A stretch of DNA of 62,522 nucleotides, filler included, from a bacterium (GTDB taxonomy: Bacteria; JALSQH01): the NCBI GenBank assembly GCA_027004335.1. It is 8 parts of 8 records of this genome, joined end to end, with 100 filler letters (N's around TTAATTAATTAA, not from the genome) between each part and the next. Parts side by side here need not be neighbours in the genome. Positions count along the whole stretch, not along the records: positions 5,486 to 10,854 come from JALTID010000020.1; 7 more parts are not named here. The stretch is one strand, 5' to 3'. This document shows, one piece after another, positions 1-62,522 of this stretch. Position numbers and translations under genes: made by a program. Under the pieces are notes generated by a model. That model searched no databases and had not been told where the DNA came from. It worked only from the letters and a program-made list of their open reading frames with translations. Every line of letters starts with the position of its first letter. Positions within the stretch are counted from its first letter, which is position 1.

Positions 1-560
1 AAGTTTCCCCTAATGCCTGAGGCATTGTAGGGTTGCTGGGATGCTATAATCCCAACGGTAATATTTTTGTTATTGAAGGTATATGTATCTTCGTATCCGG
101 CAGAAGGTGCAAGCAGTCCAAACTCAAGTGTAAAATGTTTCACAGGTGAATAGGTAAAATCTGCATATTCAATATCAAAAGGTGGAAGAATATCCTCAGG
201 GTTATCTAAAATGGAGGGAGTTCCGGTTCCTCCCAAACCAATATTTAATGATAAGGGGACCTTCTCATTTTGCAGGGTTAAATCAAACAGCAGGTTTGTT
301 ACCACAAATTTTCCCAAATAATTTCTCTTCAAATTTTCCCCTACATTGTTTGCTACTATAGCCCCCCCACTTGCACCAGCGGAGATGGAGAGAGAAAGTC
401 CATCTGAAATTTTAATGAAATTCTCTTTGCTTTGTTGCTTGGCCATTTCCGCCTCTTCCCTTTCTGGTAAGAGGGGAGAGCCATTTTTGCTTTCCTCAGC
501 CTTTAAATTAAAGCTAAAAAATAAGGTTAGCAAGAGAGCAAATACCATCATTCTCTTCAT
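1..560 (-). CDS. Outer-membrane beta-barrel porin-like protein (3' end beyond window)
   Basis: Hand translation from ATG 560, with SD AAGGAGGT upstream: signal peptide MKRMMVFALLLTLFFSFNLKA, then amphipathic strands and ...LELGLLAPSAGYEDTYTFNNKN... No stop in the window, so absent from the ORF track. Confidence 0.7.
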   Translation of the reverse strand, partial: MKRMMVFALLLTLFFSFNLKAEESKNGSPLLPEREEAEMAKQQSKENFIKISDGLSLSISAGASGGAIVANNVGENLKRNYLGKFVVTNLLFDLTLQNEKVPLSLNIGLGGTGTPSILDNPEDILPPFDIEYADFTYSPVKHFTLEFGLLAPSAGYEDTYTFNNKNITVGIIASQQPYNASGIRGN

Positions 561-731
561 AATATTAACCTCCTTTAATTTGTTAGTCTTGTGATTTAAC
601 TTACATTTTCCAGCTAGTGGACAGGCATCACATGGACTATGTCCTTCTTTTTTCAGAAAAATTTTACTGAGATATCTCCATATGAAGATTATTGAGCAAA
701 TCAATATAACAGCAATTATTACATTTGTCAT
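561..731 (-). CDS. FeoB-associated Cys-rich small membrane protein, in frame with the porin with no stop
   Basis: MTNVIIAVILICSIIFIWRYLSKIFLKKEGHSPCDACPLAGKC...: one TM helix plus CxxCxxxxxC, directly after feoB. Confidence 0.75.
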
Positions 732-741
732 TATCTTCCCC

Positions 742-2883
742 CTAAAACCCCAAAAATTTTCCAATACTGAAAACAAGTGTAGATGCGATGTAGGGAACTA
801 AGGTGGTTAACAAGATGGAGAATCCCAGTATTCCCCATCCGAATTCCTGATAAATTGCTCCCAGTGTTACTATGCATGGTATCCATAGCAATGTAAAAAC
901 CATATAAGAATAGGATGAAAGAGGAGTAAATGCATTTTTTATCTTTTTTAAAAGCGGAGATTCTTCAACCTCCATCTCAAAAATTGATGATTTCCATGTG
1001 GCGAGACTTTTAAGAGATTCCCAGATTGCTACGAAGAATCCCTTTATCTGATCAATTGAGTCTTCCCAGAATGAAGATTTTTCCTCTTTACCCTCTTCTT
1101 CTTCACCAGCCCCATAAGCCTGCCCGAGTGCACCCACTACCGCTTCTTTGGCTATTGTTCCTGGTATAAGCGCAGCTACAGCCTGCCATTTGTCGCCGAA
1201 TCCTGCAGGCTTAAAAATTGGTGCTATAGTTCTCGCTGTAACTCCAAGGATCGTTTTTTCCGGAGGAGCTCCATAGGGAATATTTATCAGTGCCCATAGA
1301 AATATCATCGTGATAAAAATGATTGTTCCTGCTTTTATGACAAATGCTCTTGTCCTAAGCCACATTGAGCTCCATATCATTTTTAGTGTTGGTACCCTGT
1401 AGGGAGGAAGTTCCATTAAAAATTCTTCTGCTTTTCCCTTGAAAACTGCTTTCTTCAGTATCAGACCCACTATGACTGCAACCGCAATGCCAAAAACATA
1501 CAGTGATAAAACGACTCCTGCTTGTCCATGTCTAAAGAATACCGCTGTGAAGAGTGCGTATATTGGTAACCTTGCTCCACAGGACATATACGGGATTAAC
1601 AGTGCGGTTATCTTCCTTGCTTTTTCATCTTCAAGTGCTCTTGTTGCATAAATTGCCGGTACATTACAACCAAAACCGATTACCATGGGGACAAAAGATT
1701 TACCATGAAGCCCTATCCCTTTCATTAGCTTGTCCATAACAAAGGCGACTCTTGCCATGTAACCACTTTCTTCAAGAAGGGCAAGAAAAAAGTAGAGGAA
1801 GAACATAAGTGGCACAAAAGAAAGTACCAGACCAACTCCTCCTATAATACCGTCTACAATTAAGGATGTTAGCCATGGTGGAGATTTAGATAAGATTATC
1901 CCTGTCCATTTTCCTATGTAACCATTTATGAATCCATCTGTCCAATCTATAAATGGCCCACTTCCGTTAAATGTGAAGAGAAAAACGAGATAGAGTAACA
2001 AAAGAAAGATAGGAATTCCTAACATTCTGTTTAAAAAAATACTATCCAATATTTCAGTTAATTCCCTTTTTCTCTCTACTGGACGCCTGAGAACATTTTT
2101 AACTATTGAATTAACTCCACCATATCTCTCTTCAGGGATTAAAGTTCCGATGTCTTCGCCGAAGTACTTTTCTAAGCGTTTTCTAACATCATCTATGATT
2201 TCTTCTCTTGGTAATTTCCCGAGAAGATCTTTTTTCTCCATTCTTTCATAGAAATATTCATCTTTTTCCAACAGCTTAAGGGCAGTCCATCTTTTAGGTA
2301 GTTGAAAGTCTTCAGGGATATAGTTTATTAATTCTTCAATACTTTCCTCTATTTTTTGACTCAGCTTCAGAAAGTTAGGTTTATTTTGTTTTTCAGAGGT
2401 GGAAATTATTGCCTTTAGAAGTTTATTTACTCCCTTACCTTTTGTGGCTACAGTCGTGATCACTTTTGCATTTATAGCCTGCTCAAATTTCTCAATATCG
2501 AGTCTGTAACCTTTATCTTCAAATTCATCCCACATATTAAGTGCGATAACTGTAGGTATTTCAAGGTCTAAAAGTTGTGAGGTAAGATAGAGATTTCTTT
2601 CTAAGTTTGTAGCATCAATAACATTTATTATAGCATCTATTTTTTCTTCTAGTAAAAAGTCTCTTGCTATTTTTTCCTCGATCGTGTAGGGACTTAAGCT
2701 GTATATTCCGGGAAGATCGACCAGCTTTATTTTTACTCCATTATAAGTAAGCTCTGCTTCTTTTTTTTCAACAGTAACTCCTGGCCAGTTACCGATTTTT
2801 AACTTTGCTCCTGATAGTGAATTTATCAGAGCGGTTTTCCCCACATTGGGATTTCCTGCAAAGGCTATGATTAACTCCTTCAT
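742..2883 (-). CDS. feoB: Ferrous iron transporter B
   Basis: G1 GNPNVGKT, G2 NWPGVTVE, G3 DLPG; membrane domain with GFGCNVPA and MSCGARLP. Confidence 0.98.
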   Translation of the reverse strand: MKELIIAFAGNPNVGKTALINSLSGAKLKIGNWPGVTVEKKEAELTYNGVKIKLVDLPGIYSLSPYTIEEKIARDFLLEEKIDAIINVIDATNLERNLYLTSQLLDLEIPTVIALNMWDEFEDKGYRLDIEKFEQAINAKVITTVATKGKGVNKLLKAIISTSEKQNKPNFLKLSQKIEESIEELINYIPEDFQLPKRWTALKLLEKDEYFYERMEKKDLLGKLPREEIIDDVRKRLEKYFGEDIGTLIPEERYGGVNSIVKNVLRRPVERKRELTEILDSIFLNRMLGIPIFLLLLYLVFLFTFNGSGPFIDWTDGFINGYIGKWTGIILSKSPPWLTSLIVDGIIGGVGLVLSFVPLMFFLYFFLALLEESGYMARVAFVMDKLMKGIGLHGKSFVPMVIGFGCNVPAIYATRALEDEKARKITALLIPYMSCGARLPIYALFTAVFFRHGQAGVVLSLYVFGIAVAVIVGLILKKAVFKGKAEEFLMELPPYRVPTLKMIWSSMWLRTRAFVIKAGTIIFITMIFLWALINIPYGAPPEKTILGVTARTIAPIFKPAGFGDKWQAVAALIPGTIAKEAVVGALGQAYGAGEEEEGKEEKSSFWEDSIDQIKGFFVAIWESLKSLATWKSSIFEMEVEESPLLKKIKNAFTPLSSYSYMVFTLLWIPCIVTLGAIYQEFGWGILGFSILLTTLVPYIASTLVFSIGKFLGF

Positions 2884-3122
2884 AGTGCCTCCTTGTTAAG
2901 CTTTTCTATTTCTATTTGTTCGGCTTCTCTTTTTCTAAGGGAAAGCTTATAACCTTTTACTCTAATTTCAATGGGATCTCCTAACGGTGCCACTTTTTCT
3001 AATACTAAAGTTTCTCCTTTCACTATTCCCATATCTCTCAACCTCCTTTTCAGTTTTTGATCCCCTGCAATAATTCTAATGATTGTTCCCCCTTCACCGG
3101 GTGATAATTCATTCAATTTCAT
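2880..3122 (-). CDS. feoA: Ferrous iron transport protein A
   Basis: RRLRDMGI...APLGDPIEIRVKGYKLSLRKREA; overlaps feoB start by 4 nt. Confidence 0.96.
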   Translation of the reverse strand: MKLNELSPGEGGTIIRIIAGDQKLKRRLRDMGIVKGETLVLEKVAPLGDPIEIRVKGYKLSLRKREAEQIEIEKLNKEAL

Positions 3123-3382
3123 CCCTTCACCTCCTTTACATATATTTTGCTTGCCATTCCAAAGCCTATCCCTATCCTCATTTCACCGTTCTTAAGCACA
3201 ATTGGACCAGGCGCGGATTTAATAACTTCGTAAATTTTACCTGGGACAATACCCATTGATAAGAGCCTATTATGTGCATTTCTTCCGCTCCTTATTTCAA
3301 CTATCTCAACCCTTTCTCTTTCTTTAGCGAAAGAAAGAGGGAAAATATTAGGTTTTCTTAACATTGTTAGAACATCCTTCAT
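3119..3382 (-). CDS. feoA: Second FeoA-family protein
   Basis: RLLSMGIVPG...GPIVL...IGIGFGMASKIYV. Exact start uncertain. Confidence 0.9.
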   Translation of the reverse strand: MKDVLTMLRKPNIFPLSFAKERERVEIVEIRSGRNAHNRLLSMGIVPGKIYEVIKSAPGPIVLKNGEMRIGIGFGMASKIYVKEVKG

Positions 3383-3393
3383 CTCAGAAAATA

Positions 3394-3421
3394 ATTGTAT
3401 AAATTTCTAAGGAAATGTCAA
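3394..3421 (-). promoter_or_regulatory. Sigma70-type promoter of the feo operon
   Basis: TTGACA (3421-3416)-N16-TACAAT (3399-3394). Confidence 0.6.
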
Positions 3422-3477
3422 GAAAAATTTTTTAAGGCTTTAAAAGAAATTAACCTGCTAAGGCAAAAATTACCATC

Positions 3478-5385
3478 CTACTCAGGATCACATACCCCGC
3501 CACTGCATAACTGATAAACATCTCCTGTATGAATAAATTTCTTTACCTGCTCTCTTGCCTTATTAAGGCAAAAGGGTACAGCATGGGCTGGAACAGGGGT
3601 AGAGCCACATTTAACATCTGTGGTCTGTTTTTTCCCAAGGGGCGAGTTNNNNNNNNNNTCAGTGGTAATATTGCTAACTGAGGCATCACCAATGCTTTCC
3701 TGAGATAGTATCCTATTGGGAGAAGGACAACAGATACCAGGCATGTATAATTTTTTAAATCCACCAGATGACATGTTAGTTAAACATAGATGTGGATTCA
3801 AATCATAATATGGTGCAAATGTTATGGGATCTACAAGATCATAAAACATCTGTGCCAGAACAACCATCTTGGTAATTTCATATTCATCCGGGATTTTAAG
3901 CATAAATAGCCCCTCAAAGTAGTTCCAGTTGTTATACCTCTGAAACAGTATTGACCATACAGCTCCATTAACCACCAGAGCGTCAGGGAAATCTTCGCCT
4001 AAGGCATGAAAATAAGGATCTTCTATCAACTTTTCTAATGAAGTTCCAAGAAACCTACACACGTTATTTCTTATCAAACCAAGGAGGTATTTTGAAGTAT
4101 ACGCAAAGGTACCCCCCTGAATCCCGCCATTAGAAACCCCATAATAAAAAGGCAATAAAGTAGCTCTTGTAGAAAATTCTGGATAAGCTTTAAGTAAAAT
4201 ATCATAGGCATCCAGAGTCAGAGCAAGNNNNNNNNNNATCAAGATGTCCCTGAAGTAAATTTTCTGCCATTCCTATAAGTCCATAGAAAGGATGCTGATC
4301 TGAAACAAGGGCATTTTTTATTGTTCTTTCCATTCCCTCGTAATCAGCACCAATCCAGTTAGTGGCAACTTCAACTGAGCACCAATCCTCCGCATCTTTC
4401 TTCAACATATAATCATTTAGGGAATCTAAACTTCCTCCAAGTCCATGGCCAAATATCATTACCCCAATTTTAGTTGCCTCGGTTACACATTTTGGGATAT
4501 TTATCTTAAATGGGATATCCTTCCAGATAAAATGATCTATATCAACTCCACCATCTGAGTTTCTCTTTACTCTCGAATCATTTTTTATCAAAAGCCAGGG
4601 AACAGAGATAGTACCAGAAACCTGCTTCAGGAGAAAGTCCCCGCTACCAGCGTCGGGAAAATCCTTTTCCTGTGTTATCTTAAAAGAAAATGGGGCTTCA
4701 TTTTTCTCAAATCTCTCCATGAATATCTGGTGAATCAGATTTATTACTCTCCCCATATTCTTCCCAATGATGTTTTTGTCACTTCCTGTTGTAAAATCCC
4801 ACATGAGAAATATCTTTGAACGGGATAAAGAGACTCTGGTAAGCTGTGAAAAATAATATTCATATTTACTTCTGATACTCTCCACATAGTTGCTGTCTGT
4901 AGGAATAGAGTCCCTTAAGGCTCTAAAAGCTGAAGGCGGTGTTCCATCCTTTGTGATGCCATTTTTTAGGATAACAAGGTAAGTTGTTTCTGGCTCCAGT
5001 CTTATTAATGGATGAATTAGAAGAACAAATTTCTCATAGGATCTTGAATCTCCTTCTGCAAATAAGGGGACTCTCTTCCATGTTTTGGTATTTACAAGCT
5101 GAATTGTTGATGTGGCTTCTGTTGATCTTTCGGGATGAAAGAGATCCGGAAAGTTATCATCTTTGTTGATTGTTCCATTTAACATTACCAGAATCTGAGT
5201 GGCGGGGCTGAAACCATCAAAGATCTTAAACTCATCTACTGGAAACTCTGCCCCGCCGGTAGTTTTTGCAAAAGCTGAAGCAGGAATATTCACATAGGTT
5301 GAATCTGTTGTAGCTGAGAGAAACTGGTTGGTTGGAAATGGAGTAAGGCAGTCTCCCATGGAGAAGATATTACACTTCTGTGTAT
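3478..5385 (-). CDS. Secreted alpha/beta-hydrolase (lipase-like, with Ig-like N-terminal region); 5' partial; broken by two 10-N gaps
   Basis: CLTPFP, DGFSP, LEPETTYLV, MIFGHGLGGS and nucleophile elbow YGVSNGG. Frame changes coincide with N-gaps 3649-3658 and 4228-4237. Confidence 0.7.
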
Positions 5386-5485
5386 NNNNNNNNNNNNNNN
5401 NNNNNNNNNNNNNNNNNNNNNNNNNNNNNTTAATTAATTAANNNNNNNNNNNNNNNNNNNNNNNNNNNNNNNNNNNNNNNNNNNN
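5386..5485. other. Artificial contig linker
   Basis: N44-TTAATTAATTAA-N44; identical at seven places. Confidence 0.99.
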
Positions 5486-5924
5486 ATTCCACAATGGCGT
5501 CATTTATTCCCAGAACCATTGAGCCAACATAGTTGAGCTTCTCCTCATCCAGCATATCTATTAAAAGAGCCTCATGTTTCTCCTCATCTTCAAGAATATT
5601 TTGCGCCTCCGGGATCTCATCCACTAATTTTTGATACTTGTGCTCCGCAAGGGTTTCCCCTTTTTCCATCATTTTTATCGCAAAAGTGAGGCTGAAGATC
5701 CTCGCAACAAAAGTGTAAAACCTGATCTTCCACCTATGAGGTTTCACTTCTATGCCGGTGTACTTTTTCCACATATTATGATGAGAAAGTTCATCGGCAG
5801 AGATATCGTTCAATACATCACGATTTTCTCCTGTAATTATTCTGGACAAATTCCTATATATCTCATGCTCAGTTAATTCGCTTCTCTGCGATTCAATGAG
5901 AATCTTCCTGATCTCTTCTTTCAT
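5486..5924 (-). CDS. Rubrerythrin/ferritin-like + VIT1/CCC1 family protein (3' partial)
   Basis: ExxE/ExxH diiron-like motifs (DELSH, DEEKHE), then VLGINDAIVE at the start of the CCC1 domain. SD AGGAGG before ATG 5924. Confidence 0.85.
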
Positions 5925-5972
5925 TGATTTATCCTCCTTACCTTTCATGGAAAACAGAAAAAACTTCCAACT

Positions 5973-7481
5973 TCATCCCCATTTATAAATAACCCCTTTA
6001 CCACCAGGTGGGTAACTCCACTCTATATTTTCGTAGGGGCAAAAATAGTTACAAAATCCACACTCAAGGCACTGCTCATCATTCACAATTATTCCACCAT
6101 CTAACTCACTATACACAGCACCAGGACACATATCCAGACATGGCTTATTTTCACACCTGGCACATATATCTGGATCTTCCAGCCCTATAAAACCCTTAAC
6201 AGGTCTTCTATCAAGATGGGATTGAATAAACTCCCTCATATCCTTTTTTTCCCCAGGATAAGATGAAGAAGTTTCAGAGAGGAGCTTTTTTATCTCCTCC
6301 ATCACACCAGTTTCACCCAGAGAATTAAGCATGGCTACTGCTGCAATCAAAAATTTTGAAAAATTCCTTTCAATTCTCTCGTGTCTTCTGAAAACAAGAT
6401 GATAAATCTTAGTATTTCTGAATATCCTCCACAATCCATTTTGTTTCAAAAATTTTACATAAATTTTGTTACTATGATTAAGATTTATACCTTTCTCTCT
6501 TATTTCAGTAATCGCCTTTGCCACAGATACGCCACTGAGAAAAGCTATCGGTAGCCCGCTCAGATCACCTGCGGCAGAACCCATGGCATCCCCTGCAAGA
6601 AATACTCTTTTTTTTGCAAAAAAAGGATTAAGAAGAGAAATGTAACCATACGGAATCAGATGGGTTGAGATCTCAAGGGCTTTACCTCCATCAATGAAAG
6701 AAGCAAGGTAGGGATGCTTCTTCAACATCTGGTGCAATTCCAGTGCAGAAATACCATGTTTTATAAGATAACTCACTCTGGCACCTGTACCAAAAGAGAT
6801 TGACTCTTTATTAGTGTATATAAAACCTCCTCCTGGAATAGAATAATCGGGATGCCCAATTATATCTATAACTGCACCTTTACCTGAAGAAAGCCCAAAT
6901 CTTTTTTCAATAACCTCTGGAGTTAATTCAATAACCTCTTTCACACTTACAAAGAGATTCTCCTGAGGTATTTTTTTTCTTATTTCTGCTGAAGTGGCTG
7001 TAACTGAATTCACCCCATCAGCACCAACTACAAAATCAGCAGTCACCTCACCTCTATCTGTAATAACCCGTACTCTATCAACTTCATTAACAACTCTTTT
7101 CACCAGGGAATCAGTGATTATTTCTCCTCCCTTTTCCCTCGCTTTTTCTGCAAGATAGGGATCAAATTTTGATCTAAAAAGAGTGACAGCTTCAAACTTC
7201 CCCTCATATTTCCTCACCCCTACATGTGCCAGTGTGGTAGAAGTTATGAAAAAATGCTCCTCAGCTTCAATCTCCCTTTCATAGGGAGGCAATGGAAGTT
7301 CAGGGAAAGCTTTTTTAAAATACTCAAGGTACATCACCCCACCCATTACATTCTTTTCCCCGGGACGACTACCTCTTTCAATTATGCCAACAGAAAAACC
7401 TTTTGATAAAAGATGATACGCCGTAGTTAACCCCGCAGGACCTGCTCCAACTACAATTACATCAAAATCTTTTCCATGCAT
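5973..7481 (-). CDS. FixC-type FAD oxidoreductase fused to FixX ferredoxin (ETF:quinone oxidoreductase-like)
   Basis: VVGAGPAG, ERG..PGEKNVMGG, GGGFIYTNKESIS; C-terminal CENKPCLDMCP...CLECGFC...CP...WSYPPGGKGVIYKWG. Confidence 0.88.
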   Translation of the reverse strand: MHGKDFDVIVVGAGPAGLTTAYHLLSKGFSVGIIERGSRPGEKNVMGGVMYLEYFKKAFPELPLPPYEREIEAEEHFFITSTTLAHVGVRKYEGKFEAVTLFRSKFDPYLAEKAREKGGEIITDSLVKRVVNEVDRVRVITDRGEVTADFVVGADGVNSVTATSAEIRKKIPQENLFVSVKEVIELTPEVIEKRFGLSSGKGAVIDIIGHPDYSIPGGGFIYTNKESISFGTGARVSYLIKHGISALELHQMLKKHPYLASFIDGGKALEISTHLIPYGYISLLNPFFAKKRVFLAGDAMGSAAGDLSGLPIAFLSGVSVAKAITEIREKGINLNHSNKIYVKFLKQNGLWRIFRNTKIYHLVFRRHERIERNFSKFLIAAVAMLNSLGETGVMEEIKKLLSETSSSYPGEKKDMREFIQSHLDRRPVKGFIGLEDPDICARCENKPCLDMCPGAVYSELDGGIIVNDEQCLECGFCNYFCPYENIEWSYPPGGKGVIYKWG

Positions 7482-7520
7482 AAGAGACTTATTATACAGT
7501 AGAGAAATGACTGTGCAAAA

Positions 7521-9068
7521 TCAGGGAGATTCTTCCATAAATTCTTTCCGACAATGTTCCAAATCTATGCCCATTTCTTGTAATTTATCCGGTGTAAGGG
7601 GATCAATTTCAGCTATTTTCTCAAGATCAATATAGGGGATATTATAATTATAGGTTTTATTTACCGCTTCAATAAACATATCTGCGATAAGGGCATAACC
7701 TGTGTAGGTAAGATGCACAGCATCAAGACTTACAAGACCTCCAAGGTAATCTGGAGTAAAAATCTCATCTCCTATAACAACTCCACCATTTTTTATTAAA
7801 ATCCCATTATCTAAATGGTACTCCTTTCCATTCGTCTTTGATTGTTCTATTTTCTGGATGTAACCTCTGAAATCAACTATATGAATGTTATCATACTTTT
7901 CAGCAACCTCTGTAAATGCAGTACTGTACTCAGCAGATATTCTCTTCAAACCATTCCACCATGCATCCACTTCTTCAGAAGAATAACCTACATGGAGAAG
8001 GTGATTTTTCATTTTCCCTAAGATAGGCATAGCTGTTATATCAGGCATATTTGCAATAAAACCCACCACTCCTTTTGCATTCATCTCTGAGAACATCTTA
8101 TCAAGTTCTTTCTTTACAATTGCAATTGGTGTAACTTCATCAAGAGATGGTGTCCCGTTGATAAGGGAAAATTCAAGAATATCATCAGCATAAAGGTCAG
8201 TGGAAAAGAGAACTGTCGGGTTCAATGATAATGCATATTCAACTGGGCTGCCCTGCGGGGGATCCTGAAAAGCGTAGAAAATATCTGTAAAGGGATCATA
8301 GGAGAGATGCTCAAGTACTGCGAGCACATGGAGTCTTCCATGCTCAGCCCCCTCCACACTATCCTGAACTGTGGCGCCACCAATACCAGCATTGTAAACT
8401 GTTAAATATGGATCCACTCTGTATGAAGCAAGGATAAAAATTTTTTTCTTCTCCTTATTCCTTATTAAGCTAAGGGTTTTTAATATTCTCCTCAGCAGAA
8501 TATCATTCATCTCAGTTCCATTACAATTGGTAAGTAAACTTGCTGGATCTTGTGGAATAAGGATCCCCTCTCTTATAAGTGCCTGTGGAAAATAAGCTCC
8601 TGCCTGCTTTGCCACCTGCGCAAAAGGACTGTACTGCTGTAACTTCCAATCAAGCCCCATACTTATAAATCCATGAGTATAACTTGCTCCAACACTGACC
8701 ATCTTTTTGAAAATAGGATACTTTAATGAAGTATATCTAAAAGCATTTTTAATAACGAAATTACCCTTATTTGTATAAATATAAATTGGATAAGCTCCTC
8801 CTTTCTCTGCTCCTTCAGTATACCCGGAAATTGTTCCTCCAAAATAGGCCGCATAGTAAAGGTCATGCCCAGCAATACTCACCCTCACAGAGGTAATTCC
8901 AGCAGGGAAATCTGTTGAATGTATATTTAATTCCACATTACCATAAAGAGAGGTACTTGTAGGAGATAGGGAATAATTTTTTAATTGCCTGAACTTAATA
9001 GGGACCCCGTTATTCCCCCCGCAGCCCAACAAAAGCAAAATAAGAAGAAAAACTATTACCCTTTTCAT
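7521..9068 (-). CDS. SGNH/GDSL-family hydrolase lipoprotein
   Basis: Lipobox LLGC; block I VGASYTHG; NAGIGGA; C-terminal SLDAVHL (DxxH). Confidence 0.78.
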   Translation of the reverse strand: MKRVIVFLLILLLLGCGGNNGVPIKFRQLKNYSLSPTSTSLYGNVELNIHSTDFPAGITSVRVSIAGHDLYYAAYFGGTISGYTEGAEKGGAYPIYIYTNKGNFVIKNAFRYTSLKYPIFKKMVSVGASYTHGFISMGLDWKLQQYSPFAQVAKQAGAYFPQALIREGILIPQDPASLLTNCNGTEMNDILLRRILKTLSLIRNKEKKKIFILASYRVDPYLTVYNAGIGGATVQDSVEGAEHGRLHVLAVLEHLSYDPFTDIFYAFQDPPQGSPVEYALSLNPTVLFSTDLYADDILEFSLINGTPSLDEVTPIAIVKKELDKMFSEMNAKGVVGFIANMPDITAMPILGKMKNHLLHVGYSSEEVDAWWNGLKRISAEYSTAFTEVAEKYDNIHIVDFRGYIQKIEQSKTNGKEYHLDNGILIKNGGVVIGDEIFTPDYLGGLVSLDAVHLTYTGYALIADMFIEAVNKTYNYNIPYIDLEKIAEIDPLTPDKLQEMGIDLEHCRKEFMEESP

Positions 9069-9091
9069 ACTTCACCTCCGGGGTTTTAAAG

Positions 9092-9120
9092 AGTTTGTCA
9101 CATTATTTAACAGGTGTCAA
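9092..9120 (-). promoter_or_regulatory. Candidate promoter of the SGNH gene
   Basis: TTGACA-N17-CAAACT on the minus strand. Confidence 0.4.
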
Positions 9121-9299
9121 GTCAGTGGCTATCATGCGCCATAGATGGGTACAAACAAACTGACCACTTTAAAAATTGATTCAATATATTTCGCTTCCTA
9201 AGTTTGCTTAGATACTCAAAGGAGGGGGCAAAAAATTTCCATCCCTGCCATTCCAAAAGCAGTTATCGCAATTGCCCCAAGTGTAAGAGCGAACAATTA

Positions 9300-9516
9300 T
9301 TCACCACAATAGAGAATCTTATGAAGTATCTTGATTATCCTTATTTGCTTCGTCAATACATTTATACAACGAACCTCCCTGGAAAGATTTAATAAAGAGA
9401 TCAAGAAGAGTGCTACGGTAATAGAAGTATCTAATGATAAGAAAGCGGTTGAAAAAATATTTTTAGTGATTCCTAAGATAAATGACAGCTACGGCAGACG
9501 AAAATTGAAGTATTAA
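9300..9516 (+). pseudogene. IS256-family transposase C-terminal relic (frameshifted)
   Basis: YPYLLRQYIYTTN in one frame continues as LERFNKEIKK..VIEV..AVEKI in another, matching the IS256 IYTTNxxERxNKEIK motif. Confidence 0.8.
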
Positions 9517-9536
9517 AAAGGGAAAAGAGGAAAAAA

Positions 9537-9611
9537 TCCCAGCTTTCTAGCATTTCCTTTTCTAATGCTTTCTTTAACTCAAGGTGAGGAATATGTCTTA
9601 ACCAGAATAAG
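9537..9611 (-). repeat. Dispersed repeat, copy A
   Basis: About 59/75 identical by hand to 12266-12340; core CTGGTTAAGACAT. Confidence 0.85.
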
Positions 9612-9619
9612 TATTCCCC

Positions 9620-9647
9620 TTGACAGTTCAATGGTGTTGAATATACT
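9620..9647 (+). promoter_or_regulatory. Promoter upstream of the speD leader
   Basis: TTGACA-N16-TATACT. Confidence 0.6.
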
Positions 9648-9686
9648 AATTAACAGTTTCTCAAAAGTTAGGAGGTGATGAAAGGT

Positions 9687-9752
9687 ATGCGTGATGGTGA
9701 AGCTGACAAGCGTATTTGTGTTGATGGGCTTCTTTACCTTGATAACTGGTGA
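9687..9752 (+). CDS. Putative leader peptide MRDGEADKRICVDGLLYLDNW (21 aa)
   Basis: SD AGGAGGT at 9670-9676; ORF lies between the promoter and speD; alternative in-frame ATG at 9678. Confidence 0.55.
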   Translation: MRDGEADKRICVDGLLYLDNW

Positions 9753-9778
9753 AAACCTTAATAAGGAGGTAGGATGAA

Positions 9779-10192
9779 GTGAAAAAGGTACTTGGAACTC
9801 AATTAATTGTGGAACTTTATGGTTGCGATCCTGAAACCCTTACCAATCGCGATTATGTTGAAAAAACTCTTCAGGAGGCCACAGTTAAATCGCACGCACA
9901 TTCAATTGGTTCTTTCTTTCATCAATTTCAACCACATGGTGTTTCCGGTGTAATAATCATTGAAGAATCACATTATACAATTCACACCTGGCCAGAGCAT
10001 GGTTATGCGGCGGTAGATCTTTTCTACTGCAGCAACGAGGTAGATGTCGAAAAGGCTCTGGATGTACTGGAAGAATATTTCAAACCTGAGAAAATAACAC
10101 TTTTTGAGCTAAAACGGGGTGTAATACCTGAAAAGAAGAAGTATGAAATTCCAGCCAGAGTAGAAAACAAAAGCCAGGTGGCATTGGCCTAA
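9779..10192 (+). CDS. speD: S-adenosylmethionine decarboxylase proenzyme
   Basis: FQPHGVSG..IEESHYTIHTWPE (E/SH autocleavage site); GTG start. Confidence 0.96.
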   Translation: MKKVLGTQLIVELYGCDPETLTNRDYVEKTLQEATVKSHAHSIGSFFHQFQPHGVSGVIIIEESHYTIHTWPEHGYAAVDLFYCSNEVDVEKALDVLEEYFKPEKITLFELKRGVIPEKKKYEIPARVENKSQVALA

Positions 10193-10213
10193 AATTTTAT
10201 TTCTGGAGTTTTT

Positions 10214-10854
10214 ATGAATGAACGATGTCCCCCCCTGTGGTATGTAGAAACGGTTGGGGACAGTTTGTATTACTATTACAGAGTAGAAAGTTTTATTTAT
10301 CAAGGAGAGTCTAAGTTTCAGAAAATAGATGTTGTGGACACATGCGAATTGGGAAGAGTTCTCTTCCTGGATGAGAAAATACAATCTGCGGAAATTGATG
10401 AGTTTATATACCATGAAATGCTGGTTCATCCCGCAATGTTTCTTCATCCTGCCCCTGAAAAAGTTTTGGTGATTGGTGGGGGAGAAGGTGCAACTCTCAG
10501 GGAAGTGCTGCTTCATCCATCTGTAAAGAAAGCAATCATGGTTGATATAGATAAAGAACTTGTGGACACATGTAAAAAGTATCTTGAAAAGTGGCATAAA
10601 GGTGCCTTTGACAACCCACGAAGTGAGGTAATTTTTGATGATGCAAGAAAATTTATTTTTGAAGAGGACGAAAAATTTGATGTGATCATTTCAGATCTTA
10701 CTGAACCACTGGAGGAAGGTCCATCTGTTTACCTTTTTACAAAAGAGTTTTATCAGAAGGTGTACCAGCAGCTGAGTGATGAAGGGGTGTTTGTTACCCA
10801 GGCTGGAAGTGCTGACATCTATTATTATAATTTACCTGTTACTCTTTACAGGAC
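10214..10854 (+). CDS. speE: Polyamine aminopropyltransferase / spermidine synthase (3' partial)
   Basis: DEFIYHEMLVH, VLVIGGGEG, FDVIISDLTEP. Confidence 0.95.
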
Positions 10855-10954
10855 NNNNNNNNNNNNNNNNNNNNNNNNNNNNNNNNNNNNNNNNNNNNTT
10901 AATTAATTAANNNNNNNNNNNNNNNNNNNNNNNNNNNNNNNNNNNNNNNNNNNN
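10855..10954. other. Artificial contig linker
   Basis: N/TTAATTAATTAA/N spacer. Confidence 0.99.
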
Positions 10955-11041
10955 ACCTAAGGCATTTACTTCAAAAATATCCCGGGAGTCCACTTTAGGG
11001 GGAATATAAGGTTTTTTCCCTTTTCTTTCGTCTTTTTTCAT
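10955..11041 (-). CDS. Putative RiPP precursor, leader portion (3' truncated)
   Basis: MKKDERKGKKPYIPPKVDSRDIFEVNALG...; YxxP motif; promoter directly upstream. Confidence 0.55.
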
Positions 11042-11048
11042 TATAAAT

Positions 11049-11077
11049 ATTATATATACAATTTATGTTTCTTGCAA
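11049..11077 (-). promoter_or_regulatory. Leaderless-type promoter
   Basis: TTGCAA-N17-TATAAT, 7 nt before ATG 11041, no SD. Confidence 0.6.
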
Positions 11078-11218
11078 TTATTTTATGGGTGTAGGTTTTT
11101 CTTTTATCCGCATCCTTGGGTTTATGTAACCGACAGTTTTCTTTACTGCCTTTTTGACCTTCATAATTCTTCGTAAGACCCCCATTTTTTTTACATCTAC
11201 GGTTACATCACCTTTCAT
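11078..11218 (-). CDS. Small basic ORF (46 aa), possibly a truncated TusA-like protein
   Basis: SD AAGGAGGT; MKGDVTVDVKKMGVLRRIMKVKKAVKK... Confidence 0.45.
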   Translation of the reverse strand: MKGDVTVDVKKMGVLRRIMKVKKAVKKTVGYINPRMRIKEKPTPIK

Positions 11219-11249
11219 TTTGTCACCTCCTTGTTCGCCATTTTTTATT

Positions 11250-12197
11250 TTATACTTCTTCTTCAATTATTTTTCTTACCCATATTTTCTCAGCAAGACC
11301 CTTTCCCAAAATGATTTCTTTCCCGTTTACTTTCATTACGACGAAATGTCCTGTATTTTCACCTTCGTGACTTTTTATTTCTTCAACTGAAAGAATTTCT
11401 ATTTTTTTGTTTATTATTTCTTCTTCTCCTAATTTTTCGAGAAATTCTTTACCTCCAATTATTTTTTTTATTGTTCCCATATTCTCGAGAAAGTTTGACT
11501 GGACAATTCCCTTCCCGGTTTCCACCAGAATCTTTGCAGCTTCACCATCTCCAAGAACATATTTGCTTCCATTAATTTTGAATGAGTATGTCTTTTCTAC
11601 ATCATGTCCCTCGATATTAACTTCAACTCCTTCTTCAAGGCCAATTTGTGAAAGAGCTGCGATCATTTCTTCGTTGAGTTTAATACTGTTTATAGTGCCT
11701 CTTTCACCTTTTTCCATCTCCAGGAGTTTTCTGTCTCCCACTATTACTTTTTCTGCGATTCCCCTGGGGATCAATAGTTTTTCCCCCTTTATTTTTACCA
11801 ATAGTGGTCCACTGTGTATATGACTAACTTTTTTTTCTGCTACCTCTGCTACTGTTCCTACAACTATCCCTTGATTATCAAGTTCTTTTGTAACCTGTGC
11901 TCCTCCATCAATCCTTGCTATCCTTATTAATGTGCCTTTTTCAACATCAGTGAGGGGGAAAAGCTCTATCCTTCTAAAGTATCCATGATAAAAACCATCA
12001 TCTTTTTTTATCACTTCGATGAGTTCTATCGTGCCTATCATCTGGGCCATTTTGCCAGCAACTTTTGGCATCCTTTCATCATCTGTAATTACTTCGATTA
12101 CCTCTCCTAATTTTAGCTCCTTGCTTTCCTCTTTTACTATCTGTTGTCTTTCCTTGACGCTTTTCCCTATTACATTGATTTTATTCTTTACTTCCAT
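11250..12197 (-). CDS. TusA/SirA-like domain + three FeoA (SH3-like) domains
   Basis: Start reassigned to ATG 12197 (SD GGAGG, promoter upstream). LKLGEVIEVITDD is TusA-like. Three units end IPRGIAEKVIV, LGDGEAAKILV and LGKGLAEKIWV. Confidence 0.75.
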   Translation of the reverse strand: MEVKNKINVIGKSVKERQQIVKEESKELKLGEVIEVITDDERMPKVAGKMAQMIGTIELIEVIKKDDGFYHGYFRRIELFPLTDVEKGTLIRIARIDGGAQVTKELDNQGIVVGTVAEVAEKKVSHIHSGPLLVKIKGEKLLIPRGIAEKVIVGDRKLLEMEKGERGTINSIKLNEEMIAALSQIGLEEGVEVNIEGHDVEKTYSFKINGSKYVLGDGEAAKILVETGKGIVQSNFLENMGTIKKIIGGKEFLEKLGEEEIINKKIEILSVEEIKSHEGENTGHFVVMKVNGKEIILGKGLAEKIWVRKIIEEEV

Positions 12198-12228
12198 GCC
12201 ATTACCTCCAAAAATTATTTTTGGTATT

Positions 12229-12257
12229 ATTATACTCACCTAATAAAGTTTTGTCAA
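12229..12257 (-). promoter_or_regulatory. Consensus sigma70 promoter
   Basis: Perfect TTGACA-N17-TATAAT. Confidence 0.85.
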
Positions 12258-12265
12258 CCTAACAT

Positions 12266-12340
12266 CTTTTCCTGGTTAAGACATATCCCCCACCCTAATT
12301 TAAAGAAGGCGTTAGAAAAGGAGATTCCCTTAAGCTGGAA
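12266..12340 (+). repeat. Dispersed repeat, copy B
   Basis: Aligns with copies A and C without gaps. Confidence 0.85.
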
Positions 12341-12567
12341 AAATAAGAAGAGTTATCCTATTATTTCTTCTAACGAATTTGAGACTTTCCATCTGACCCA
12401 TCTCATTTGTTAAAATATAACCGCAACCAGGATTTAAAAGATATTATTGTGAGGTACTATCTTATCATATTGTTATGGTGTTACAATTTACCCTTTTATC
12501 TCCTCACTAAATTTCTTTAACTCCTCTCAGGTGATTTTACCGCAAAGAAAATCATTTAATTTACACC

Positions 12568-12876
12568 TCAATTTATATTTAATAAGTAATCCAGATAAAA
12601 TATTTGATTCAGAAAAGCAGGAATTATGAACCATGTTGCATATCCTGACGAAATAAGATTACCGGCCCTGTCCCAGAACTATCTGATTCCAAGTTGAGTT
12701 TTTCCGTCCCAACCCAGAGCAACAATTACCCATCGTTCACCAATATTCTTAAGAACCACAGCATATGGGCCAGAAAGTCTGTTTCTGGGAGAATTGATTT
12801 TCAGGATATCTTCATTTTTATCCAGTGGGAATGTTTCACCTGTGCTTTTCATATGGTACCTAAGATGGTAAAACAA
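12568..12876 (-). pseudogene. Hypothetical protein with an internal TAG
   Basis: ...WDGKTQLGIR(TAG)FWDRAGNLISSGYATWFIIP...; frame stays open and protein-like after the stop. Confidence 0.5.
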
Positions 12877-13001
12877 AAGTAATTTTGAGGAAGAGGGCCT
12901 GCATGGTGATAGTATTGGCTTTTAATATTGTAATTACCATGCTGTCTGGTTTTTCCTGTTGAGATTTACAGAAACCTTACCATTCTGGTATAATATATCA
13001 A

Positions 13002-13460
13002 ATGGAAGTTGCCTCTTTCAGTGTTGGTGCTGTAACAATCTGGGTTAGAGTGGTAGAAGGGATGGTTGAGAGAATATCTTTTTGGGAACTTCAGGGGGCA
13101 CCGCCGGTGAGTGATATATGGAAGAAGGTGGAGGATTTTTTTGAACATTTCATCAGGCATAGAAGTTTTCATGGAATTCCCTTTCTCCTTTTTTCTCCGC
13201 TTCAGGAAAGATTGAAATTTTATCTAATGTTACAGGAGATTCCTCCAGGAGAAACTGAGACTTACGCCTCTGTGGCAGAAAAATTCTGGGGTAGTAGAAA
13301 ATACGCCAGAGTTGCTGGAAGATGGCTTGCCAGTAACAGATGGCCCATTCTCTTTCCGTGCCATAGAGTAATAAAAAGTGATGGTTCTCCCGGTGGATTT
13401 ACGGGAGGAATTGAGATAAAGAGATTGCTTTTAAGCTGGGAAAAGGGAGGTGAAAAATGA
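13002..13460 (+). CDS. ogt: Methylated-DNA-protein-cysteine methyltransferase
   Basis: IPPGETETY and active-site PCHRV. Confidence 0.92.
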
Positions 13461-14305
13461 AAAAATTTGTTGGTGCACATGTTAAAACAGCGGGTGGGGT
13501 TCAAAATGCACCCCTTAATGCAGTCGAAATTGGGGCAAAAGCTTTTGCCCTTTTTCTGAAAAATCAGAGGAGATGGTTTGCTAAGCCTTATGATAATAAA
13601 GCCATCGGAGAGTTTAAAAAGAATTTGAAAGAATCAGGAATTCTGGTAAAGCATGTTCTTCCCCATGATAGTTATCTTATAAACTTAGGTAACCCTGATA
13701 AAGAGAAGTGGGAAAAGGCTCTTAACGCTTTTATTGATGAGGTTACCAGGGCATCTCAGTTGGGACTGGACAAGCTCAATTTCCACCCCGGTGCACATCT
13801 GAATCAAATATCAGAGGAAGATTGTTTAAAGATAATAGCAGAGGCAATGAATATAACTCTTGAGCAGACGGAAGGTGTTACTCTGGTAATAGAGACAACT
13901 GCGGGGCAGGGTTCCAATGTGGGATATAAATTTGAGCATTTGAGGACTTTAATTGATTTAGTTGAGGATAAGTCCAGGGTTGGTGTTTGTATTGATACTT
14001 GCCATATTTTTGCGGGAGGTTATGATCTGAGAGATGAAAAAGCATATGAGAAAACAATGAAGGAATTTAATGATGTAATAGGGTTTAATTTTCTTAGAGG
14101 AGTGCATCTGAATGATGCTGCCAGTGAATTAGGAAGTAGAGTGGATAGACATGCACATATTGGTGAGGGTAATATTGGTATTGAAGCTTTCCGTATGATA
14201 ATGAATGATAGCAGATTTGATGATATTCCTTTAATTCTTGAAACACCTAAAGAGGAAAGATGGCCCGAGGAGATAAAACTTCTCTACTCTCTTATTGAAA
14301 AATGA
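13457..14305 (+). CDS. nfo: Endonuclease IV
   Basis: [35 protein letters not shown]. Confidence 0.97.
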
Positions 14306-14652
14306 TGAGGCTCTTTTTTAGCACCATTCCCAGACAGCATGGTACATGGTTCATATTTCTCACTGCGTATATAATGGGTCATTTTGTTTATTCTCTTCCT
14401 TTAAATAGTTCCACTATCCTGTTTATCAGCATACTTTTTGCCATTTTTGCTTTTAATACTTCTGTGATAATAATAAAAGGGTACAGGATTGGAAAAAGGA
14501 CTCTAAAATTTTTGCCCACATATCTGAGAGCACTTTATATTGTTTTCAAACGTTATGAGGCACCTCCCGCTGTGGTGAAAATTGGCTGGAGTGAAGTTGC
14601 CAACAGCTTGATTTTTGTGACTCTGGTAATACTGGTTTTCAGGGTAAGTTAA
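14302..14652 (+). CDS. YwiC-like membrane protein, apparently internally shortened
   Basis: N-terminal PRQHGTW and C-terminal KIGWSE; only 116 aa. Confidence 0.55.
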
Positions 14653-16295
14653 ATGTGGACGGAGAAGATAGGTGATGTACCCCATAGACCCGGGGTATAT
14701 ATTTTCAAAGATGTCAGGGGAAAGGTTATCTACATAGGGAAAGCCCGGGATCTGAAGAAAAGACTTCTCAGCTACAGTAGAGGTCATGATAACAGGCTGC
14801 TTGTTCCCTTTCTTGTGAGCCAGATAGCAGATTTTGAATACATTTTAACCACCAATGAAACAGAGGCGTTTCTGTTAGAAGATACTCTCATAAAGAAGTA
14901 TAAGCCCCTGTACAATATAAGACTGAGGGATGATAAGACCTATGTGAGCATTGAAGTTTCTGTAGGAGATAAATTCCCCGGAGTGTATGTGATAAGGAGA
15001 AAGCCAAACAAGAAAGGTAGTGTTGTCTTTGGTCCCTACTCATCTGCCTCTTCTGTTAGAGAGACTCTGCGGTATATTCTGAGGGTTTTCCCCCTCCGTA
15101 CCTGTACCGATAATAAAATGAGAGTGCATCGGGATCGTCCCTGTATCTACTACCAGATAAAAAAATGTTCTGCTCCCTGTGTGGGATATGTAGATGAAAA
15201 GAAGTACCGTGAATATGTAGAAGGTTTAATTAGATTTTTAAAGGGTGAGGGAGAGGAAATTGTAAATGATCTAAAAAATAAGATAGAGAAACTTGCTGAG
15301 GATCTTAAATTTGAAGAGGCAGCTGAATACAGGGATAGACTCAGGGCTCTGGAAAGAGTTCTTACAAGACAGGCAGTAGTTATGAATAGAAAAGTTAATG
15401 CTGATTATCTGGGGTGGGCTGCAGGAGGAGGGCACCTCGTGATAACAAGAATTATTGTAAGGGGAGGCAGACTTATAGATAAGGAGAATTTTACCCATTC
15501 TCCAGTGATTAATCCAGAGGAGGAAATAGGAAGTTATATATATCAGCTCTACAGAGTGGTTTCCAATCCTCCCCAATTTGTTTATGTTTCTCCTTTTGAG
15601 GGGAAGGATGTTTTAAAAGAACTCCTCTATCATTTAGATGTTAAGATTGGCTTGAAATCAGGTGCGAGAGAAATGGTAAATCGTGAACTTCTTGGACTTG
15701 CAGCTAAAAATGCTGAAGATTACCTGAAGAATGTTGCTGAAAAAGAAGGGATTTTAAGACTCCTTGAGAAGATAAAGAAAAAGTTTCAGCTCAGGAAGCT
15801 TCCCCGAAGGATCGAATGTGTTGATATATCTGAACTGGGAGGCAAAGAAGCTGTTGGAAGTATGGTAACATTTATTGATGGTGAACCTGTAAAAGATGAA
15901 TACAGAAAATACAGGATAAAAGAGGTAGAGGGGATAGATGATTTCGGGATGATCAGGGAGGTGGTAACAAGAAGGTTGCGGGAAGACAGAGAATTACCAG
16001 ACCTGATATTGATAGATGGGGGAAAGGGTCAGCTATCTGTGGCCAGGAAAGTTGTTGAAGATCTTGGACTGGAAGATGAGATAGAGCTCCTTGCAATAGC
16101 AAAAGATAGGAGAAGTGGTAGAGGAGAGAGGATTTTTAAGCCTAACAGAGTTAATCCTGTAAGACTGAAAGAGGGAACCCCTGAGTATAAGCTTTTCGTT
16201 TCTGTGAGAAATGAGGCACACAGGTTTGCAGTAAAGTATAACAGGCTTTTAAGAAAGGAAACATTAAAATCTGGTTTACTTTCAATTCCTGGAAT
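14653..16295 (+). CDS. uvrC: Excinuclease ABC subunit C (3' partial)
   Basis: GIY-YIG PGVY..IYIGKA, Cys cluster, UVR domain, PDLILIDGGKGQ, RNEAHRFA. Confidence 0.97.
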
Positions 16296-16395
16296 NNNNN
16301 NNNNNNNNNNNNNNNNNNNNNNNNNNNNNNNNNNNNNNNTTAATTAATTAANNNNNNNNNNNNNNNNNNNNNNNNNNNNNNNNNNNNNNNNNNNN
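16296..16395. other. Artificial contig linker
   Basis: N/TTAATTAATTAA/N spacer. Confidence 0.99.
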
Positions 16396-16767
16396 AATGG
16401 GTTAATGGCAAGGAAAAAAGATGTTACAGTGCCTTCATCAAAACTTAAGAAGGTGATTCTTGAAATATTAAAGAAGGAAGGTTACATAGAAGATTATCAG
16501 GAATTTTCGGTTCCTACCAGAAAGGAAGAGCAAGGAAAGAAACTGAGATTGCAGATATTTTTGAAATATTATAATGAAAAGCCAGTGATCGCCCATATGG
16601 AAAAAGTAAGTAAACCAGGAAGAAGAATTTATGTAAGTGCGAATGAAATCCCAAGAGTCAGAAATGGTCTGGGTATTGCTATACTTTCCACATCTAAAGG
16701 TATATTGACAGATAGCGAAGCTAAAAGAGAAAATGTGGGTGGTGAACTTTTGTGCATAATCTGGTAG
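16396..16767 (+). CDS. rpsH: 30S ribosomal protein S8 (5' partial)
   Basis: SKPGRRIY, GLGIAILSTSKG, GGELLC. Confidence 0.97.
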   Translation, partial: NGLMARKKDVTVPSSKLKKVILEILKKEGYIEDYQEFSVPTRKEEQGKKLRLQIFLKYYNEKPVIAHMEKVSKPGRRIYVSANEIPRVRNGLGIAILSTSKGILTDSEAKRENVGGELLCIIW

Positions 16768-16787
16768 GAGAAACAGGAGAGTAAAAA

Positions 16788-17357
16788 ATGGCAAGATATG
16801 GGAAAATGCCAGTTAATATTCCATCTGGTGTGGATATCAAAATAGAGGATAGGAATATAAAGGTAAAAGGTCCCAAAGGAGAATTGTCCTGGATTCATCC
16901 AGAAGGTGTAAGAGTAATAAGAGAGGATAATCAGATTAAGGTTAAAATAGAAAATCCAAAGAATAAGCAGCAGCTTGCGTTTCAGGGATTAACAAGGAGT
17001 TTGATAAATAACATGGTTACTGGTGTCACTCTGGGGTTTGTGAAGGAACTCTATCTTGTAGGAAAAACTTATAGTGTTCAACTTAGAGGGAATAAGTTGG
17101 TTATGAATCTTGGTTACTCACATCCAGTGGAATTTGCAGCTCCAGCTGGAATAGATTTTGAAGTTGAACCTGCTCCTTTTTCCATTAGTGATCAGAATGT
17201 TACAATTATTAGAGTAAAAGGGATTGATAAACACCTTGTAGGACAGATTAGTGCAGATATTAGAAAGTTGAGAGAACCTGATAATTACAAAGGAAAAGGT
17301 ATAAGATACAAAAATGAAAGATTGATTTTGAAGGAAGGGAAAAAATCTAAGAAATAG
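16788..17357 (+). CDS. rplF: 50S ribosomal protein L6
   Basis: [25 protein letters not shown]. Confidence 0.97.
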
Positions 17358-17368
17358 TGGGGGCTGAG

Positions 17369-17737
17369 ATGTTGAGCAAAGAAAGAAAAAAAGATAAAAG
17401 GTTAAAGAGAAGGATAAGGATAAGAAAAAAAATAACAGGTACAGCTGAAAAACCTCGGCTTACTGTTTATAGAAGCTTGAAGTATATTTATGCTCAGATA
17501 ATTGATGATGAGAAAAGCCACACTCTTGTTGCTGCTTCTTCCCTTGAAAAGGAATTAAAAGAGGGTATCAAATCCACAAGAGATATTGGAGCAGCAAAAG
17601 CTGTGGGTGAACTAATTGCAAAAAGAGCTCTTGAGAGAGGAGTTAAAGAGGTAGTATTTGATAGGAATGGCTATAAGTATCATGGCAGGGTGAAAGCCCT
17701 CGCTGATGCGGCAAGGGAAGCAGGATTAAAGTTTTAG
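17369..17737 (+). CDS. rplR: 50S ribosomal protein L18
   Basis: [32 protein letters not shown]; start 17369 or 17357. Confidence 0.97.
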
Positions 17738-17751
17738 AGGAGGTACCGAAA

Positions 17752-18255
17752 TTGGTATTTAATAGTTTGAGGGATGAAGGATGGATAGAGAAGACTATTC
17801 AGATAAGAAGAGTTGCAAAAGTTGTCGCAGGAGGCAGAAGGTTTAATTTCAGTGTCCTTGTAGTTGTGGGTGACGGAAATGGTCGTGTGGGAGTAGGTCT
17901 GGGGAAAGCGAGGCAGGTTCCTGATGCTGTAAGAAAAGCTGTGGAAGATGCTAAAAAGAATATTCTCTCTATCCCAATTTTTAATAACACAATTCCCCAT
18001 GAAGTTATTGGCTATTTTGGGGCAAGCAAGGTTTTGTTAAAACCAGCCAGTCCAGGTACAGGAGTTATTGCTGGGAGCACTGTTCGGGCTGTGATGGAAG
18101 CCGCTGGTATAAAAAATATTCTTACCAAAAGTCTTGGATCTAATAACCCTCAAAATCTTGTGAAGGCAGTAATTGATGGTTTTCTTCAACTTGAATCGCC
18201 TGAGTATGTGGCAGCTAAGAGAGGTAAGAGTATAGAGGAAATCCGTGGTGAATAG
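17752..18255 (+). CDS. rpsE: 30S ribosomal protein S5
   Basis: [23 protein letters not shown]. Confidence 0.97.
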
Positions 18256-18266
18256 GAGGAGCTTCC

Positions 18267-18719
18267 ATGGAATTATTTGAACTTAAACCGTTCCCGGGTT
18301 CTCGTCATAAAAGAAAAAGAGTGGGGAGAGGTGAGTCTTCTGGATGGGGGAAAACTGCTGGAAGAGGACATAAAGGTGAGAATGCCAGGTCTGGAGGGGG
18401 TGTTCCGACAGATTTTGAGGGTGGTCAGATGCCCTTAAAAAGGAGATTACCCAAGTTTGGTTTTACCAACGTACTTTTTAAAAAAGAGTACGCAGAAGTT
18501 AATGTTGAAAAATTAAATAAGTTTGAAGATGGGACAGTGGTAGATCCTGAATTGCTTTTGAAGAGTGGAATCGTAAAAAAGACCAGAGATGGTGTTAAGA
18601 TATTGGGCAAAGGAGAATTAGAAAAGAAATTGATAGTTAAAGCACATAAATTCAGTTCTTCTGCAAGAGAGAAGATCCTTGCAGCAGGGGGAGAGGTAGA
18701 GGAGATACGAGGAAAATAA
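18267..18719 (+). CDS. rplO: 50S ribosomal protein L15
   Basis: [34 protein letters not shown]. Confidence 0.97.
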
Positions 18720-20008
18720 ATGCTTGGAAACATTGATTCTCTTGGAAAGGTACCTGAGTTAAGAAAGAGAATTATTTTTACCCTTATTATGCTCGCCATT
18801 TACAGAATTGGGGTTTTTATCCCCACGCCTGGAGTTAATACTCAAGNNNNNNNNNNTTTGGGCTTGTTAATATGTTTTCAGGTGGTGCAATAAGTAGATT
18901 TTCGGTAACAGCTCTTGGTGTTATGCCCTATATCAGCGCTGCAATCATACTTGAAGTTTTAACAGTTGTTATTCCTCAACTTGATCAGCTAAAGAAACAG
19001 GGAGAACTGGGTAGGAAGAAGATAACTCAATATACGAGGTATCTTACTGTGGCGCTTGCCTTTTTCCAGGGACTAGGAATAGCTTATGGGCTGGAAGGCA
19101 TGAGGGGACCTGCTGGAGAAGTTATTGTTCTTTATCCTGGGTGGGCTTTCAGGTTTTTTACAGCTCTTATCCTTGCCACTGGAAGCACATTTCTTATGTG
19201 GTTAGGCGAGCAGATTACAGAAAGAGGAATAGGGAACGGTATTTCTTTATTGATCTATGCGGGAATAGTTGTAAGACTTCCAGGTGCAATTGGGAGTACT
19301 GTACAGATAATGAAAGTAGGTGAGATGTCACTTTTTACCCTTTTGTTTATACTCTTACTTGCTTTTCTCGTTGTCTGGTTCATTGTCTACATGGAAACGG
19401 CTCAGAGGCGATTACCTGTTCAATATGCCAGAAGAGTGGTGGGGAGAAAAGTGTATGGGGGGACCAGTACTCATCTCCCATTGAAGGTTAATACCGCTGG
19501 GGTTATTCCTCCCATTTTTGCAAGTTCACTGCTTATGTTTCCCCTGACTGTTACAAATTTTATGAAAACTCCCTTTACTGAAACCTTAAAATATTATTTT
19601 TCTCCTGGTGCCCTATGGTATGAAGCTTCTTATGTGGTACTTATTATATTTTTTGCATATTTTTACACTGCAATTCAATTTAATCCTGTTGATGTGGCTG
19701 ACAATTTAAAGAAATGGGGAGGTTATATTCCTGGCATTCGTCCTGGAACTCAAACTGCTGATTATATTGACAGAGTTTTATCCAGAATAACTCTTATTGG
19801 TGCTCTTTATGTGGCAGCAGTATGTGTTTTACCAACAATACTTATAAAAAGGTTTAATACCCCATTTTATTTTGGCGGTACCTCTCTGCTTATCGCAGTT
19901 GGTGTTGCCCTTGATACCATGCAACAGATACAGGCTCATCTCGTTAGCAGATATTATGAAGGGTTCTTAGGTAGGGGTGCAAAAATTAAAGGCAGAAGAT
20001 ACGGTTAA
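18720..20008 (+). CDS. secY: Preprotein translocase SecY (10-N gap at 18847-18856)
   Basis: ATG 18720 [22 protein letters not shown]..., [23 protein letters not shown]. Confidence 0.97.
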
Positions 20009-20027
20009 ATCTTAAAAGGAGAAGGGA

Positions 20028-20672
20028 ATGAATCTTATTTTTCTTGGGCCTCCGGGTGCTGGTAAGGGAACACAGGCAAAGAAACTTGTAGATCTTCTTG
20101 GGATTCCTCAGATTTCCACTGGTGATATTTTGAGAGAAAAGAAGAGGGAAGATTCTCCTTTAGGACATAAGGTGAGGGAGATTATGTCTGAAGGTAAACT
20201 TGTACCTGATGAAATTGTCATTGAGATTGTAAAGGAGCGGCTGGGAAAGCCTGATTGTGGAAAAGGATTTATACTTGATGGTTTTCCAAGAACGATTCCT
20301 CAGGCAGAAGCTCTTGAGAAGATCTTAGCTGAGATGCGAAAACAGCTTGATGCGGTGGTTTATATTGATGTCCCTGATGAGGAGTTGATCAGGAGAATTA
20401 GTGGGAGAAGAGTTTGCGAAGAATGTGGTGAGGAATACCACATAATTTTTAAGCCTCCCAGAGTAGAGGGAGTTTGTGATAAATGTGGTGGAAAACTGAT
20501 ACAGAGAGAAGATGATAAAGAAGAAGTTGTGAAGAAAAGAATAGAAGTGTATAACGAATCCACCGCACCACTTGTAGATTTTTATGAAAAGAAAGGCTTG
20601 CTGAAAAAAATCAATGGCGTGGCTTCTATGGAGAATGTTTTTGAAAGTATAAAAACTTCGCTTGGAGTTTAA
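20028..20672 (+). CDS. adk: Adenylate kinase (zinc lid)
   Basis: GPPGAGKGT, LDGFPRT, two CxxC in lid. Confidence 0.97.
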   Translation: MNLIFLGPPGAGKGTQAKKLVDLLGIPQISTGDILREKKREDSPLGHKVREIMSEGKLVPDEIVIEIVKERLGKPDCGKGFILDGFPRTIPQAEALEKILAEMRKQLDAVVYIDVPDEELIRRISGRRVCEECGEEYHIIFKPPRVEGVCDKCGGKLIQREDDKEEVVKKRIEVYNESTAPLVDFYEKKGLLKKINGVASMENVFESIKTSLGV

Positions 20673-20677
20673 TACTT

Positions 20678-21430
20678 ATGGGAATAAATATTAAGAGCCG
20701 TAGAGAAATTGAGATAATGAGAGATGCCAACAGGATAGTAGCTGAGGTCCTTGAAACCCTTAGAGAAGTGGTTGAGATAGGTATGAGTACAGATGAGCTT
20801 GATAAACTTGCAGTTAAAATAACCAGGGAACGCGGAGCAGTACCAGCATTTAAAGGTTATATGGGTTATCCCCGGGCACTCTGCGTCTCTATAAATGAAG
20901 AGATTGTTCATGGTATCCCTTCAAAAAAGAAAAGAATAAGAAATGGTGATCTGGTAAGTCTGGATTATGGGGTAATTTACAAGGGATATTACGGAGATGC
21001 AGCAATAAGTGTGGGTGTTGGGGAAATTTCTGATGTCGCGAAGAATTTGATGAAGGTGACAGAAGAATCACTGTATAAAGGAATTGAACAGGCAGTTCCC
21101 GGGAATCATCTTAGTGATATAGGCCATGCGGTTCAGTCTCATGTGGAAGGTAATGGTTTTAATGTTGTTAGGGATTTTGTTGGACATGGTATAGGAAAAA
21201 AGCTCCATGAAGAGCCACAGGTTCCTAATTATGGAGAACCGGGAAGAGGTGTTTTGCTCAGGAATGGAATGACCATAGCCATTGAACCTATGGTTACAGA
21301 GGGAACATGGAAAGTAAAAATTCTCTCTGATGGTTGGACTGCTGTTACCGCTGATGGGAAGCTTGCTGCTCATTTTGAGCATACCATTGCTATTACTGAT
21401 AACGGCCCTGAAATACTTAGCAGGTTGTAA
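20678..21430 (+). CDS. map: Methionine aminopeptidase type I
   Basis: HGIP, GHGIG..LHEEP, AIEPM, AHFEHT. Confidence 0.97.
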   Translation: MGINIKSRREIEIMRDANRIVAEVLETLREVVEIGMSTDELDKLAVKITRERGAVPAFKGYMGYPRALCVSINEEIVHGIPSKKKRIRNGDLVSLDYGVIYKGYYGDAAISVGVGEISDVAKNLMKVTEESLYKGIEQAVPGNHLSDIGHAVQSHVEGNGFNVVRDFVGHGIGKKLHEEPQVPNYGEPGRGVLLRNGMTIAIEPMVTEGTWKVKILSDGWTAVTADGKLAAHFEHTIAITDNGPEILSRL

Positions 21431-21439
21431 TATATGTTG

Positions 21440-21468
21440 TTGCAGGGAACAGTGCAATTTGTTAAAAT
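21440..21468 (+). promoter_or_regulatory. Candidate internal promoter for the infA-alpha operon
   Basis: TTGCAG-N17-TAAAAT with extended TG. Confidence 0.45.
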
Positions 21469-21494
21469 TACTGCTAAAATAAAAAGGATATTTT

Positions 21495-21731
21495 ATGCCT
21501 AAAAAGGAGCACAGATCGATTGAAGTAGGAGGAGAGGTGATAGAGTTGTTGCCCAATGCCATGTTTAAAGTGAAACTTGAAACTGGACAGGTAATTCTTG
21601 CACATATCTCAGGCAAGATGAGAATGCATTATATTAAGATCATTCCAGGAGATAAAGTCACAGTGGAGATTTCCCCTTATGATTTAAGCAGAGGGAGGAT
21701 AACCTACAGATTAAAAGGAGACAGAAAATGA
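21495..21731 (+). CDS. infA: Translation initiation factor IF-1
   Basis: [29 protein letters not shown]. Confidence 0.97.
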
Positions 21732-21841
21732 AGGTTAAAGCATCTGTGAAAAAAAGATGTGAAAAGTGCAAGATTGTTAAGAGGAGAGGGAAAATTTATG
21801 TGATATGTGAAAATCCGAGACATAAACAGAGACAGGGTTAA
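21728..21841 (+). CDS. rpmJ: 50S ribosomal protein L36 (zinc-binding form)
   Basis: Hand translation [37 protein letters not shown]; below the ORF-track length cutoff. Confidence 0.97.
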
Positions 21842-21852
21842 GGAGGAGAAAG

Positions 21853-22233
21853 ATGCCAAGAATAGCAGGGGTAGATATTCCTAAGAGTAAGAAAATAGTT
21901 ACAAGCCTGACTTACATCTATGGTATAGGAAAATCTACTTCACTGGAAATACTTGAGAAAGCTGAAGTTGATCCTGATAAAAGGGCTGGGGAACTCTCAG
22001 CAGATGAGGTACAAAGGATAAGGAAAGTTATTGATGAAGAATACAAGGTTGAGGGTGCTCTCAGATCTGAGGTACAGAGGAATATAAAAAGGCTCATGGA
22101 CATAAAGGCTTATCGGGGATTGAGACATATGAGAGGCCTTCCTGTAAGGGGACAGAGAACCCATTCTAATGCTCGCTCAAGAAAAGGTCCCCGAAATAAG
22201 CTTAGTACCAAGAAAAAGAGAAGAGAGAAATAA
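21853..22233 (+). CDS. rpsM: 30S ribosomal protein S13
   Basis: [23 protein letters not shown]. Confidence 0.97.
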
Positions 22234-22247
22234 TTGGAGGATAGTAA

Positions 22248-22640
22248 ATGACTACCAATAGACGAAGAGGTAAAAGAAGGAAAACAAAAAAAGGTATAAC
22301 TGAGGGTAAAATATATATTCATGCGACATTCAACAACACAATTATTACAGTTACTGATCCTGATGGAAATGTCATTACCTGGTCCTCAGGCGGAGTTGCT
22401 GGATTTAAGGGTGCCAGGAAAGGTACCCCCTATGCTGCACAACTGGCAGCGGAAGATGCAATAAAAAAGGCCACTGCAACGGGATTAAAAAGGGCTAGAA
22501 TTTATGTTAAAGGTCCGGGACCAGGTAGAGAATCTGCTTTGCGTGCTATTGGAATGAGTGGGATTCAGGTAACTTTGATTAAGGATATAACCCCTATTCC
22601 GCATGATGGTTGCAGACCACCGAAACGAAGAAGAGTTTAG
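22248..22640 (+). CDS. rpsK: 30S ribosomal protein S11
   Basis: [28 protein letters not shown]. Confidence 0.97.
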
Positions 22641-22658
22641 CAAGAAAGGAGGCGTTTT

Positions 22659-23291
22659 GTGGGAAGATATACTGGCCCTGTCTGCAGGCTATGCAGAAGA
22701 GAAGGAATGAAACTTTATTTAAAGGGTGAAAAATGTTATAGTCCAAGCTGTCCTTTTGAAAAACGCCCCTTTCCTCCAGGCCAGCATGGTAGAAATGTGA
22801 GGTCACGCCCCACAGACTACTGGATCAGGCTAAGAGAGAAACAGAGAGCAAGGAAGATTTATGGTGTTAGTGAGAAACAATTTAAAAAGTATTATGAGAT
22901 GGCTGATAGGATAAAAGGTGTTACGGGGGAAAATTTACTTGTTATACTTGAGAGAAGACTTGATAATGTTGTTTACAGAATGGGTTTTGCTGTTTCAAGA
23001 AAACAGGCAAGGCAGCTTGTAACACACAGACATTTTAAGGTTAATGGAAGAGTGGTTGATAAACCTTCATATCTTCTCAAGCCCGGAGATATTGTGGAAA
23101 TAAAGGATGAAAGTAAGGATATGGAACTTGTAAGAGAAAACCTTGAGAGTACAAAAGAAAGAGGGTTCCCACACTGGGTTGAAGTTGAACCAGAGGCTTT
23201 AAAAGGGAAGTTTGTATCTTATCCTGCAAGAGAGGACCTCAGGACACCAGAGATACGGGAACAGTTAATCGTTGAGTTTTATTCAAGATGA
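22659..23291 (+). CDS. rpsD: 30S ribosomal protein S4
   Basis: [26 protein letters not shown]. Confidence 0.97.
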
Positions 23292-23316
23292 AAAACTCTC
23301 CATAGGAGGATTGTAA

Positions 23317-24315
23317 ATGTATGATATTGAAAAATTCTGGTATTCTTTTATTAAGCCTGCAGGAATACTCTATAATGTAAATAACTTAACTGATACCTAT
23401 GGGAAGTTTTATGTAGAGCCTTTTGAGAGAGGGTATGGAATCACTATTGGAAATTCACTTAGAAGAGTATTGCTATCTTCTGTTCCAGGTGCTGCTATTG
23501 TGGCTATCAAGGTTGAGGGTGTTCTTCATGAATTTACCAGTTTATCGGGGGTCATAGAGGATATTCCTGATATAATCTTAAATCTTAAGTCTATCAGGGT
23601 TTCTCTTGAATCAGAGGACAGGATTGTTGAGGGAACCCTTGAAATTGACAAAGAGGGTGAAGTCAAGGCAAAGGAGATAAATTTTCCTGAAAGTGTAAAA
23701 ATCCTCACACCAGATGTTCACATTGCTACGGTGGCAGAAGGTGGGAAGTTATCAATGAGATTATGGGTTATGAGAGGTAAAGGTTATACACCTGCTGAGA
23801 GAATCAAAGATGAATTTATTGAACCTGCTATTGATATGATTTTTATTGATGCAGATTTCTCTCCGGTGAGGAAGGTGACTTATCATGTAACGAATGCAAG
23901 GGTGGGGAAAGTTTCCGATTATGACAGATTGAATATTGAGATATGGACAGATGGAAGTGCTAATCCTAAGGATTCTCTTTTTTATGCATCACAGTTACTT
24001 ATTAAGCACTTTGAAGTTTTTTCCAATATTGTGCCAGAGGAGAAGGAAGAAGAAAAGAAAGAGCCTGAGATTGATCCTATTTTTTATACTCCGATAGAGG
24101 AGTTGAAATTTCCTGAAAGGGCTATGAATTGTCTGAGAAATGAGAATATAAAATATCTTGGTGAACTTGTTCAGAGGAGTGAGAGTGAACTTCTAAATAT
24201 AAAGAATCTTGGTGAGAAAACTCTCAATGAGATAAAACAGATTCTTGAACAGCACGATCTCTTCCTCGGTATGACAGTTGAAGGATGGAAAAATCCCCAG
24301 GAGAGCAAGGAGTAA
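23317..24315 (+). CDS. rpoA: RNA polymerase alpha subunit
   Basis: EPFERGYGITIGNSLRRVLLSS; alpha-CTD RAMNCL..NLGEKT. Confidence 0.97.
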   Translation: MYDIEKFWYSFIKPAGILYNVNNLTDTYGKFYVEPFERGYGITIGNSLRRVLLSSVPGAAIVAIKVEGVLHEFTSLSGVIEDIPDIILNLKSIRVSLESEDRIVEGTLEIDKEGEVKAKEINFPESVKILTPDVHIATVAEGGKLSMRLWVMRGKGYTPAERIKDEFIEPAIDMIFIDADFSPVRKVTYHVTNARVGKVSDYDRLNIEIWTDGSANPKDSLFYASQLLIKHFEVFSNIVPEEKEEEKKEPEIDPIFYTPIEELKFPERAMNCLRNENIKYLGELVQRSESELLNIKNLGEKTLNEIKQILEQHDLFLGMTVEGWKNPQESKE

Positions 24316-24318
24316 CCT

Positions 24319-25023
24319 ATGAGGCACAAAAAAGATCACAGTAAATTGAATAGGGATAAGGATAATAGAAAAGCTCTTACAAAGAATCTGCTGAGAACTC
24401 TTTTTACTCATGAAAAGATTGTTACTACTGTGGCAAAGGCAAAGGATCTGAGGAGGCACTCCGACAGATTGATAACTCTGGGTAAGAGGGGAGATCTCCA
24501 TGCAAGAAGGCTTGCTTTCGCTGTGTTACAGGATAAGGAGCTTGTTAAGAAAATTTTTGATGAACTTGCCCCCAGGTATAAAAATAGACTTGGTGGTTAT
24601 ACGAGGGTATTAAAATACAGAAACAGAAGAGGTGATAATGCTCCTCTTGCCGTGGTAGAGCTTGTACAGGAAGAGCTTAAGGTTAGAGTTAAGAGGAAAA
24701 AGATAAAAGAGGAAAGAAAGAAATTAGAGGAGGAGAAAAAACAGGAAGCTCTTGAAGCTGAAGAGAAAAAGTTAGAGCAAGAAGGTGCAAAAGCTGAAGT
24801 TGAAGAAGAGGCTCAGGAAACTGCTGGGGAAGTGGAAACCGAAGGGAAAAAGGAAACTAAAGCTAAAACGAAAAAGAAAACAGAAAAGAAGGAAGAGGGT
24901 AAAACTGAAAGGAAAAAAAGTCCCCCAAAGGTAATAACGGAAAAGAAAGAGAAAGAGGAGAAGAAAGAAGAAAAAGCAGCTAAAGAAGAGAAAAAAGGGG
25001 AAGAGAGAAAGCCTGAAGAATAA
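24319..25023 (+). CDS. rplQ: 50S ribosomal protein L17 with long Glu/Lys-rich C-terminal extension
   Basis: MRH, TTVAKAK, GGYTRV, RRGDNAPLA, then about 115 aa of E/K-rich tail. Confidence 0.96.
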   Translation: MRHKKDHSKLNRDKDNRKALTKNLLRTLFTHEKIVTTVAKAKDLRRHSDRLITLGKRGDLHARRLAFAVLQDKELVKKIFDELAPRYKNRLGGYTRVLKYRNRRGDNAPLAVVELVQEELKVRVKRKKIKEERKKLEEEKKQEALEAEEKKLEQEGAKAEVEEEAQETAGEVETEGKKETKAKTKKKTEKKEEGKTERKKSPPKVITEKKEKEEKKEEKAAKEEKKGEERKPEE

Positions 25024-25048
25024 TTTTTAAGTCAAGTCATTGCAAAAT

Positions 25049-25816
25049 TTAGGAGGCATTAAAGGCTCCCTTTTTTATTGCCGCAACCCATTCTCTTATG
25101 TCATCATTATTTTCCAGTTTTTTTATAAGGGCTGAGCCTATTATTATTCCATCCACCATCCTTTTAAGAGGTTCAACCTGCCCTGCTGTTTTGATCCCAA
25201 ATCCAATTGCCACAGGTTTTGTGGTTGATTTTTTTAATCTTTTTATAAGAGAGATCCCCTCTTCAGGTATTTCGTCTCTCTCTCCTGTGGTTCCACTTCT
25301 TGAAACTGCATAGATGAAACCGCTTGAATTTTTAATCAACCTGTTAAAATACTCTCCCTTGATTGTTGGTGGGATCAGCATTGGAGTTGCCAGCCCCATC
25401 TTATTAAGCGTTCTGTAGAAAATTTTCCCCTCTATAAGGGGCAAATCAGGTATTATTAATCCATCTATCCCGGAGTTCAAAAGTTTCCCTGGGTAATTTT
25501 TATCTTTTGCAATTAAATTATAGTAAGTCATTGTAATAAAAGGTATCTCAGGATGTTTTTCTCTCAGAATTTTGATCAATTCCAGATACCTTTCTGGATC
25601 CATACCTCTTTCAAGAGCTATTTTAGAAGCTTTTTGTATAGTGGGTCCATCTGCCACAGGATCACTAAATGGGAGTCCAATTTCTATTATATCAAACCCT
25701 GAATTTATACTTTTTTCAATCCAGTGTATTGATCCCTCAAAATCTGGGTAGCCAGCTGCTAAGTATCCTATCATAATTCCGTTTTTAATTTTAAAAGCTT
25801 TTTCAACTCTGTTCAT
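25049..25816 (-). CDS. trpA: Tryptophan synthase alpha
   Basis: [22 protein letters not shown]. Confidence 0.96.
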
Positions 25817-26981
25817 TTAGTGCCTCCATTATCACTTCCATATCCTTGTCTCCTCTTCCAGAGATATTTACAACGATTATCTCATTTTTCTTAAACCTGC
25901 CGGATTCTCTTAAAAGATATGCAACTGCGTGAGCTGATTCAAGGGCTGGAATTATCCCTTCTGATTGGGATAGTACTTTTACAGCTTCAATAACCTCATC
26001 ATCTGTGGCACTTGACGCTATAATTCTGCCGCTTTCAGCTAAGTAGGATAGTTCAGGCCCCACCCCTGGATAATCAAGACCGGGAGCAATGGAATGAACT
26101 TTTTTAACCTGCCCCCATCTATCCTGGAGCAAAAGTGAGTTGGTTCCGTGTAAATATCCTTTTTCTCCTCTGTTGAGTGTTGCAGAATGGAGGTCATTTA
26201 AACCCCTACCAGCTGCTTCTACCCCCACCAATTTTGTCTCCCGGTTTTTTATAAATGCGGAGAATATCCCCATGGCATTAGAACCACCACCAACACATGC
26301 TAATACATAATCAGGATTTCTCCTCTCAAATTTCTGTATCTGTGCTTTAGTTTCTCTACCTATAATGGATTGAAAATACTTAACAATAGCCGGATAGGGA
26401 TGTGGTCCAACTACAGATCCGAGGAGGTAGTATGTGTCTTTTACTCTCTCTGCCCAGTCTCTCAATGCTTCATTTATAGCATCCTTGAGGGTGCCACTAC
26501 CTTTTTCAACGGGAATCACCTTTGCCCCTAAAAGTTCCATCCTGAGTACATTTAACCTCTGTCTTATAACATCCTCGCTTCCCATAAATACTTCACACTC
26601 AAGACCCAGATATGCCGCTGCTGTAGCAGTGGCAACACCATGCTGGCCTGCCCCGGTTTCTGCAATGATTCGTTTTCTTCCCATATACTTTGCCAGTAGC
26701 GCCTGTCCGATGGTATTGTTGATCTTATGTGCCCCTGTGTGAGCAAGATCCTCTCTTTTCAGGTAGACCTTTGCCCCCACAACTTCTGATAATCTATGGG
26801 CGTATGTGAGGGGAGTGGGTCTTCCCACATAGGTTTTGAGAAGATGGTGGAGTTCCTTTTTAAACTCCTTATCCTTCTTTGCTTTTAAAAAATTTTCCTC
26901 AAGCTCCTGCAAGATTGGTATAAATAGCTCAGGGATATATACCCCTCCAAACCCACCGTAGTAGCGTTTTAGCTTAAACAT
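25803..26981 (-). CDS. trpB: Tryptophan synthase beta
   Basis: [26 protein letters not shown]. Confidence 0.98.
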
Positions 26982-27601
26982 CCTGCCTCCTTTAGTTTCT
27001 TTTTAAGAGAAACTATTTTTCTTGAAGATTTTATACCTGGTGATATTTCTACGCCAGAATTAAAATCAAGTCCAAAGGGCTTAAAAATTTTTAAAGGTTG
27101 CTGAAAATTTGATTCATTCAAGCCTCCGGCGATAATCACTGGAAAATCTAGCTCTTTCAAAAAGGAAAGTCTTTGATGGTTAAATGTTTTTCCAGAACCT
27201 CCATAATTCTCTGTCGGAGTATCAATCAGTATTGCGAATGGCGATTTTGAAATGTAGCTCTCAATTAATTCCGGTAGATTTTCCATAGCTGGAATAGCTT
27301 TTATGACTGTGCTATGAGGAAATTTTCTGATAATTTCGGGAGGCTCATTGCCATGAAGCTGGAGATAATCAAGCCCCACATAATTTAATATCCTGATTAT
27401 TTTCTCTGGTTCTTCATTAACAAAAATACCGACTTTTTTTATTGTTGTGAGGTTTTCAGAAATGAATCTTGCTTCTTCAGGAGATATGAACCTTTTGCTT
27501 TTAGGATAAAAATTAAATCCGACTGCACTGAATCCATTCTTTTCTATTAAAAGAGCTGTTGCGAGATCTCTTACCCCACAGATCTTAACCCAGCATGGCA
27601 T
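26969..27601 (-). CDS. trpF: Phosphoribosylanthranilate isomerase
   Basis: VKICG, QLHG.E, GGSGKTF, AGGL, SGVE. Confidence 0.95.
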
Positions 27602-28355
27602 TTTTTAACTCCTTTATTTTATTTATGTAATTGGATGATTTCAAAATTGAGGTTCCAATGAGAAAACCTTTGACGCCTTTTCTGGAAAGGATTTTGATAT
27701 CATCCGGGGTTCCAATGCCACTTTCAGAGATAATTGTTATTTCTTCCGGTATAAAGGGCATGAGTTCCAGTGTGGTTTCAATTGTTGTTTTGAAGGTTCT
27801 GAGGTTTCTGTTATTTATGCCTATGATCTCAGGGTTAATATTTAATGCTTTAATGATATCCTCTCTGTTATGGACCTCTACAATTACCTGAAGACCCTTC
27901 CCTCTTGCGATGTTGTAAAATTCTGCCAGTTCTTTTTCTGTGAGAATTGATGCAATGAGAAGAATTATGTCTGCTCCAAGATTGTATGCTAAATCAATCT
28001 GCCACGGGTCTATTATAAATTCTTTGAATAATAATGGTACTTCAAAGGATGTTGCAAGCTCTCGCGTGAAACAGGGGTCTCCCTGAAAGAACTTCCTATC
28101 TGCAAGCACAGAAATAGCATCCGCACCAGCCCTGACATAGGTTGTAGCAATTTCTCCTATTGAAAATTTTTCAGGGAGAATTCTCCCCTCAGAGGGAGAG
28201 GCGGGTTTTATTTCAGTGAGGATAAATGAATGAGCAGGTGGAAAAAAGAGGGTTTCACGGGGTCTCATGGTTGGATCTAATTTTGCAAATTCTTCTTTGA
28301 GTCCTTTTAACTCTCCTCTTTTATGTTGTATTATGGTCGTGAGGATATCGCTCAT
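27585..28355 (-). CDS. trpC: Indole-3-glycerol phosphate synthase
   Basis: EIKPASPSEG, VEVH, GINNRNL, SESGI. Confidence 0.95.
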   Translation of the reverse strand: MSDILTTIIQHKRGELKGLKEEFAKLDPTMRPRETLFFPPAHSFILTEIKPASPSEGRILPEKFSIGEIATTYVRAGADAISVLADRKFFQGDPCFTRELATSFEVPLLFKEFIIDPWQIDLAYNLGADIILLIASILTEKELAEFYNIARGKGLQVIVEVHNREDIIKALNINPEIIGINNRNLRTFKTTIETTLELMPFIPEEITIISESGIGTPDDIKILSRKGVKGFLIGTSILKSSNYINKIKELKNAMLG

Positions 28356-29395
28356 CCTGTAACTTCCTCCTTCTGGGAAAAACCTATAAGCTGATTTAGT
28401 TTTTCAAGGGGCTTAAAGGAGTTAAGAATTTCTTTGGCTTCTGCTACACCATCTGCGAGAGCTCCCCCGTTTCTGAGGTAAAAGAGCATCCCTGAATTCA
28501 ATATCGTCATATCTTTTGCTACTTCTGGAGCCTCTCCAGTGAAAATGGCTTTGATCAATGAGGCACTTTCTTCCGGATTCGTAACTATTATCTCCTCCAT
28601 CTCTTCAGGAGAGTGCTTCATTCCTAACTGTTCAGGCTGTATGATAACCTCTTCAAATTTTTCCTCATCAAAAATTATGGCCCTTGTGGGAGCAAAAGGT
28701 GAAATTTCGTCAAGCCCATCATAACTGGAGAAAACCGCTGCTTTTTTCACACCTAATTTTTTCAAAACCTTTGCTACTGGCTTAACAAAATCCGGGGAGA
28801 ATACCCCCATTGTGTGATATGTCACTGGACCAGCAGGGTTCACAAGAGGTCCGATTATGTTGAAAATTGTACGGAAGCCTAACTTCTGTCTCACAGGTGC
28901 CACTGCCTTCATGGCTGGATGAAAAAATGGTGCAAAGAGAAAAGTGATCCCGATTTTCTTAAGAGCTTCCTCAGCCCTTTTAGGAGTCAGAGAAGTTATG
29001 TTTATTCCCAGCGACACAAGTACATCTGCAGATCCGGAGGAACTTGTAACTGATCTGTTTCCATGTTTTGCCACTCTGAAACCACCTGCTGCTGCAACAA
29101 AGGCCTCTGCTGTGGAGATGTTAAAGGTGCTTTTGCCGTCTCCTCCGGTGCCACAGGTGTCAACAAGGTTTTCTCTGTCTTTACATTTTACCATTACCAT
29201 CTTTTCCTTTAATGCCTCAGCCACACCCAAAATCTCTTCCTCCTTTTCCCCTTTCATCCTGAGTGCAGTTAAAAATGCACTGCTCTGAATGGGATCCATC
29301 TCTTCGCTGAGAATTGCGGAGATGATACTTTTCACCTCCTCCGCCTCTAAATCCTCATGGTTGATCAATTTTGATATTGCTGTTTTGTAGCTCAT
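28352..29395 (-). CDS. trpD: Anthranilate phosphoribosyltransferase
   Basis: DTCGTGGD, FNIST, KHGNRS, DGLDE. Confidence 0.96.
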   Translation of the reverse strand: MSYKTAISKLINHEDLEAEEVKSIISAILSEEMDPIQSSAFLTALRMKGEKEEEILGVAEALKEKMVMVKCKDRENLVDTCGTGGDGKSTFNISTAEAFVAAAGGFRVAKHGNRSVTSSSGSADVLVSLGINITSLTPKRAEEALKKIGITFLFAPFFHPAMKAVAPVRQKLGFRTIFNIIGPLVNPAGPVTYHTMGVFSPDFVKPVAKVLKKLGVKKAAVFSSYDGLDEISPFAPTRAIIFDEEKFEEVIIQPEQLGMKHSPEEMEEIIVTNPEESASLIKAIFTGEAPEVAKDMTILNSGMLFYLRNGGALADGVAEAKEILNSFKPLEKLNQLIGFSQKEEVTG

Positions 29396-29976
29396 TTTAA
29401 CCCTCCTGTGGCTATTTTTATGAAATTTTTGATTATTTCCTTACCCTGTGGTGTTAGAACCGACTCAGGATGGAACTGAATGCCATACACAGGCAGCTCC
29501 CTGTGCTTTATTGCCATAATCTCATTATCATCTGTTGATCTTGCAAGGATCTCAATTTCATCTGGAAGACCATCCACAACCAGTGAATGATATCTACCTC
29601 CTTCAATTTCTTCTGGAAGATTTTCAAAAATTTCTGCTCCCTGCTGGAGTTTTATCTTTGAGGACTTCCCGTGCATTATTTTTTTTGCCTGCCTGATTTT
29701 CCCTCCAAAGGCGTAGCCAATAACCTGGTGTCCAAGACAGATACCTAATGTGGGAATCTTAGAAAATCTCTTTGCTATTTCCACCACACCAGGGATCTTT
29801 TCAGGTCGTCCAGGACCGGGGGAAATCACAATTGCTTCTATTTTCATATCAATGACTTTTGCTGGAACAACTAAATTACTTCGGAGTACTCTGACATTCT
29901 CTTCTCCAATAAATTCAGCAATGTACTGGTAGAGGTTGTAAACAAAAGAGTCAAAATTATCTATTATCAAAAACAT
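29392..29976 (-). CDS. trpG: Anthranilate synthase component II
   Basis: IDNFDSF, SPGPG, GICLGHQ, QFHPES. Confidence 0.95.
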   Translation of the reverse strand: MFLIIDNFDSFVYNLYQYIAEFIGEENVRVLRSNLVVPAKVIDMKIEAIVISPGPGRPEKIPGVVEIAKRFSKIPTLGICLGHQVIGYAFGGKIRQAKKIMHGKSSKIKLQQGAEIFENLPEEIEGGRYHSLVVDGLPDEIEILARSTDDNEIMAIKHRELPVYGIQFHPESVLTPQGKEIIKNFIKIATGGLK

Positions 29977-31333
29977 CTTCTCCCTCCTTCGCTGCTTTTA
30001 AAAGGGCTTTTGCTTTATTTATAGTTTCTTCATACTCTTTTTCGGGAACTGAGTCATAAACAATTCCCGCACCAGCCTGAATAAGGACGGTTGGGCCCTT
30101 TTTAAGAATTGTTCTGATAGTTATGCAGGTGTCCATATTCCTGTTGAAATCTATGTAACCTACTGCCCCAGCGTAGGGACCCCTCTTGTCAGGTTCTAAT
30201 TCTTCAATTATTTCCATTGCCCTGATCTTGGGAGCTCCTGAAACTGTTCCCGCGGGGAAAGTTGAGGCCAATAGCTGCAAAGGTGAGACATCATTTTTAA
30301 GTTCCGATACCACATCAGTAACAATATGCATCACATGGGAGTAATACTCCACCCTGTATGGGTCGACAAGATGTACGCTTCCTGCCCTTGAGACTTTCCC
30401 GAGGTCGTTTCTTGCAAGGTCCACAAGCATCAGATGTTCAGCCCTTTCTTTGGGATCATTTAGAAGGTCTTCTTCTAATTTTTTATCTTCAATAGGATTC
30501 AAACCTCTTCCTCTTGTCCCGGCAATTGGTCTTATCATTGCTTTGTTGCCAATTTTTTTAACATGGACTTCAGGGGAGGAACCGATGAGTTGATGGTCGC
30601 CGAAATTCAGCAGGAACAGATAGGGAGAGGGATTGATCTTTCTTAATCTCCTGTAAAGATCAAGATAGGTGAGGCTGGTTTCAACTGTTAATTTTTGAGA
30701 GAGAACCACCTGGAAAATCTCTCCTGCAATTATGTAATCCTTAGCTTTGCTTACTGCGTTCATAAATTCTTCTCTGGTAAAGTTGGAACTGATTTTTTGC
30801 CCGTTGGTGGAAAGAAATGAAGATGTTTTCACCTGTTTTTTCAGAAGCTCCTTAATCCTGTTTATTTTTTTTGTGGTTTCTCTGTGATTACCCCCGGGGG
30901 GGATCACTCCAGCTATCTTAAGTGAATGGTAGAGATGGTCAAAAATCAGAAAAATCTGAGGGGATACAAGATTTATGTATGGTAAATTCAGGGGGTCAGG
31001 TTTCAGATCAGGAAGTTCTTCAATGTATCTGATGAAATCGTATGAAAAGTAGCCTGCCGGTCCCCCTAAGTATGGTAAATCCCTATCAGTTTCAAAATTG
31101 GAGAGAAATTCTTCAATAAGAGGTAAGGGGTTGGTAGCTCCATATTCATCTTCATTGTCCATATATTTTATGTCCAGAAGTTTTTTGTTCGCTGTGATCT
31201 TTAACCAGGGAAAAAGGCCGATGAAGGAGTATCTACCCATGGTTTCCACTCTGGCAGAGCTTTCCAGGAGAAAAACAGGGTTAAGGGATTGCAGTTTTAG
31301 AAAAACCGAAATGGGGGTTTCAAGGTCTCCATC
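29957..31333 (-). CDS. trpE: Anthranilate synthase component I (true 5' end missing)
   Basis: DLETPIS, LLES, GRYSF, NPSPY, EHLMLVDLARND, GTVSGAPK. Confidence 0.95.
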   Translation of the reverse strand, partial: DGDLETPISVFLKLQSLNPVFLLESSARVETMGRYSFIGLFPWLKITANKKLLDIKYMDNEDEYGATNPLPLIEEFLSNFETDRDLPYLGGPAGYFSYDFIRYIEELPDLKPDPLNLPYINLVSPQIFLIFDHLYHSLKIAGVIPPGGNHRETTKKINRIKELLKKQVKTSSFLSTNGQKISSNFTREEFMNAVSKAKDYIIAGEIFQVVLSQKLTVETSLTYLDLYRRLRKINPSPYLFLLNFGDHQLIGSSPEVHVKKIGNKAMIRPIAGTRGRGLNPIEDKKLEEDLLNDPKERAEHLMLVDLARNDLGKVSRAGSVHLVDPYRVEYYSHVMHIVTDVVSELKNDVSPLQLLASTFPAGTVSGAPKIRAMEIIEELEPDKRGPYAGAVGYIDFNRNMDTCITIRTILKKGPTVLIQAGAGIVYDSVPEKEYEETINKAKALLKAAKEGEDVFDNR

Positions 31334-31448
31334 GATCTCTTCTCGCCCATGGACCGCGGCCTGGATCAGCGCCTGGACCGCGAGCTGGTTGATGCTCCGG
31401 GGACGACCGGCAGAGGCGTTGAAGAGCTGAGTGATCGCTGAGTCGGAG
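31334..31448 (-). other. GC-rich foreign segment encoding an ExeA/AAA-ATPase-like C-terminal fragment
   Basis: Abrupt rise in GC; translates SDSAITQLFNASAGRPRSINQLAVQALIQAA. Confidence 0.6.
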
Positions 31449-31548
31449 NNNNNNNNNNNNNNNNNNNNNNNNNNNNNNNNNNNNNNNNNNNNTTAATTAA
31501 TTAANNNNNNNNNNNNNNNNNNNNNNNNNNNNNNNNNNNNNNNNNNNN
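31449..31548. other. Artificial contig linker
   Basis: N/TTAATTAATTAA/N spacer. Confidence 0.99.
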
Positions 31549-32487
31549 AAGATAATTAACATGAATCCCACTTAAATCCAGTTTAATTTTATTTATTAAT
31601 CTACTTTCACGATAATTATAAAGATAAAGGAGTTTACTACTGGGATGGGAACAGTGAGTGGTGCAAAAGGAGTACTGTTGAGCAATTAAAAAATTTCCAG
31701 TAATAGTTATAAACTTAAATGGTTGCCCCGATGTTTCCATTGTAATTTTTCCCAGATAATTCTCCGGTTCAAGTGATTTATTAAGTTCATTGAAAGTTAA
31801 CTGATCAATTATAATTTCATTGCCTTTAACGAAAGAATATAATAATTGCTGTGATTCATCGTCATAATTCAGGTAATAATATTTTACACCATCAGGGTGA
31901 CTTATTGGGATTTCTTCTCTTGTAACATAATCCTCTATGCAGGATTCTTCCTTTCTCTCACCTTTTTTGCCAAGAAAACCTGAGTTAAACACTTCCAGGA
32001 TCTTTGAACTATTTAGAAGAATCGTGTTAGAATAATATATTGAATAGTGATCGTAGCTACACTTATTTTTGGATGAATTAAGTTTTCCAACTTTTTTCAT
32101 GCTGTCTTCCATAATATCATACAGATACACATATCCACTTTTAGTATCCTCAAGAATAACCCATTTCTTGTTATAAGAGAGGGGTGAAATGCTGTAATAA
32201 TTAAACTCATACACCCCTAATCTCCATTTATAGCTCCCTTTGAAGGTTTTGTGCTTTATCTTGTTTACTCCCCTGTCATCTACACTATAAACATTAATGT
32301 CTGTTGTAAAAACACCATCCTTTCCATTATATACAACTTTAACTGCGTAAAGATTGGAAGTATCCGCCAGAAAAAAGGGAGAATCAAAAACAGGTGGCGT
32401 TGGATAATATGGACAATACTCACAACCACTAAATAAAAGAGTTGCAAAACTCAAGATAAGGACAATAAATGGCTTATTCTGTTTCAT
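31549..32487 (-). CDS. Hypothetical lipoprotein (3' partial)
   Basis: Lipobox LFSGC; beta-rich, AT-rich ORF. Confidence 0.65.
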
Positions 32488-32888
32488 TGATTATTTTCCT
32501 TTTACAAAGAAACAAGAAGAAAAATACTGCTAAAAAAGCAATTAAAATGTCTGAAGGTTCTGTTTCGCTACAACCGCCTTCTTTTATTGACCTTGCGACA
32601 AATATTCCATCTTTTGAGATTATTGACCCTTTATTATGGAGGTCTCTCCCAATAACAATATTTCCCTCTGTTCCCACAATCTTAATTATCCCATCATTGT
32701 GTAGATTGTCACCGATATGGAGATCGGAAATAATCATCGGATCAATTCTTTCACTCGAATGATTACAGCTGTTCCCGGAACAACTATTCTTCCAATCGTT
32801 ATTGTGGGCATATATAGGTCCCGAGAATACTAGAAAGAAAATCACTAATGAATGAGGGGCTAAGTGCTTGAAATTTAAGAACTTTCAT
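32474..32888 (-). pseudogene. Small secreted protein with GGC-type C-terminal sorting signal; 1-nt frameshift near the start
   Basis: SD GGAGGT + ATG 32888 is out of frame with the body, which ends GGCSETEPSD-TM-KRK. Confidence 0.55.
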
Positions 32889-32955
32889 GACCACCTCCCT
32901 ATTTCAATTTCTGCTTTAATTTTTGCACAATTTTGCCTGAATGTCAATAGATTGA

Positions 32956-32995
32956 CTTTTCCTGGTTAAGACATCTTCCCCACCCTGAGTTAAAA
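32956..32995 (+). repeat. Dispersed repeat, copy C (shorter)
   Basis: 35/40 identical by hand to the start of copy B. Confidence 0.85.
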
Positions 32996-33036
32996 ATCTT
33001 TAGCAGTGGTGTCGCTTAGAATTTGAAGCAAATGAA

Positions 33037-33439
33037 TCACTGTGTCGGTAATCTTTTCAACACAAACTCTTTTATTTCTTCTGCCATTTTGATAGCCTCT
33101 TTTGCTTCTTCAAGTGTAGGCTCTTCGCTAACTAGAGGATATCGTACCTCAACAGCGTAGTCAGTTAACCTATCACCAAACTCCAATATCTGTAGGAAAT
33201 CTTTATCAACAGCTGACGCTATCCCTATTAATTCTCCCAGATCATGGGTCTTTTCAAATTCTAATTCGCCATAAGTAAGAAACGCTTTAATGTATTTTTC
33301 AGCCGATTGTTGTGCATGGAAACATACCACATCAAGAGGAGGAGATTTACCAACATTTATCATATGCTTTGCTGTTAAAAGATCGTTTTCAACTTTCTTT
33401 ATCCAGGCACCAACCAGTTCAATCTTTTTTTTCTTTCAT
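33037..33439 (-). pseudogene. HEPN-domain protein, frameshifted in an A8 tract
   Basis: WIKKVENDL, CFHAQQSAEKYIKA, KTHDL, YAVEVRYP. ATG 33439 hits a stop at codon 7 unless one A is removed. Confidence 0.8.
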
Positions 33440-33767
33440 AAATTACTTTACCTTTATTAACCACAGTTGATAAAAATGCTCCCTTAACATCTTTCCAGTC
33501 CTCTATCTCATTTTCAGTTGCAACAATAATATCCTTGGCAATAAGAAACTTCCTTAAAGCCTTCCTTATCCTGAATCTTATTTCTCTTCTTTTTTCTTTT
33601 AGTTCACCTACGATCACAAGTAAATCCAGATCACTATCCTGTGTAGGATGTCCATAAGCATAAGAACCAAAAAGAATTATTTTTTCAGGATTCACTGCCG
33701 CTACAATTCTATCAACTATTTCCCGAAGAAGTTCTTCATCGACTTCAGAAACTTTGACTAATTCCAT
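33399..33767 (-). CDS. Minimal nucleotidyltransferase (MNT antitoxin)
   Basis: IILFGSYAYG...DSDLDLLVI, GKVIYE. Confidence 0.92.
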   Translation of the reverse strand: MELVKVSEVDEELLREIVDRIVAAVNPEKIILFGSYAYGHPTQDSDLDLLVIVGELKEKRREIRFRIRKALRKFLIAKDIIVATENEIEDWKDVKGAFLSTVVNKGKVIYERKKRLNWLVPG

Positions 33768-33889
33768 AAATATTACCTTTCTTTTTAATTATGACAGAAA
33801 ATTGGATGGTAATCAAAAAATTCGCCATCTCATTTTTCGCCTTATAACCTTCCTGATAATCCATAAACTTTCCCAAAAAGGAAGATATT

Positions 33890-34081
33890 ATGTTTGATCT
33901 TAAACATCCACATGATTCATTTTTTAAACATCTCATGAGTAACCCTCAAAATGTGAGGGATTTTATAAAAGCATTTTTACCAGCAAAGATTGTGAGGAAT
34001 CTTGATCTTGAGAATCTGAAGATAATTGATACGGAGAAAATAGATAAAAGATATAAACGATACTACCTTGATATTTCCTGA
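33890..34081 (+). pseudogene. Rpn/YhgA-like PD-(D/E)XK nuclease, N-terminal fragment
   Basis: HPHDSFFK..MS....RDFI..FLP..I...LDL; stops after 63 aa. Confidence 0.82.
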
Positions 34082-34082
34082 T

Positions 34083-34111
34083 GTAGGGGGTGCACAGCCG
34101 TGCGCCCCTTC
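34083..34111 (+). repeat. GTAG-type REP-like palindrome
   Basis: GTAGGGGGTGCACAGCCGTGCGCCCCTTC, a GC-rich hairpin in AT-rich DNA. Confidence 0.7.
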
Positions 34112-34220
34112 CCGGGTATCATAAGAATTCAACAATTCAAGATTCCCACAATTGTGTCAACGGCTTTTGGGTCACAGCCTCCTTTGCCCTCTCTCTTACT
34201 CTGTATATAATGGAAAGATA

Positions 34221-35222
34221 ATGAAAGAAAAAAGTATCAGTCAGCAGGAGATTCTTAATTTTCTTGAAAACCTATCTCCCGAAGAGTTTCCTCCGCCACC
34301 TGAGATTATATATAAACTGGAGGAGATTAATTCCCACGAAGGAATGACAGCACTTTTTAAAATTGCCACAAAACTGCGAGAAAAAAAATTTGGTAAAAAG
34401 ATTGAATTCTGCGCTATTGCAAATGCCAAATCTGGGCTATGCCCGGAAGATTGTGCCTTTTGTGCTCAATCATCAAGATCAAAGGCAAAAATTGATATTT
34501 ATCCACTCATTGAACCTGAGAAAATTTTAAAAAAAGCTCTGGTCGCTAAAAAAGGAAGAGCTAAAAGATTCTCCATTGTAACCAGTGGAAGAGGAGAATT
34601 CACCAGAAAAGAAAAATTAAAGATCCTTAAAGCAGTGGAACTGATCAGGGAAAAAGCAGATATGCTTCCAGATGCATCACTGGGAATTGTGGAAAGAAAT
34701 TTTTTAAAAGACCTGAAAAAAGCTGGGCTAACCCGTTATCACAACAACCTTGAAACATCCAGATCATTTTTTCCCAGAATAGTAACCACCCATAAGCAGG
34801 AAGATAAAATAAAGACACTATCAGTGGCAAAAGAGGTGGGACTGGAGATCTGTTCCGGCGGTATCATTGGAATGGGGGAAGCATTTGAGCAGAGGATTGA
34901 GTTAGCTTTTCAACTAAGAGAATTAGATGTGGATTCAGTACCAATAAATTTCCTCCATCCCATCCCGGGGACTCCTCTGGAAAATGCTCATTATTTAACA
35001 CCTATTGATGCACTGAAAACTGTTGCTGTTTTTAGAATGATTTTGCCAGACAAACATATTCTCATAGCGGGAGGTAGAGAATACCTGATGAAAGACCTTC
35101 AATCACTCCTGCTATTATCAGGAATTTCTGGTTTAATGGTGGGTAACTACCTCACAACCCGGGGAAGAGATTTTAAAGATGATATAAAAATGGTTGAAGA
35201 ACTGGGACTTGACATAATATGA
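34221..35222 (+). CDS. bioB: Biotin synthase
   Basis: CPEDCAFCAQS radical SAM motif, HNNLETS, CSGGIIGMGE, SVPINFL, GNYLTT. Start set at ATG 34221. Confidence 0.96.
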   Translation: MKEKSISQQEILNFLENLSPEEFPPPPEIIYKLEEINSHEGMTALFKIATKLREKKFGKKIEFCAIANAKSGLCPEDCAFCAQSSRSKAKIDIYPLIEPEKILKKALVAKKGRAKRFSIVTSGRGEFTRKEKLKILKAVELIREKADMLPDASLGIVERNFLKDLKKAGLTRYHNNLETSRSFFPRIVTTHKQEDKIKTLSVAKEVGLEICSGGIIGMGEAFEQRIELAFQLRELDVDSVPINFLHPIPGTPLENAHYLTPIDALKTVAVFRMILPDKHILIAGGREYLMKDLQSLLLLSGISGLMVGNYLTTRGRDFKDDIKMVEELGLDII

Positions 35223-36409
35223 GCTGGCTTGAAGAATTTCTTAAGAATTCTCTATTACAAATAAGAAAAAATAAACTCTTTCGGGAATTAAGAGAGGTCT
35301 CAACCTCCCAGGGAGCAAGAATTGTTATTAATGGGAAGGAGGTCGTAAATTTCTCATCCAACGATTACCTCGGCCTCGCAAGTCATCCGGAAGTCATACA
35401 GGCACTTATTGATTCAGCGAAAGAATGGGGGGTCGGTTCAGGAGCTGCAAGACTCATAGTGGGAAATCATTCTCCCCATATCCAGCTTGAAAAATTCCTT
35501 GCAGAATTCAAGGAAAAAGAAGCAGCTTTAGTTTTTAATACAGGCTACCACGCTAACACCGGGATAATTTCAGCAATTATGAATAGAGAAGGAGCAATCT
35601 TCAGTGACGAGTTAAATCATGCTTCAATAATTGATGGTTGCAGGCTTAGCAAAACGGAGGTAAAAATTTTTAGACACAGGGATATGGAACATCTTGAAAA
35701 ACTCCTTCGGGAAAGCAGAGCAGAGAAAAAATTAATTGTAACTGATTCTGTTTTCAGCATGGATGGTGACCTCGCTCCACTCCCTGAACTTGTTGAGCTT
35801 GCAGCAAAATATGATGCCGCTGTGATGGTTGATGAGGCACATGCAACAGGAGTTTTTGGCCCAGAGGGAAGAGGCCTTGCATTTCACCACAATTTACAGA
35901 ATAAAATTGAGATCCATATGGGCACACTGGGTAAAGCTGTGGGAATTGCCGGGGGATATGTGGCAGGATCAAAGGCTCTCATAGATTTTCTTATCAACAA
36001 AAGCAGAAGTTTTATTTTTACCACAGGCTACCCTCCAGCACTGGCAGATGCCATTATTCAGGCACTAAAAATTATTAAAACTGATGATAAAAGAAGAGAG
36101 AAGCTCTGGGAAAATGTAAAGTTTTTCCAGAAAAAAGCAGAAGAACTATTCCAGACAGAAATAAAAATTGAATCACCCATTATCCCCATAGTAATTGGAG
36201 ACCCTGAAGATACCATGAGAATTTCCAGGTATCTATTTGTAAAAGGATTCTTCACAGGAGCAGTAAGACCCCCCACGGTTCCACCAGGTACCTCCCGTCT
36301 TAGAATATCTCTTATGGCAACCCATACAGAAGAGGAAGTTGAGTTATTTTTGAATACCCTGAAAAAAGCAGAATCTGAAATGAGACTGAATTTCAGGATA
36401 GGAAACTAA
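35219..36409 (+). CDS. bioF: 8-amino-7-oxononanoate synthase
   Basis: SNDYLGLA, NHASIIDG, DEAH, GTLGKA, RPPTVP. Confidence 0.93.
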   Translation: MSWLEEFLKNSLLQIRKNKLFRELREVSTSQGARIVINGKEVVNFSSNDYLGLASHPEVIQALIDSAKEWGVGSGAARLIVGNHSPHIQLEKFLAEFKEKEAALVFNTGYHANTGIISAIMNREGAIFSDELNHASIIDGCRLSKTEVKIFRHRDMEHLEKLLRESRAEKKLIVTDSVFSMDGDLAPLPELVELAAKYDAAVMVDEAHATGVFGPEGRGLAFHHNLQNKIEIHMGTLGKAVGIAGGYVAGSKALIDFLINKSRSFIFTTGYPPALADAIIQALKIIKTDDKRREKLWENVKFFQKKAEELFQTEIKIESPIIPIVIGDPEDTMRISRYLFVKGFFTGAVRPPTVPPGTSRLRISLMATHTEEEVELFLNTLKKAESEMRLNFRIGN

Positions 36410-36543
36410 AATTCCCAAAATAGTTTTATCTGATACATAGAGGATGAAAACCTAACTGTGTGGGAGGTGGTGTATGAATATGGCAAACAGAGTACAAACA
36501 CTTATATCTTGAAGGGTGCATGGCTGTGGCAAAATCTATTTCC

Positions 36544-36569
36544 AGAGGCACACGGCCGTGCGCCTCTAC
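36544..36569 (-). repeat. GTAG-type REP-like palindrome, second copy
   Basis: Minus strand GTAGAGGCGCACGGCCGTGTGCCTCT. Confidence 0.7.
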
Positions 36570-36651
36570 AGCAGTCCATGGAAAATTCGTGTATCCAATT
36601 TTCTTGCAATCTTTCTAATAATTCATAAACTTTCCTAAAAGGATAGATATC

Positions 36652-36803
36652 ATGTTTGATCTTAAACACCCACACGATTCATTCTTTAAACATTTGATGG
36701 GTAATCCTCAAAATGTAAAAGATTTCATAGAGGCATTCTTGCCAGAGGAAATTGTAAGGAATCTTGACCTTGAGAATCTAAAGATAATTGACACAGAGAA
36801 GAT
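36652..36803 (+). CDS. Rpn/YhgA-like nuclease (cut by contig end)
   Basis: Near-identical protein start to 33890; upstream ~40 nt also similar. Confidence 0.82.
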
Positions 36804-36903
36804 NNNNNNNNNNNNNNNNNNNNNNNNNNNNNNNNNNNNNNNNNNNNTTAATTAATTAANNNNNNNNNNNNNNNNNNNNNNNNNNNNNNNNNNNNNNNNN
36901 NNN
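36804..36903. other. Artificial contig linker
   Basis: N/TTAATTAATTAA/N spacer. Confidence 0.99.
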
Positions 36904-36904
36904 A

Positions 36905-37780
36905 AATAGAGAGTGGGTATATCTTCTTCTGAGTCTCTACGCTTTTTTCAGGGCACCACTTATCCCCCTGATGAATTCCCTGACTTTCCTGTTTCTCGGA
37001 AAAAAGATAGAGAATTTCACCTTAATAAGGGTATGGGGTTCAATTGGATTTATTGTAACAGCTCTAACTGTGGGGAAGCTTCTACAGAAACTTTCAGTGG
37101 TAATCTTTTTCCCTGTTTTTATGGCTACAATTATCTTTGCAAATATGATAGTGGCTTTTCTATTCCCTGATCTTGAACCTCCTGCCAGAGGTAAGTCACG
37201 AAAGAATCTTGTAAGACTTCTGACAAACAGGAATTTCCTCTATTTTATACTTGTTTCAATGATAAGTAGAATTGCTGATGGTCCATATTACAGTTTTTTT
37301 TCGCTACATTTAAAAAATCTCGGATTTGGAGAGGGCTTCATCGGGATCGCTTGGTCTGTTGGAGTAGTTGCTGAAGTTGGGATTTTTCTCATTGCTCCCT
37401 ACTTTCTCAGAAGATTCTCCAATAGAGCTATTCTGTATGTGGCATATTTCGCAGGTGTGATAAGATGGTCCCTGGTGGCACTATTTGCGCAACCTGCTAT
37501 CCTTCTTTTTTCTCAGCTTTTTCATGGTCTTACCTTCGGCGCCTTTTATGCAGCTTCTGTTAGCTATGTGGAGAGAAGTAATCCTCCAGAGTTTCGTGCC
37601 ACAGCACAATCAGTTTTTGCTTCATTTGCTTTTAATTTAGGAGTACTGTTAGGTTATCTCTATTCAGGGCCTGTTATGGAGCACTATGGAGCAAAGGTCC
37701 TATTCCTCTCTGCTGCGGGAATATCTCTTGTTGCCACTCTGATGCTCACAAGAGTTAAAAAACCTGTGAAGGTGGGATAG
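36905..37780 (+). CDS. MFS transporter (HcaT/LacY-like; 5' partial)
   Basis: IRVWGSIGF, WSVGVVAEV, QLFHGLTFG; multiple TM helices. Confidence 0.88.
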   Translation, partial: NREWVYLLLSLYAFFRAPLIPLMNSLTFLFLGKKIENFTLIRVWGSIGFIVTALTVGKLLQKLSVVIFFPVFMATIIFANMIVAFLFPDLEPPARGKSRKNLVRLLTNRNFLYFILVSMISRIADGPYYSFFSLHLKNLGFGEGFIGIAWSVGVVAEVGIFLIAPYFLRRFSNRAILYVAYFAGVIRWSLVALFAQPAILLFSQLFHGLTFGAFYAASVSYVERSNPPEFRATAQSVFASFAFNLGVLLGYLYSGPVMEHYGAKVLFLSAAGISLVATLMLTRVKKPVKVG

Positions 37781-38100
37781 GAGATATGAACCATTTTGTG
37801 CATGTTGATCAGTTCAACGGATACTACAATCTTTAAAAAAAATGGGTAGATGGTAACCTCCTCCACCTGTCCAACATTACTTGTTGACCTCGTCAGCGAA
37901 CAATCCCTTGCACTTTTTCTTAATGTTAAGCTCAATAAGTCCCCGAAAAGATGATTCTATCCATTTCTGTATCCTTCCCCACCCAGAAATCAAACAATGC
38001 CTCAACGGGATGGAGAGAAAATAAGTAACAACCTTGACAAGATTTTAAGAAATCAATTACAATTGACAAGTATAAATAATAAGATAAGAAGGAGAATACA

Positions 38101-38928
38101 ATGAAAAAAATAATAGTATTTTTATTCATTTTCATAGTAACAACCCCTCTTTACTCTTTTAACTACAAAGAATATGACCTAACTTTACCTGTGACAGTAA
38201 AAATTAAACCCACTCTCAACGATCTTGAAAATCCTGCTTATATTAAGAACGTAATTAAGCAATTAAATCTGGAAATTAAAAAAAATCCATACAACTACAA
38301 ACTCCACCAGCTCAGAAACATGTACAGTTACCTTTTATGGGATTCCTCTCCTGAACCAACCAAAGAAATAATATCAAGAGTGGGGCTTGAATACGCATTA
38401 GATACAATTAGACATTTTCCCAATAGGCCGGATGGGTACCTCTGGAAAGGAATATTCCTAGGAATCTATGGCCTGAGCGTAGGGGTATTAAATGTAGTAG
38501 GAAGTGCTCCCCAAATGAAGAGAGCTTTACTCAAGTCATACAAAATGGATAAAAAATACTTTTACTCTCACGCAGCGTTTGTTTTAGGAAGAATGTATTT
38601 TAAATTACCCTCTTTTCCAATAAGCTTCGGAGATGTAAACAAAGCAGAAAAATATATAAGAGAAGCACTATCACTTAATGATCACTATGTACTACCATAT
38701 GTATTTTTGGCAGAAGTCCTCGTATATAAAGAGAAGAAGAAAGAGGCTATGGACACTTTAAATAAGATTCCTAAAGTAAAATCAGAAACATGGTATCAAA
38801 AAGTAATTAAAGTCTGGACTGTAAGAGAACTGGACAGTATAAAAAGGCACCTCTTTTCTCCAGATTGGAATAGATACAAATATGATTTCATGACAGATCC
38901 CGCAAGACATCCCCAGAATCAGGAATGA
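38101..38928 (+). CDS. Secreted TPR-like protein
   Basis: Signal peptide; helical repeats (DGYLWKG, LGRMYFKLP...GDVNKAEKY). Confidence 0.7.
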   Translation: MKKIIVFLFIFIVTTPLYSFNYKEYDLTLPVTVKIKPTLNDLENPAYIKNVIKQLNLEIKKNPYNYKLHQLRNMYSYLLWDSSPEPTKEIISRVGLEYALDTIRHFPNRPDGYLWKGIFLGIYGLSVGVLNVVGSAPQMKRALLKSYKMDKKYFYSHAAFVLGRMYFKLPSFPISFGDVNKAEKYIREALSLNDHYVLPYVFLAEVLVYKEKKKEAMDTLNKIPKVKSETWYQKVIKVWTVRELDSIKRHLFSPDWNRYKYDFMTDPARHPQNQE

Positions 38929-39107
38929 TAACTTACTCCATCTATTGGCATTTTGTTTTAGCAAAACCTCATCAAATTGCAGCTATTATCAAATCCTACC
39001 ATGGTGGATTTGGCCCATAAATGTAAAGACCTGGTCAGCTGGAAATAAAATTTTACTTTGCAAATCCTCCTATAATTGATAAAATCTTAACAACTTAAAT
39101 TGGGGGA

Positions 39108-40664
39108 ATGCTTATGAAGAGAAAAGCTCTTGTAAGTGTCTCAAATAAGGAAGGAATCGTAGAATTTGCAAAAAAATTAAAGGAGCTGGACTTTGATATT
39201 ATCTCCACAGGAGGAACGGCAAAAACTCTTCAGAAAAATGGAATGGATGTTATAGAAGTTTCAGCATATACAGGATTTCCAGAGATGCTGGATGGGAGAG
39301 TAAAAACCCTGCATCCCAAGATCCACGCAGGGATCCTTGCTATGAGAGATAGAAAAGAGCATCTTGAAAGTATAGCAACCCATGGTATAGAACTCCTTGA
39401 TCTGGTTGCGGTAAATCTCTATCCATTCCGTGAAACCATCAGAAAATCCGACATAACCCTTGAACAGGCTATAGAACAGATTGACATAGGTGGTCCTACC
39501 CTGATAAGAGCAGCAGCCAAAAACTACAGGTATGTCACAGTAGTGGTGGATCCCGCTGACTACGACCCTGTAATAAATGAAATTAAAGAAAAGGGGAACA
39601 CATCTCTTTCAACAAGATTCAAACTTGCCATGAAGGTTTTTCAGCATACAGCCGTATATGATTCAGCCATTGCACAGTACCTCTCTTCTCGTGACTATGA
39701 AAATAATGTTAAAGAATGGCCAGATTCTTATTTTCTAAATGTGTTTTTAAAACAGCCTCTCCGTTACGGTGAAAACCCCCATCAAAAAGCTGCATTTTAT
39801 ATGGAGGAGAATCCTCCTCTTTTTTCTCTTGCGAAAGCAGAACAGTACCAGGGAAAGGAGCTTTCTTTTAACAATATCGTTGATGCCGAAGCAGCTTTCA
39901 GATTGATTTCGGAATTTAAAGAAGGTTACGCCGTTGCAGGAATAAAGCATACCAATCCCTGTGGGCTCGGTTTGAGTGAGAATAGTCAACTTGAGGCTTT
40001 TAAAAAGGCAAGAGAGGGAGACCCTGTTTCCATTTTTGGAGGGATTGTTGCTTTTAACAAACCGGTAGAAGCAGAGGTGGCAAAAGAACTGATCTCCATG
40101 TTTCTTGAAGTGATAATTGCCCCAGGATATACTCCAGAGGCTCTTGAAATCTTCTCCTCCAAGAAAAACCTCAGGGTCCTTGAACTACCACTGATAGAAA
40201 AACCTCAAGGGTACGATATAAGAAGAGTAACTGGAGGAGTTCTTATCCAGGAGTGGGATGATATTGATTTAGATAAAAACAATCTCAAAGTTGTAACTAA
40301 AAGGGGACCAACTGATGATGAAATGGAAGCTCTTCGATTTGCATGGAAAGTGGTAAAGCATGTGAAATCCAATGCAATAGTGGTTGCCAAAAAAGATATG
40401 GTCCTTGGAGTAGGTGCAGGGCAGATGAGCAGGGTTGATTCTGTAAAAATAGCAATAGAAAAAGCAGGAGACAAAGTTAAAGGGGCAGTGCTGGCATCGG
40501 ATGCTTTTTTCCCTTTCAGAGACAGCATAGATGCAGCACATGAAGCAGGGATCACAGCTCTAATAGAACCTGGAGGGTCAATAAGAGATCAGGAGGTTAT
40601 AGACGCCGCTAATGAACATAATATTGCAATAGTATTTACTGGTATAAGACATTTCAAGCACTGA
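39108..40664 (+). CDS. purH: Bifunctional AICAR transformylase / IMP cyclohydrolase
   Basis: [46 protein letters not shown]. Confidence 0.98.
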
Positions 40665-40667
40665 GGA

Positions 40668-41144
40668 TCAGGTTAAAAGACTCTCAAATTCTTTTTTAAT
40701 AGTTTCAGTATCAGTTCCTACCGAGAGAGATAGCTCCTGGAGAAGCATATTCTTGACCTGGTCCATCAATTTTTTTTCACCGAAAGAGAGAGGTTTCTTC
40801 CTGCTGGAATAGAGCAATTCTGCAAATACTTCCACAGTATCTTCTATTTTTCCTGTAAGTAATTTCTCCCTGAAAAACTTCTGCCTTTTATTCCAGTTAA
40901 CCTTCAGCCCTGCTGTCTTATAATTTTTGATCATAGATAAAATCTTCTTTGCCCGGGAAGAAGGGATTGGAGACCTTATACCCATTCTCTCTGCCCTTTT
41001 TACAGGTACCTTAATCTGAATGCCTTTCTCCAGAAGTTCTATTATATAAAACTCCTCACTTCCCATTTTTTCCACTCCCATTATTCTACCAACTCCCTTT
41101 GCAGGATAAACAATAAGATCCCCCACTTTAATTTTGAGTGCCAT
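40668..41144 (-). CDS. carD: CarD family transcriptional regulator
   Basis: KVGDLIVYPAKGVG, NWNKR, KPLSFGEKK. Confidence 0.9.
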   Translation of the reverse strand: MALKIKVGDLIVYPAKGVGRIMGVEKMGSEEFYIIELLEKGIQIKVPVKRAERMGIRSPIPSSRAKKILSMIKNYKTAGLKVNWNKRQKFFREKLLTGKIEDTVEVFAELLYSSRKKPLSFGEKKLMDQVKNMLLQELSLSVGTDTETIKKEFESLLT

Positions 41145-41324
41145 CTCTTACCTCCTATAAACTTTACCCGCCCCAGGCAAAATACTTTACCATCAAATCG
41201 TATTTTGTATACATTTTACACCTGTTTTTCTCACAGGTCAATCCCAGAAATGTAACTTTTTGTTGACAGAACTGTCTTAAAATATGTAAAATGTGTTAAA
41301 AGGAATGTATGGTAGAGGCTTAAG

Positions 41325-42156
41325 ATGATAAAATTTGTTATAAAAAAGAAAGACTTTAGCACTTTTGCTGCTGAGTTCGATCCAAAGATAAAGAAAAGCG
41401 GCATTTATTTAAAAACCTCAAGAGAAATCGGGGAAGGGGATGAAGTCAACATTGTTTTTCAATTCCCTGAAGAGGGGGTTGAGATCTCTGGAATTGGGGA
41501 AGTAGGATGGGTGGATGAAGAAATAGATACAACAGGAAGAAGAGGATTTCTTGTCAGAAATATAATTCTTTCACCTGAAAGCCAGGAAACTATTAGCCGT
41601 ACACTCATCAGTAGAAGGAGGCAAACTCCAACCCCTCCACCTCTATCACCACAAACACCTTCCCCACATCAGCATTACACACCCCCACCACCTCCTCCCC
41701 AGCAACCCAGCACACCATCCTACTCCACCGGGAGTAGCTATTATCAGGAATATACGCCTCAACCTCAATCCCCTTCCTCTCAACAGCAAACTCCTCCTCT
41801 CCAGCAACCATCAACACCATCTCAACAGGTTCCCACAGCAAATATTTCTGTCAATGTTTCTTCACCCACTACTCAACAGGCTCCACCTGGAACATCTACA
41901 CCTCAGTATCCCGGTGTACTTGATGAAGATCTAAAAAAATTAAAGGGCTCAAAGGGCTGGATATGGGTTCTGTTGTTTCTGATCATCGTGGGAGGAGCAT
42001 TATTCTGGTATTTTGAGATGGGAGGAAAAGAACTTATAACTACTCAAAAAAATGAAGCACCCCCACCGCCTCCCCCACAACCACAAAAAGTAGTAGTGGA
42101 AGTCAAACCAGAAGTTACAGCCCGTGTAACAAAAACTGCAAAACCAAAACCTAAGC
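41325..42156 (+). CDS. PilZ-like domain + Pro/Gln linker + TM membrane protein (3' partial)
   Basis: SGIYLKT...V.IVFQFP...GIGEVGWV...GF; low-complexity linker; TM WIWVLLFLIIVGGALFW. Confidence 0.65.
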
Positions 42157-42256
42157 NNNNNNNNNNNNNNNNNNNNNNNNNNNNNNNNNNNNNNNNNNNN
42201 TTAATTAATTAANNNNNNNNNNNNNNNNNNNNNNNNNNNNNNNNNNNNNNNNNNNN
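42157..42256. other. Artificial contig linker
   Basis: N/TTAATTAATTAA/N spacer. Confidence 0.99.
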
Positions 42257-42258
42257 TG

Positions 42259-42717
42259 AAAATCTTCAGACCATCTTTAGATGGCAAAGAAGTTTTCAAG
42301 GATTTCATATCAAGACTGGAAGAATCAATGAGATTGAGGGAAGATGTGTATGTGTTCAGTCTCATAGTGGATAAGCTGGCAAATAAACTTGAAGACCCAT
42401 CTTCTATAAACACAGGATTTAATATAATTCTCAAAGGGCTAACAGATTTTATAGGATACTTTCAATCCCTCGCGTTCAAATCTGTCAGATTTAGTGATAA
42501 TGAAAAATTTGTTGAATTCTTTGAATGGTTCGGAAAGCAGGATTGGGGAAACATGCTTAATGAAAAGACTCTTCCTCCAGAGGTAATTGAGTATCTGAAG
42601 GGATTCAAAATCTTCCTTGATACCATTCTAATCCAGATTGGAAATAGAACAGAATTACAAAACATTCCCTTTGACAAAGATCAGGCTGAAATTATTTTAA
42701 AACAATTTATTTATTAA
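42259..42717 (+). CDS. Hypothetical protein (5' partial)
   Basis: Frame open from the contig edge; ends just before the maeB SD. Confidence 0.7.
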   Translation, partial: KIFRPSLDGKEVFKDFISRLEESMRLREDVYVFSLIVDKLANKLEDPSSINTGFNIILKGLTDFIGYFQSLAFKSVRFSDNEKFVEFFEWFGKQDWGNMLNEKTLPPEVIEYLKGFKIFLDTILIQIGNRTELQNIPFDKDQAEIILKQFIY

Positions 42718-42735
42718 AATTAACAGGGAGGAAAA

Positions 42736-45009
42736 ATGCTAAGGGCAAAGGTAAGGAAAGAAGAAGTCTTAGAATATCATTCAAGGGGGCGAAAAGGGAA
42801 ACTTGAAGTGGTTCTCTCCAAGCCATGTCTCACACAGAGAGATCTTTCTATGGCTTATACCCCGGGTGTTGCTCATGTATGCAGGGAAATAGAAAAAGAT
42901 CCTCATCTTGTTTATGAATACACAATCAAAGGGAATCTCGTAGCAGTCATAAGCAATGCCACCGCGGTGCTGGGACTTGGAGATATCGGTCCTCTGGCAG
43001 GAAAACCAGTGATGGAAGGTAAGGCTGTTCTCTTCAAAAGATTCGCAGACATTGATGTTTTTGATATTGAAGTTAATGAAAAAGACCCTGATAAGGTTAT
43101 CGAGATCATTAAAGCAATTGCACCCACCTTTGGAGGAATAAATCTTGAAGATATTAAGGCTCCAGAATGTTTCTATATTGAGGAGAAACTAAAAGAACTT
43201 TTAGATATCCCAGTATTCCACGATGATCAGCATGGTGCTGCCGTTATCACTACTGCAGCTCTCCTCAATGCTCTGGAAATTCAGGGGAAAGATATTAGAA
43301 ACATAAAGGTGGTTATGTCTGGAGCAGGGGCTGCAGGAATAGCTATTGCGAAAATGTTTGTAGCGACCGGGGTTAAAAAATCTAATATAATAATGTCTGA
43401 CATCAATGGCGTGGTTTATAAGGGTAGAACCAAGGGAATGAACAAGTACTTGGAAGAATTTGCGGTTGAAACAGATAAAAGAACCCTTGCTGAAGCTATG
43501 GTAGGTGCAGATGTTTTTGTGGGAGTTTCAGTTGGAGGAATCGTTACTCCAGAAATGGTTAAAACTATGGCACCAAAGCCGATCATTTTTGCTTTGGCAA
43601 ATCCAGATCCCGAGATCCCCTATGATGAAGCAAAAAGAGCTGTTCCTGACGCCGTTGTTGCCACAGGAAGGAGCGATTTTCCAAACCAGGTTAACAATGT
43701 TCTGGGATTCCCTTTTATTTTCAGGGGCGCACTGGATGTAAGGGCGAAAACCATCAATGAAAAAATGGAACTTGCAGCAGCAAAAGCACTGGCAGATCTT
43801 GCTAAAGAAGATGTTCCGGAAAGTGTGTTAAAAGCTTATGGAAACATCAAACTAAGATTCGGACCTGACTATATAATACCCAAACCTTTTGATCCGAGAG
43901 TCCTTCTCTGGGTTGCCCCAGCGGTGGCAAAGGCAGCAATAGAATCAGGAGTTGCAAGAAAAAAAATTAAAGATTTTGAAAAATATAAAGAACATCTTGA
44001 AACATTATTAAGCCCCGCCAAAGAGATAATGAGATGGACCATAAACAAGGCAAAAGGAATAAAGAAGAAGAGGATCGTCTTCACAGAGGGGGATAATGAG
44101 GAGATCCTCAAAGCTATCCAGATAATTGTTGATGAAAATATTGCACACCCCGTTCTCTTAGGAAGAAGAAGAAAAATAAAAAATATGCTAAAAGAAATGG
44201 GGCTTGAAATAGAAGATAAAATCACTCTTATAAATCCAGAAAAGAGTGAAAAACTGGATGAATATGCTGAAGAACTATTTAAAATGAGGAACAGGAAAGG
44301 AATGACCCTCTCTGAAGCATACAGAGTTCTACAGGCCCCCAATGTTTTTGGAGCCATGATGGTTCGTATGGGTGATGCTGAGGGTATAATTACAGGGGAA
44401 AATATGTTCTACCCTGAAGCTATAAGGCCCCTTTTGAGAATAATAGGCAAGGAAAAAAATAGAAAAATTATAGCAGGATTGTACATGCTTGTTCTGAAGG
44501 ATAAGATTCTATTTTTTGCCGATGCTACTATCAACATAGAACCTGGTCCAGAAGAATTAGCCGACATTGCCATAATGACAGCAGACACAGCAAGATGGTT
44601 TAACATTGAACCCCATGTAGCCATGCTGAGTTTCTCAAATTTCGGGAGCAATCAGCATCCATTAGCTGTAAAAGTAAAAAAAGCAGTGGAAATAGTTAGA
44701 AACAGCAGACCTGATATTGAAATTGATGGAGAAATGCAGTTAGATCCCGCCGTAGTAGAGGAAATAAGAAAGGAGCTTTTCCCCTTTTCATTTTTAAAAC
44801 ATAATGCGAATGTTCTTATCTTTCCTGGACTTGAAGCTGGAAACATCGCCTACAAGATTCTCTGGAGATTAGGAGGAGCGGAGGCTATTGGACCCATACT
44901 TATGGGCATGGCGAAACCTGCAAATGTTCTTCAGAGAGGAGCCTCGGTAAATGAAATCGTCAATTTAACCGCTCTTACAGTCCTGGCAATTGCAGAAGAG
45001 GAAGCTTAA
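42736..45009 (+). CDS. maeB: NADP-dependent malic enzyme with phosphotransacetylase-like domain
   Basis: [35 protein letters not shown]. Confidence 0.97.
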
Positions 45010-45452
45010 AAGGGTACATCATCCTCACTATCGGGTGGAGGCGAGTCAAGAAAAGCAGAACTTTCATCTGGAGACGATATTTCCTCAGGAACATCAGCAG
45101 AAACTACATTCTCCCCTTTGGGGGAAAGTATAACTATTTCTCTGGCTACAATTTCCACACTGTTTCTGGTCTCACCATTTTTATTTACCCACTGCCTATT
45201 GGCTAATCTCCCCAAAATGTAAATCTTTGTCCCCTTCGTAAGATACTGCTGGGCAAATTCAGCCAGCTTGCCCCATGCTACAATCCTGTGCCATGTGGTG
45301 GATTCCTTTCTATCACCACTGGCATTTATCCATTGCTCATTGGTTGCCACACTTAGATTCGCAACCATTTTTCCATCTCTTGTATAGCGGATATCCGGAT
45401 CTCTCCCCAAATTACCAATCAAAAACACTCTGTTAACGCTACCTCTACCCAT
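45006..45452 (-). CDS. ssb: Single-stranded DNA-binding protein
   Basis: [16 protein letters not shown]-terminal DDVPF; SD CAGGAGG before ATG 45452. Confidence 0.96.
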
Positions 45453-45503
45453 TAAAAACCTCCTGAATTGAAAATAAACTCTGTTAATATTATAATAAGT
45501 TTT

Positions 45504-45932
45504 GTGGAGGAAACAAAGAAATATAGGAATCCTGTTCCAACCGTGGATATTATAGTTCAATACAAGGGTAAAATTGTTCTTATCAGCAGAAAAAATCCTC
45601 CCTATGGATGGGCCATCCCTGGAGGATTTGTTGAATATGGAGAAAGCCTTGAAGAAGCAGCAGCAAGAGAAGCACAAGAAGAAACAAGTCTGAAAATCAG
45701 ATTGGTAGAACAATTCAGAGTTTATTCAAGACCGGACAGGGATCCAAGACAACACACCATCACAACAGTTTTCATCGCGGAAGGGGAGGGGATCCCAAAG
45801 GCTGCAGATGACGCAGCTGAGATAGGCCTATTTACAGAAGAAGATATCCCAGAAGATATAGTATTTGACCATAAAGAAATTCTCCAGGATTACTTCAACT
45901 ATGTAAAAAGGGGAATTAGAAGAAAATTGTGA
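45504..45932 (+). CDS. Nudix hydrolase
   Basis: Nudix box [31 protein letters not shown] 45504 lies 7 nt after TATAAT. Confidence 0.92.
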
Positions 45933-46474
45933 TCACATTCCCAGAAACACTTCCTCTTAATCTTAAAGAAAAGGAGAAATTAATCAGGAAAATAGTGCTG
46001 GATTCATTAAGGAGTGCCGTGAATCTGAAGATCAGACCAGAATTTTATATAAAGGATCCACTTTCGGAACTAAAGTCACCCCTCTTTATTAGGATCTTTA
46101 AAAAAGGGACATTAAGAGGAGAGATGGGAAAAATCTATAAACTTAACTCTATAGTTAAGGATATCTCTGAGTCTGTTGCGGGAGCTGCTCTACAGGATAT
46201 CAGATTTCCACCAATCAAAAAGGAAGAAATTAAAGAGCTAAGGATAATTATACACTTCTTTTTAAGTTGTAAAAATTGTGAGAATTACGGGGTATACATT
46301 AGATATGATAAATACAGTTCCATTTTATTCCCATGGGAAAAAAAGAGTAATCAGCTGGAATCCAATCTTGACCTTGCATGTAAAAAAGCAGGGATACTTT
46401 CTCCCTGCTGGAGGAATATAGAAACTGAAATAGAAAAATTTCACACTGTATATTTAACAATCACCGGAGAATAA
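45929..46474 (+). CDS. AMMECR1-domain protein (divergent)
   Basis: [23 protein letters not shown]. Confidence 0.7.
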
Positions 46475-47921
46475 GATCCACTTCCTCCTCCCGGCCCGGC
46501 AATACCTCTACAACTTTAGAAACAAATTTATAGCCAGGAATCCACCCTTCGACAATATAAGTACCAGGTGGAAGTTTTAGAAATCCCCCGTTCTCTGATA
46601 GATGGTATTTCTTTATAAGCTGAGTCCCAGAGTAAATTTTGATTTCTCCCTCTATAGGCCGGAGCTTGCTATTAAAAATTTTTACTGTGAGAGTTCCTTC
46701 AAGGTATTTAATTCTTAAATGAACTTTTTTTATTTCTTTCTCATGAAGTTCTAAAAAAGCCTCTGTGGAGGTAAATTCTTTTAAGTTGGCTTTAATATAG
46801 TAAATTCCTGGCACCAGCTCAGCAACAAACCTGCCTTTTGAATCAGCCTTAACCTCTATATTTCCAGGCTTAATCATCACGGTAACATTTCCAATTGGAA
46901 AATCTGAGAAATTAGTGACCATTCCAACAATATATCCCTTTTCAAAGTCAATACAGGGATCTTTTGGGTCTCTTTTCTCCCGGGGAAGGAGATAATAATT
47001 TAGGCATCTCATATTAACCTGTCTGGGAGTTAATTTCTTCTTTACAATCTCAGGGGAAGATGAAGGAGTAGAGATAAAAGCAAATATCCTGTAAGATGGA
47101 GCCCCTACTCCTCTAGTAATCCCGGTCCCTGCTCCTATTCCCCACCTCAAATCACCTGTAAGAAAACTTGTAAGAAAATTTATTGCCATGGGATTTTGTG
47201 CCTCATTGTGAAAAGGCTTTCTTATGCCGGTAAGACCATTTATCTCCGCAGTAAAAGAGAGTTTTCCCCTTTTAGGAAATGTGAGGCCGAGAATATATTG
47301 AAGTTCATCATCTAAATTAAGATTCATTACTCTTTCTGCTGATTTTGCAACATAAGAAAGGTTCAAATAGAAATATGTCCGGGAAAGGAGAAAATCTGTT
47401 ATACCTGAAAATTTAAATTCAAAGTTTGAACTCCCAAGGTAATACTGAGGAGAACCACTGGGAACTATCATCTCTCCAAGCAAAGCAAATCCTGGATGAG
47501 AAGAAACAGGCAAGACTGAATATTTTAATCCAAATCTTACATTATTAAGTAGAGAAGTGGTTTCGTACAATCCATTTATAAAATCGGTTATCTTTACCAT
47601 TGAATTCCATGGAAGAAGGAGATAAGTTTGAAATTTATAAGGAAGGTTAAGAGAAGCTCCAAAATATGTTGTAAAAAGATGTGGAATAACTGCAGAAATG
47701 TGTCTCCTGTCAGATCCAGCCATTAGAGGATCTTTCTCATACGACGCCATTACTAACATATGTGATTTCCATATTCTCCCGGAGAAGGTGGAATAACTGG
47801 TTATTCCACCTTCAGGATCTATAGATGGATAAAAGGTAAGTACATCAAACCCTCCAGCAGGCAAATTCGCCACAGAGAAAATTAACAATCCTATGAGGAA
47901 AACCAAGTGCTTTTTTATCAT
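46461..47921 (-). CDS. TraB-like outer-membrane beta-barrel + two carboxypeptidase-regulatory-like (Ig) domains
   Basis: Signal peptide; FDVLTFYP, SYEKDPL, VRFGLKY, PSG....YLG, GAGTGITRGVGAPSYR; C-terminal ADSKGRF..LVPGIY and LPPGTYIVE. Confidence 0.65.
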   Translation of the reverse strand: MIKKHLVFLIGLLIFSVANLPAGGFDVLTFYPSIDPEGGITSYSTFSGRIWKSHMLVMASYEKDPLMAGSDRRHISAVIPHLFTTYFGASLNLPYKFQTYLLLPWNSMVKITDFINGLYETTSLLNNVRFGLKYSVLPVSSHPGFALLGEMIVPSGSPQYYLGSSNFEFKFSGITDFLLSRTYFYLNLSYVAKSAERVMNLNLDDELQYILGLTFPKRGKLSFTAEINGLTGIRKPFHNEAQNPMAINFLTSFLTGDLRWGIGAGTGITRGVGAPSYRIFAFISTPSSSPEIVKKKLTPRQVNMRCLNYYLLPREKRDPKDPCIDFEKGYIVGMVTNFSDFPIGNVTVMIKPGNIEVKADSKGRFVAELVPGIYYIKANLKEFTSTEAFLELHEKEIKKVHLRIKYLEGTLTVKIFNSKLRPIEGEIKIYSGTQLIKKYHLSENGGFLKLPPGTYIVEGWIPGYKFVSKVVEVLPGREEEVDLILR

Positions 47922-50900
47922 CTCCTCTTCTTCACAATTATAATAATAAATCCGAATCCAAACAAGAGTAAGAAAACAGGATCAAAATCTTCCTGGTTTC
48001 CAGGCATAAAACTGCAACCTCCTCCACCGAAGAATTTATAATTACCAGGAATCTTTTTTCCCTTTATGCCAGATGAAGAAGGCTGGGATGGTTGTGGAGT
48101 TAAATCTCTGTAATCAGGGATTCCATCATGATCAGAATCTCCTGTACCTTCCTCTCCATCAGGAATTCCATTATTGTTGCTATCTGGGTCTCTGAAATCA
48201 GGAATTCCATCTCCATCAGAATCTATCGGGGGGGTAGTGAGATCTTTGTCACCAGCTTCCTCAGCATCACTGAGACCGTCATTATCTGAATCATGGTCAA
48301 GGTAATCAGGTATTCCATCTCCATCATTGTCATATTTCACTTCATATCCTTCATCATGATTTGAAATGTAATCATGATCAAGATCTCCCAGTGGTCCATC
48401 TTCATCGTTAGCATCAAGATAATTTGGTATTCCGTCACCATCAATATCCCCTGTACCTTCAACTAAATCACTTTTACCATCACCATCGGAATCTGAATCA
48501 AGATAATTGGGTATTCCATCTCTATCTACATCTCTATCAGGTACAGAATCACCATTTATATCTGTATTATTTTCTGTGTAGGTAGGTATGCCATCATTGT
48601 CATCATCAGTGTCAATAAAATCTGGTTTTGAATCACCATCATGATTCACCGGAGGAGTTGAAAGATCAGCATCACCAGCTTCTACACTGTCGGGGACAGA
48701 ATCATTATCACTATCAAGATCCAGAAAATTGGGAGTGCCATCACTATCCGGATCAGAATAGCCCTCGTCAATATCGGCAATGGTATCATTATCTGAATCT
48801 TTATCCAGGTAATTGGGGATGCCATCATTATCTGCATCAGAGGCTGGAGTTGAGTAGGACTTATCTCCTGCTTCAATCTTATCTGGAATGTTATCATTAT
48901 CAGAATCAGAATCAATTATATCTGGTGTCCCGTCTCCGTCAGAATCTACCGGATTCTTCAGATCCTGTGCTTCTTCATGATCAGAAATAAAGTCATTGTC
49001 ACTATCAGTATCTCTGAAGTCAAATATTCCATCATTGTCGTGGTCTGCCACATCAGCAGTTGTTACATCTGGAGAATAGGATTCATAGAGATCACTTATT
49101 CCATCATTATCTGAATCATTGTCAAGAAAATCTGATCTCCCATCACCATCCGTATCAGGACCACATGTTGGATTTGTCACCTCCTCTGGCATGAAGTCTT
49201 CTTCTCTACCATCTGTTATATGGTCCCCATCGGTATCGGGATTGAGTATATCAGTACCACAGTAGTATTCACCGTAGTTGTTAAATCCGTCTCCATCAAG
49301 ATCATCAAGATCATCTCTTATACCATCTCCATCAGAATCTGGATTATTTTTATCCAGACCTGGAATAGAATCCTCATATAGGTCAGGCAGGTTATCTCCG
49401 TCAGAATCAACAATTTTATCATCTGAAGGATCCCTTGGGTTGGTACCCATCTGATTTTCAATATAGTCTGGAACTCCACCATTATCAGAATCTCTGTCAA
49501 GATAGTCGGGTATTCCGTCACCATCGGCATCTGCAGGGGTTCCATCGGGATTGAAAGGTCTTGCTTCTGTATAGTCGCAGATACCGTCATTGTCACTGTC
49601 TCTGTCTCTATAATCTGGTATCCTGTCACCATCAGAATCTACCGGAGGTGTTGCAAGGGTCCCATAGCCTACCTCTACATAATCGGAAATACCATCTCCA
49701 TCACTGTCAGTATCAAGGGCATCAATAGTGGTATCAGTCACTCCCGGACAACTGCCAGTTGTAATATCTGAAGAGTAGGGATGATAGATATCTGGACCTA
49801 CCTCCACAGGATCAGGGATAGTATCTCCATCACTATCTCTTAATGTTGGATCAGTTGTTGTAGTTACAACTTCAGTATAATCACTTAACCCATCACCATC
49901 CGTATCAGGGTTATATTTATCTGTACCATAAGTATCTTCATCTTTATTTAAAAGCGAATCATGATCAGGGTCACCAAGAGGGCCATCGCTATCATCCTTA
50001 TCAAGAAAATTTGGAATCCCATCACCATCTATATCGCCTGTCCCCTCTATCTGGTCACTTTTTTCATCACCATCTGAATCAAGGTCAAGATAATTTTTAA
50101 TCCCGTCCCCATCTATATCCTGATCAGTGGCAGGATTTCCGTAAACTGAAGTGTTCATCTCAACATAAGTGGAAATTCCATCATTGTCGTCATCTGCATC
50201 AAGAAAATCTGGTTTACCATCGTTGTCATGATCCCATGATGGAGGAGTTGTGGGATCCATATCACCAGCCTCATAAGTATCAGTAAGAGAATCACCATCA
50301 GAATCAGTATCTCTAAAAGCAGGGATATTGTCACCATCGGGATCAGCAGTACCTTCATTTTTATCTAAAATTGTGTCATTATCTGAGTCAGGATCCCTGA
50401 AATCTGGAATTCCATCATTATCTGTATCAACGGGAGGAGTTGAAAGAGAAGAATCACCTGCCTCAACACTATCAGGTATACCATCATTATCAGAATCTGT
50501 ATCAAGAGCATCAATTGTCCCATCTCCGTCTGTATCTGGTGGATTATTTAAATCTGGTAAAACTTCATCTCCATCACTTATTCCATCCCCATCAGTATCT
50601 GGATTCAATCTATCTGTGCCAATTCTATCTTCGACGAGATTAGGTATGCCATCACCATCAATATCTGCTGGAAGTATTTGAATTGTGTGGAGTGGTGACT
50701 GGCTCTGTATTAACTCAACACTTTCATAAGAAAAAGTGTTTGTTATGGTTTCCCAATTATTACCAGATACGACCCTGACAGAAAAAGCAAAAATATATGT
50801 CTCTCCTGATGTGATCTGTGAAACAGAGAAAGAAGGCCCATTGGAACTTGTATAGTTATAATCTCCAGCATCATCACCTGAATCATCTGTAAGATGGATA

Positions 50901-53407
50901 TACTCTGGGGAAATCTCGTGTAGTGAATCCGTTACATACTCAGTATAATAAGGTATTTTGTCTTTGATAACAACATCATGAGCAGTACGTTCCCCAACAT
51001 TTGTAACTACAAGAAAATAGGTAAATAGATCACCTGAATGAACCTCCCCCAGAGTATCAGCAGAAGAATATTTGTACGCCTCTATAACCGGGGGTACCAC
51101 AAGAGAAGTAACAACATTGGAATAAACTTTACCAAGATTATCACTCAATAACATAACCTTATTCTTGATAATTGTCCCTGCTGGTACAGGGAGTACCTGT
51201 ACAGTTAAATTAGATGCATAAAATTCTCCTTTACCAAGATCTCCCACCTGCCACGCTACTGAGTTGCTTCCAGCATCATAAGAACATCCATTGTCACATC
51301 CTGAAAATTTCAAGTTGCTGGAGAGATAATCTATCACAGAAAGATTTTTGGCTACATCTGAATCATTCTTAGAAGTATTTGTTACAAATATCTGATAGGT
51401 AAAATCTTCATAAACTCCTACAGTAGGTGATGTAACAGATTTTGTCGCCCTGAGATAGGTCTTTGCAATTTTAATCTCATCAGTAGGATTCATCTCCACT
51501 CCATAATAAGTCCCTCTGGCAGTACCATCAATCTTATATGAACCATCTGTGAGAGTTCCCGGGAAATCTAATTGAAATTCCAGATGAAGAATTTCATTTG
51601 CATTTAAAGTATAATCAGGATCCCACTCCAGATACTGGTAGGTTGAATCTTGTGTAATTGCAGGTTCAACATAGGAAGTTGTACCATCAGGATAAACAAT
51701 TTTTCCTGTTGGATGCTGATAGGTGATCCCCAGTGGATAGTAGATTCTCACGCTAGTTACTGTAACTGGCAGATAATTCCCGGTTGAAATATCAGCGGTG
51801 ATTGTTACTGTCCCACCATAGGATGGTACAGTAGAATTATTGGAATCAAGAGAGATATCAAGAATATGAGCTATGAAAGATTGAGAAAGAGGAAGAATGG
51901 AATAACCAAGATCAAGATACGGGGTGCCCTTACCTGCGACTTCCGGATCTTCACCATAAACTGTTACAATGGAATTTGTAGCAATAATATGGGCACCAGT
52001 TTCATCGTTGTCATTGGGATCGTAAATTTTCAAAAAATCATAAGTACCTAAAACATAAGGACCCGGGTCTAAATTTCCGTCACCATCTGTATCAATTTCA
52101 TCAAAAGTACCATCATTATCAAGATCTACCTTAACTTCTGTACCAGGAACTGAAGCGGCAACAAAAACAGGAGAACCATTGGCACTTAGATCTTCACTGC
52201 CTGGTGCCCACGAAACATAAGTCTCAGACTCAAGCAACCTTGTTGGAATGAGGGAGTAACCCCAATCATACACTACAGACTGATAATCAAAAGCCACAAC
52301 CCCCCAGAAGAGGGAATCGCTTCTTAACCTGACAAGTGAATCCTGAGGTATCTCGTTACCTATTAATGTTTTGTAACTACTCACTTCATAAGGCGCTAAC
52401 TGAAAATTCTCACCTGATGTATGGTTGTTGTCGTATATTGTAATATTGATTGTGGAGCTGTTGGGATTGAAAATATAGATATTTGCAGGATATTGAGAGG
52501 TGCTTACCACAGGTGCAATATAATCCCTGCCCCAGACTTTAATGGGGAGTACATCATAGAATCTTGTCTGATACTGACCAAATGAACCTGTTAAAAGAGA
52601 AATTTGAATCTCCTTATTTGAAATTACTCTCATGCCAGAGAGAACTCTTATATGAAGAGAAGCGTTTGTAACATCATTAAAATATCCTAGGGTATTGTAA
52701 AAATCTCCCTTATTCAAATGGACAGTAAGTTGGGTATTTCCGTTGTCCAGCAAAACCGTAGTATCATCATCAAAGGCTTGAATCTCAAGAGCTACATATT
52801 TAAAAATAGAAAAATCTCCTCCGTCACTATCATAAATATCCTCTCCGAAAGGGATTACATAGGAGTAGTACCCTTCAAATGCAGCTTTTGGATAAATTTC
52901 AAATGCTCCTCCTATATAACTCTGGTTATGAGGCCAGATGCTATGGGCAACATCTACAGGTCCCCCAATAGAGATTATCCTGTCTCCAGCATCATATCTT
53001 AAAGACTTACCTCTAATTCTAGTAGGCACACTACCATTTATGTTATCCACATTTCCCTGGTCACTTTCAAGAGAAAGAACCTGTCCCCTGTTAAGTGTGT
53101 AAACCTCAGTAGTTGGCTGGGTAGGATTTAAGGGATACTTCTCATATCCATCTTCCCAATGGTCATATATTATTTTTTGATTATCAAGAGTGGCAGTAAG
53201 AGTAACCACAGAATCAAGATAGTAGGACAGTTGATCATTTGTTCCCTCTTCTATATTGATATAGTGAAAAAATCTGCGCAACTGATATTCCCTACCTATC
53301 ACATAATATTCCTGAATTCCAGCAGGAATTTTTCTCCCCATAAGATCAAGAGGAAACAAAAGGAGGAAAAATAGTATTAATGAAAAAACAAAGTCTCTTC
53401 CCTTCAT
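47918..53407 (-). CDS. 1829-aa cell-surface protein: N-terminal beta domains, DUF11-like repeats, thrombospondin type-3-like Ca-binding repeats, Cys-containing CTERM sorting signal
   Basis: Signal peptide; TY.I.VTN..A.....D units; dozens of DxDxDGxxD motifs; ends GGGGCS..FDP-TM-KKRR. Confidence 0.85.
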   Translation of the reverse strand: MKGRDFVFSLILFFLLLFPLDLMGRKIPAGIQEYYVIGREYQLRRFFHYINIEEGTNDQLSYYLDSVVTLTATLDNQKIIYDHWEDGYEKYPLNPTQPTTEVYTLNRGQVLSLESDQGNVDNINGSVPTRIRGKSLRYDAGDRIISIGGPVDVAHSIWPHNQSYIGGAFEIYPKAAFEGYYSYVIPFGEDIYDSDGGDFSIFKYVALEIQAFDDDTTVLLDNGNTQLTVHLNKGDFYNTLGYFNDVTNASLHIRVLSGMRVISNKEIQISLLTGSFGQYQTRFYDVLPIKVWGRDYIAPVVSTSQYPANIYIFNPNSSTINITIYDNNHTSGENFQLAPYEVSSYKTLIGNEIPQDSLVRLRSDSLFWGVVAFDYQSVVYDWGYSLIPTRLLESETYVSWAPGSEDLSANGSPVFVAASVPGTEVKVDLDNDGTFDEIDTDGDGNLDPGPYVLGTYDFLKIYDPNDNDETGAHIIATNSIVTVYGEDPEVAGKGTPYLDLGYSILPLSQSFIAHILDISLDSNNSTVPSYGGTVTITADISTGNYLPVTVTSVRIYYPLGITYQHPTGKIVYPDGTTSYVEPAITQDSTYQYLEWDPDYTLNANEILHLEFQLDFPGTLTDGSYKIDGTARGTYYGVEMNPTDEIKIAKTYLRATKSVTSPTVGVYEDFTYQIFVTNTSKNDSDVAKNLSVIDYLSSNLKFSGCDNGCSYDAGSNSVAWQVGDLGKGEFYASNLTVQVLPVPAGTIIKNKVMLLSDNLGKVYSNVVTSLVVPPVIEAYKYSSADTLGEVHSGDLFTYFLVVTNVGERTAHDVVIKDKIPYYTEYVTDSLHEISPEYIHLTDDSGDDAGDYNYTSSNGPSFSVSQITSGETYIFAFSVRVVSGNNWETITNTFSYESVELIQSQSPLHTIQILPADIDGDGIPNLVEDRIGTDRLNPDTDGDGISDGDEVLPDLNNPPDTDGDGTIDALDTDSDNDGIPDSVEAGDSSLSTPPVDTDNDGIPDFRDPDSDNDTILDKNEGTADPDGDNIPAFRDTDSDGDSLTDTYEAGDMDPTTPPSWDHDNDGKPDFLDADDDNDGISTYVEMNTSVYGNPATDQDIDGDGIKNYLDLDSDGDEKSDQIEGTGDIDGDGIPNFLDKDDSDGPLGDPDHDSLLNKDEDTYGTDKYNPDTDGDGLSDYTEVVTTTTDPTLRDSDGDTIPDPVEVGPDIYHPYSSDITTGSCPGVTDTTIDALDTDSDGDGISDYVEVGYGTLATPPVDSDGDRIPDYRDRDSDNDGICDYTEARPFNPDGTPADADGDGIPDYLDRDSDNGGVPDYIENQMGTNPRDPSDDKIVDSDGDNLPDLYEDSIPGLDKNNPDSDGDGIRDDLDDLDGDGFNNYGEYYCGTDILNPDTDGDHITDGREEDFMPEEVTNPTCGPDTDGDGRSDFLDNDSDNDGISDLYESYSPDVTTADVADHDNDGIFDFRDTDSDNDFISDHEEAQDLKNPVDSDGDGTPDIIDSDSDNDNIPDKIEAGDKSYSTPASDADNDGIPNYLDKDSDNDTIADIDEGYSDPDSDGTPNFLDLDSDNDSVPDSVEAGDADLSTPPVNHDGDSKPDFIDTDDDNDGIPTYTENNTDINGDSVPDRDVDRDGIPNYLDSDSDGDGKSDLVEGTGDIDGDGIPNYLDANDEDGPLGDLDHDYISNHDEGYEVKYDNDGDGIPDYLDHDSDNDGLSDAEEAGDKDLTTPPIDSDGDGIPDFRDPDSNNNGIPDGEEGTGDSDHDGIPDYRDLTPQPSQPSSSGIKGKKIPGNYKFFGGGGCSFMPGNQEDFDPVFLLLFGFGFIIIIVKKRR

Positions 53408-54696
53408 TTTTCCCCTCCTTTAAAATTTATCTTGACTGACAAATGATTATCAAGAATATCCATATATTTCCTTACCTCTTCTATCGAAAAACGAGGAAAC
53501 CAATACATAATGGATTTAATAAAGATCTTCCCTTTTTTAACGCTTTCAAGACCTTTTATTGTATAACCAATATCACAATGTTCACCTGGCTCCCCTTCTG
53601 GTGGATCCGAATGAGATAGATCATCTTTAAAATACAGATTAACATCAATTGAGGGGTTACCAGGGGCTGACCAGATAATCCTGTTAAACCATCCAGCTGG
53701 CATCTCACCAGTTCCAGCATTAGCCATCCAGGAAAAATTTGAGGGATCAAGAGAAGTACTCTTTTTTGAAGCATAACCATCAACTTCAACAGGAGAAGTA
53801 TTGTTGGAGTTATAAAATATTCTCTTTCCTGCTGAGGAGAGCATATCCACACTCACACGAAAGGAAACCTTCCTCAGGAACATACCAACATCAAAGGGTA
53901 GATCTACAATTACAGGAAATTCAAAACTATCTCTGTAAAAAATTGTCACAATCTCTGCTGCAGGGGAGGGGATCTTCCAGAAGAGAGTCTGCCAGTTTTT
54001 GGTCAATCTTACAACTCTTACAGGTCCCGCATGGTAAGAAATCAGCTTTGTCTCAAAATCTTCTTCAGTTTTATTGATGGTTATAAAACCTCCAATAAGC
54101 TTCGCTGAAAATCTGATCTTCATTCTATCAATGTTATTTTTTCCCGATCCCCCCGCTTCTTTCTTAATCCCAAGAATATCAAAGAAAATAGGATGCTCAG
54201 TATTAAACTGAAGGAAGTACCTGGTAGTTTCTATCCTGTGCTTTTCTGGCAAATATTCAATATATTTTTTATCTGACAGAGGCAGAGAAGGATCAATTTT
54301 TACATATACCCATCCCTTACCACCATCCACGGGGTCTCCAACTTCCAGCTCATACCATCCATCTCCTCTATCACACCTATCACCGGTATCTTCTGCCATA
54401 AAGACTAATTCATCTTCGTCATTAAATAAACCATCACCTTTCTGAGGATAGGGACCTTCCGGCAATATATATTTGCCATCTTTTTTTTCATCCACCTGAA
54501 AGGGAATAGGAACAACTTTTCCTTTATTACAGGAAAAAACTCTTATCAATTTAATCTTGGCAGCAGCAAAGGGGATATCAGTGGCGGATACTACCACAGG
54601 ATCTATTACTCTCTTTAATGTCTTGTGTTGAAGAACTTCCATTTTTTCTCCCCCAAGGTTAAGAGAGAAGAGCAATAATAGTACCAGCTTTAACAA
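53404..54696 (-). CDS. Secreted hypothetical protein
   Basis: SD AAGGAGG + TTG start; signal peptide; PIPFQVDEK, DELVFM, GPVRV motifs. Confidence 0.75.
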   Translation of the reverse strand: MLKLVLLLLFSLNLGGEKMEVLQHKTLKRVIDPVVVSATDIPFAAAKIKLIRVFSCNKGKVVPIPFQVDEKKDGKYILPEGPYPQKGDGLFNDEDELVFMAEDTGDRCDRGDGWYELEVGDPVDGGKGWVYVKIDPSLPLSDKKYIEYLPEKHRIETTRYFLQFNTEHPIFFDILGIKKEAGGSGKNNIDRMKIRFSAKLIGGFITINKTEEDFETKLISYHAGPVRVVRLTKNWQTLFWKIPSPAAEIVTIFYRDSFEFPVIVDLPFDVGMFLRKVSFRVSVDMLSSAGKRIFYNSNNTSPVEVDGYASKKSTSLDPSNFSWMANAGTGEMPAGWFNRIIWSAPGNPSIDVNLYFKDDLSHSDPPEGEPGEHCDIGYTIKGLESVKKGKIFIKSIMYWFPRFSIEEVRKYMDILDNHLSVKINFKGGEK

Positions 54697-55492
54697 AATT
54701 CCCCTCCTTCACTGAAGATGATAATTTACCTTTTTCTAAAAGGAGAATTATTGTAGATCCCATTCCAAAAAACCCCATTTCTTCCCCTGCCTTTGCCTTG
54801 ATTTCTGCAGAAATTCTTTCCGGGTACCGCCTTTTGAATCTATTTGTTTTCAGTTCAGGCCAGTGAGTCATATGTATCTCACCCACCGCAGAGGCACCAA
54901 CTATTACTACTCCAACTTTTCCTGAAGCAGTTTCAACTAATACAAAAACTCTCTCGTTCATAGTATATAGCCCTGGGATTTTGCTGTCGGCAGCAGGATT
55001 AACAGGGAAAATCTTTCCTGGAAAATATGAAAATTTCTTAATGGTTCCGGTAACAGGATAGTGAAACCTATGATAATCCCCCGGGCGAAGGTATATCGTT
55101 ACAAAAAATCCATTATGAAAAAAGGGAGAGAATTCTTCCCCAATCAGGGAAGATAAAGTATAAAAATATTTTTTCGCCTGAATTAGTTGAGCTTCCCTAA
55201 CATCTCCGAAGTCCCTTATGATTCCATCAGAGGGGGAAGAGACAACATCTATCTCATCAGGAAAAACTCTTATCCCCTTCTTCAACTTTCTTGTAAAAAA
55301 AGCGTAGAGGGAGTGATACTCCTCAAGAGGCAACTCAACCTCATCAATATTGACACCAAACTTAGCCGCATAGGCACCTAATACAATTTTATTCAAAGGA
55401 GAGGGAAGATAGGTTCTGGAGAACTCCCCAACCGCTTTGCTGTACATAAAAAAAGGAAGATTTAAAAAATCAAATTTCAACTTTTTCTTCAC
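54659..55492 (-). CDS. psd: Phosphatidylserine decarboxylase proenzyme
   Basis: FFTRKLK, SPSDG, YLRPGDYHRFH, NER, FGMGSTII cleavage motif. Confidence 0.94.
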   Translation of the reverse strand: MKKKLKFDFLNLPFFMYSKAVGEFSRTYLPSPLNKIVLGAYAAKFGVNIDEVELPLEEYHSLYAFFTRKLKKGIRVFPDEIDVVSSPSDGIIRDFGDVREAQLIQAKKYFYTLSSLIGEEFSPFFHNGFFVTIYLRPGDYHRFHYPVTGTIKKFSYFPGKIFPVNPAADSKIPGLYTMNERVFVLVETASGKVGVVIVGASAVGEIHMTHWPELKTNRFKRRYPERISAEIKAKAGEEMGFFGMGSTIILLLEKGKLSSSVKEGNFVKAGTIIALLS

Positions 55493-55574
55493 ATAATAAT
55501 TTTACCACTTTTCTAAGATTCATAAAGATCCCCAATTTTACACAAAACCTAATTCTGCTATAATTTATCTGATT

Positions 55575-56324
55575 ATGTATGGTTTTATCCTTCATCTTCA
55601 AAATATAACTTTACTTTTCTGGGATATTTTAAAGGGCCTCTTTTCCAGGCCCTTCTATTGGGAAGATTTATTAAAAGAAATGGATGCATTGGGAGTTGAT
55701 TCCCTTCCCATAACCGTTTTAACTGGAATTTTCCTCGGTCTTGTCCTGACACTCCAAGCGGCAATAGGAGTGGAAAAAATCGGTGCAGTCAGCCTTGTAC
55801 CCAGAGCAGTAGCCATGTCACTTGTAAGGGAAATTGGTCCTGTTATGGGTTCCCTCATGATTGCAGGCAGGGTAGGAGCGGGCATAACCTCTCAGGTTGG
55901 TTCAATGAAGGTTACCTTTCAACTTGATGCGATGAGATCCCTTGGAACTGATCCTCTGAGGAAATTGATTCTACCAAAATTTCTTGCTATTACAATAATG
56001 TTACCTCTTTTAATAATTATCCTGGATTTTATAGGATTATTGAGCGCATATTTTATGGCAAGTATCAACCTTAATATCGGGAGTGTTTTATTCTGGAATG
56101 AAGTAATAAATACAAATGGTTTTGTAAATATCATAAATGCTTTTATAAAATCTTTCGTTTTTGGCACAATCATAGGTCTTATTGGAAACTACTACGGATT
56201 GATCTCAGAAGGTGGAACAGAAGGAGTTGGAATTTCCACCACAAGATCAGTTATTGTTATTTTTGTATCCATCCTGGCGGCGGATTTTGTTCTTACAAAA
56301 ATTTTCTATGAATTAATGATATGA
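55575..56324 (+). CDS. mlaE: MlaE-family ABC permease
   Basis: GVDSLPI, REIGPV, AGRVG, GGTEGVG.STT. Confidence 0.93.
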   Translation: MYGFILHLQNITLLFWDILKGLFSRPFYWEDLLKEMDALGVDSLPITVLTGIFLGLVLTLQAAIGVEKIGAVSLVPRAVAMSLVREIGPVMGSLMIAGRVGAGITSQVGSMKVTFQLDAMRSLGTDPLRKLILPKFLAITIMLPLLIIILDFIGLLSAYFMASINLNIGSVLFWNEVINTNGFVNIINAFIKSFVFGTIIGLIGNYYGLISEGGTEGVGISTTRSVIVIFVSILAADFVLTKIFYELMI

Positions 56325-57043
56325 AAACAATGCTTGAAGTAGATAATCTCTGGTTTAAATATGAAGACAGATATATTCTGAAGGGGATCTCTCTCAAATT
56401 ATTTGAGGGGGAAAATCTGATCATTTTAGGTGGAAGCGGCGGAGGAAAAAGTACAATTCTCAGGGTGCTCTTAGGTCTTGAAGAAGTAGATAAAGGCAAG
56501 ATTATCATAATGGGTGAGGATGTGACACATCTTAGGGAAGATGAATGGTTCGGAGTTAGAAAAAAAATTGGAATGGTATTTCAAGATGGGGCACTTTTCG
56601 ATTTTCTTTCTGTAAGAGGAAATGTTGGATATAGACTATATGAACAACGATTGCCACAGGATGAAATTGAAAAAATTGTAAGAGAAAAATTGAGAATTGT
56701 GGGACTTGAGGATGTGATTGACTATATGCCATCAGAATTGAGCGGTGGGATGAAGAGGAGAGTAGCAATTGCAAGAGCGCTTGTGGGTGATCCGCCAATA
56801 ATGTTCTATGATGAGCCTACGACGGGCCTTGATCCTATCACAGCTAAGATCATTGTAAGGCATATAAACTCTCTTAGAGACAAATTTGGAGTTGCTTCCA
56901 TCGTAGTAACGCATGAACTAAATTACGCTTACATGCTGGCAGATAGAATAATGATGCTGAAAGATGGAACTTTTATTTTTGAAGGGAAATCGGAGGATTT
57001 GGTTAAATGCGCAGACCCATACATAAAAGAATTTGTTAAATAG
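56321..57043 (+). CDS. mlaF: MlaF-family ABC ATPase
   Basis: GGSGGGKS, FQDGALFD, LSGGMKRRV, YDEPTTGLDP. Confidence 0.93.
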   Translation: MKTMLEVDNLWFKYEDRYILKGISLKLFEGENLIILGGSGGGKSTILRVLLGLEEVDKGKIIIMGEDVTHLREDEWFGVRKKIGMVFQDGALFDFLSVRGNVGYRLYEQRLPQDEIEKIVREKLRIVGLEDVIDYMPSELSGGMKRRVAIARALVGDPPIMFYDEPTTGLDPITAKIIVRHINSLRDKFGVASIVVTHELNYAYMLADRIMMLKDGTFIFEGKSEDLVKCADPYIKEFVK

Positions 57044-57052
57044 GAGAAGAAA

Positions 57053-57221
57053 ATGGCTAAAAGAAAAGGGTCGGGACTAAGAGTAGGAATAATTGTTTTT
57101 ACCTCTCTGATAATTCTCCTTGTTGTAATTTTCATTCTTGGACAGAGAGGTGGAATATTCGCAAGTTACTATACACTTAAGGCTCAATTTCCCAAGGTAA
57201 ATGGTCTTATCGTTGGTTCCC
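57053..57221 (+). CDS. mlaD: MlaD/MCE protein (3' partial)
   Basis: TM helix then YTLKAQF..VNGL.VGS; follows mlaEF. Confidence 0.85.
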
Positions 57222-57321
57222 NNNNNNNNNNNNNNNNNNNNNNNNNNNNNNNNNNNNNNNNNNNNTTAATTAATTAANNNNNNNNNNNNNNNNNNNNNNN
57301 NNNNNNNNNNNNNNNNNNNNN
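57222..57321. other. Artificial contig linker
   Basis: N/TTAATTAATTAA/N spacer. Confidence 0.99.
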
Positions 57322-57530
57322 CACTGGTAGCTATTATCAGAAAGAATTGCGAATTTATCTTCCTCTTTGATCCCCAATTTCAAAAGAGCACTTGCAAGAG
57401 TTATTATATCCTTCCTTGCCTGGTCCCAGCTGATCTCATGCCATTTTCCCTCTTTTTTTATCATAATTATTGTTTCGCCAGAATGCTCTTCCACTCTGGT
57501 AAAGAAAAGTTCAGGGATTGAATTAAACAT
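57322..57530 (-). CDS. Long-chain acyl-CoA synthetase (3' partial)
   Basis: GKWHEISW...LASALLKLGI...DKFAILSDN; SD GGAGG. Confidence 0.8.
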
Positions 57531-57617
57531 AATAATTTTCCTCCTTCTCTCCTATGAAATAGCACTTTTTTTTCAAGTTGTCAATGTCTTATCTGTCTTA
57601 TTGTAACTTTTGTGTTT

Positions 57618-59741
57618 CTATTTGACAACTAAGGCATCCAATACTACGGGCTTACCCTCTACTGTAACAATTGGATTCAGGTCTATCTCTTTAATCTCAG
57701 GAAAATTCAGGGAAAGGTAACTTAGTTGCACCAGCACCTCTGCCATTTTTTCAATATCTACGGGAGGATATCCTCTGAATGCTCCTAACAGTTTTTTGCT
57801 TTTTATCGATTCTACCATATCTTTTGCATCTTCTACTGTAAGGGGGGCGCAACCTGTAACATTATCTTTGAAAACTTCTGTATAGATGCCTCCAAGACCA
57901 AACATCATACATGGAGGGAATCCTTCTTTTCTTATCATTCCTGCCATAAACTCCCTTTCATATTTCACCATAGGAGCTGCCAGTATATCATATACGGGAT
58001 TGTTTTCCTTTATCTTTCTAAAAATTTCTCTTACTTCTGCCGGGGTCTTAACATTTAAAAACACCATTCCTGCTTCTGTTTTATGTTGTAAAGATGGGTG
58101 GGAACCTTTTAATACCACAGGGAATCCTATTTTTTCTGCATATTCTATTGCTTCAAGGGAAGATTTTGCAAGATACTCCTCAGGTACCGGTATCCCATAA
58201 GCTTTTAAAAGCTGCTTTGCATGATATTCATCAAATTCTTCTATGCTGTTTATTATTTTCTCTGCAAGCATGGGAGGAGCGGGGATCTTTTCAGGAAAAT
58301 CAGGTAATTTTTTTTCTCTCACCTCTCTGTATTGTTTCAGTGTTAGGATCCCCCATGCGGCTTTCTCCGGTGAGTCCAATACTGGAATATCTCCCTTCAT
58401 TAATTCTGAAATAGCATGATCTTCGTGGTCCATGAAGGATGAAACTGTTACAGGAATTTTGTATTTTTCAGGGATGGTTTTTATAAATTCCACATCTGCA
58501 AAGAAGATCTTCTCAAATTCTTCATAAGAAATTGTTATATTATCTTTAATGAGGTTGTATACCGATTTCATAAATCCTGTATCCATAATTCCATGGATTA
58601 CCATGGCGTCTACCTCACCGCTCTCCGCCACAAGTTTGGGAAGAGTCTTACCCATCAGTTCTATTTCAATTGCGAAGGTTATATCAATGGGGTTCTTGCT
58701 GCTTCCATGGGGTGGAATAAGAGGTTTTATCTTGTTTTGAAGTTCTTCTGAAAATTCCGGTACTTCCATACCCTCGCGGGTAAGGGTATCTGCCATTGCT
58801 GTGGCTGGTCCACCGGAATTGCTGACTATACCTACTCTATTACCAGCAGGGATTGGTTGAGTGGCAAGTGTCCAGCCTTTATAATAGAGTTCTTCTACTG
58901 AATAAGCTCTGATTATACCTGTCTGTCTGAAGATCCCATCATAGAAATTATCGGGGCCAGCCATAGCACCTGTATGACTTGCTCCAGATTTAGCCCCTCC
59001 TTTGCTGCCTCCTACATACTGGGCAAGGACAGGTTTTTTTCTGGTTACTTTTCTTGCAATTTTTAAAAAATTCTCTATATCTCTTATAGCTTCAATATAG
59101 ATGGCGATTGCACCTGTGTCTGAATCATCTCCCAGATATTCCAATGCATCATTTATACAGATATCTGTGGAATTACCAAGACTTATTGCTTTGCTGAATT
59201 TAATCCCCTTTTTATGAAGATATGGAAGAACCTGTGTAACATAGGTTCCGCTCTGTGATATAAATCCTAATTTCCCATTATAATCAAACATCGGAAGTAC
59301 AGTCACATTTAAGGGGAGATGTGAATTTACCACTCCCATGCAGTTGGGTCCCACAAATCTGATCCCATATTTTTTAGCTGTTTCAAATAATTGCTTTTCA
59401 AGTTTTGCCCCCTCCTCCCCGGTTTCTCTAAAGCCAGCAGTTATTATAATTGCGTGTTTTGTTCCAATTTTTCCAAATTCTTCAAATACGGGTAGAAGAT
59501 TTTTAGAGGGGATAACAAAAATAGCAAGGTCAGGAGCCTCAGGGAGATCCAGAGGGGATTTATAAGCTGGTTTACCGAGTACCTCTTTTTCTCTGTGATG
59601 GATAATATAAACTTTTCCCCTGTATCCACTGGTGATAATGTTGAGATAATGCATTGTTCCCATTTTGCTTATGTCATTGCTAACACCTACAACGGCAATG
59701 CTTGAAGGGTTAAAAATTTGGTGGAGAGCACTTTTTGACAT
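57618..59741 (-). CDS. ADP-forming acetate/acyl-CoA ligase, fused alpha-beta
   Basis: FNPSSIAVVG, GPNCMG, SQSG, ASHTGAMAG, SNSGG, NPID, HKTE, EIDLNP. Start ATG 59741. Confidence 0.92.
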   Translation of the reverse strand: MSKSALHQIFNPSSIAVVGVSNDISKMGTMHYLNIITSGYRGKVYIIHHREKEVLGKPAYKSPLDLPEAPDLAIFVIPSKNLLPVFEEFGKIGTKHAIIITAGFRETGEEGAKLEKQLFETAKKYGIRFVGPNCMGVVNSHLPLNVTVLPMFDYNGKLGFISQSGTYVTQVLPYLHKKGIKFSKAISLGNSTDICINDALEYLGDDSDTGAIAIYIEAIRDIENFLKIARKVTRKKPVLAQYVGGSKGGAKSGASHTGAMAGPDNFYDGIFRQTGIIRAYSVEELYYKGWTLATQPIPAGNRVGIVSNSGGPATAMADTLTREGMEVPEFSEELQNKIKPLIPPHGSSKNPIDITFAIEIELMGKTLPKLVAESGEVDAMVIHGIMDTGFMKSVYNLIKDNITISYEEFEKIFFADVEFIKTIPEKYKIPVTVSSFMDHEDHAISELMKGDIPVLDSPEKAAWGILTLKQYREVREKKLPDFPEKIPAPPMLAEKIINSIEEFDEYHAKQLLKAYGIPVPEEYLAKSSLEAIEYAEKIGFPVVLKGSHPSLQHKTEAGMVFLNVKTPAEVREIFRKIKENNPVYDILAAPMVKYEREFMAGMIRKEGFPPCMMFGLGGIYTEVFKDNVTGCAPLTVEDAKDMVESIKSKKLLGAFRGYPPVDIEKMAEVLVQLSYLSLNFPEIKEIDLNPIVTVEGKPVVLDALVVK

Positions 59742-59881
59742 TATTATCAACTCCTTTAAGGTTGCTATTATTTTAACAGATGTTAAAAGAGAAGGAAAGG
59801 TTACGTATTTTTGATTGGTTATAAAAGTCATACTCAGAGGATCTCATTGTAAATAAAAGTTTGTTTCCTTCTCTCATCTTT

Positions 59882-60526
59882 TTAAAAATTGTAACCAGCT
59901 GAGAAACTAAAATATGGGAAAGGAAAAACAAGGAAGTCTTCCACAGGGGCTACAATGGGGTAATTCACCCCAAAAAGAATCTGTAGCCCGTTCGATGGAG
60001 CGTATCCTATTCCTCCTTCAAAAGTAATTTCAAAGGCTGATGTTGGATTAACAGTTATTGTTCCATTTGTAAGTGGATCCTGGTATGACCATGAAGAGAA
60101 TTCAGCAATTCCAGGTTTAATATCAAACCACATTATTATTAATTTACTTCTGTAGGTTGCGGCAAAGGGAGCTTCCATCCATGTTATTGAGGGAAGATCC
60201 TCAAGGGCGTTGATCTTACTGAAACAGAAACCCGAAGAAAGATAAGTATTTTTCTTTTTCTGGTAGGTAAAGCGTAAGCTTAGAGCAAAGGTATCATTTG
60301 AAAGCATTTCTCCGTGTAGTTCAACATCCTGTGAGGGTTTTAGAGAGATGTATGGAAGGGGCATCATCCCGTAACCTATATTAACACCCCCGGAGAACTT
60401 ATTTGAACCAGATGGAGAGTAATTCATTATTGATGGGTTAACTGCGTATGTTGCACAGGAGGAAAATATCAAAAGGACAAAAATTATAATTTCTTTTAAA
60501 AATATTAGGTTACCAGGTGTAATCAT
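59882..60526 (-). CDS. Putative outer-membrane beta-barrel lipoprotein
   Basis: Lipobox FSSC; amphipathic strands; ends FSFSAGYNF. Confidence 0.6.
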   Translation of the reverse strand: MITPGNLIFLKEIIIFVLLIFSSCATYAVNPSIMNYSPSGSNKFSGGVNIGYGMMPLPYISLKPSQDVELHGEMLSNDTFALSLRFTYQKKKNTYLSSGFCFSKINALEDLPSITWMEAPFAATYRSKLIIMWFDIKPGIAEFSSWSYQDPLTNGTITVNPTSAFEITFEGGIGYAPSNGLQILFGVNYPIVAPVEDFLVFPFPYFSFSAGYNF

Positions 60527-61166
60527 ATCCCAGTTCCAATCCTATTGAATAGTTTGCAAGATAATTAATCTTAGAAAAAGTGTAAGGAATATTAAATGAA
60601 ACAAGCATTCGTAGCCCCTCTAGAGGTGCATACCCAACTCCAACTCCAAAAGTAGTGCCGAAGGATGAGTAGGGGCCAATAGGGGAACATTTTTTTTCTT
60701 CTTCCTCTAAGTTCTTACATACCTTATAATTTGAGTTCAGATGGATAAAGCCAGGCTTTATGGTAAGCCATAATAAAGTGAGATCATTAAACCATGTCAC
60801 AGAAAATGGTGATTCAAGAATATAAAAACCATATCTCTCCTGACCTTCTTCCTCCCATGAAATTGTACTTCCTAATCCTGTAGAGAAAGAGAGATTTCCT
60901 TTTCTAAGTAAAGATTTTCTGTAGTTTAAAGAGAATCCAAGGTTGTATGCTTCTATGGCTAACTCGCTATTTTTAGTTGGTTTATAACTTACATAAGCAC
61001 CATCCATGACATTTATCATTTTGAATCCAACGGAAATCTTGCCCGTATTGTTGGGAGAAAAATCTCCAATGGTGGGATTATAAATTGCGTACCTGGCACA
61101 GGAGATGTTATCAAGAAGTAAAGTTACGATTAGAATAATTGATGACATTAATCTTTCACGTTTCAT
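60510..61166 (-). CDS. Putative outer-membrane beta-barrel lipoprotein, paralog of the neighbour
   Basis: ISC; shares C..YA..NP, EsPF, IKPG and GYAP..GL with 59882-60526. Confidence 0.6.
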   Translation of the reverse strand: MKRERLMSSIILIVTLLLDNISCARYAIYNPTIGDFSPNNTGKISVGFKMINVMDGAYVSYKPTKNSELAIEAYNLGFSLNYRKSLLRKGNLSFSTGLGSTISWEEEGQERYGFYILESPFSVTWFNDLTLLWLTIKPGFIHLNSNYKVCKNLEEEEKKCSPIGPYSSFGTTFGVGVGYAPLEGLRMLVSFNIPYTFSKINYLANYSIGLELGYDYTW

Positions 61167-61265
61167 TTTTGTAACGTAGAAATTATAAAGGAAAAATTCT
61201 CAGCAGTAAAGTCATGATTTAATAATGGAATTTGACCAATGTGTTAGTAGAGGGTGAAGGTTGGG

Positions 61266-61337
61266 TTATTTTTCTTCTATAGCGGCTTTTACAAGCTCGT
61301 AGATGAATTTTGTCTTTTCAATCAGTTTATCCTTCAT
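61266..61337 (-). pseudogene. Probable HEPN remnant (23 aa)
   Basis: ATGA overlap with the MNT stop; MKDKLIEKTKFIYELVKAAIEEK resembles a HEPN terminal helix. Confidence 0.45.
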
Positions 61338-61849
61338 AATAATTTTTCTCCCAAAAGGTTTTCCTCTATCATTTCCCATAGATAGGTGTTACCATGAAGA
61401 ACTTTTTTAATCTTTCTCTTTTTTTGTTTCACTATTTTTAGAATTCTGCCCAGGAAATTGTCTTTATCAAAGATTATTATAGAGTTGTCTGCCATATCAA
61501 GGTAAAGGGGGTTAAAATAAACCGCTTCATCTTTTGAGAGAATTATTGGTGAAATCTCAAAATTTATTCCAAACTTCTCATAAAGTTTTTGTAAATCTCT
61601 TTCTATAACCGTTTCAATTTTTTCCTGAAATAAATTGATTTCAGAGGATATGCCCTTTTTATCTTTCAGAATAATAAAAATGTCCAGATCTGAATCAAGT
61701 TTTGGTTCTCCCCTGGCATAGGAGCCAAATATTGCCAGAGTAATCAATCTGTCACCATATATGGAAATTATTTGTTTAAATAGTTTCTCAAGGATTCTCT
61801 TTTGTTCCGTTACAAAAACAGAAATCTGATCAAGTCCCTTCATATTCAT
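61334..61849 (-). CDS. Minimal nucleotidyltransferase
   Basis: AIFGSYARGE...DSDLDIF, PLYLDM. Confidence 0.88.
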   Translation of the reverse strand: MNMKGLDQISVFVTEQKRILEKLFKQIISIYGDRLITLAIFGSYARGEPKLDSDLDIFIILKDKKGISSEINLFQEKIETVIERDLQKLYEKFGINFEISPIILSKDEAVYFNPLYLDMADNSIIIFDKDNFLGRILKIVKQKKRKIKKVLHGNTYLWEMIEENLLGEKLL

Positions 61850-61857
61850 TTTTAATT

Positions 61858-62522
61858 TTACCCTATTCCCATTTTCTTTAAAAGCGTCTCCGCGTTTTTA
61901 TGAAAGATTTTTTCTTTTGTTTCGCTGGAAATGTTCCTTTCTTCTATGCACTGGATCTGCTTTTCTACGGGGTAGGGGATAAAAGGAAAATCGCTTCCAA
62001 GTAAAATTCTGTTTGAAAATTTTTCTAAAAAAACATCATCAGGGGGAGGTGGTGTTTCGGGATGTTTTATTTGAACAAATTCCATGCAATGGGTCATTGT
62101 TGTATCAAGATATAGTCCCGGGTATTTTTCTATAAGTTTTCCAAATTCCTCATATTCCCCCATACCCATATGGGCCACAATAACAGTTAGTTCAGGAAAT
62201 TTTTCCAGAAGCTTGCTCACATGGTATGCTCCTGAAACCTCGTATGGATCAAAATCCCTGATAAATCCTGCATCTGTGGGATGAATAGAACCGTGAAGGA
62301 TTAGAAAATTATTTCTTCTTATAATTTCTTCATAGACGGGAAATAATCTTTCATCCTCCGGAGGAGCAAGAGATATATGAGTGTGAAATTTTATTCCTTT
62401 TACTCCATATTCAAAGGCTTTTTTAACTACTTCACTGGTGTTGTCTTCCTGGTGTATTGTGCCCGCGGGGATTATTTCGGGGTATTGTATCGATATTTCT
62501 GAAACCCATTTATTTAAAAAAT
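61858..62522 (-). CDS. Amidohydrolase family 2 protein (5' end beyond window)
   Basis: GIKFH, VAHMG, YLDT, ILLGSDFPF, IFHKNA. Confidence 0.85.
   Translation of the reverse strand, partial: FLNKWVSEISIQYPEIIPAGTIHQEDNTSEVVKKAFEYGVKGIKFHTHISLAPPEDERLFPVYEEIIRRNNFLILHGSIHPTDAGFIRDFDPYEVSGAYHVSKLLEKFPELTVIVAHMGMGEYEEFGKLIEKYPGLYLDTTMTHCMEFVQIKHPETPPPPDDVFLEKFSNRILLGSDFPFIPYPVEKQIQCIEERNISSETKEKIFHKNAETLLKKMGIG

Follow-up and report, generated by a model that had tools for sequence, protein, structure and literature searches.

Three copies of a repeat, on three contigs of a draft bacterial genome, end at the same base and are each followed, after exactly 8 unrelated nucleotides, by a perfect TTGACA hexamer belonging to the predicted promoter of the next gene. 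The arrangement of repeat and TTGACA is real and non-random. We favour, with a probability that we put a little below even, the explanation that the repeats are right ends of an IS256-type insertion sequence (IS), placed by insertion-site choice one target-duplication length upstream of −35 boxes. The data thus suggest, and do not prove, that promoters were the chosen landing sites.

The window, i.e., the whole stretch of DNA that was analysed (62,522 nt), is made up of 8 contigs of a draft assembly with 38% G+C (1–5385, 5486–10854, 10955–16295, 16396–31448, 31549–36803, 36904–42156, 42257–57221 and 57322–62522). The contigs are joined by linkers of the form N44-TTAATTAATTAA-N44 (at 5386–5485, 10855–10954, 16296–16395, 31449–31548, 36804–36903, 42157–42256 and 57222–57321), and ORFs and repeats that cross a linker are artefacts; further N10 gaps are present at 3649, 4228 and 18847. 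The gene content is that of an uncultured diderm bacterium (ribosomal protein operon, SecY, RpoA, trp operon, MlaE and CarD). Feature coordinates are collected in Table 1.

Table 1. Positions of the repeat copies, the adjoining promoters and the neighbouring genes in the window.
Feature	Position	Strand	Remarks
IS256-family transposase C-terminus relic	9309–9513	+	reads toward the copy 1 repeat and promoter
Repeat copy 1	9537–9611	+	terminal 75 nt, end ...ATGTCTTAACCAGAATAAG; nhmmer E 1e-21; contig 5486–10854
Unrelated 8-nt block, copy 1	9612–9619	+	
speD operon promoter	9620–9647	+	TTGACA, 16 nt, TATACT; 11/12
speD	9779–10192	+	AdoMet_dc, E 1e-39; downstream of copy 1
speE	10214 to contig end (10854)	+	downstream of copy 1
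Repeat copy 2	12266–12395	−	contig 10955–16295; outer 75 nt (12340–12266) common with copy 1
Unrelated 8-nt block, copy 2	12265–12258	−	
FeoA-domain gene promoter	12229–12257	−	TTGACA, 17 nt, TATAAT; 12/12
FeoA-domain protein gene	11250–12239	−	downstream of copy 2; 2 FeoA stretches
Island-2 ORF	12679–12876		
Repeat copy 3	32956–33011	−	contig 31549–36803; ~56 nt; nhmmer model positions 18–75, E 8e-10
Unrelated 8-nt block, copy 3	32955–32948	−	
Hypothetical-gene promoter (copy 3)	32919–32947	−	TTGACA, 17 nt, TGcAAAAAT; 10/12, TG present
Hypothetical secreted or C-terminally anchored protein	32474–32888	−	downstream of copy 3; no family
HEPN	33037–33363	−	inner side of copy 3
MNT	33399–33767	−	inner side of copy 3
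Rpn/Transposase_31 N-terminal fragment	33890–34081	+	inner side of copy 3

Direct reading of the sequence found all three copies where an earlier note had placed them, on three different contigs. The location of the third stood, and the 40-nt extent given for it (32956–32995) did not: with nhmmer it covers about 56 nt, beginning ~25 nt past the HEPN stop codon. The inner ~55 nt of copy 2, up to ~12395, are similar only to a metagenome ORF, here called P0002 (query residues 1–43 correspond to 12267–12395). The 13-mer ATGTCTTAACCAG occurs exactly three times in the window at zero mismatches, and allowing up to two mismatches adds no sites. At the end of each copy it is followed by RAWAAG (AATAAG, GAAAAG and GAAAAG, respectively), then by 8 unrelated bases and then by TTGACA. 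Pairwise identity over the last 39 nt of the repeat is 32/39, 34/39 and 35/39 (the last for copies 2 and 3), and copies 1 and 2 are identical at 27 of the next 36 positions inward (75%). In the 8-nt block the identity is 1/8, 2/8 and 1/8 (copies 2 and 3: 1/8), and past TTGACA it is 9/35, 10/35 and 14/35, as for unrelated flanks.

The earlier claim that ATGTCTTAACCAG is separated from TTGACA by exactly 14 nt held in all three copies (hexamers at 9620–9625 on the plus strand and at 12257–12252 and 32947–32942 on the minus strand), as did its observation that the last 8 of these 14 nt and the sequence past TTGACA differ between copies. Since the homology continues 6 nt beyond the 13-mer, the unrelated part is only 8 nt long; the spacing is therefore better read as 8 unrelated nt and is not the 15–17 nt of the ISLre2/TnGBS elements. 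The outer boundary of the repeat is sharp and falls on the same base in 3/3 copies, the inner sides are truncated at different points, and mobile or accessory DNA lies on the inner side.

Besides the three copies no others were detected in the window by nhmmer with 2 profiles (next best E 0.3–0.8). A weak direct repeat (64%) of the outer 39 nt lies at 12400–12438, 134 nt further inward in island 2, and may be a decayed second copy or a chance resemblance. A degenerate 23-nt core pattern scanned over a genome collection yielded 1 locus, a chance match in a coding region of a Methanomicrobiales MAG. Blastn of copy 2 against the plasmid collection returned only AT-rich matches in Borrelia (E 0.1). 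The repeat gave 0 matches in Rfam, where a catalogued identity had been thought possible, and 0 tRNA or tmRNA genes with ARAGORN; a shared or unusually stable fold was absent on both strands (z-scores −1.67 to +0.53, with structures differing per copy).

TTGACA is present at 26 sites on both strands of the window (~2e-4 per position), fewer than in shuffled sequences. The chance that two more copies share TTGACA at one offset is p ~4e-8, or ~2e-6 over 40 offsets, and for three unrelated flanks with the hexamer at a common offset p is ~1e-6; the sample for the fixed spacing consists of n=3 loci in DNA and 2 more seen only as protein. The promoters of copies 1 and 2 are the two best (11/12 and 12/12) among 15 promoter-like sites in 9000–13100. 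A promoter that lacks the repeat (38020–38039 on the plus strand; TTGACA, 18 nt, TACAAT, ahead of an ORF at 38101–38928) also has AATAAG, 8 nt and TTGACA, like copy 1, although its region resembles the repeat no more than expected by chance. RAWAAG could thus belong to promoters and not to the tip of an element. Fourth copies upstream of the promoters at 38034 and 41263 were considered on account of a 13/14 inverted match (1/300 shuffles, 6 tests) and a suggestive MAFFT alignment. They were dismissed after a scan of the 26 TTGACA sites, 3 of which scored at least 11/19 where ~1.6 were expected. The sense-strand frame that leaves the repeat (in copy 2 ...GWGICLNQEK) stops in 3/3 copies at the TGA within TTGACA (9621–9623, 12256–12254 and 32946–32944), 3 codons beyond the boundary; an in-frame stop is guaranteed by the 8-nt gap.

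In principle, such an arrangement could be a cis-regulatory module, in which selection holds an activator or UP-type site, spanning roughly −90 to −44, at a fixed distance from the −35 box. The alpha-CTD of RNA polymerase and class I activators bind near −56, which is where the invariant 13-mer is centred; the spacing is exact, and the genes of the window include one for an RpoA with an alpha-CTD. However, the genes downstream are not related to one another, and the degree of identity (82–90% over 39 nt, 75% over the next 36 nt) is that of a repeat and not of an operator; at such identity, an invariant 13-mer is nothing unusual. The differently truncated inner sides also argue against a regulatory site, as do near-identical 225-nt copies with other flanks in another organism (see below), and we consider it very unlikely. 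As to the downstream genes, the earlier statement that they are unrelated is borne out (SpeD, a FeoA-domain protein and an ORF without family), with the correction that 2 FeoA stretches, and not three, passed the threshold in the second.

The note had also proposed a coding origin on the opposite strand, where the frame reading WLRH(I/L)PH (WLRHIPHPELKKALEKE...) is open in all three copies. Of the 16 differences between copies 1 and 2, 9 fall in one codon phase, the wobble phase of this frame; the bias is not significant, and the same phase is also the wobble phase of the sense-strand frame. The conserved part contains no start codon. A phmmer search with the 48-residue frame of copy 2 against 1.84 billion representatives gave 2 matches at E<=1e-3, each to an ORF that lacks annotation and is short or repetitive. 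The first, P0001, was rejected as a relative, being a tandem-repeat artefact. The second, P0002, is an unannotated ORF of 108 residues, 49% identical over 43 residues without a change of frame. Word-based searches turned up a single sibling of P0002, P0003, but neither a relative of similar length for the window ORF nor a longer parent; the frame matched no family in Pfam or NCBIfam, and tblastn of P0002 against the plasmid collection gave nothing. Fragments of an opposite-strand protein-coding gene are thus hardly credible as the source of the repeat; if anything codes, the C-terminal tail of a transposase on the sense strand is more likely.

P0002 and P0003 come from another organism's metagenome, on contigs of 1546 and 1267 nt, respectively. 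They are 97% identical from the residues at the repeat tip (FFW, corresponding to CTTTTCCTGG) to their C-termini (~225 nt) and unrelated before that point, a pattern that points to a multi-copy element apparently ending at the same base as the repeat of the window. In P0002, Cys-Glu takes the place of the Cys-Gln (TGTCAA) of the window copies, with the 8-nt spacing unchanged. Judged by back-translation only, this Cys-Glu would be compatible with TTCACA; back-translation of the flank of P0003 gives nothing like TTGACA at this spacing. A sharp boundary that recurs in metagenome copies, with mobile or accessory DNA inward of it, supports the earlier suggestion of a mobile-element end. The decayed accessory DNA described inward of each copy was recovered in part: the IS256 relic at copy 1 is decayed, and MNT and HEPN at copy 3 are both intact ORFs. 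The sense-frame ORFs of copies 2 and 3 matched nothing meaningful in Pfam or NCBIfam.

The relic beside copy 1 carries one frameshift, near 9375, and a stop codon at 9514–9516 where its relative has Trp. Only the last ~70 residues are left; the N-terminal part, including the N1–N2 signature region, is lost. Fragments of the ORF score weakly with family models (NCBIfam NF033543, E 9e-5; Pfam Transposase_mut, E 0.14), and the last ~70 residues score as IS256 family, with no match to the ISLre2 model reported at E<=10. Tblastn against the plasmid collection identified one relative, an IS256-family transposase (P0006) on plasmid pDF308 of Deferribacter desulfuricans, residues 307–328 of which align to 9309–9374 (64% identity) and residues 330–375 to 9379–9513 (61%), with E 1.3e-14. 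The same transposase matched nowhere else in the window by tblastn, and nothing beside copies 2 and 3, so that a transposase relic reading toward the repeat was seen at 1/3 copies.

The pDF308 IS is 1319 bp long (920–2238 of the plasmid locus, L002), as set by an 8-bp direct repeat (CTTAAAAA, at 912–919 and 2239–2246) and long inverted repeats. The latter are bipartite, with identical blocks of 13 and 15 nt, and the left end is 10 nt longer; on the right, the inverted repeat takes in the stop codon of the transposase, 10 nt short of the tip. The distance from the end of residue 375 to the right tip of this IS is 97 nt, and that from the aligned point in the window to base 9611 is 98 nt, a comparison that presumes no indel in the unaligned tail. 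This collinearity makes it most likely that the repeat is what remains of the right end of an IS256-family element, probably that of the relic itself. Its place would most likely be that of the transposase tail and the right inverted repeat, and the family that the earlier note could not assign is most likely IS256, of the Mutator superfamily, by way of the relic which that note itself had described.

Alternatively, the repeat may be part of a different, uncatalogued element (a MITE or a larger transposon) into which the IS256 relic merely landed, with the spacing still due to targeting. Copies 1 and 2 lose their similarity 20 nt from the relic stop, and the interior of copy 2 resembles P0002 and not the relic. 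Local DNA alignment of the repeat with both ends of the pDF308 IS was not significant (at best, 58/1000 shuffles reached the score), and the terminal base is G, not C. Set against these points are the collinearity of 97 versus 98 nt with the Deferribacter IS and the failure to find, in the three islands, terminal inverted repeats or a duplication that would mark a small element. A 14-nt inverted match at the ends of the 75-nt unit of copy 2 was within the range of shuffles and weak in copy 1, and the homology between copy 2 and P0002 continues past it. Overall, we regard a separate element as rather doubtful and continue with an IS256-family end.

An intact copy or a left end was not found in the window, and an inverted partner (an inverted repeat of 18–39 bp) was not found in the three islands or the whole window; the left ends of the copies may simply have been lost. 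When a target duplication of 8–9 bp was looked for, the sole exact 8-mer match (at 9011, 601 nt inward of copy 1) fell in the region encoding a lipoprotein signal peptide. An 8-mer with 1 mismatch at the same distance (601 nt) in copy 2 was rejected, since neither it nor the site at 9011 has neighbours resembling an inverted repeat.

Insertion just upstream of promoters is, to our knowledge, a rare strategy, documented only for the ISLre2/TnGBS and ISKra4 lineages. According to the parts of Guerillot et al. (2014, PMC3942029) used here, all five prokaryotic Mutator-like families make target duplications of 8–9 bp, and the terminal C of their ends is conserved. For the ISLre2/TnGBS elements (p-MULT 3), sigma-A promoters peak sharply at 16 bp from the right inverted repeat, in a single orientation; the ISKra4 lineage of p-MULT 4 behaves likewise, its right inverted repeat lying ~16 bp ahead of −35 boxes and again in one orientation only. 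For the IS256 family (p-MULT 1) neither such a peak nor an enrichment of promoters is reported, and the Table S1 rows consulted give ratios of 0–0.13 (PMC3942029). In a non-exhaustive selection of the literature, including parts of PMC3942029 and PMC8024623, promoter targeting by the IS256 family is not reported.

If their assignment to IS256 is right, the window copies resemble the ISLre2/TnGBS and ISKra4 elements in belonging to the same superfamily, in having the right end face the promoter and the transposase read toward it, and in the fixed distance to a sigma-70-type −35 box with the promoter intact; the duplications of those elements are 8–9 bp long. They differ in the distance itself: 8 nt if counted from where homology ends, 14 nt from the 13-mer and 16 nt from ...AACC, versus 15–17 nt in those elements. 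Distance and single orientation are fixed in 3/3 copies, and whether the value is 8, 14 or 16 nt depends on where the tip is placed. In contrast to ISLre2, the linked relic scores as IS256, has lost the N-terminal signature linked to targeting and is not accompanied by an intact element.

With regard to the IS256 family, the likeness lies in the relic (61–64% identical over the last ~70 aligned residues), in the collinearity described above and, by eye, in a subterminal motif that resembles the family's ..TTACACA.. followed by 7 nt and ..AAG. In the Table S1 rows consulted, IS256-family ends read ..[A/T]ACACA.., 6–8 nt, a −35-like hexamer and 5 nt ending in C (PMC3942029). The hexamer is a perfect TTGACA in the right inverted repeats of IS1113, ISCni1 and ISMlu11, and varies in others (CTGACA in ISActu1 and ISApr14, TTTACA in ISCbe6, TTTATA in ISCcl1; IS256 itself differs); ISCni1 and ISMlu11 were found by motif search, and the remaining rows are an unselected run of Table S1 (PMC3942029). 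The boundary of the repeat (...AAAAG or ...ATAAG), however, ends in G and lacks the terminal C; its nearest hexamer lies 8 nt beyond, and the terminal module of hexamer plus 5 nt is absent by eye, the comparison with the catalogued inverted repeats consulted having been made by eye only. Only a tip placed 8 nt further in, at ...TTAACC, would give a terminal C. Words of the repeat, looked for in the Table S1 catalogue of 400+ Mutator-type elements (PMC3942029), gave internal chance matches only.

The hexamers in IS256-family ends raise the question of whether TTGACA was brought along by the IS. A hybrid promoter consists of an outward-facing −35 box in an IS end and a −10 box of the host. In the present case TTGACA would lie within the right inverted repeat and drive the neighbouring gene, and the relic ends would have been kept because they now supply the −35 box. 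Such an origin accounts for perfect hexamers in 3/3 copies, for the fixed spacing and for survival of the promoter-side end. It has precedent in the −35-like hexamer 5 nt from the tip in the ends described above and in a TTGCAC 4 nt from the tip of the pDF308 IS; by eye, ..CTTAACCAGGAAAAG of the window also resembles the part of these ends that precedes the hexamer. In IS-created hybrid promoters the −35 hexamer adjoins the IS end, whereas here 8 nt, different in each copy, split the hexamer from the conserved IS sequence. Copies 2 and 3 agree at 1/8 of these positions, yet at 35/39 just before. In the relatives consulted, moreover, the hexamer directly abuts the subterminal part without an 8-nt gap; here the sequences past TTGACA differ between copies and have no ..YC tip like that of the family, and P0002 and P0003 diverge at the same boundary. 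The stretch past TTGACA is also unlike the left end of an IS, as would be expected at a circle junction: its resemblance did not rise above shuffles. Being preceded by 8 nt that are unlike in every copy, TTGACA looks like host DNA. We therefore judge an IS-borne −35 box unlikely, against a chance somewhat short of even for targeted insertion. Of what the note had put forward, a mobile origin is supported and the fixed distance and orientation to the −35 box stand, and promoter targeting and promoter donation are rival readings of them.

On the favoured explanation, targeted insertion, the repeat would be the right terminal segment of an IS256-family IS, comprising the transposase tail and the subterminal right inverted repeat, and the three copies would be independently truncated, immobile relics. 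At the outer boundary of each, the IS would give way to host DNA, in which a perfect TTGACA follows after exactly 8 bp, a target-duplication length of the Mutator superfamily. The next gene, toward which the transposase reads, would have this TTGACA as its −35 box. The transposase would thus have positioned the right end relative to sigma-70-type −35 hexamers, always at one distance and in one orientation, sparing the promoter, by analogy with the ISLre2/TnGBS and ISKra4 elements of the same superfamily. The −35-like hexamer 5 nt from the tips of IS256-family elements could be the reason why the transposase recognises TTGACA. We infer that the transposon tip lies at the boundary and that targeting accounts for the spacing. 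Counted against targeting are the G instead of C at the boundary, the missing terminal module, the absence of TTGACA 8 nt from the tip of the pDF308 IS, the presence of a transposase relic at copy 1 only and the lack of promoter enrichment reported for the IS256 family.

A more specific version, which we think improbable, is that of an IS256-family lineage without a −35-like module of its own in the right end. Such a lineage would dock 8 bp upstream of a host TTGACA, re-using on the target −35 box the transposase pocket that otherwise holds the hexamer of the end. Were this true, it would explain the source of promoter targeting in Mutator-like transposases and extend the trait to the IS256 family.

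Insertion upstream of promoters lets a transposon spread without breaking genes. It is plausible, and not yet shown, that the spacing pattern represents a new variant of promoter-targeted transposition. If so, this would be a third promoter-targeting lineage, within the IS256 family and with a different spacing, and the trait would have arisen more than once or be older than thought; together with the hexamer of IS256-family ends, it would provide a testable idea of how a transposase finds promoters. Conserved "upstream elements" in draft genomes from metagenomes can be IS scars and not regulator sites. To judge from their position, the scars before the speD–speE polyamine operon and two other genes may affect the expression of these genes.

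Some further observations concern the neighbouring genes. Between the promoter and the speD start at 9779, a 24-codon ORF (MKGMRDGEADKRICVDGLLYLDNW; 9678–9752 on the plus strand) with its own AGGAGG may encode a leader peptide of the polyamine operon. A separate FeoA-FeoA-FeoB operon (742–3421 on the minus strand) has its own promoter (TTGACA, 16 nt, TACAAT) without the repeat, and the FeoA-domain gene behind copy 2 is thus an extra paralogue. Downstream of copy 3, the ATG at 32888, with a good ribosome-binding site, opens a 29-codon frame (32799–32888 on the minus strand) that differs from the frame of the long ORF (32474–32845 on the minus strand; 123 codons, with a signal-peptide-like start and a hydrophobic, basic C-terminus); the mismatch is a frameshift, a sequencing error or a small leader ORF. 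Copies of 201 nt with 82% identity (33841–34041 and 36603–36803) each lie over the start of an Rpn/Transposase_31 (YhgA-like) gene. One of these genes is a 63-codon fragment inside island 3; the other reaches the contig end and is therefore probably a multi-copy gene that breaks the assembly. Elsewhere in the window, an ORF of 1829 codons (47918–53407 on the minus strand) is rich in degenerate internal repeats, whose families reach 28 copies and whose spacing follows multiples of ~39 nt.
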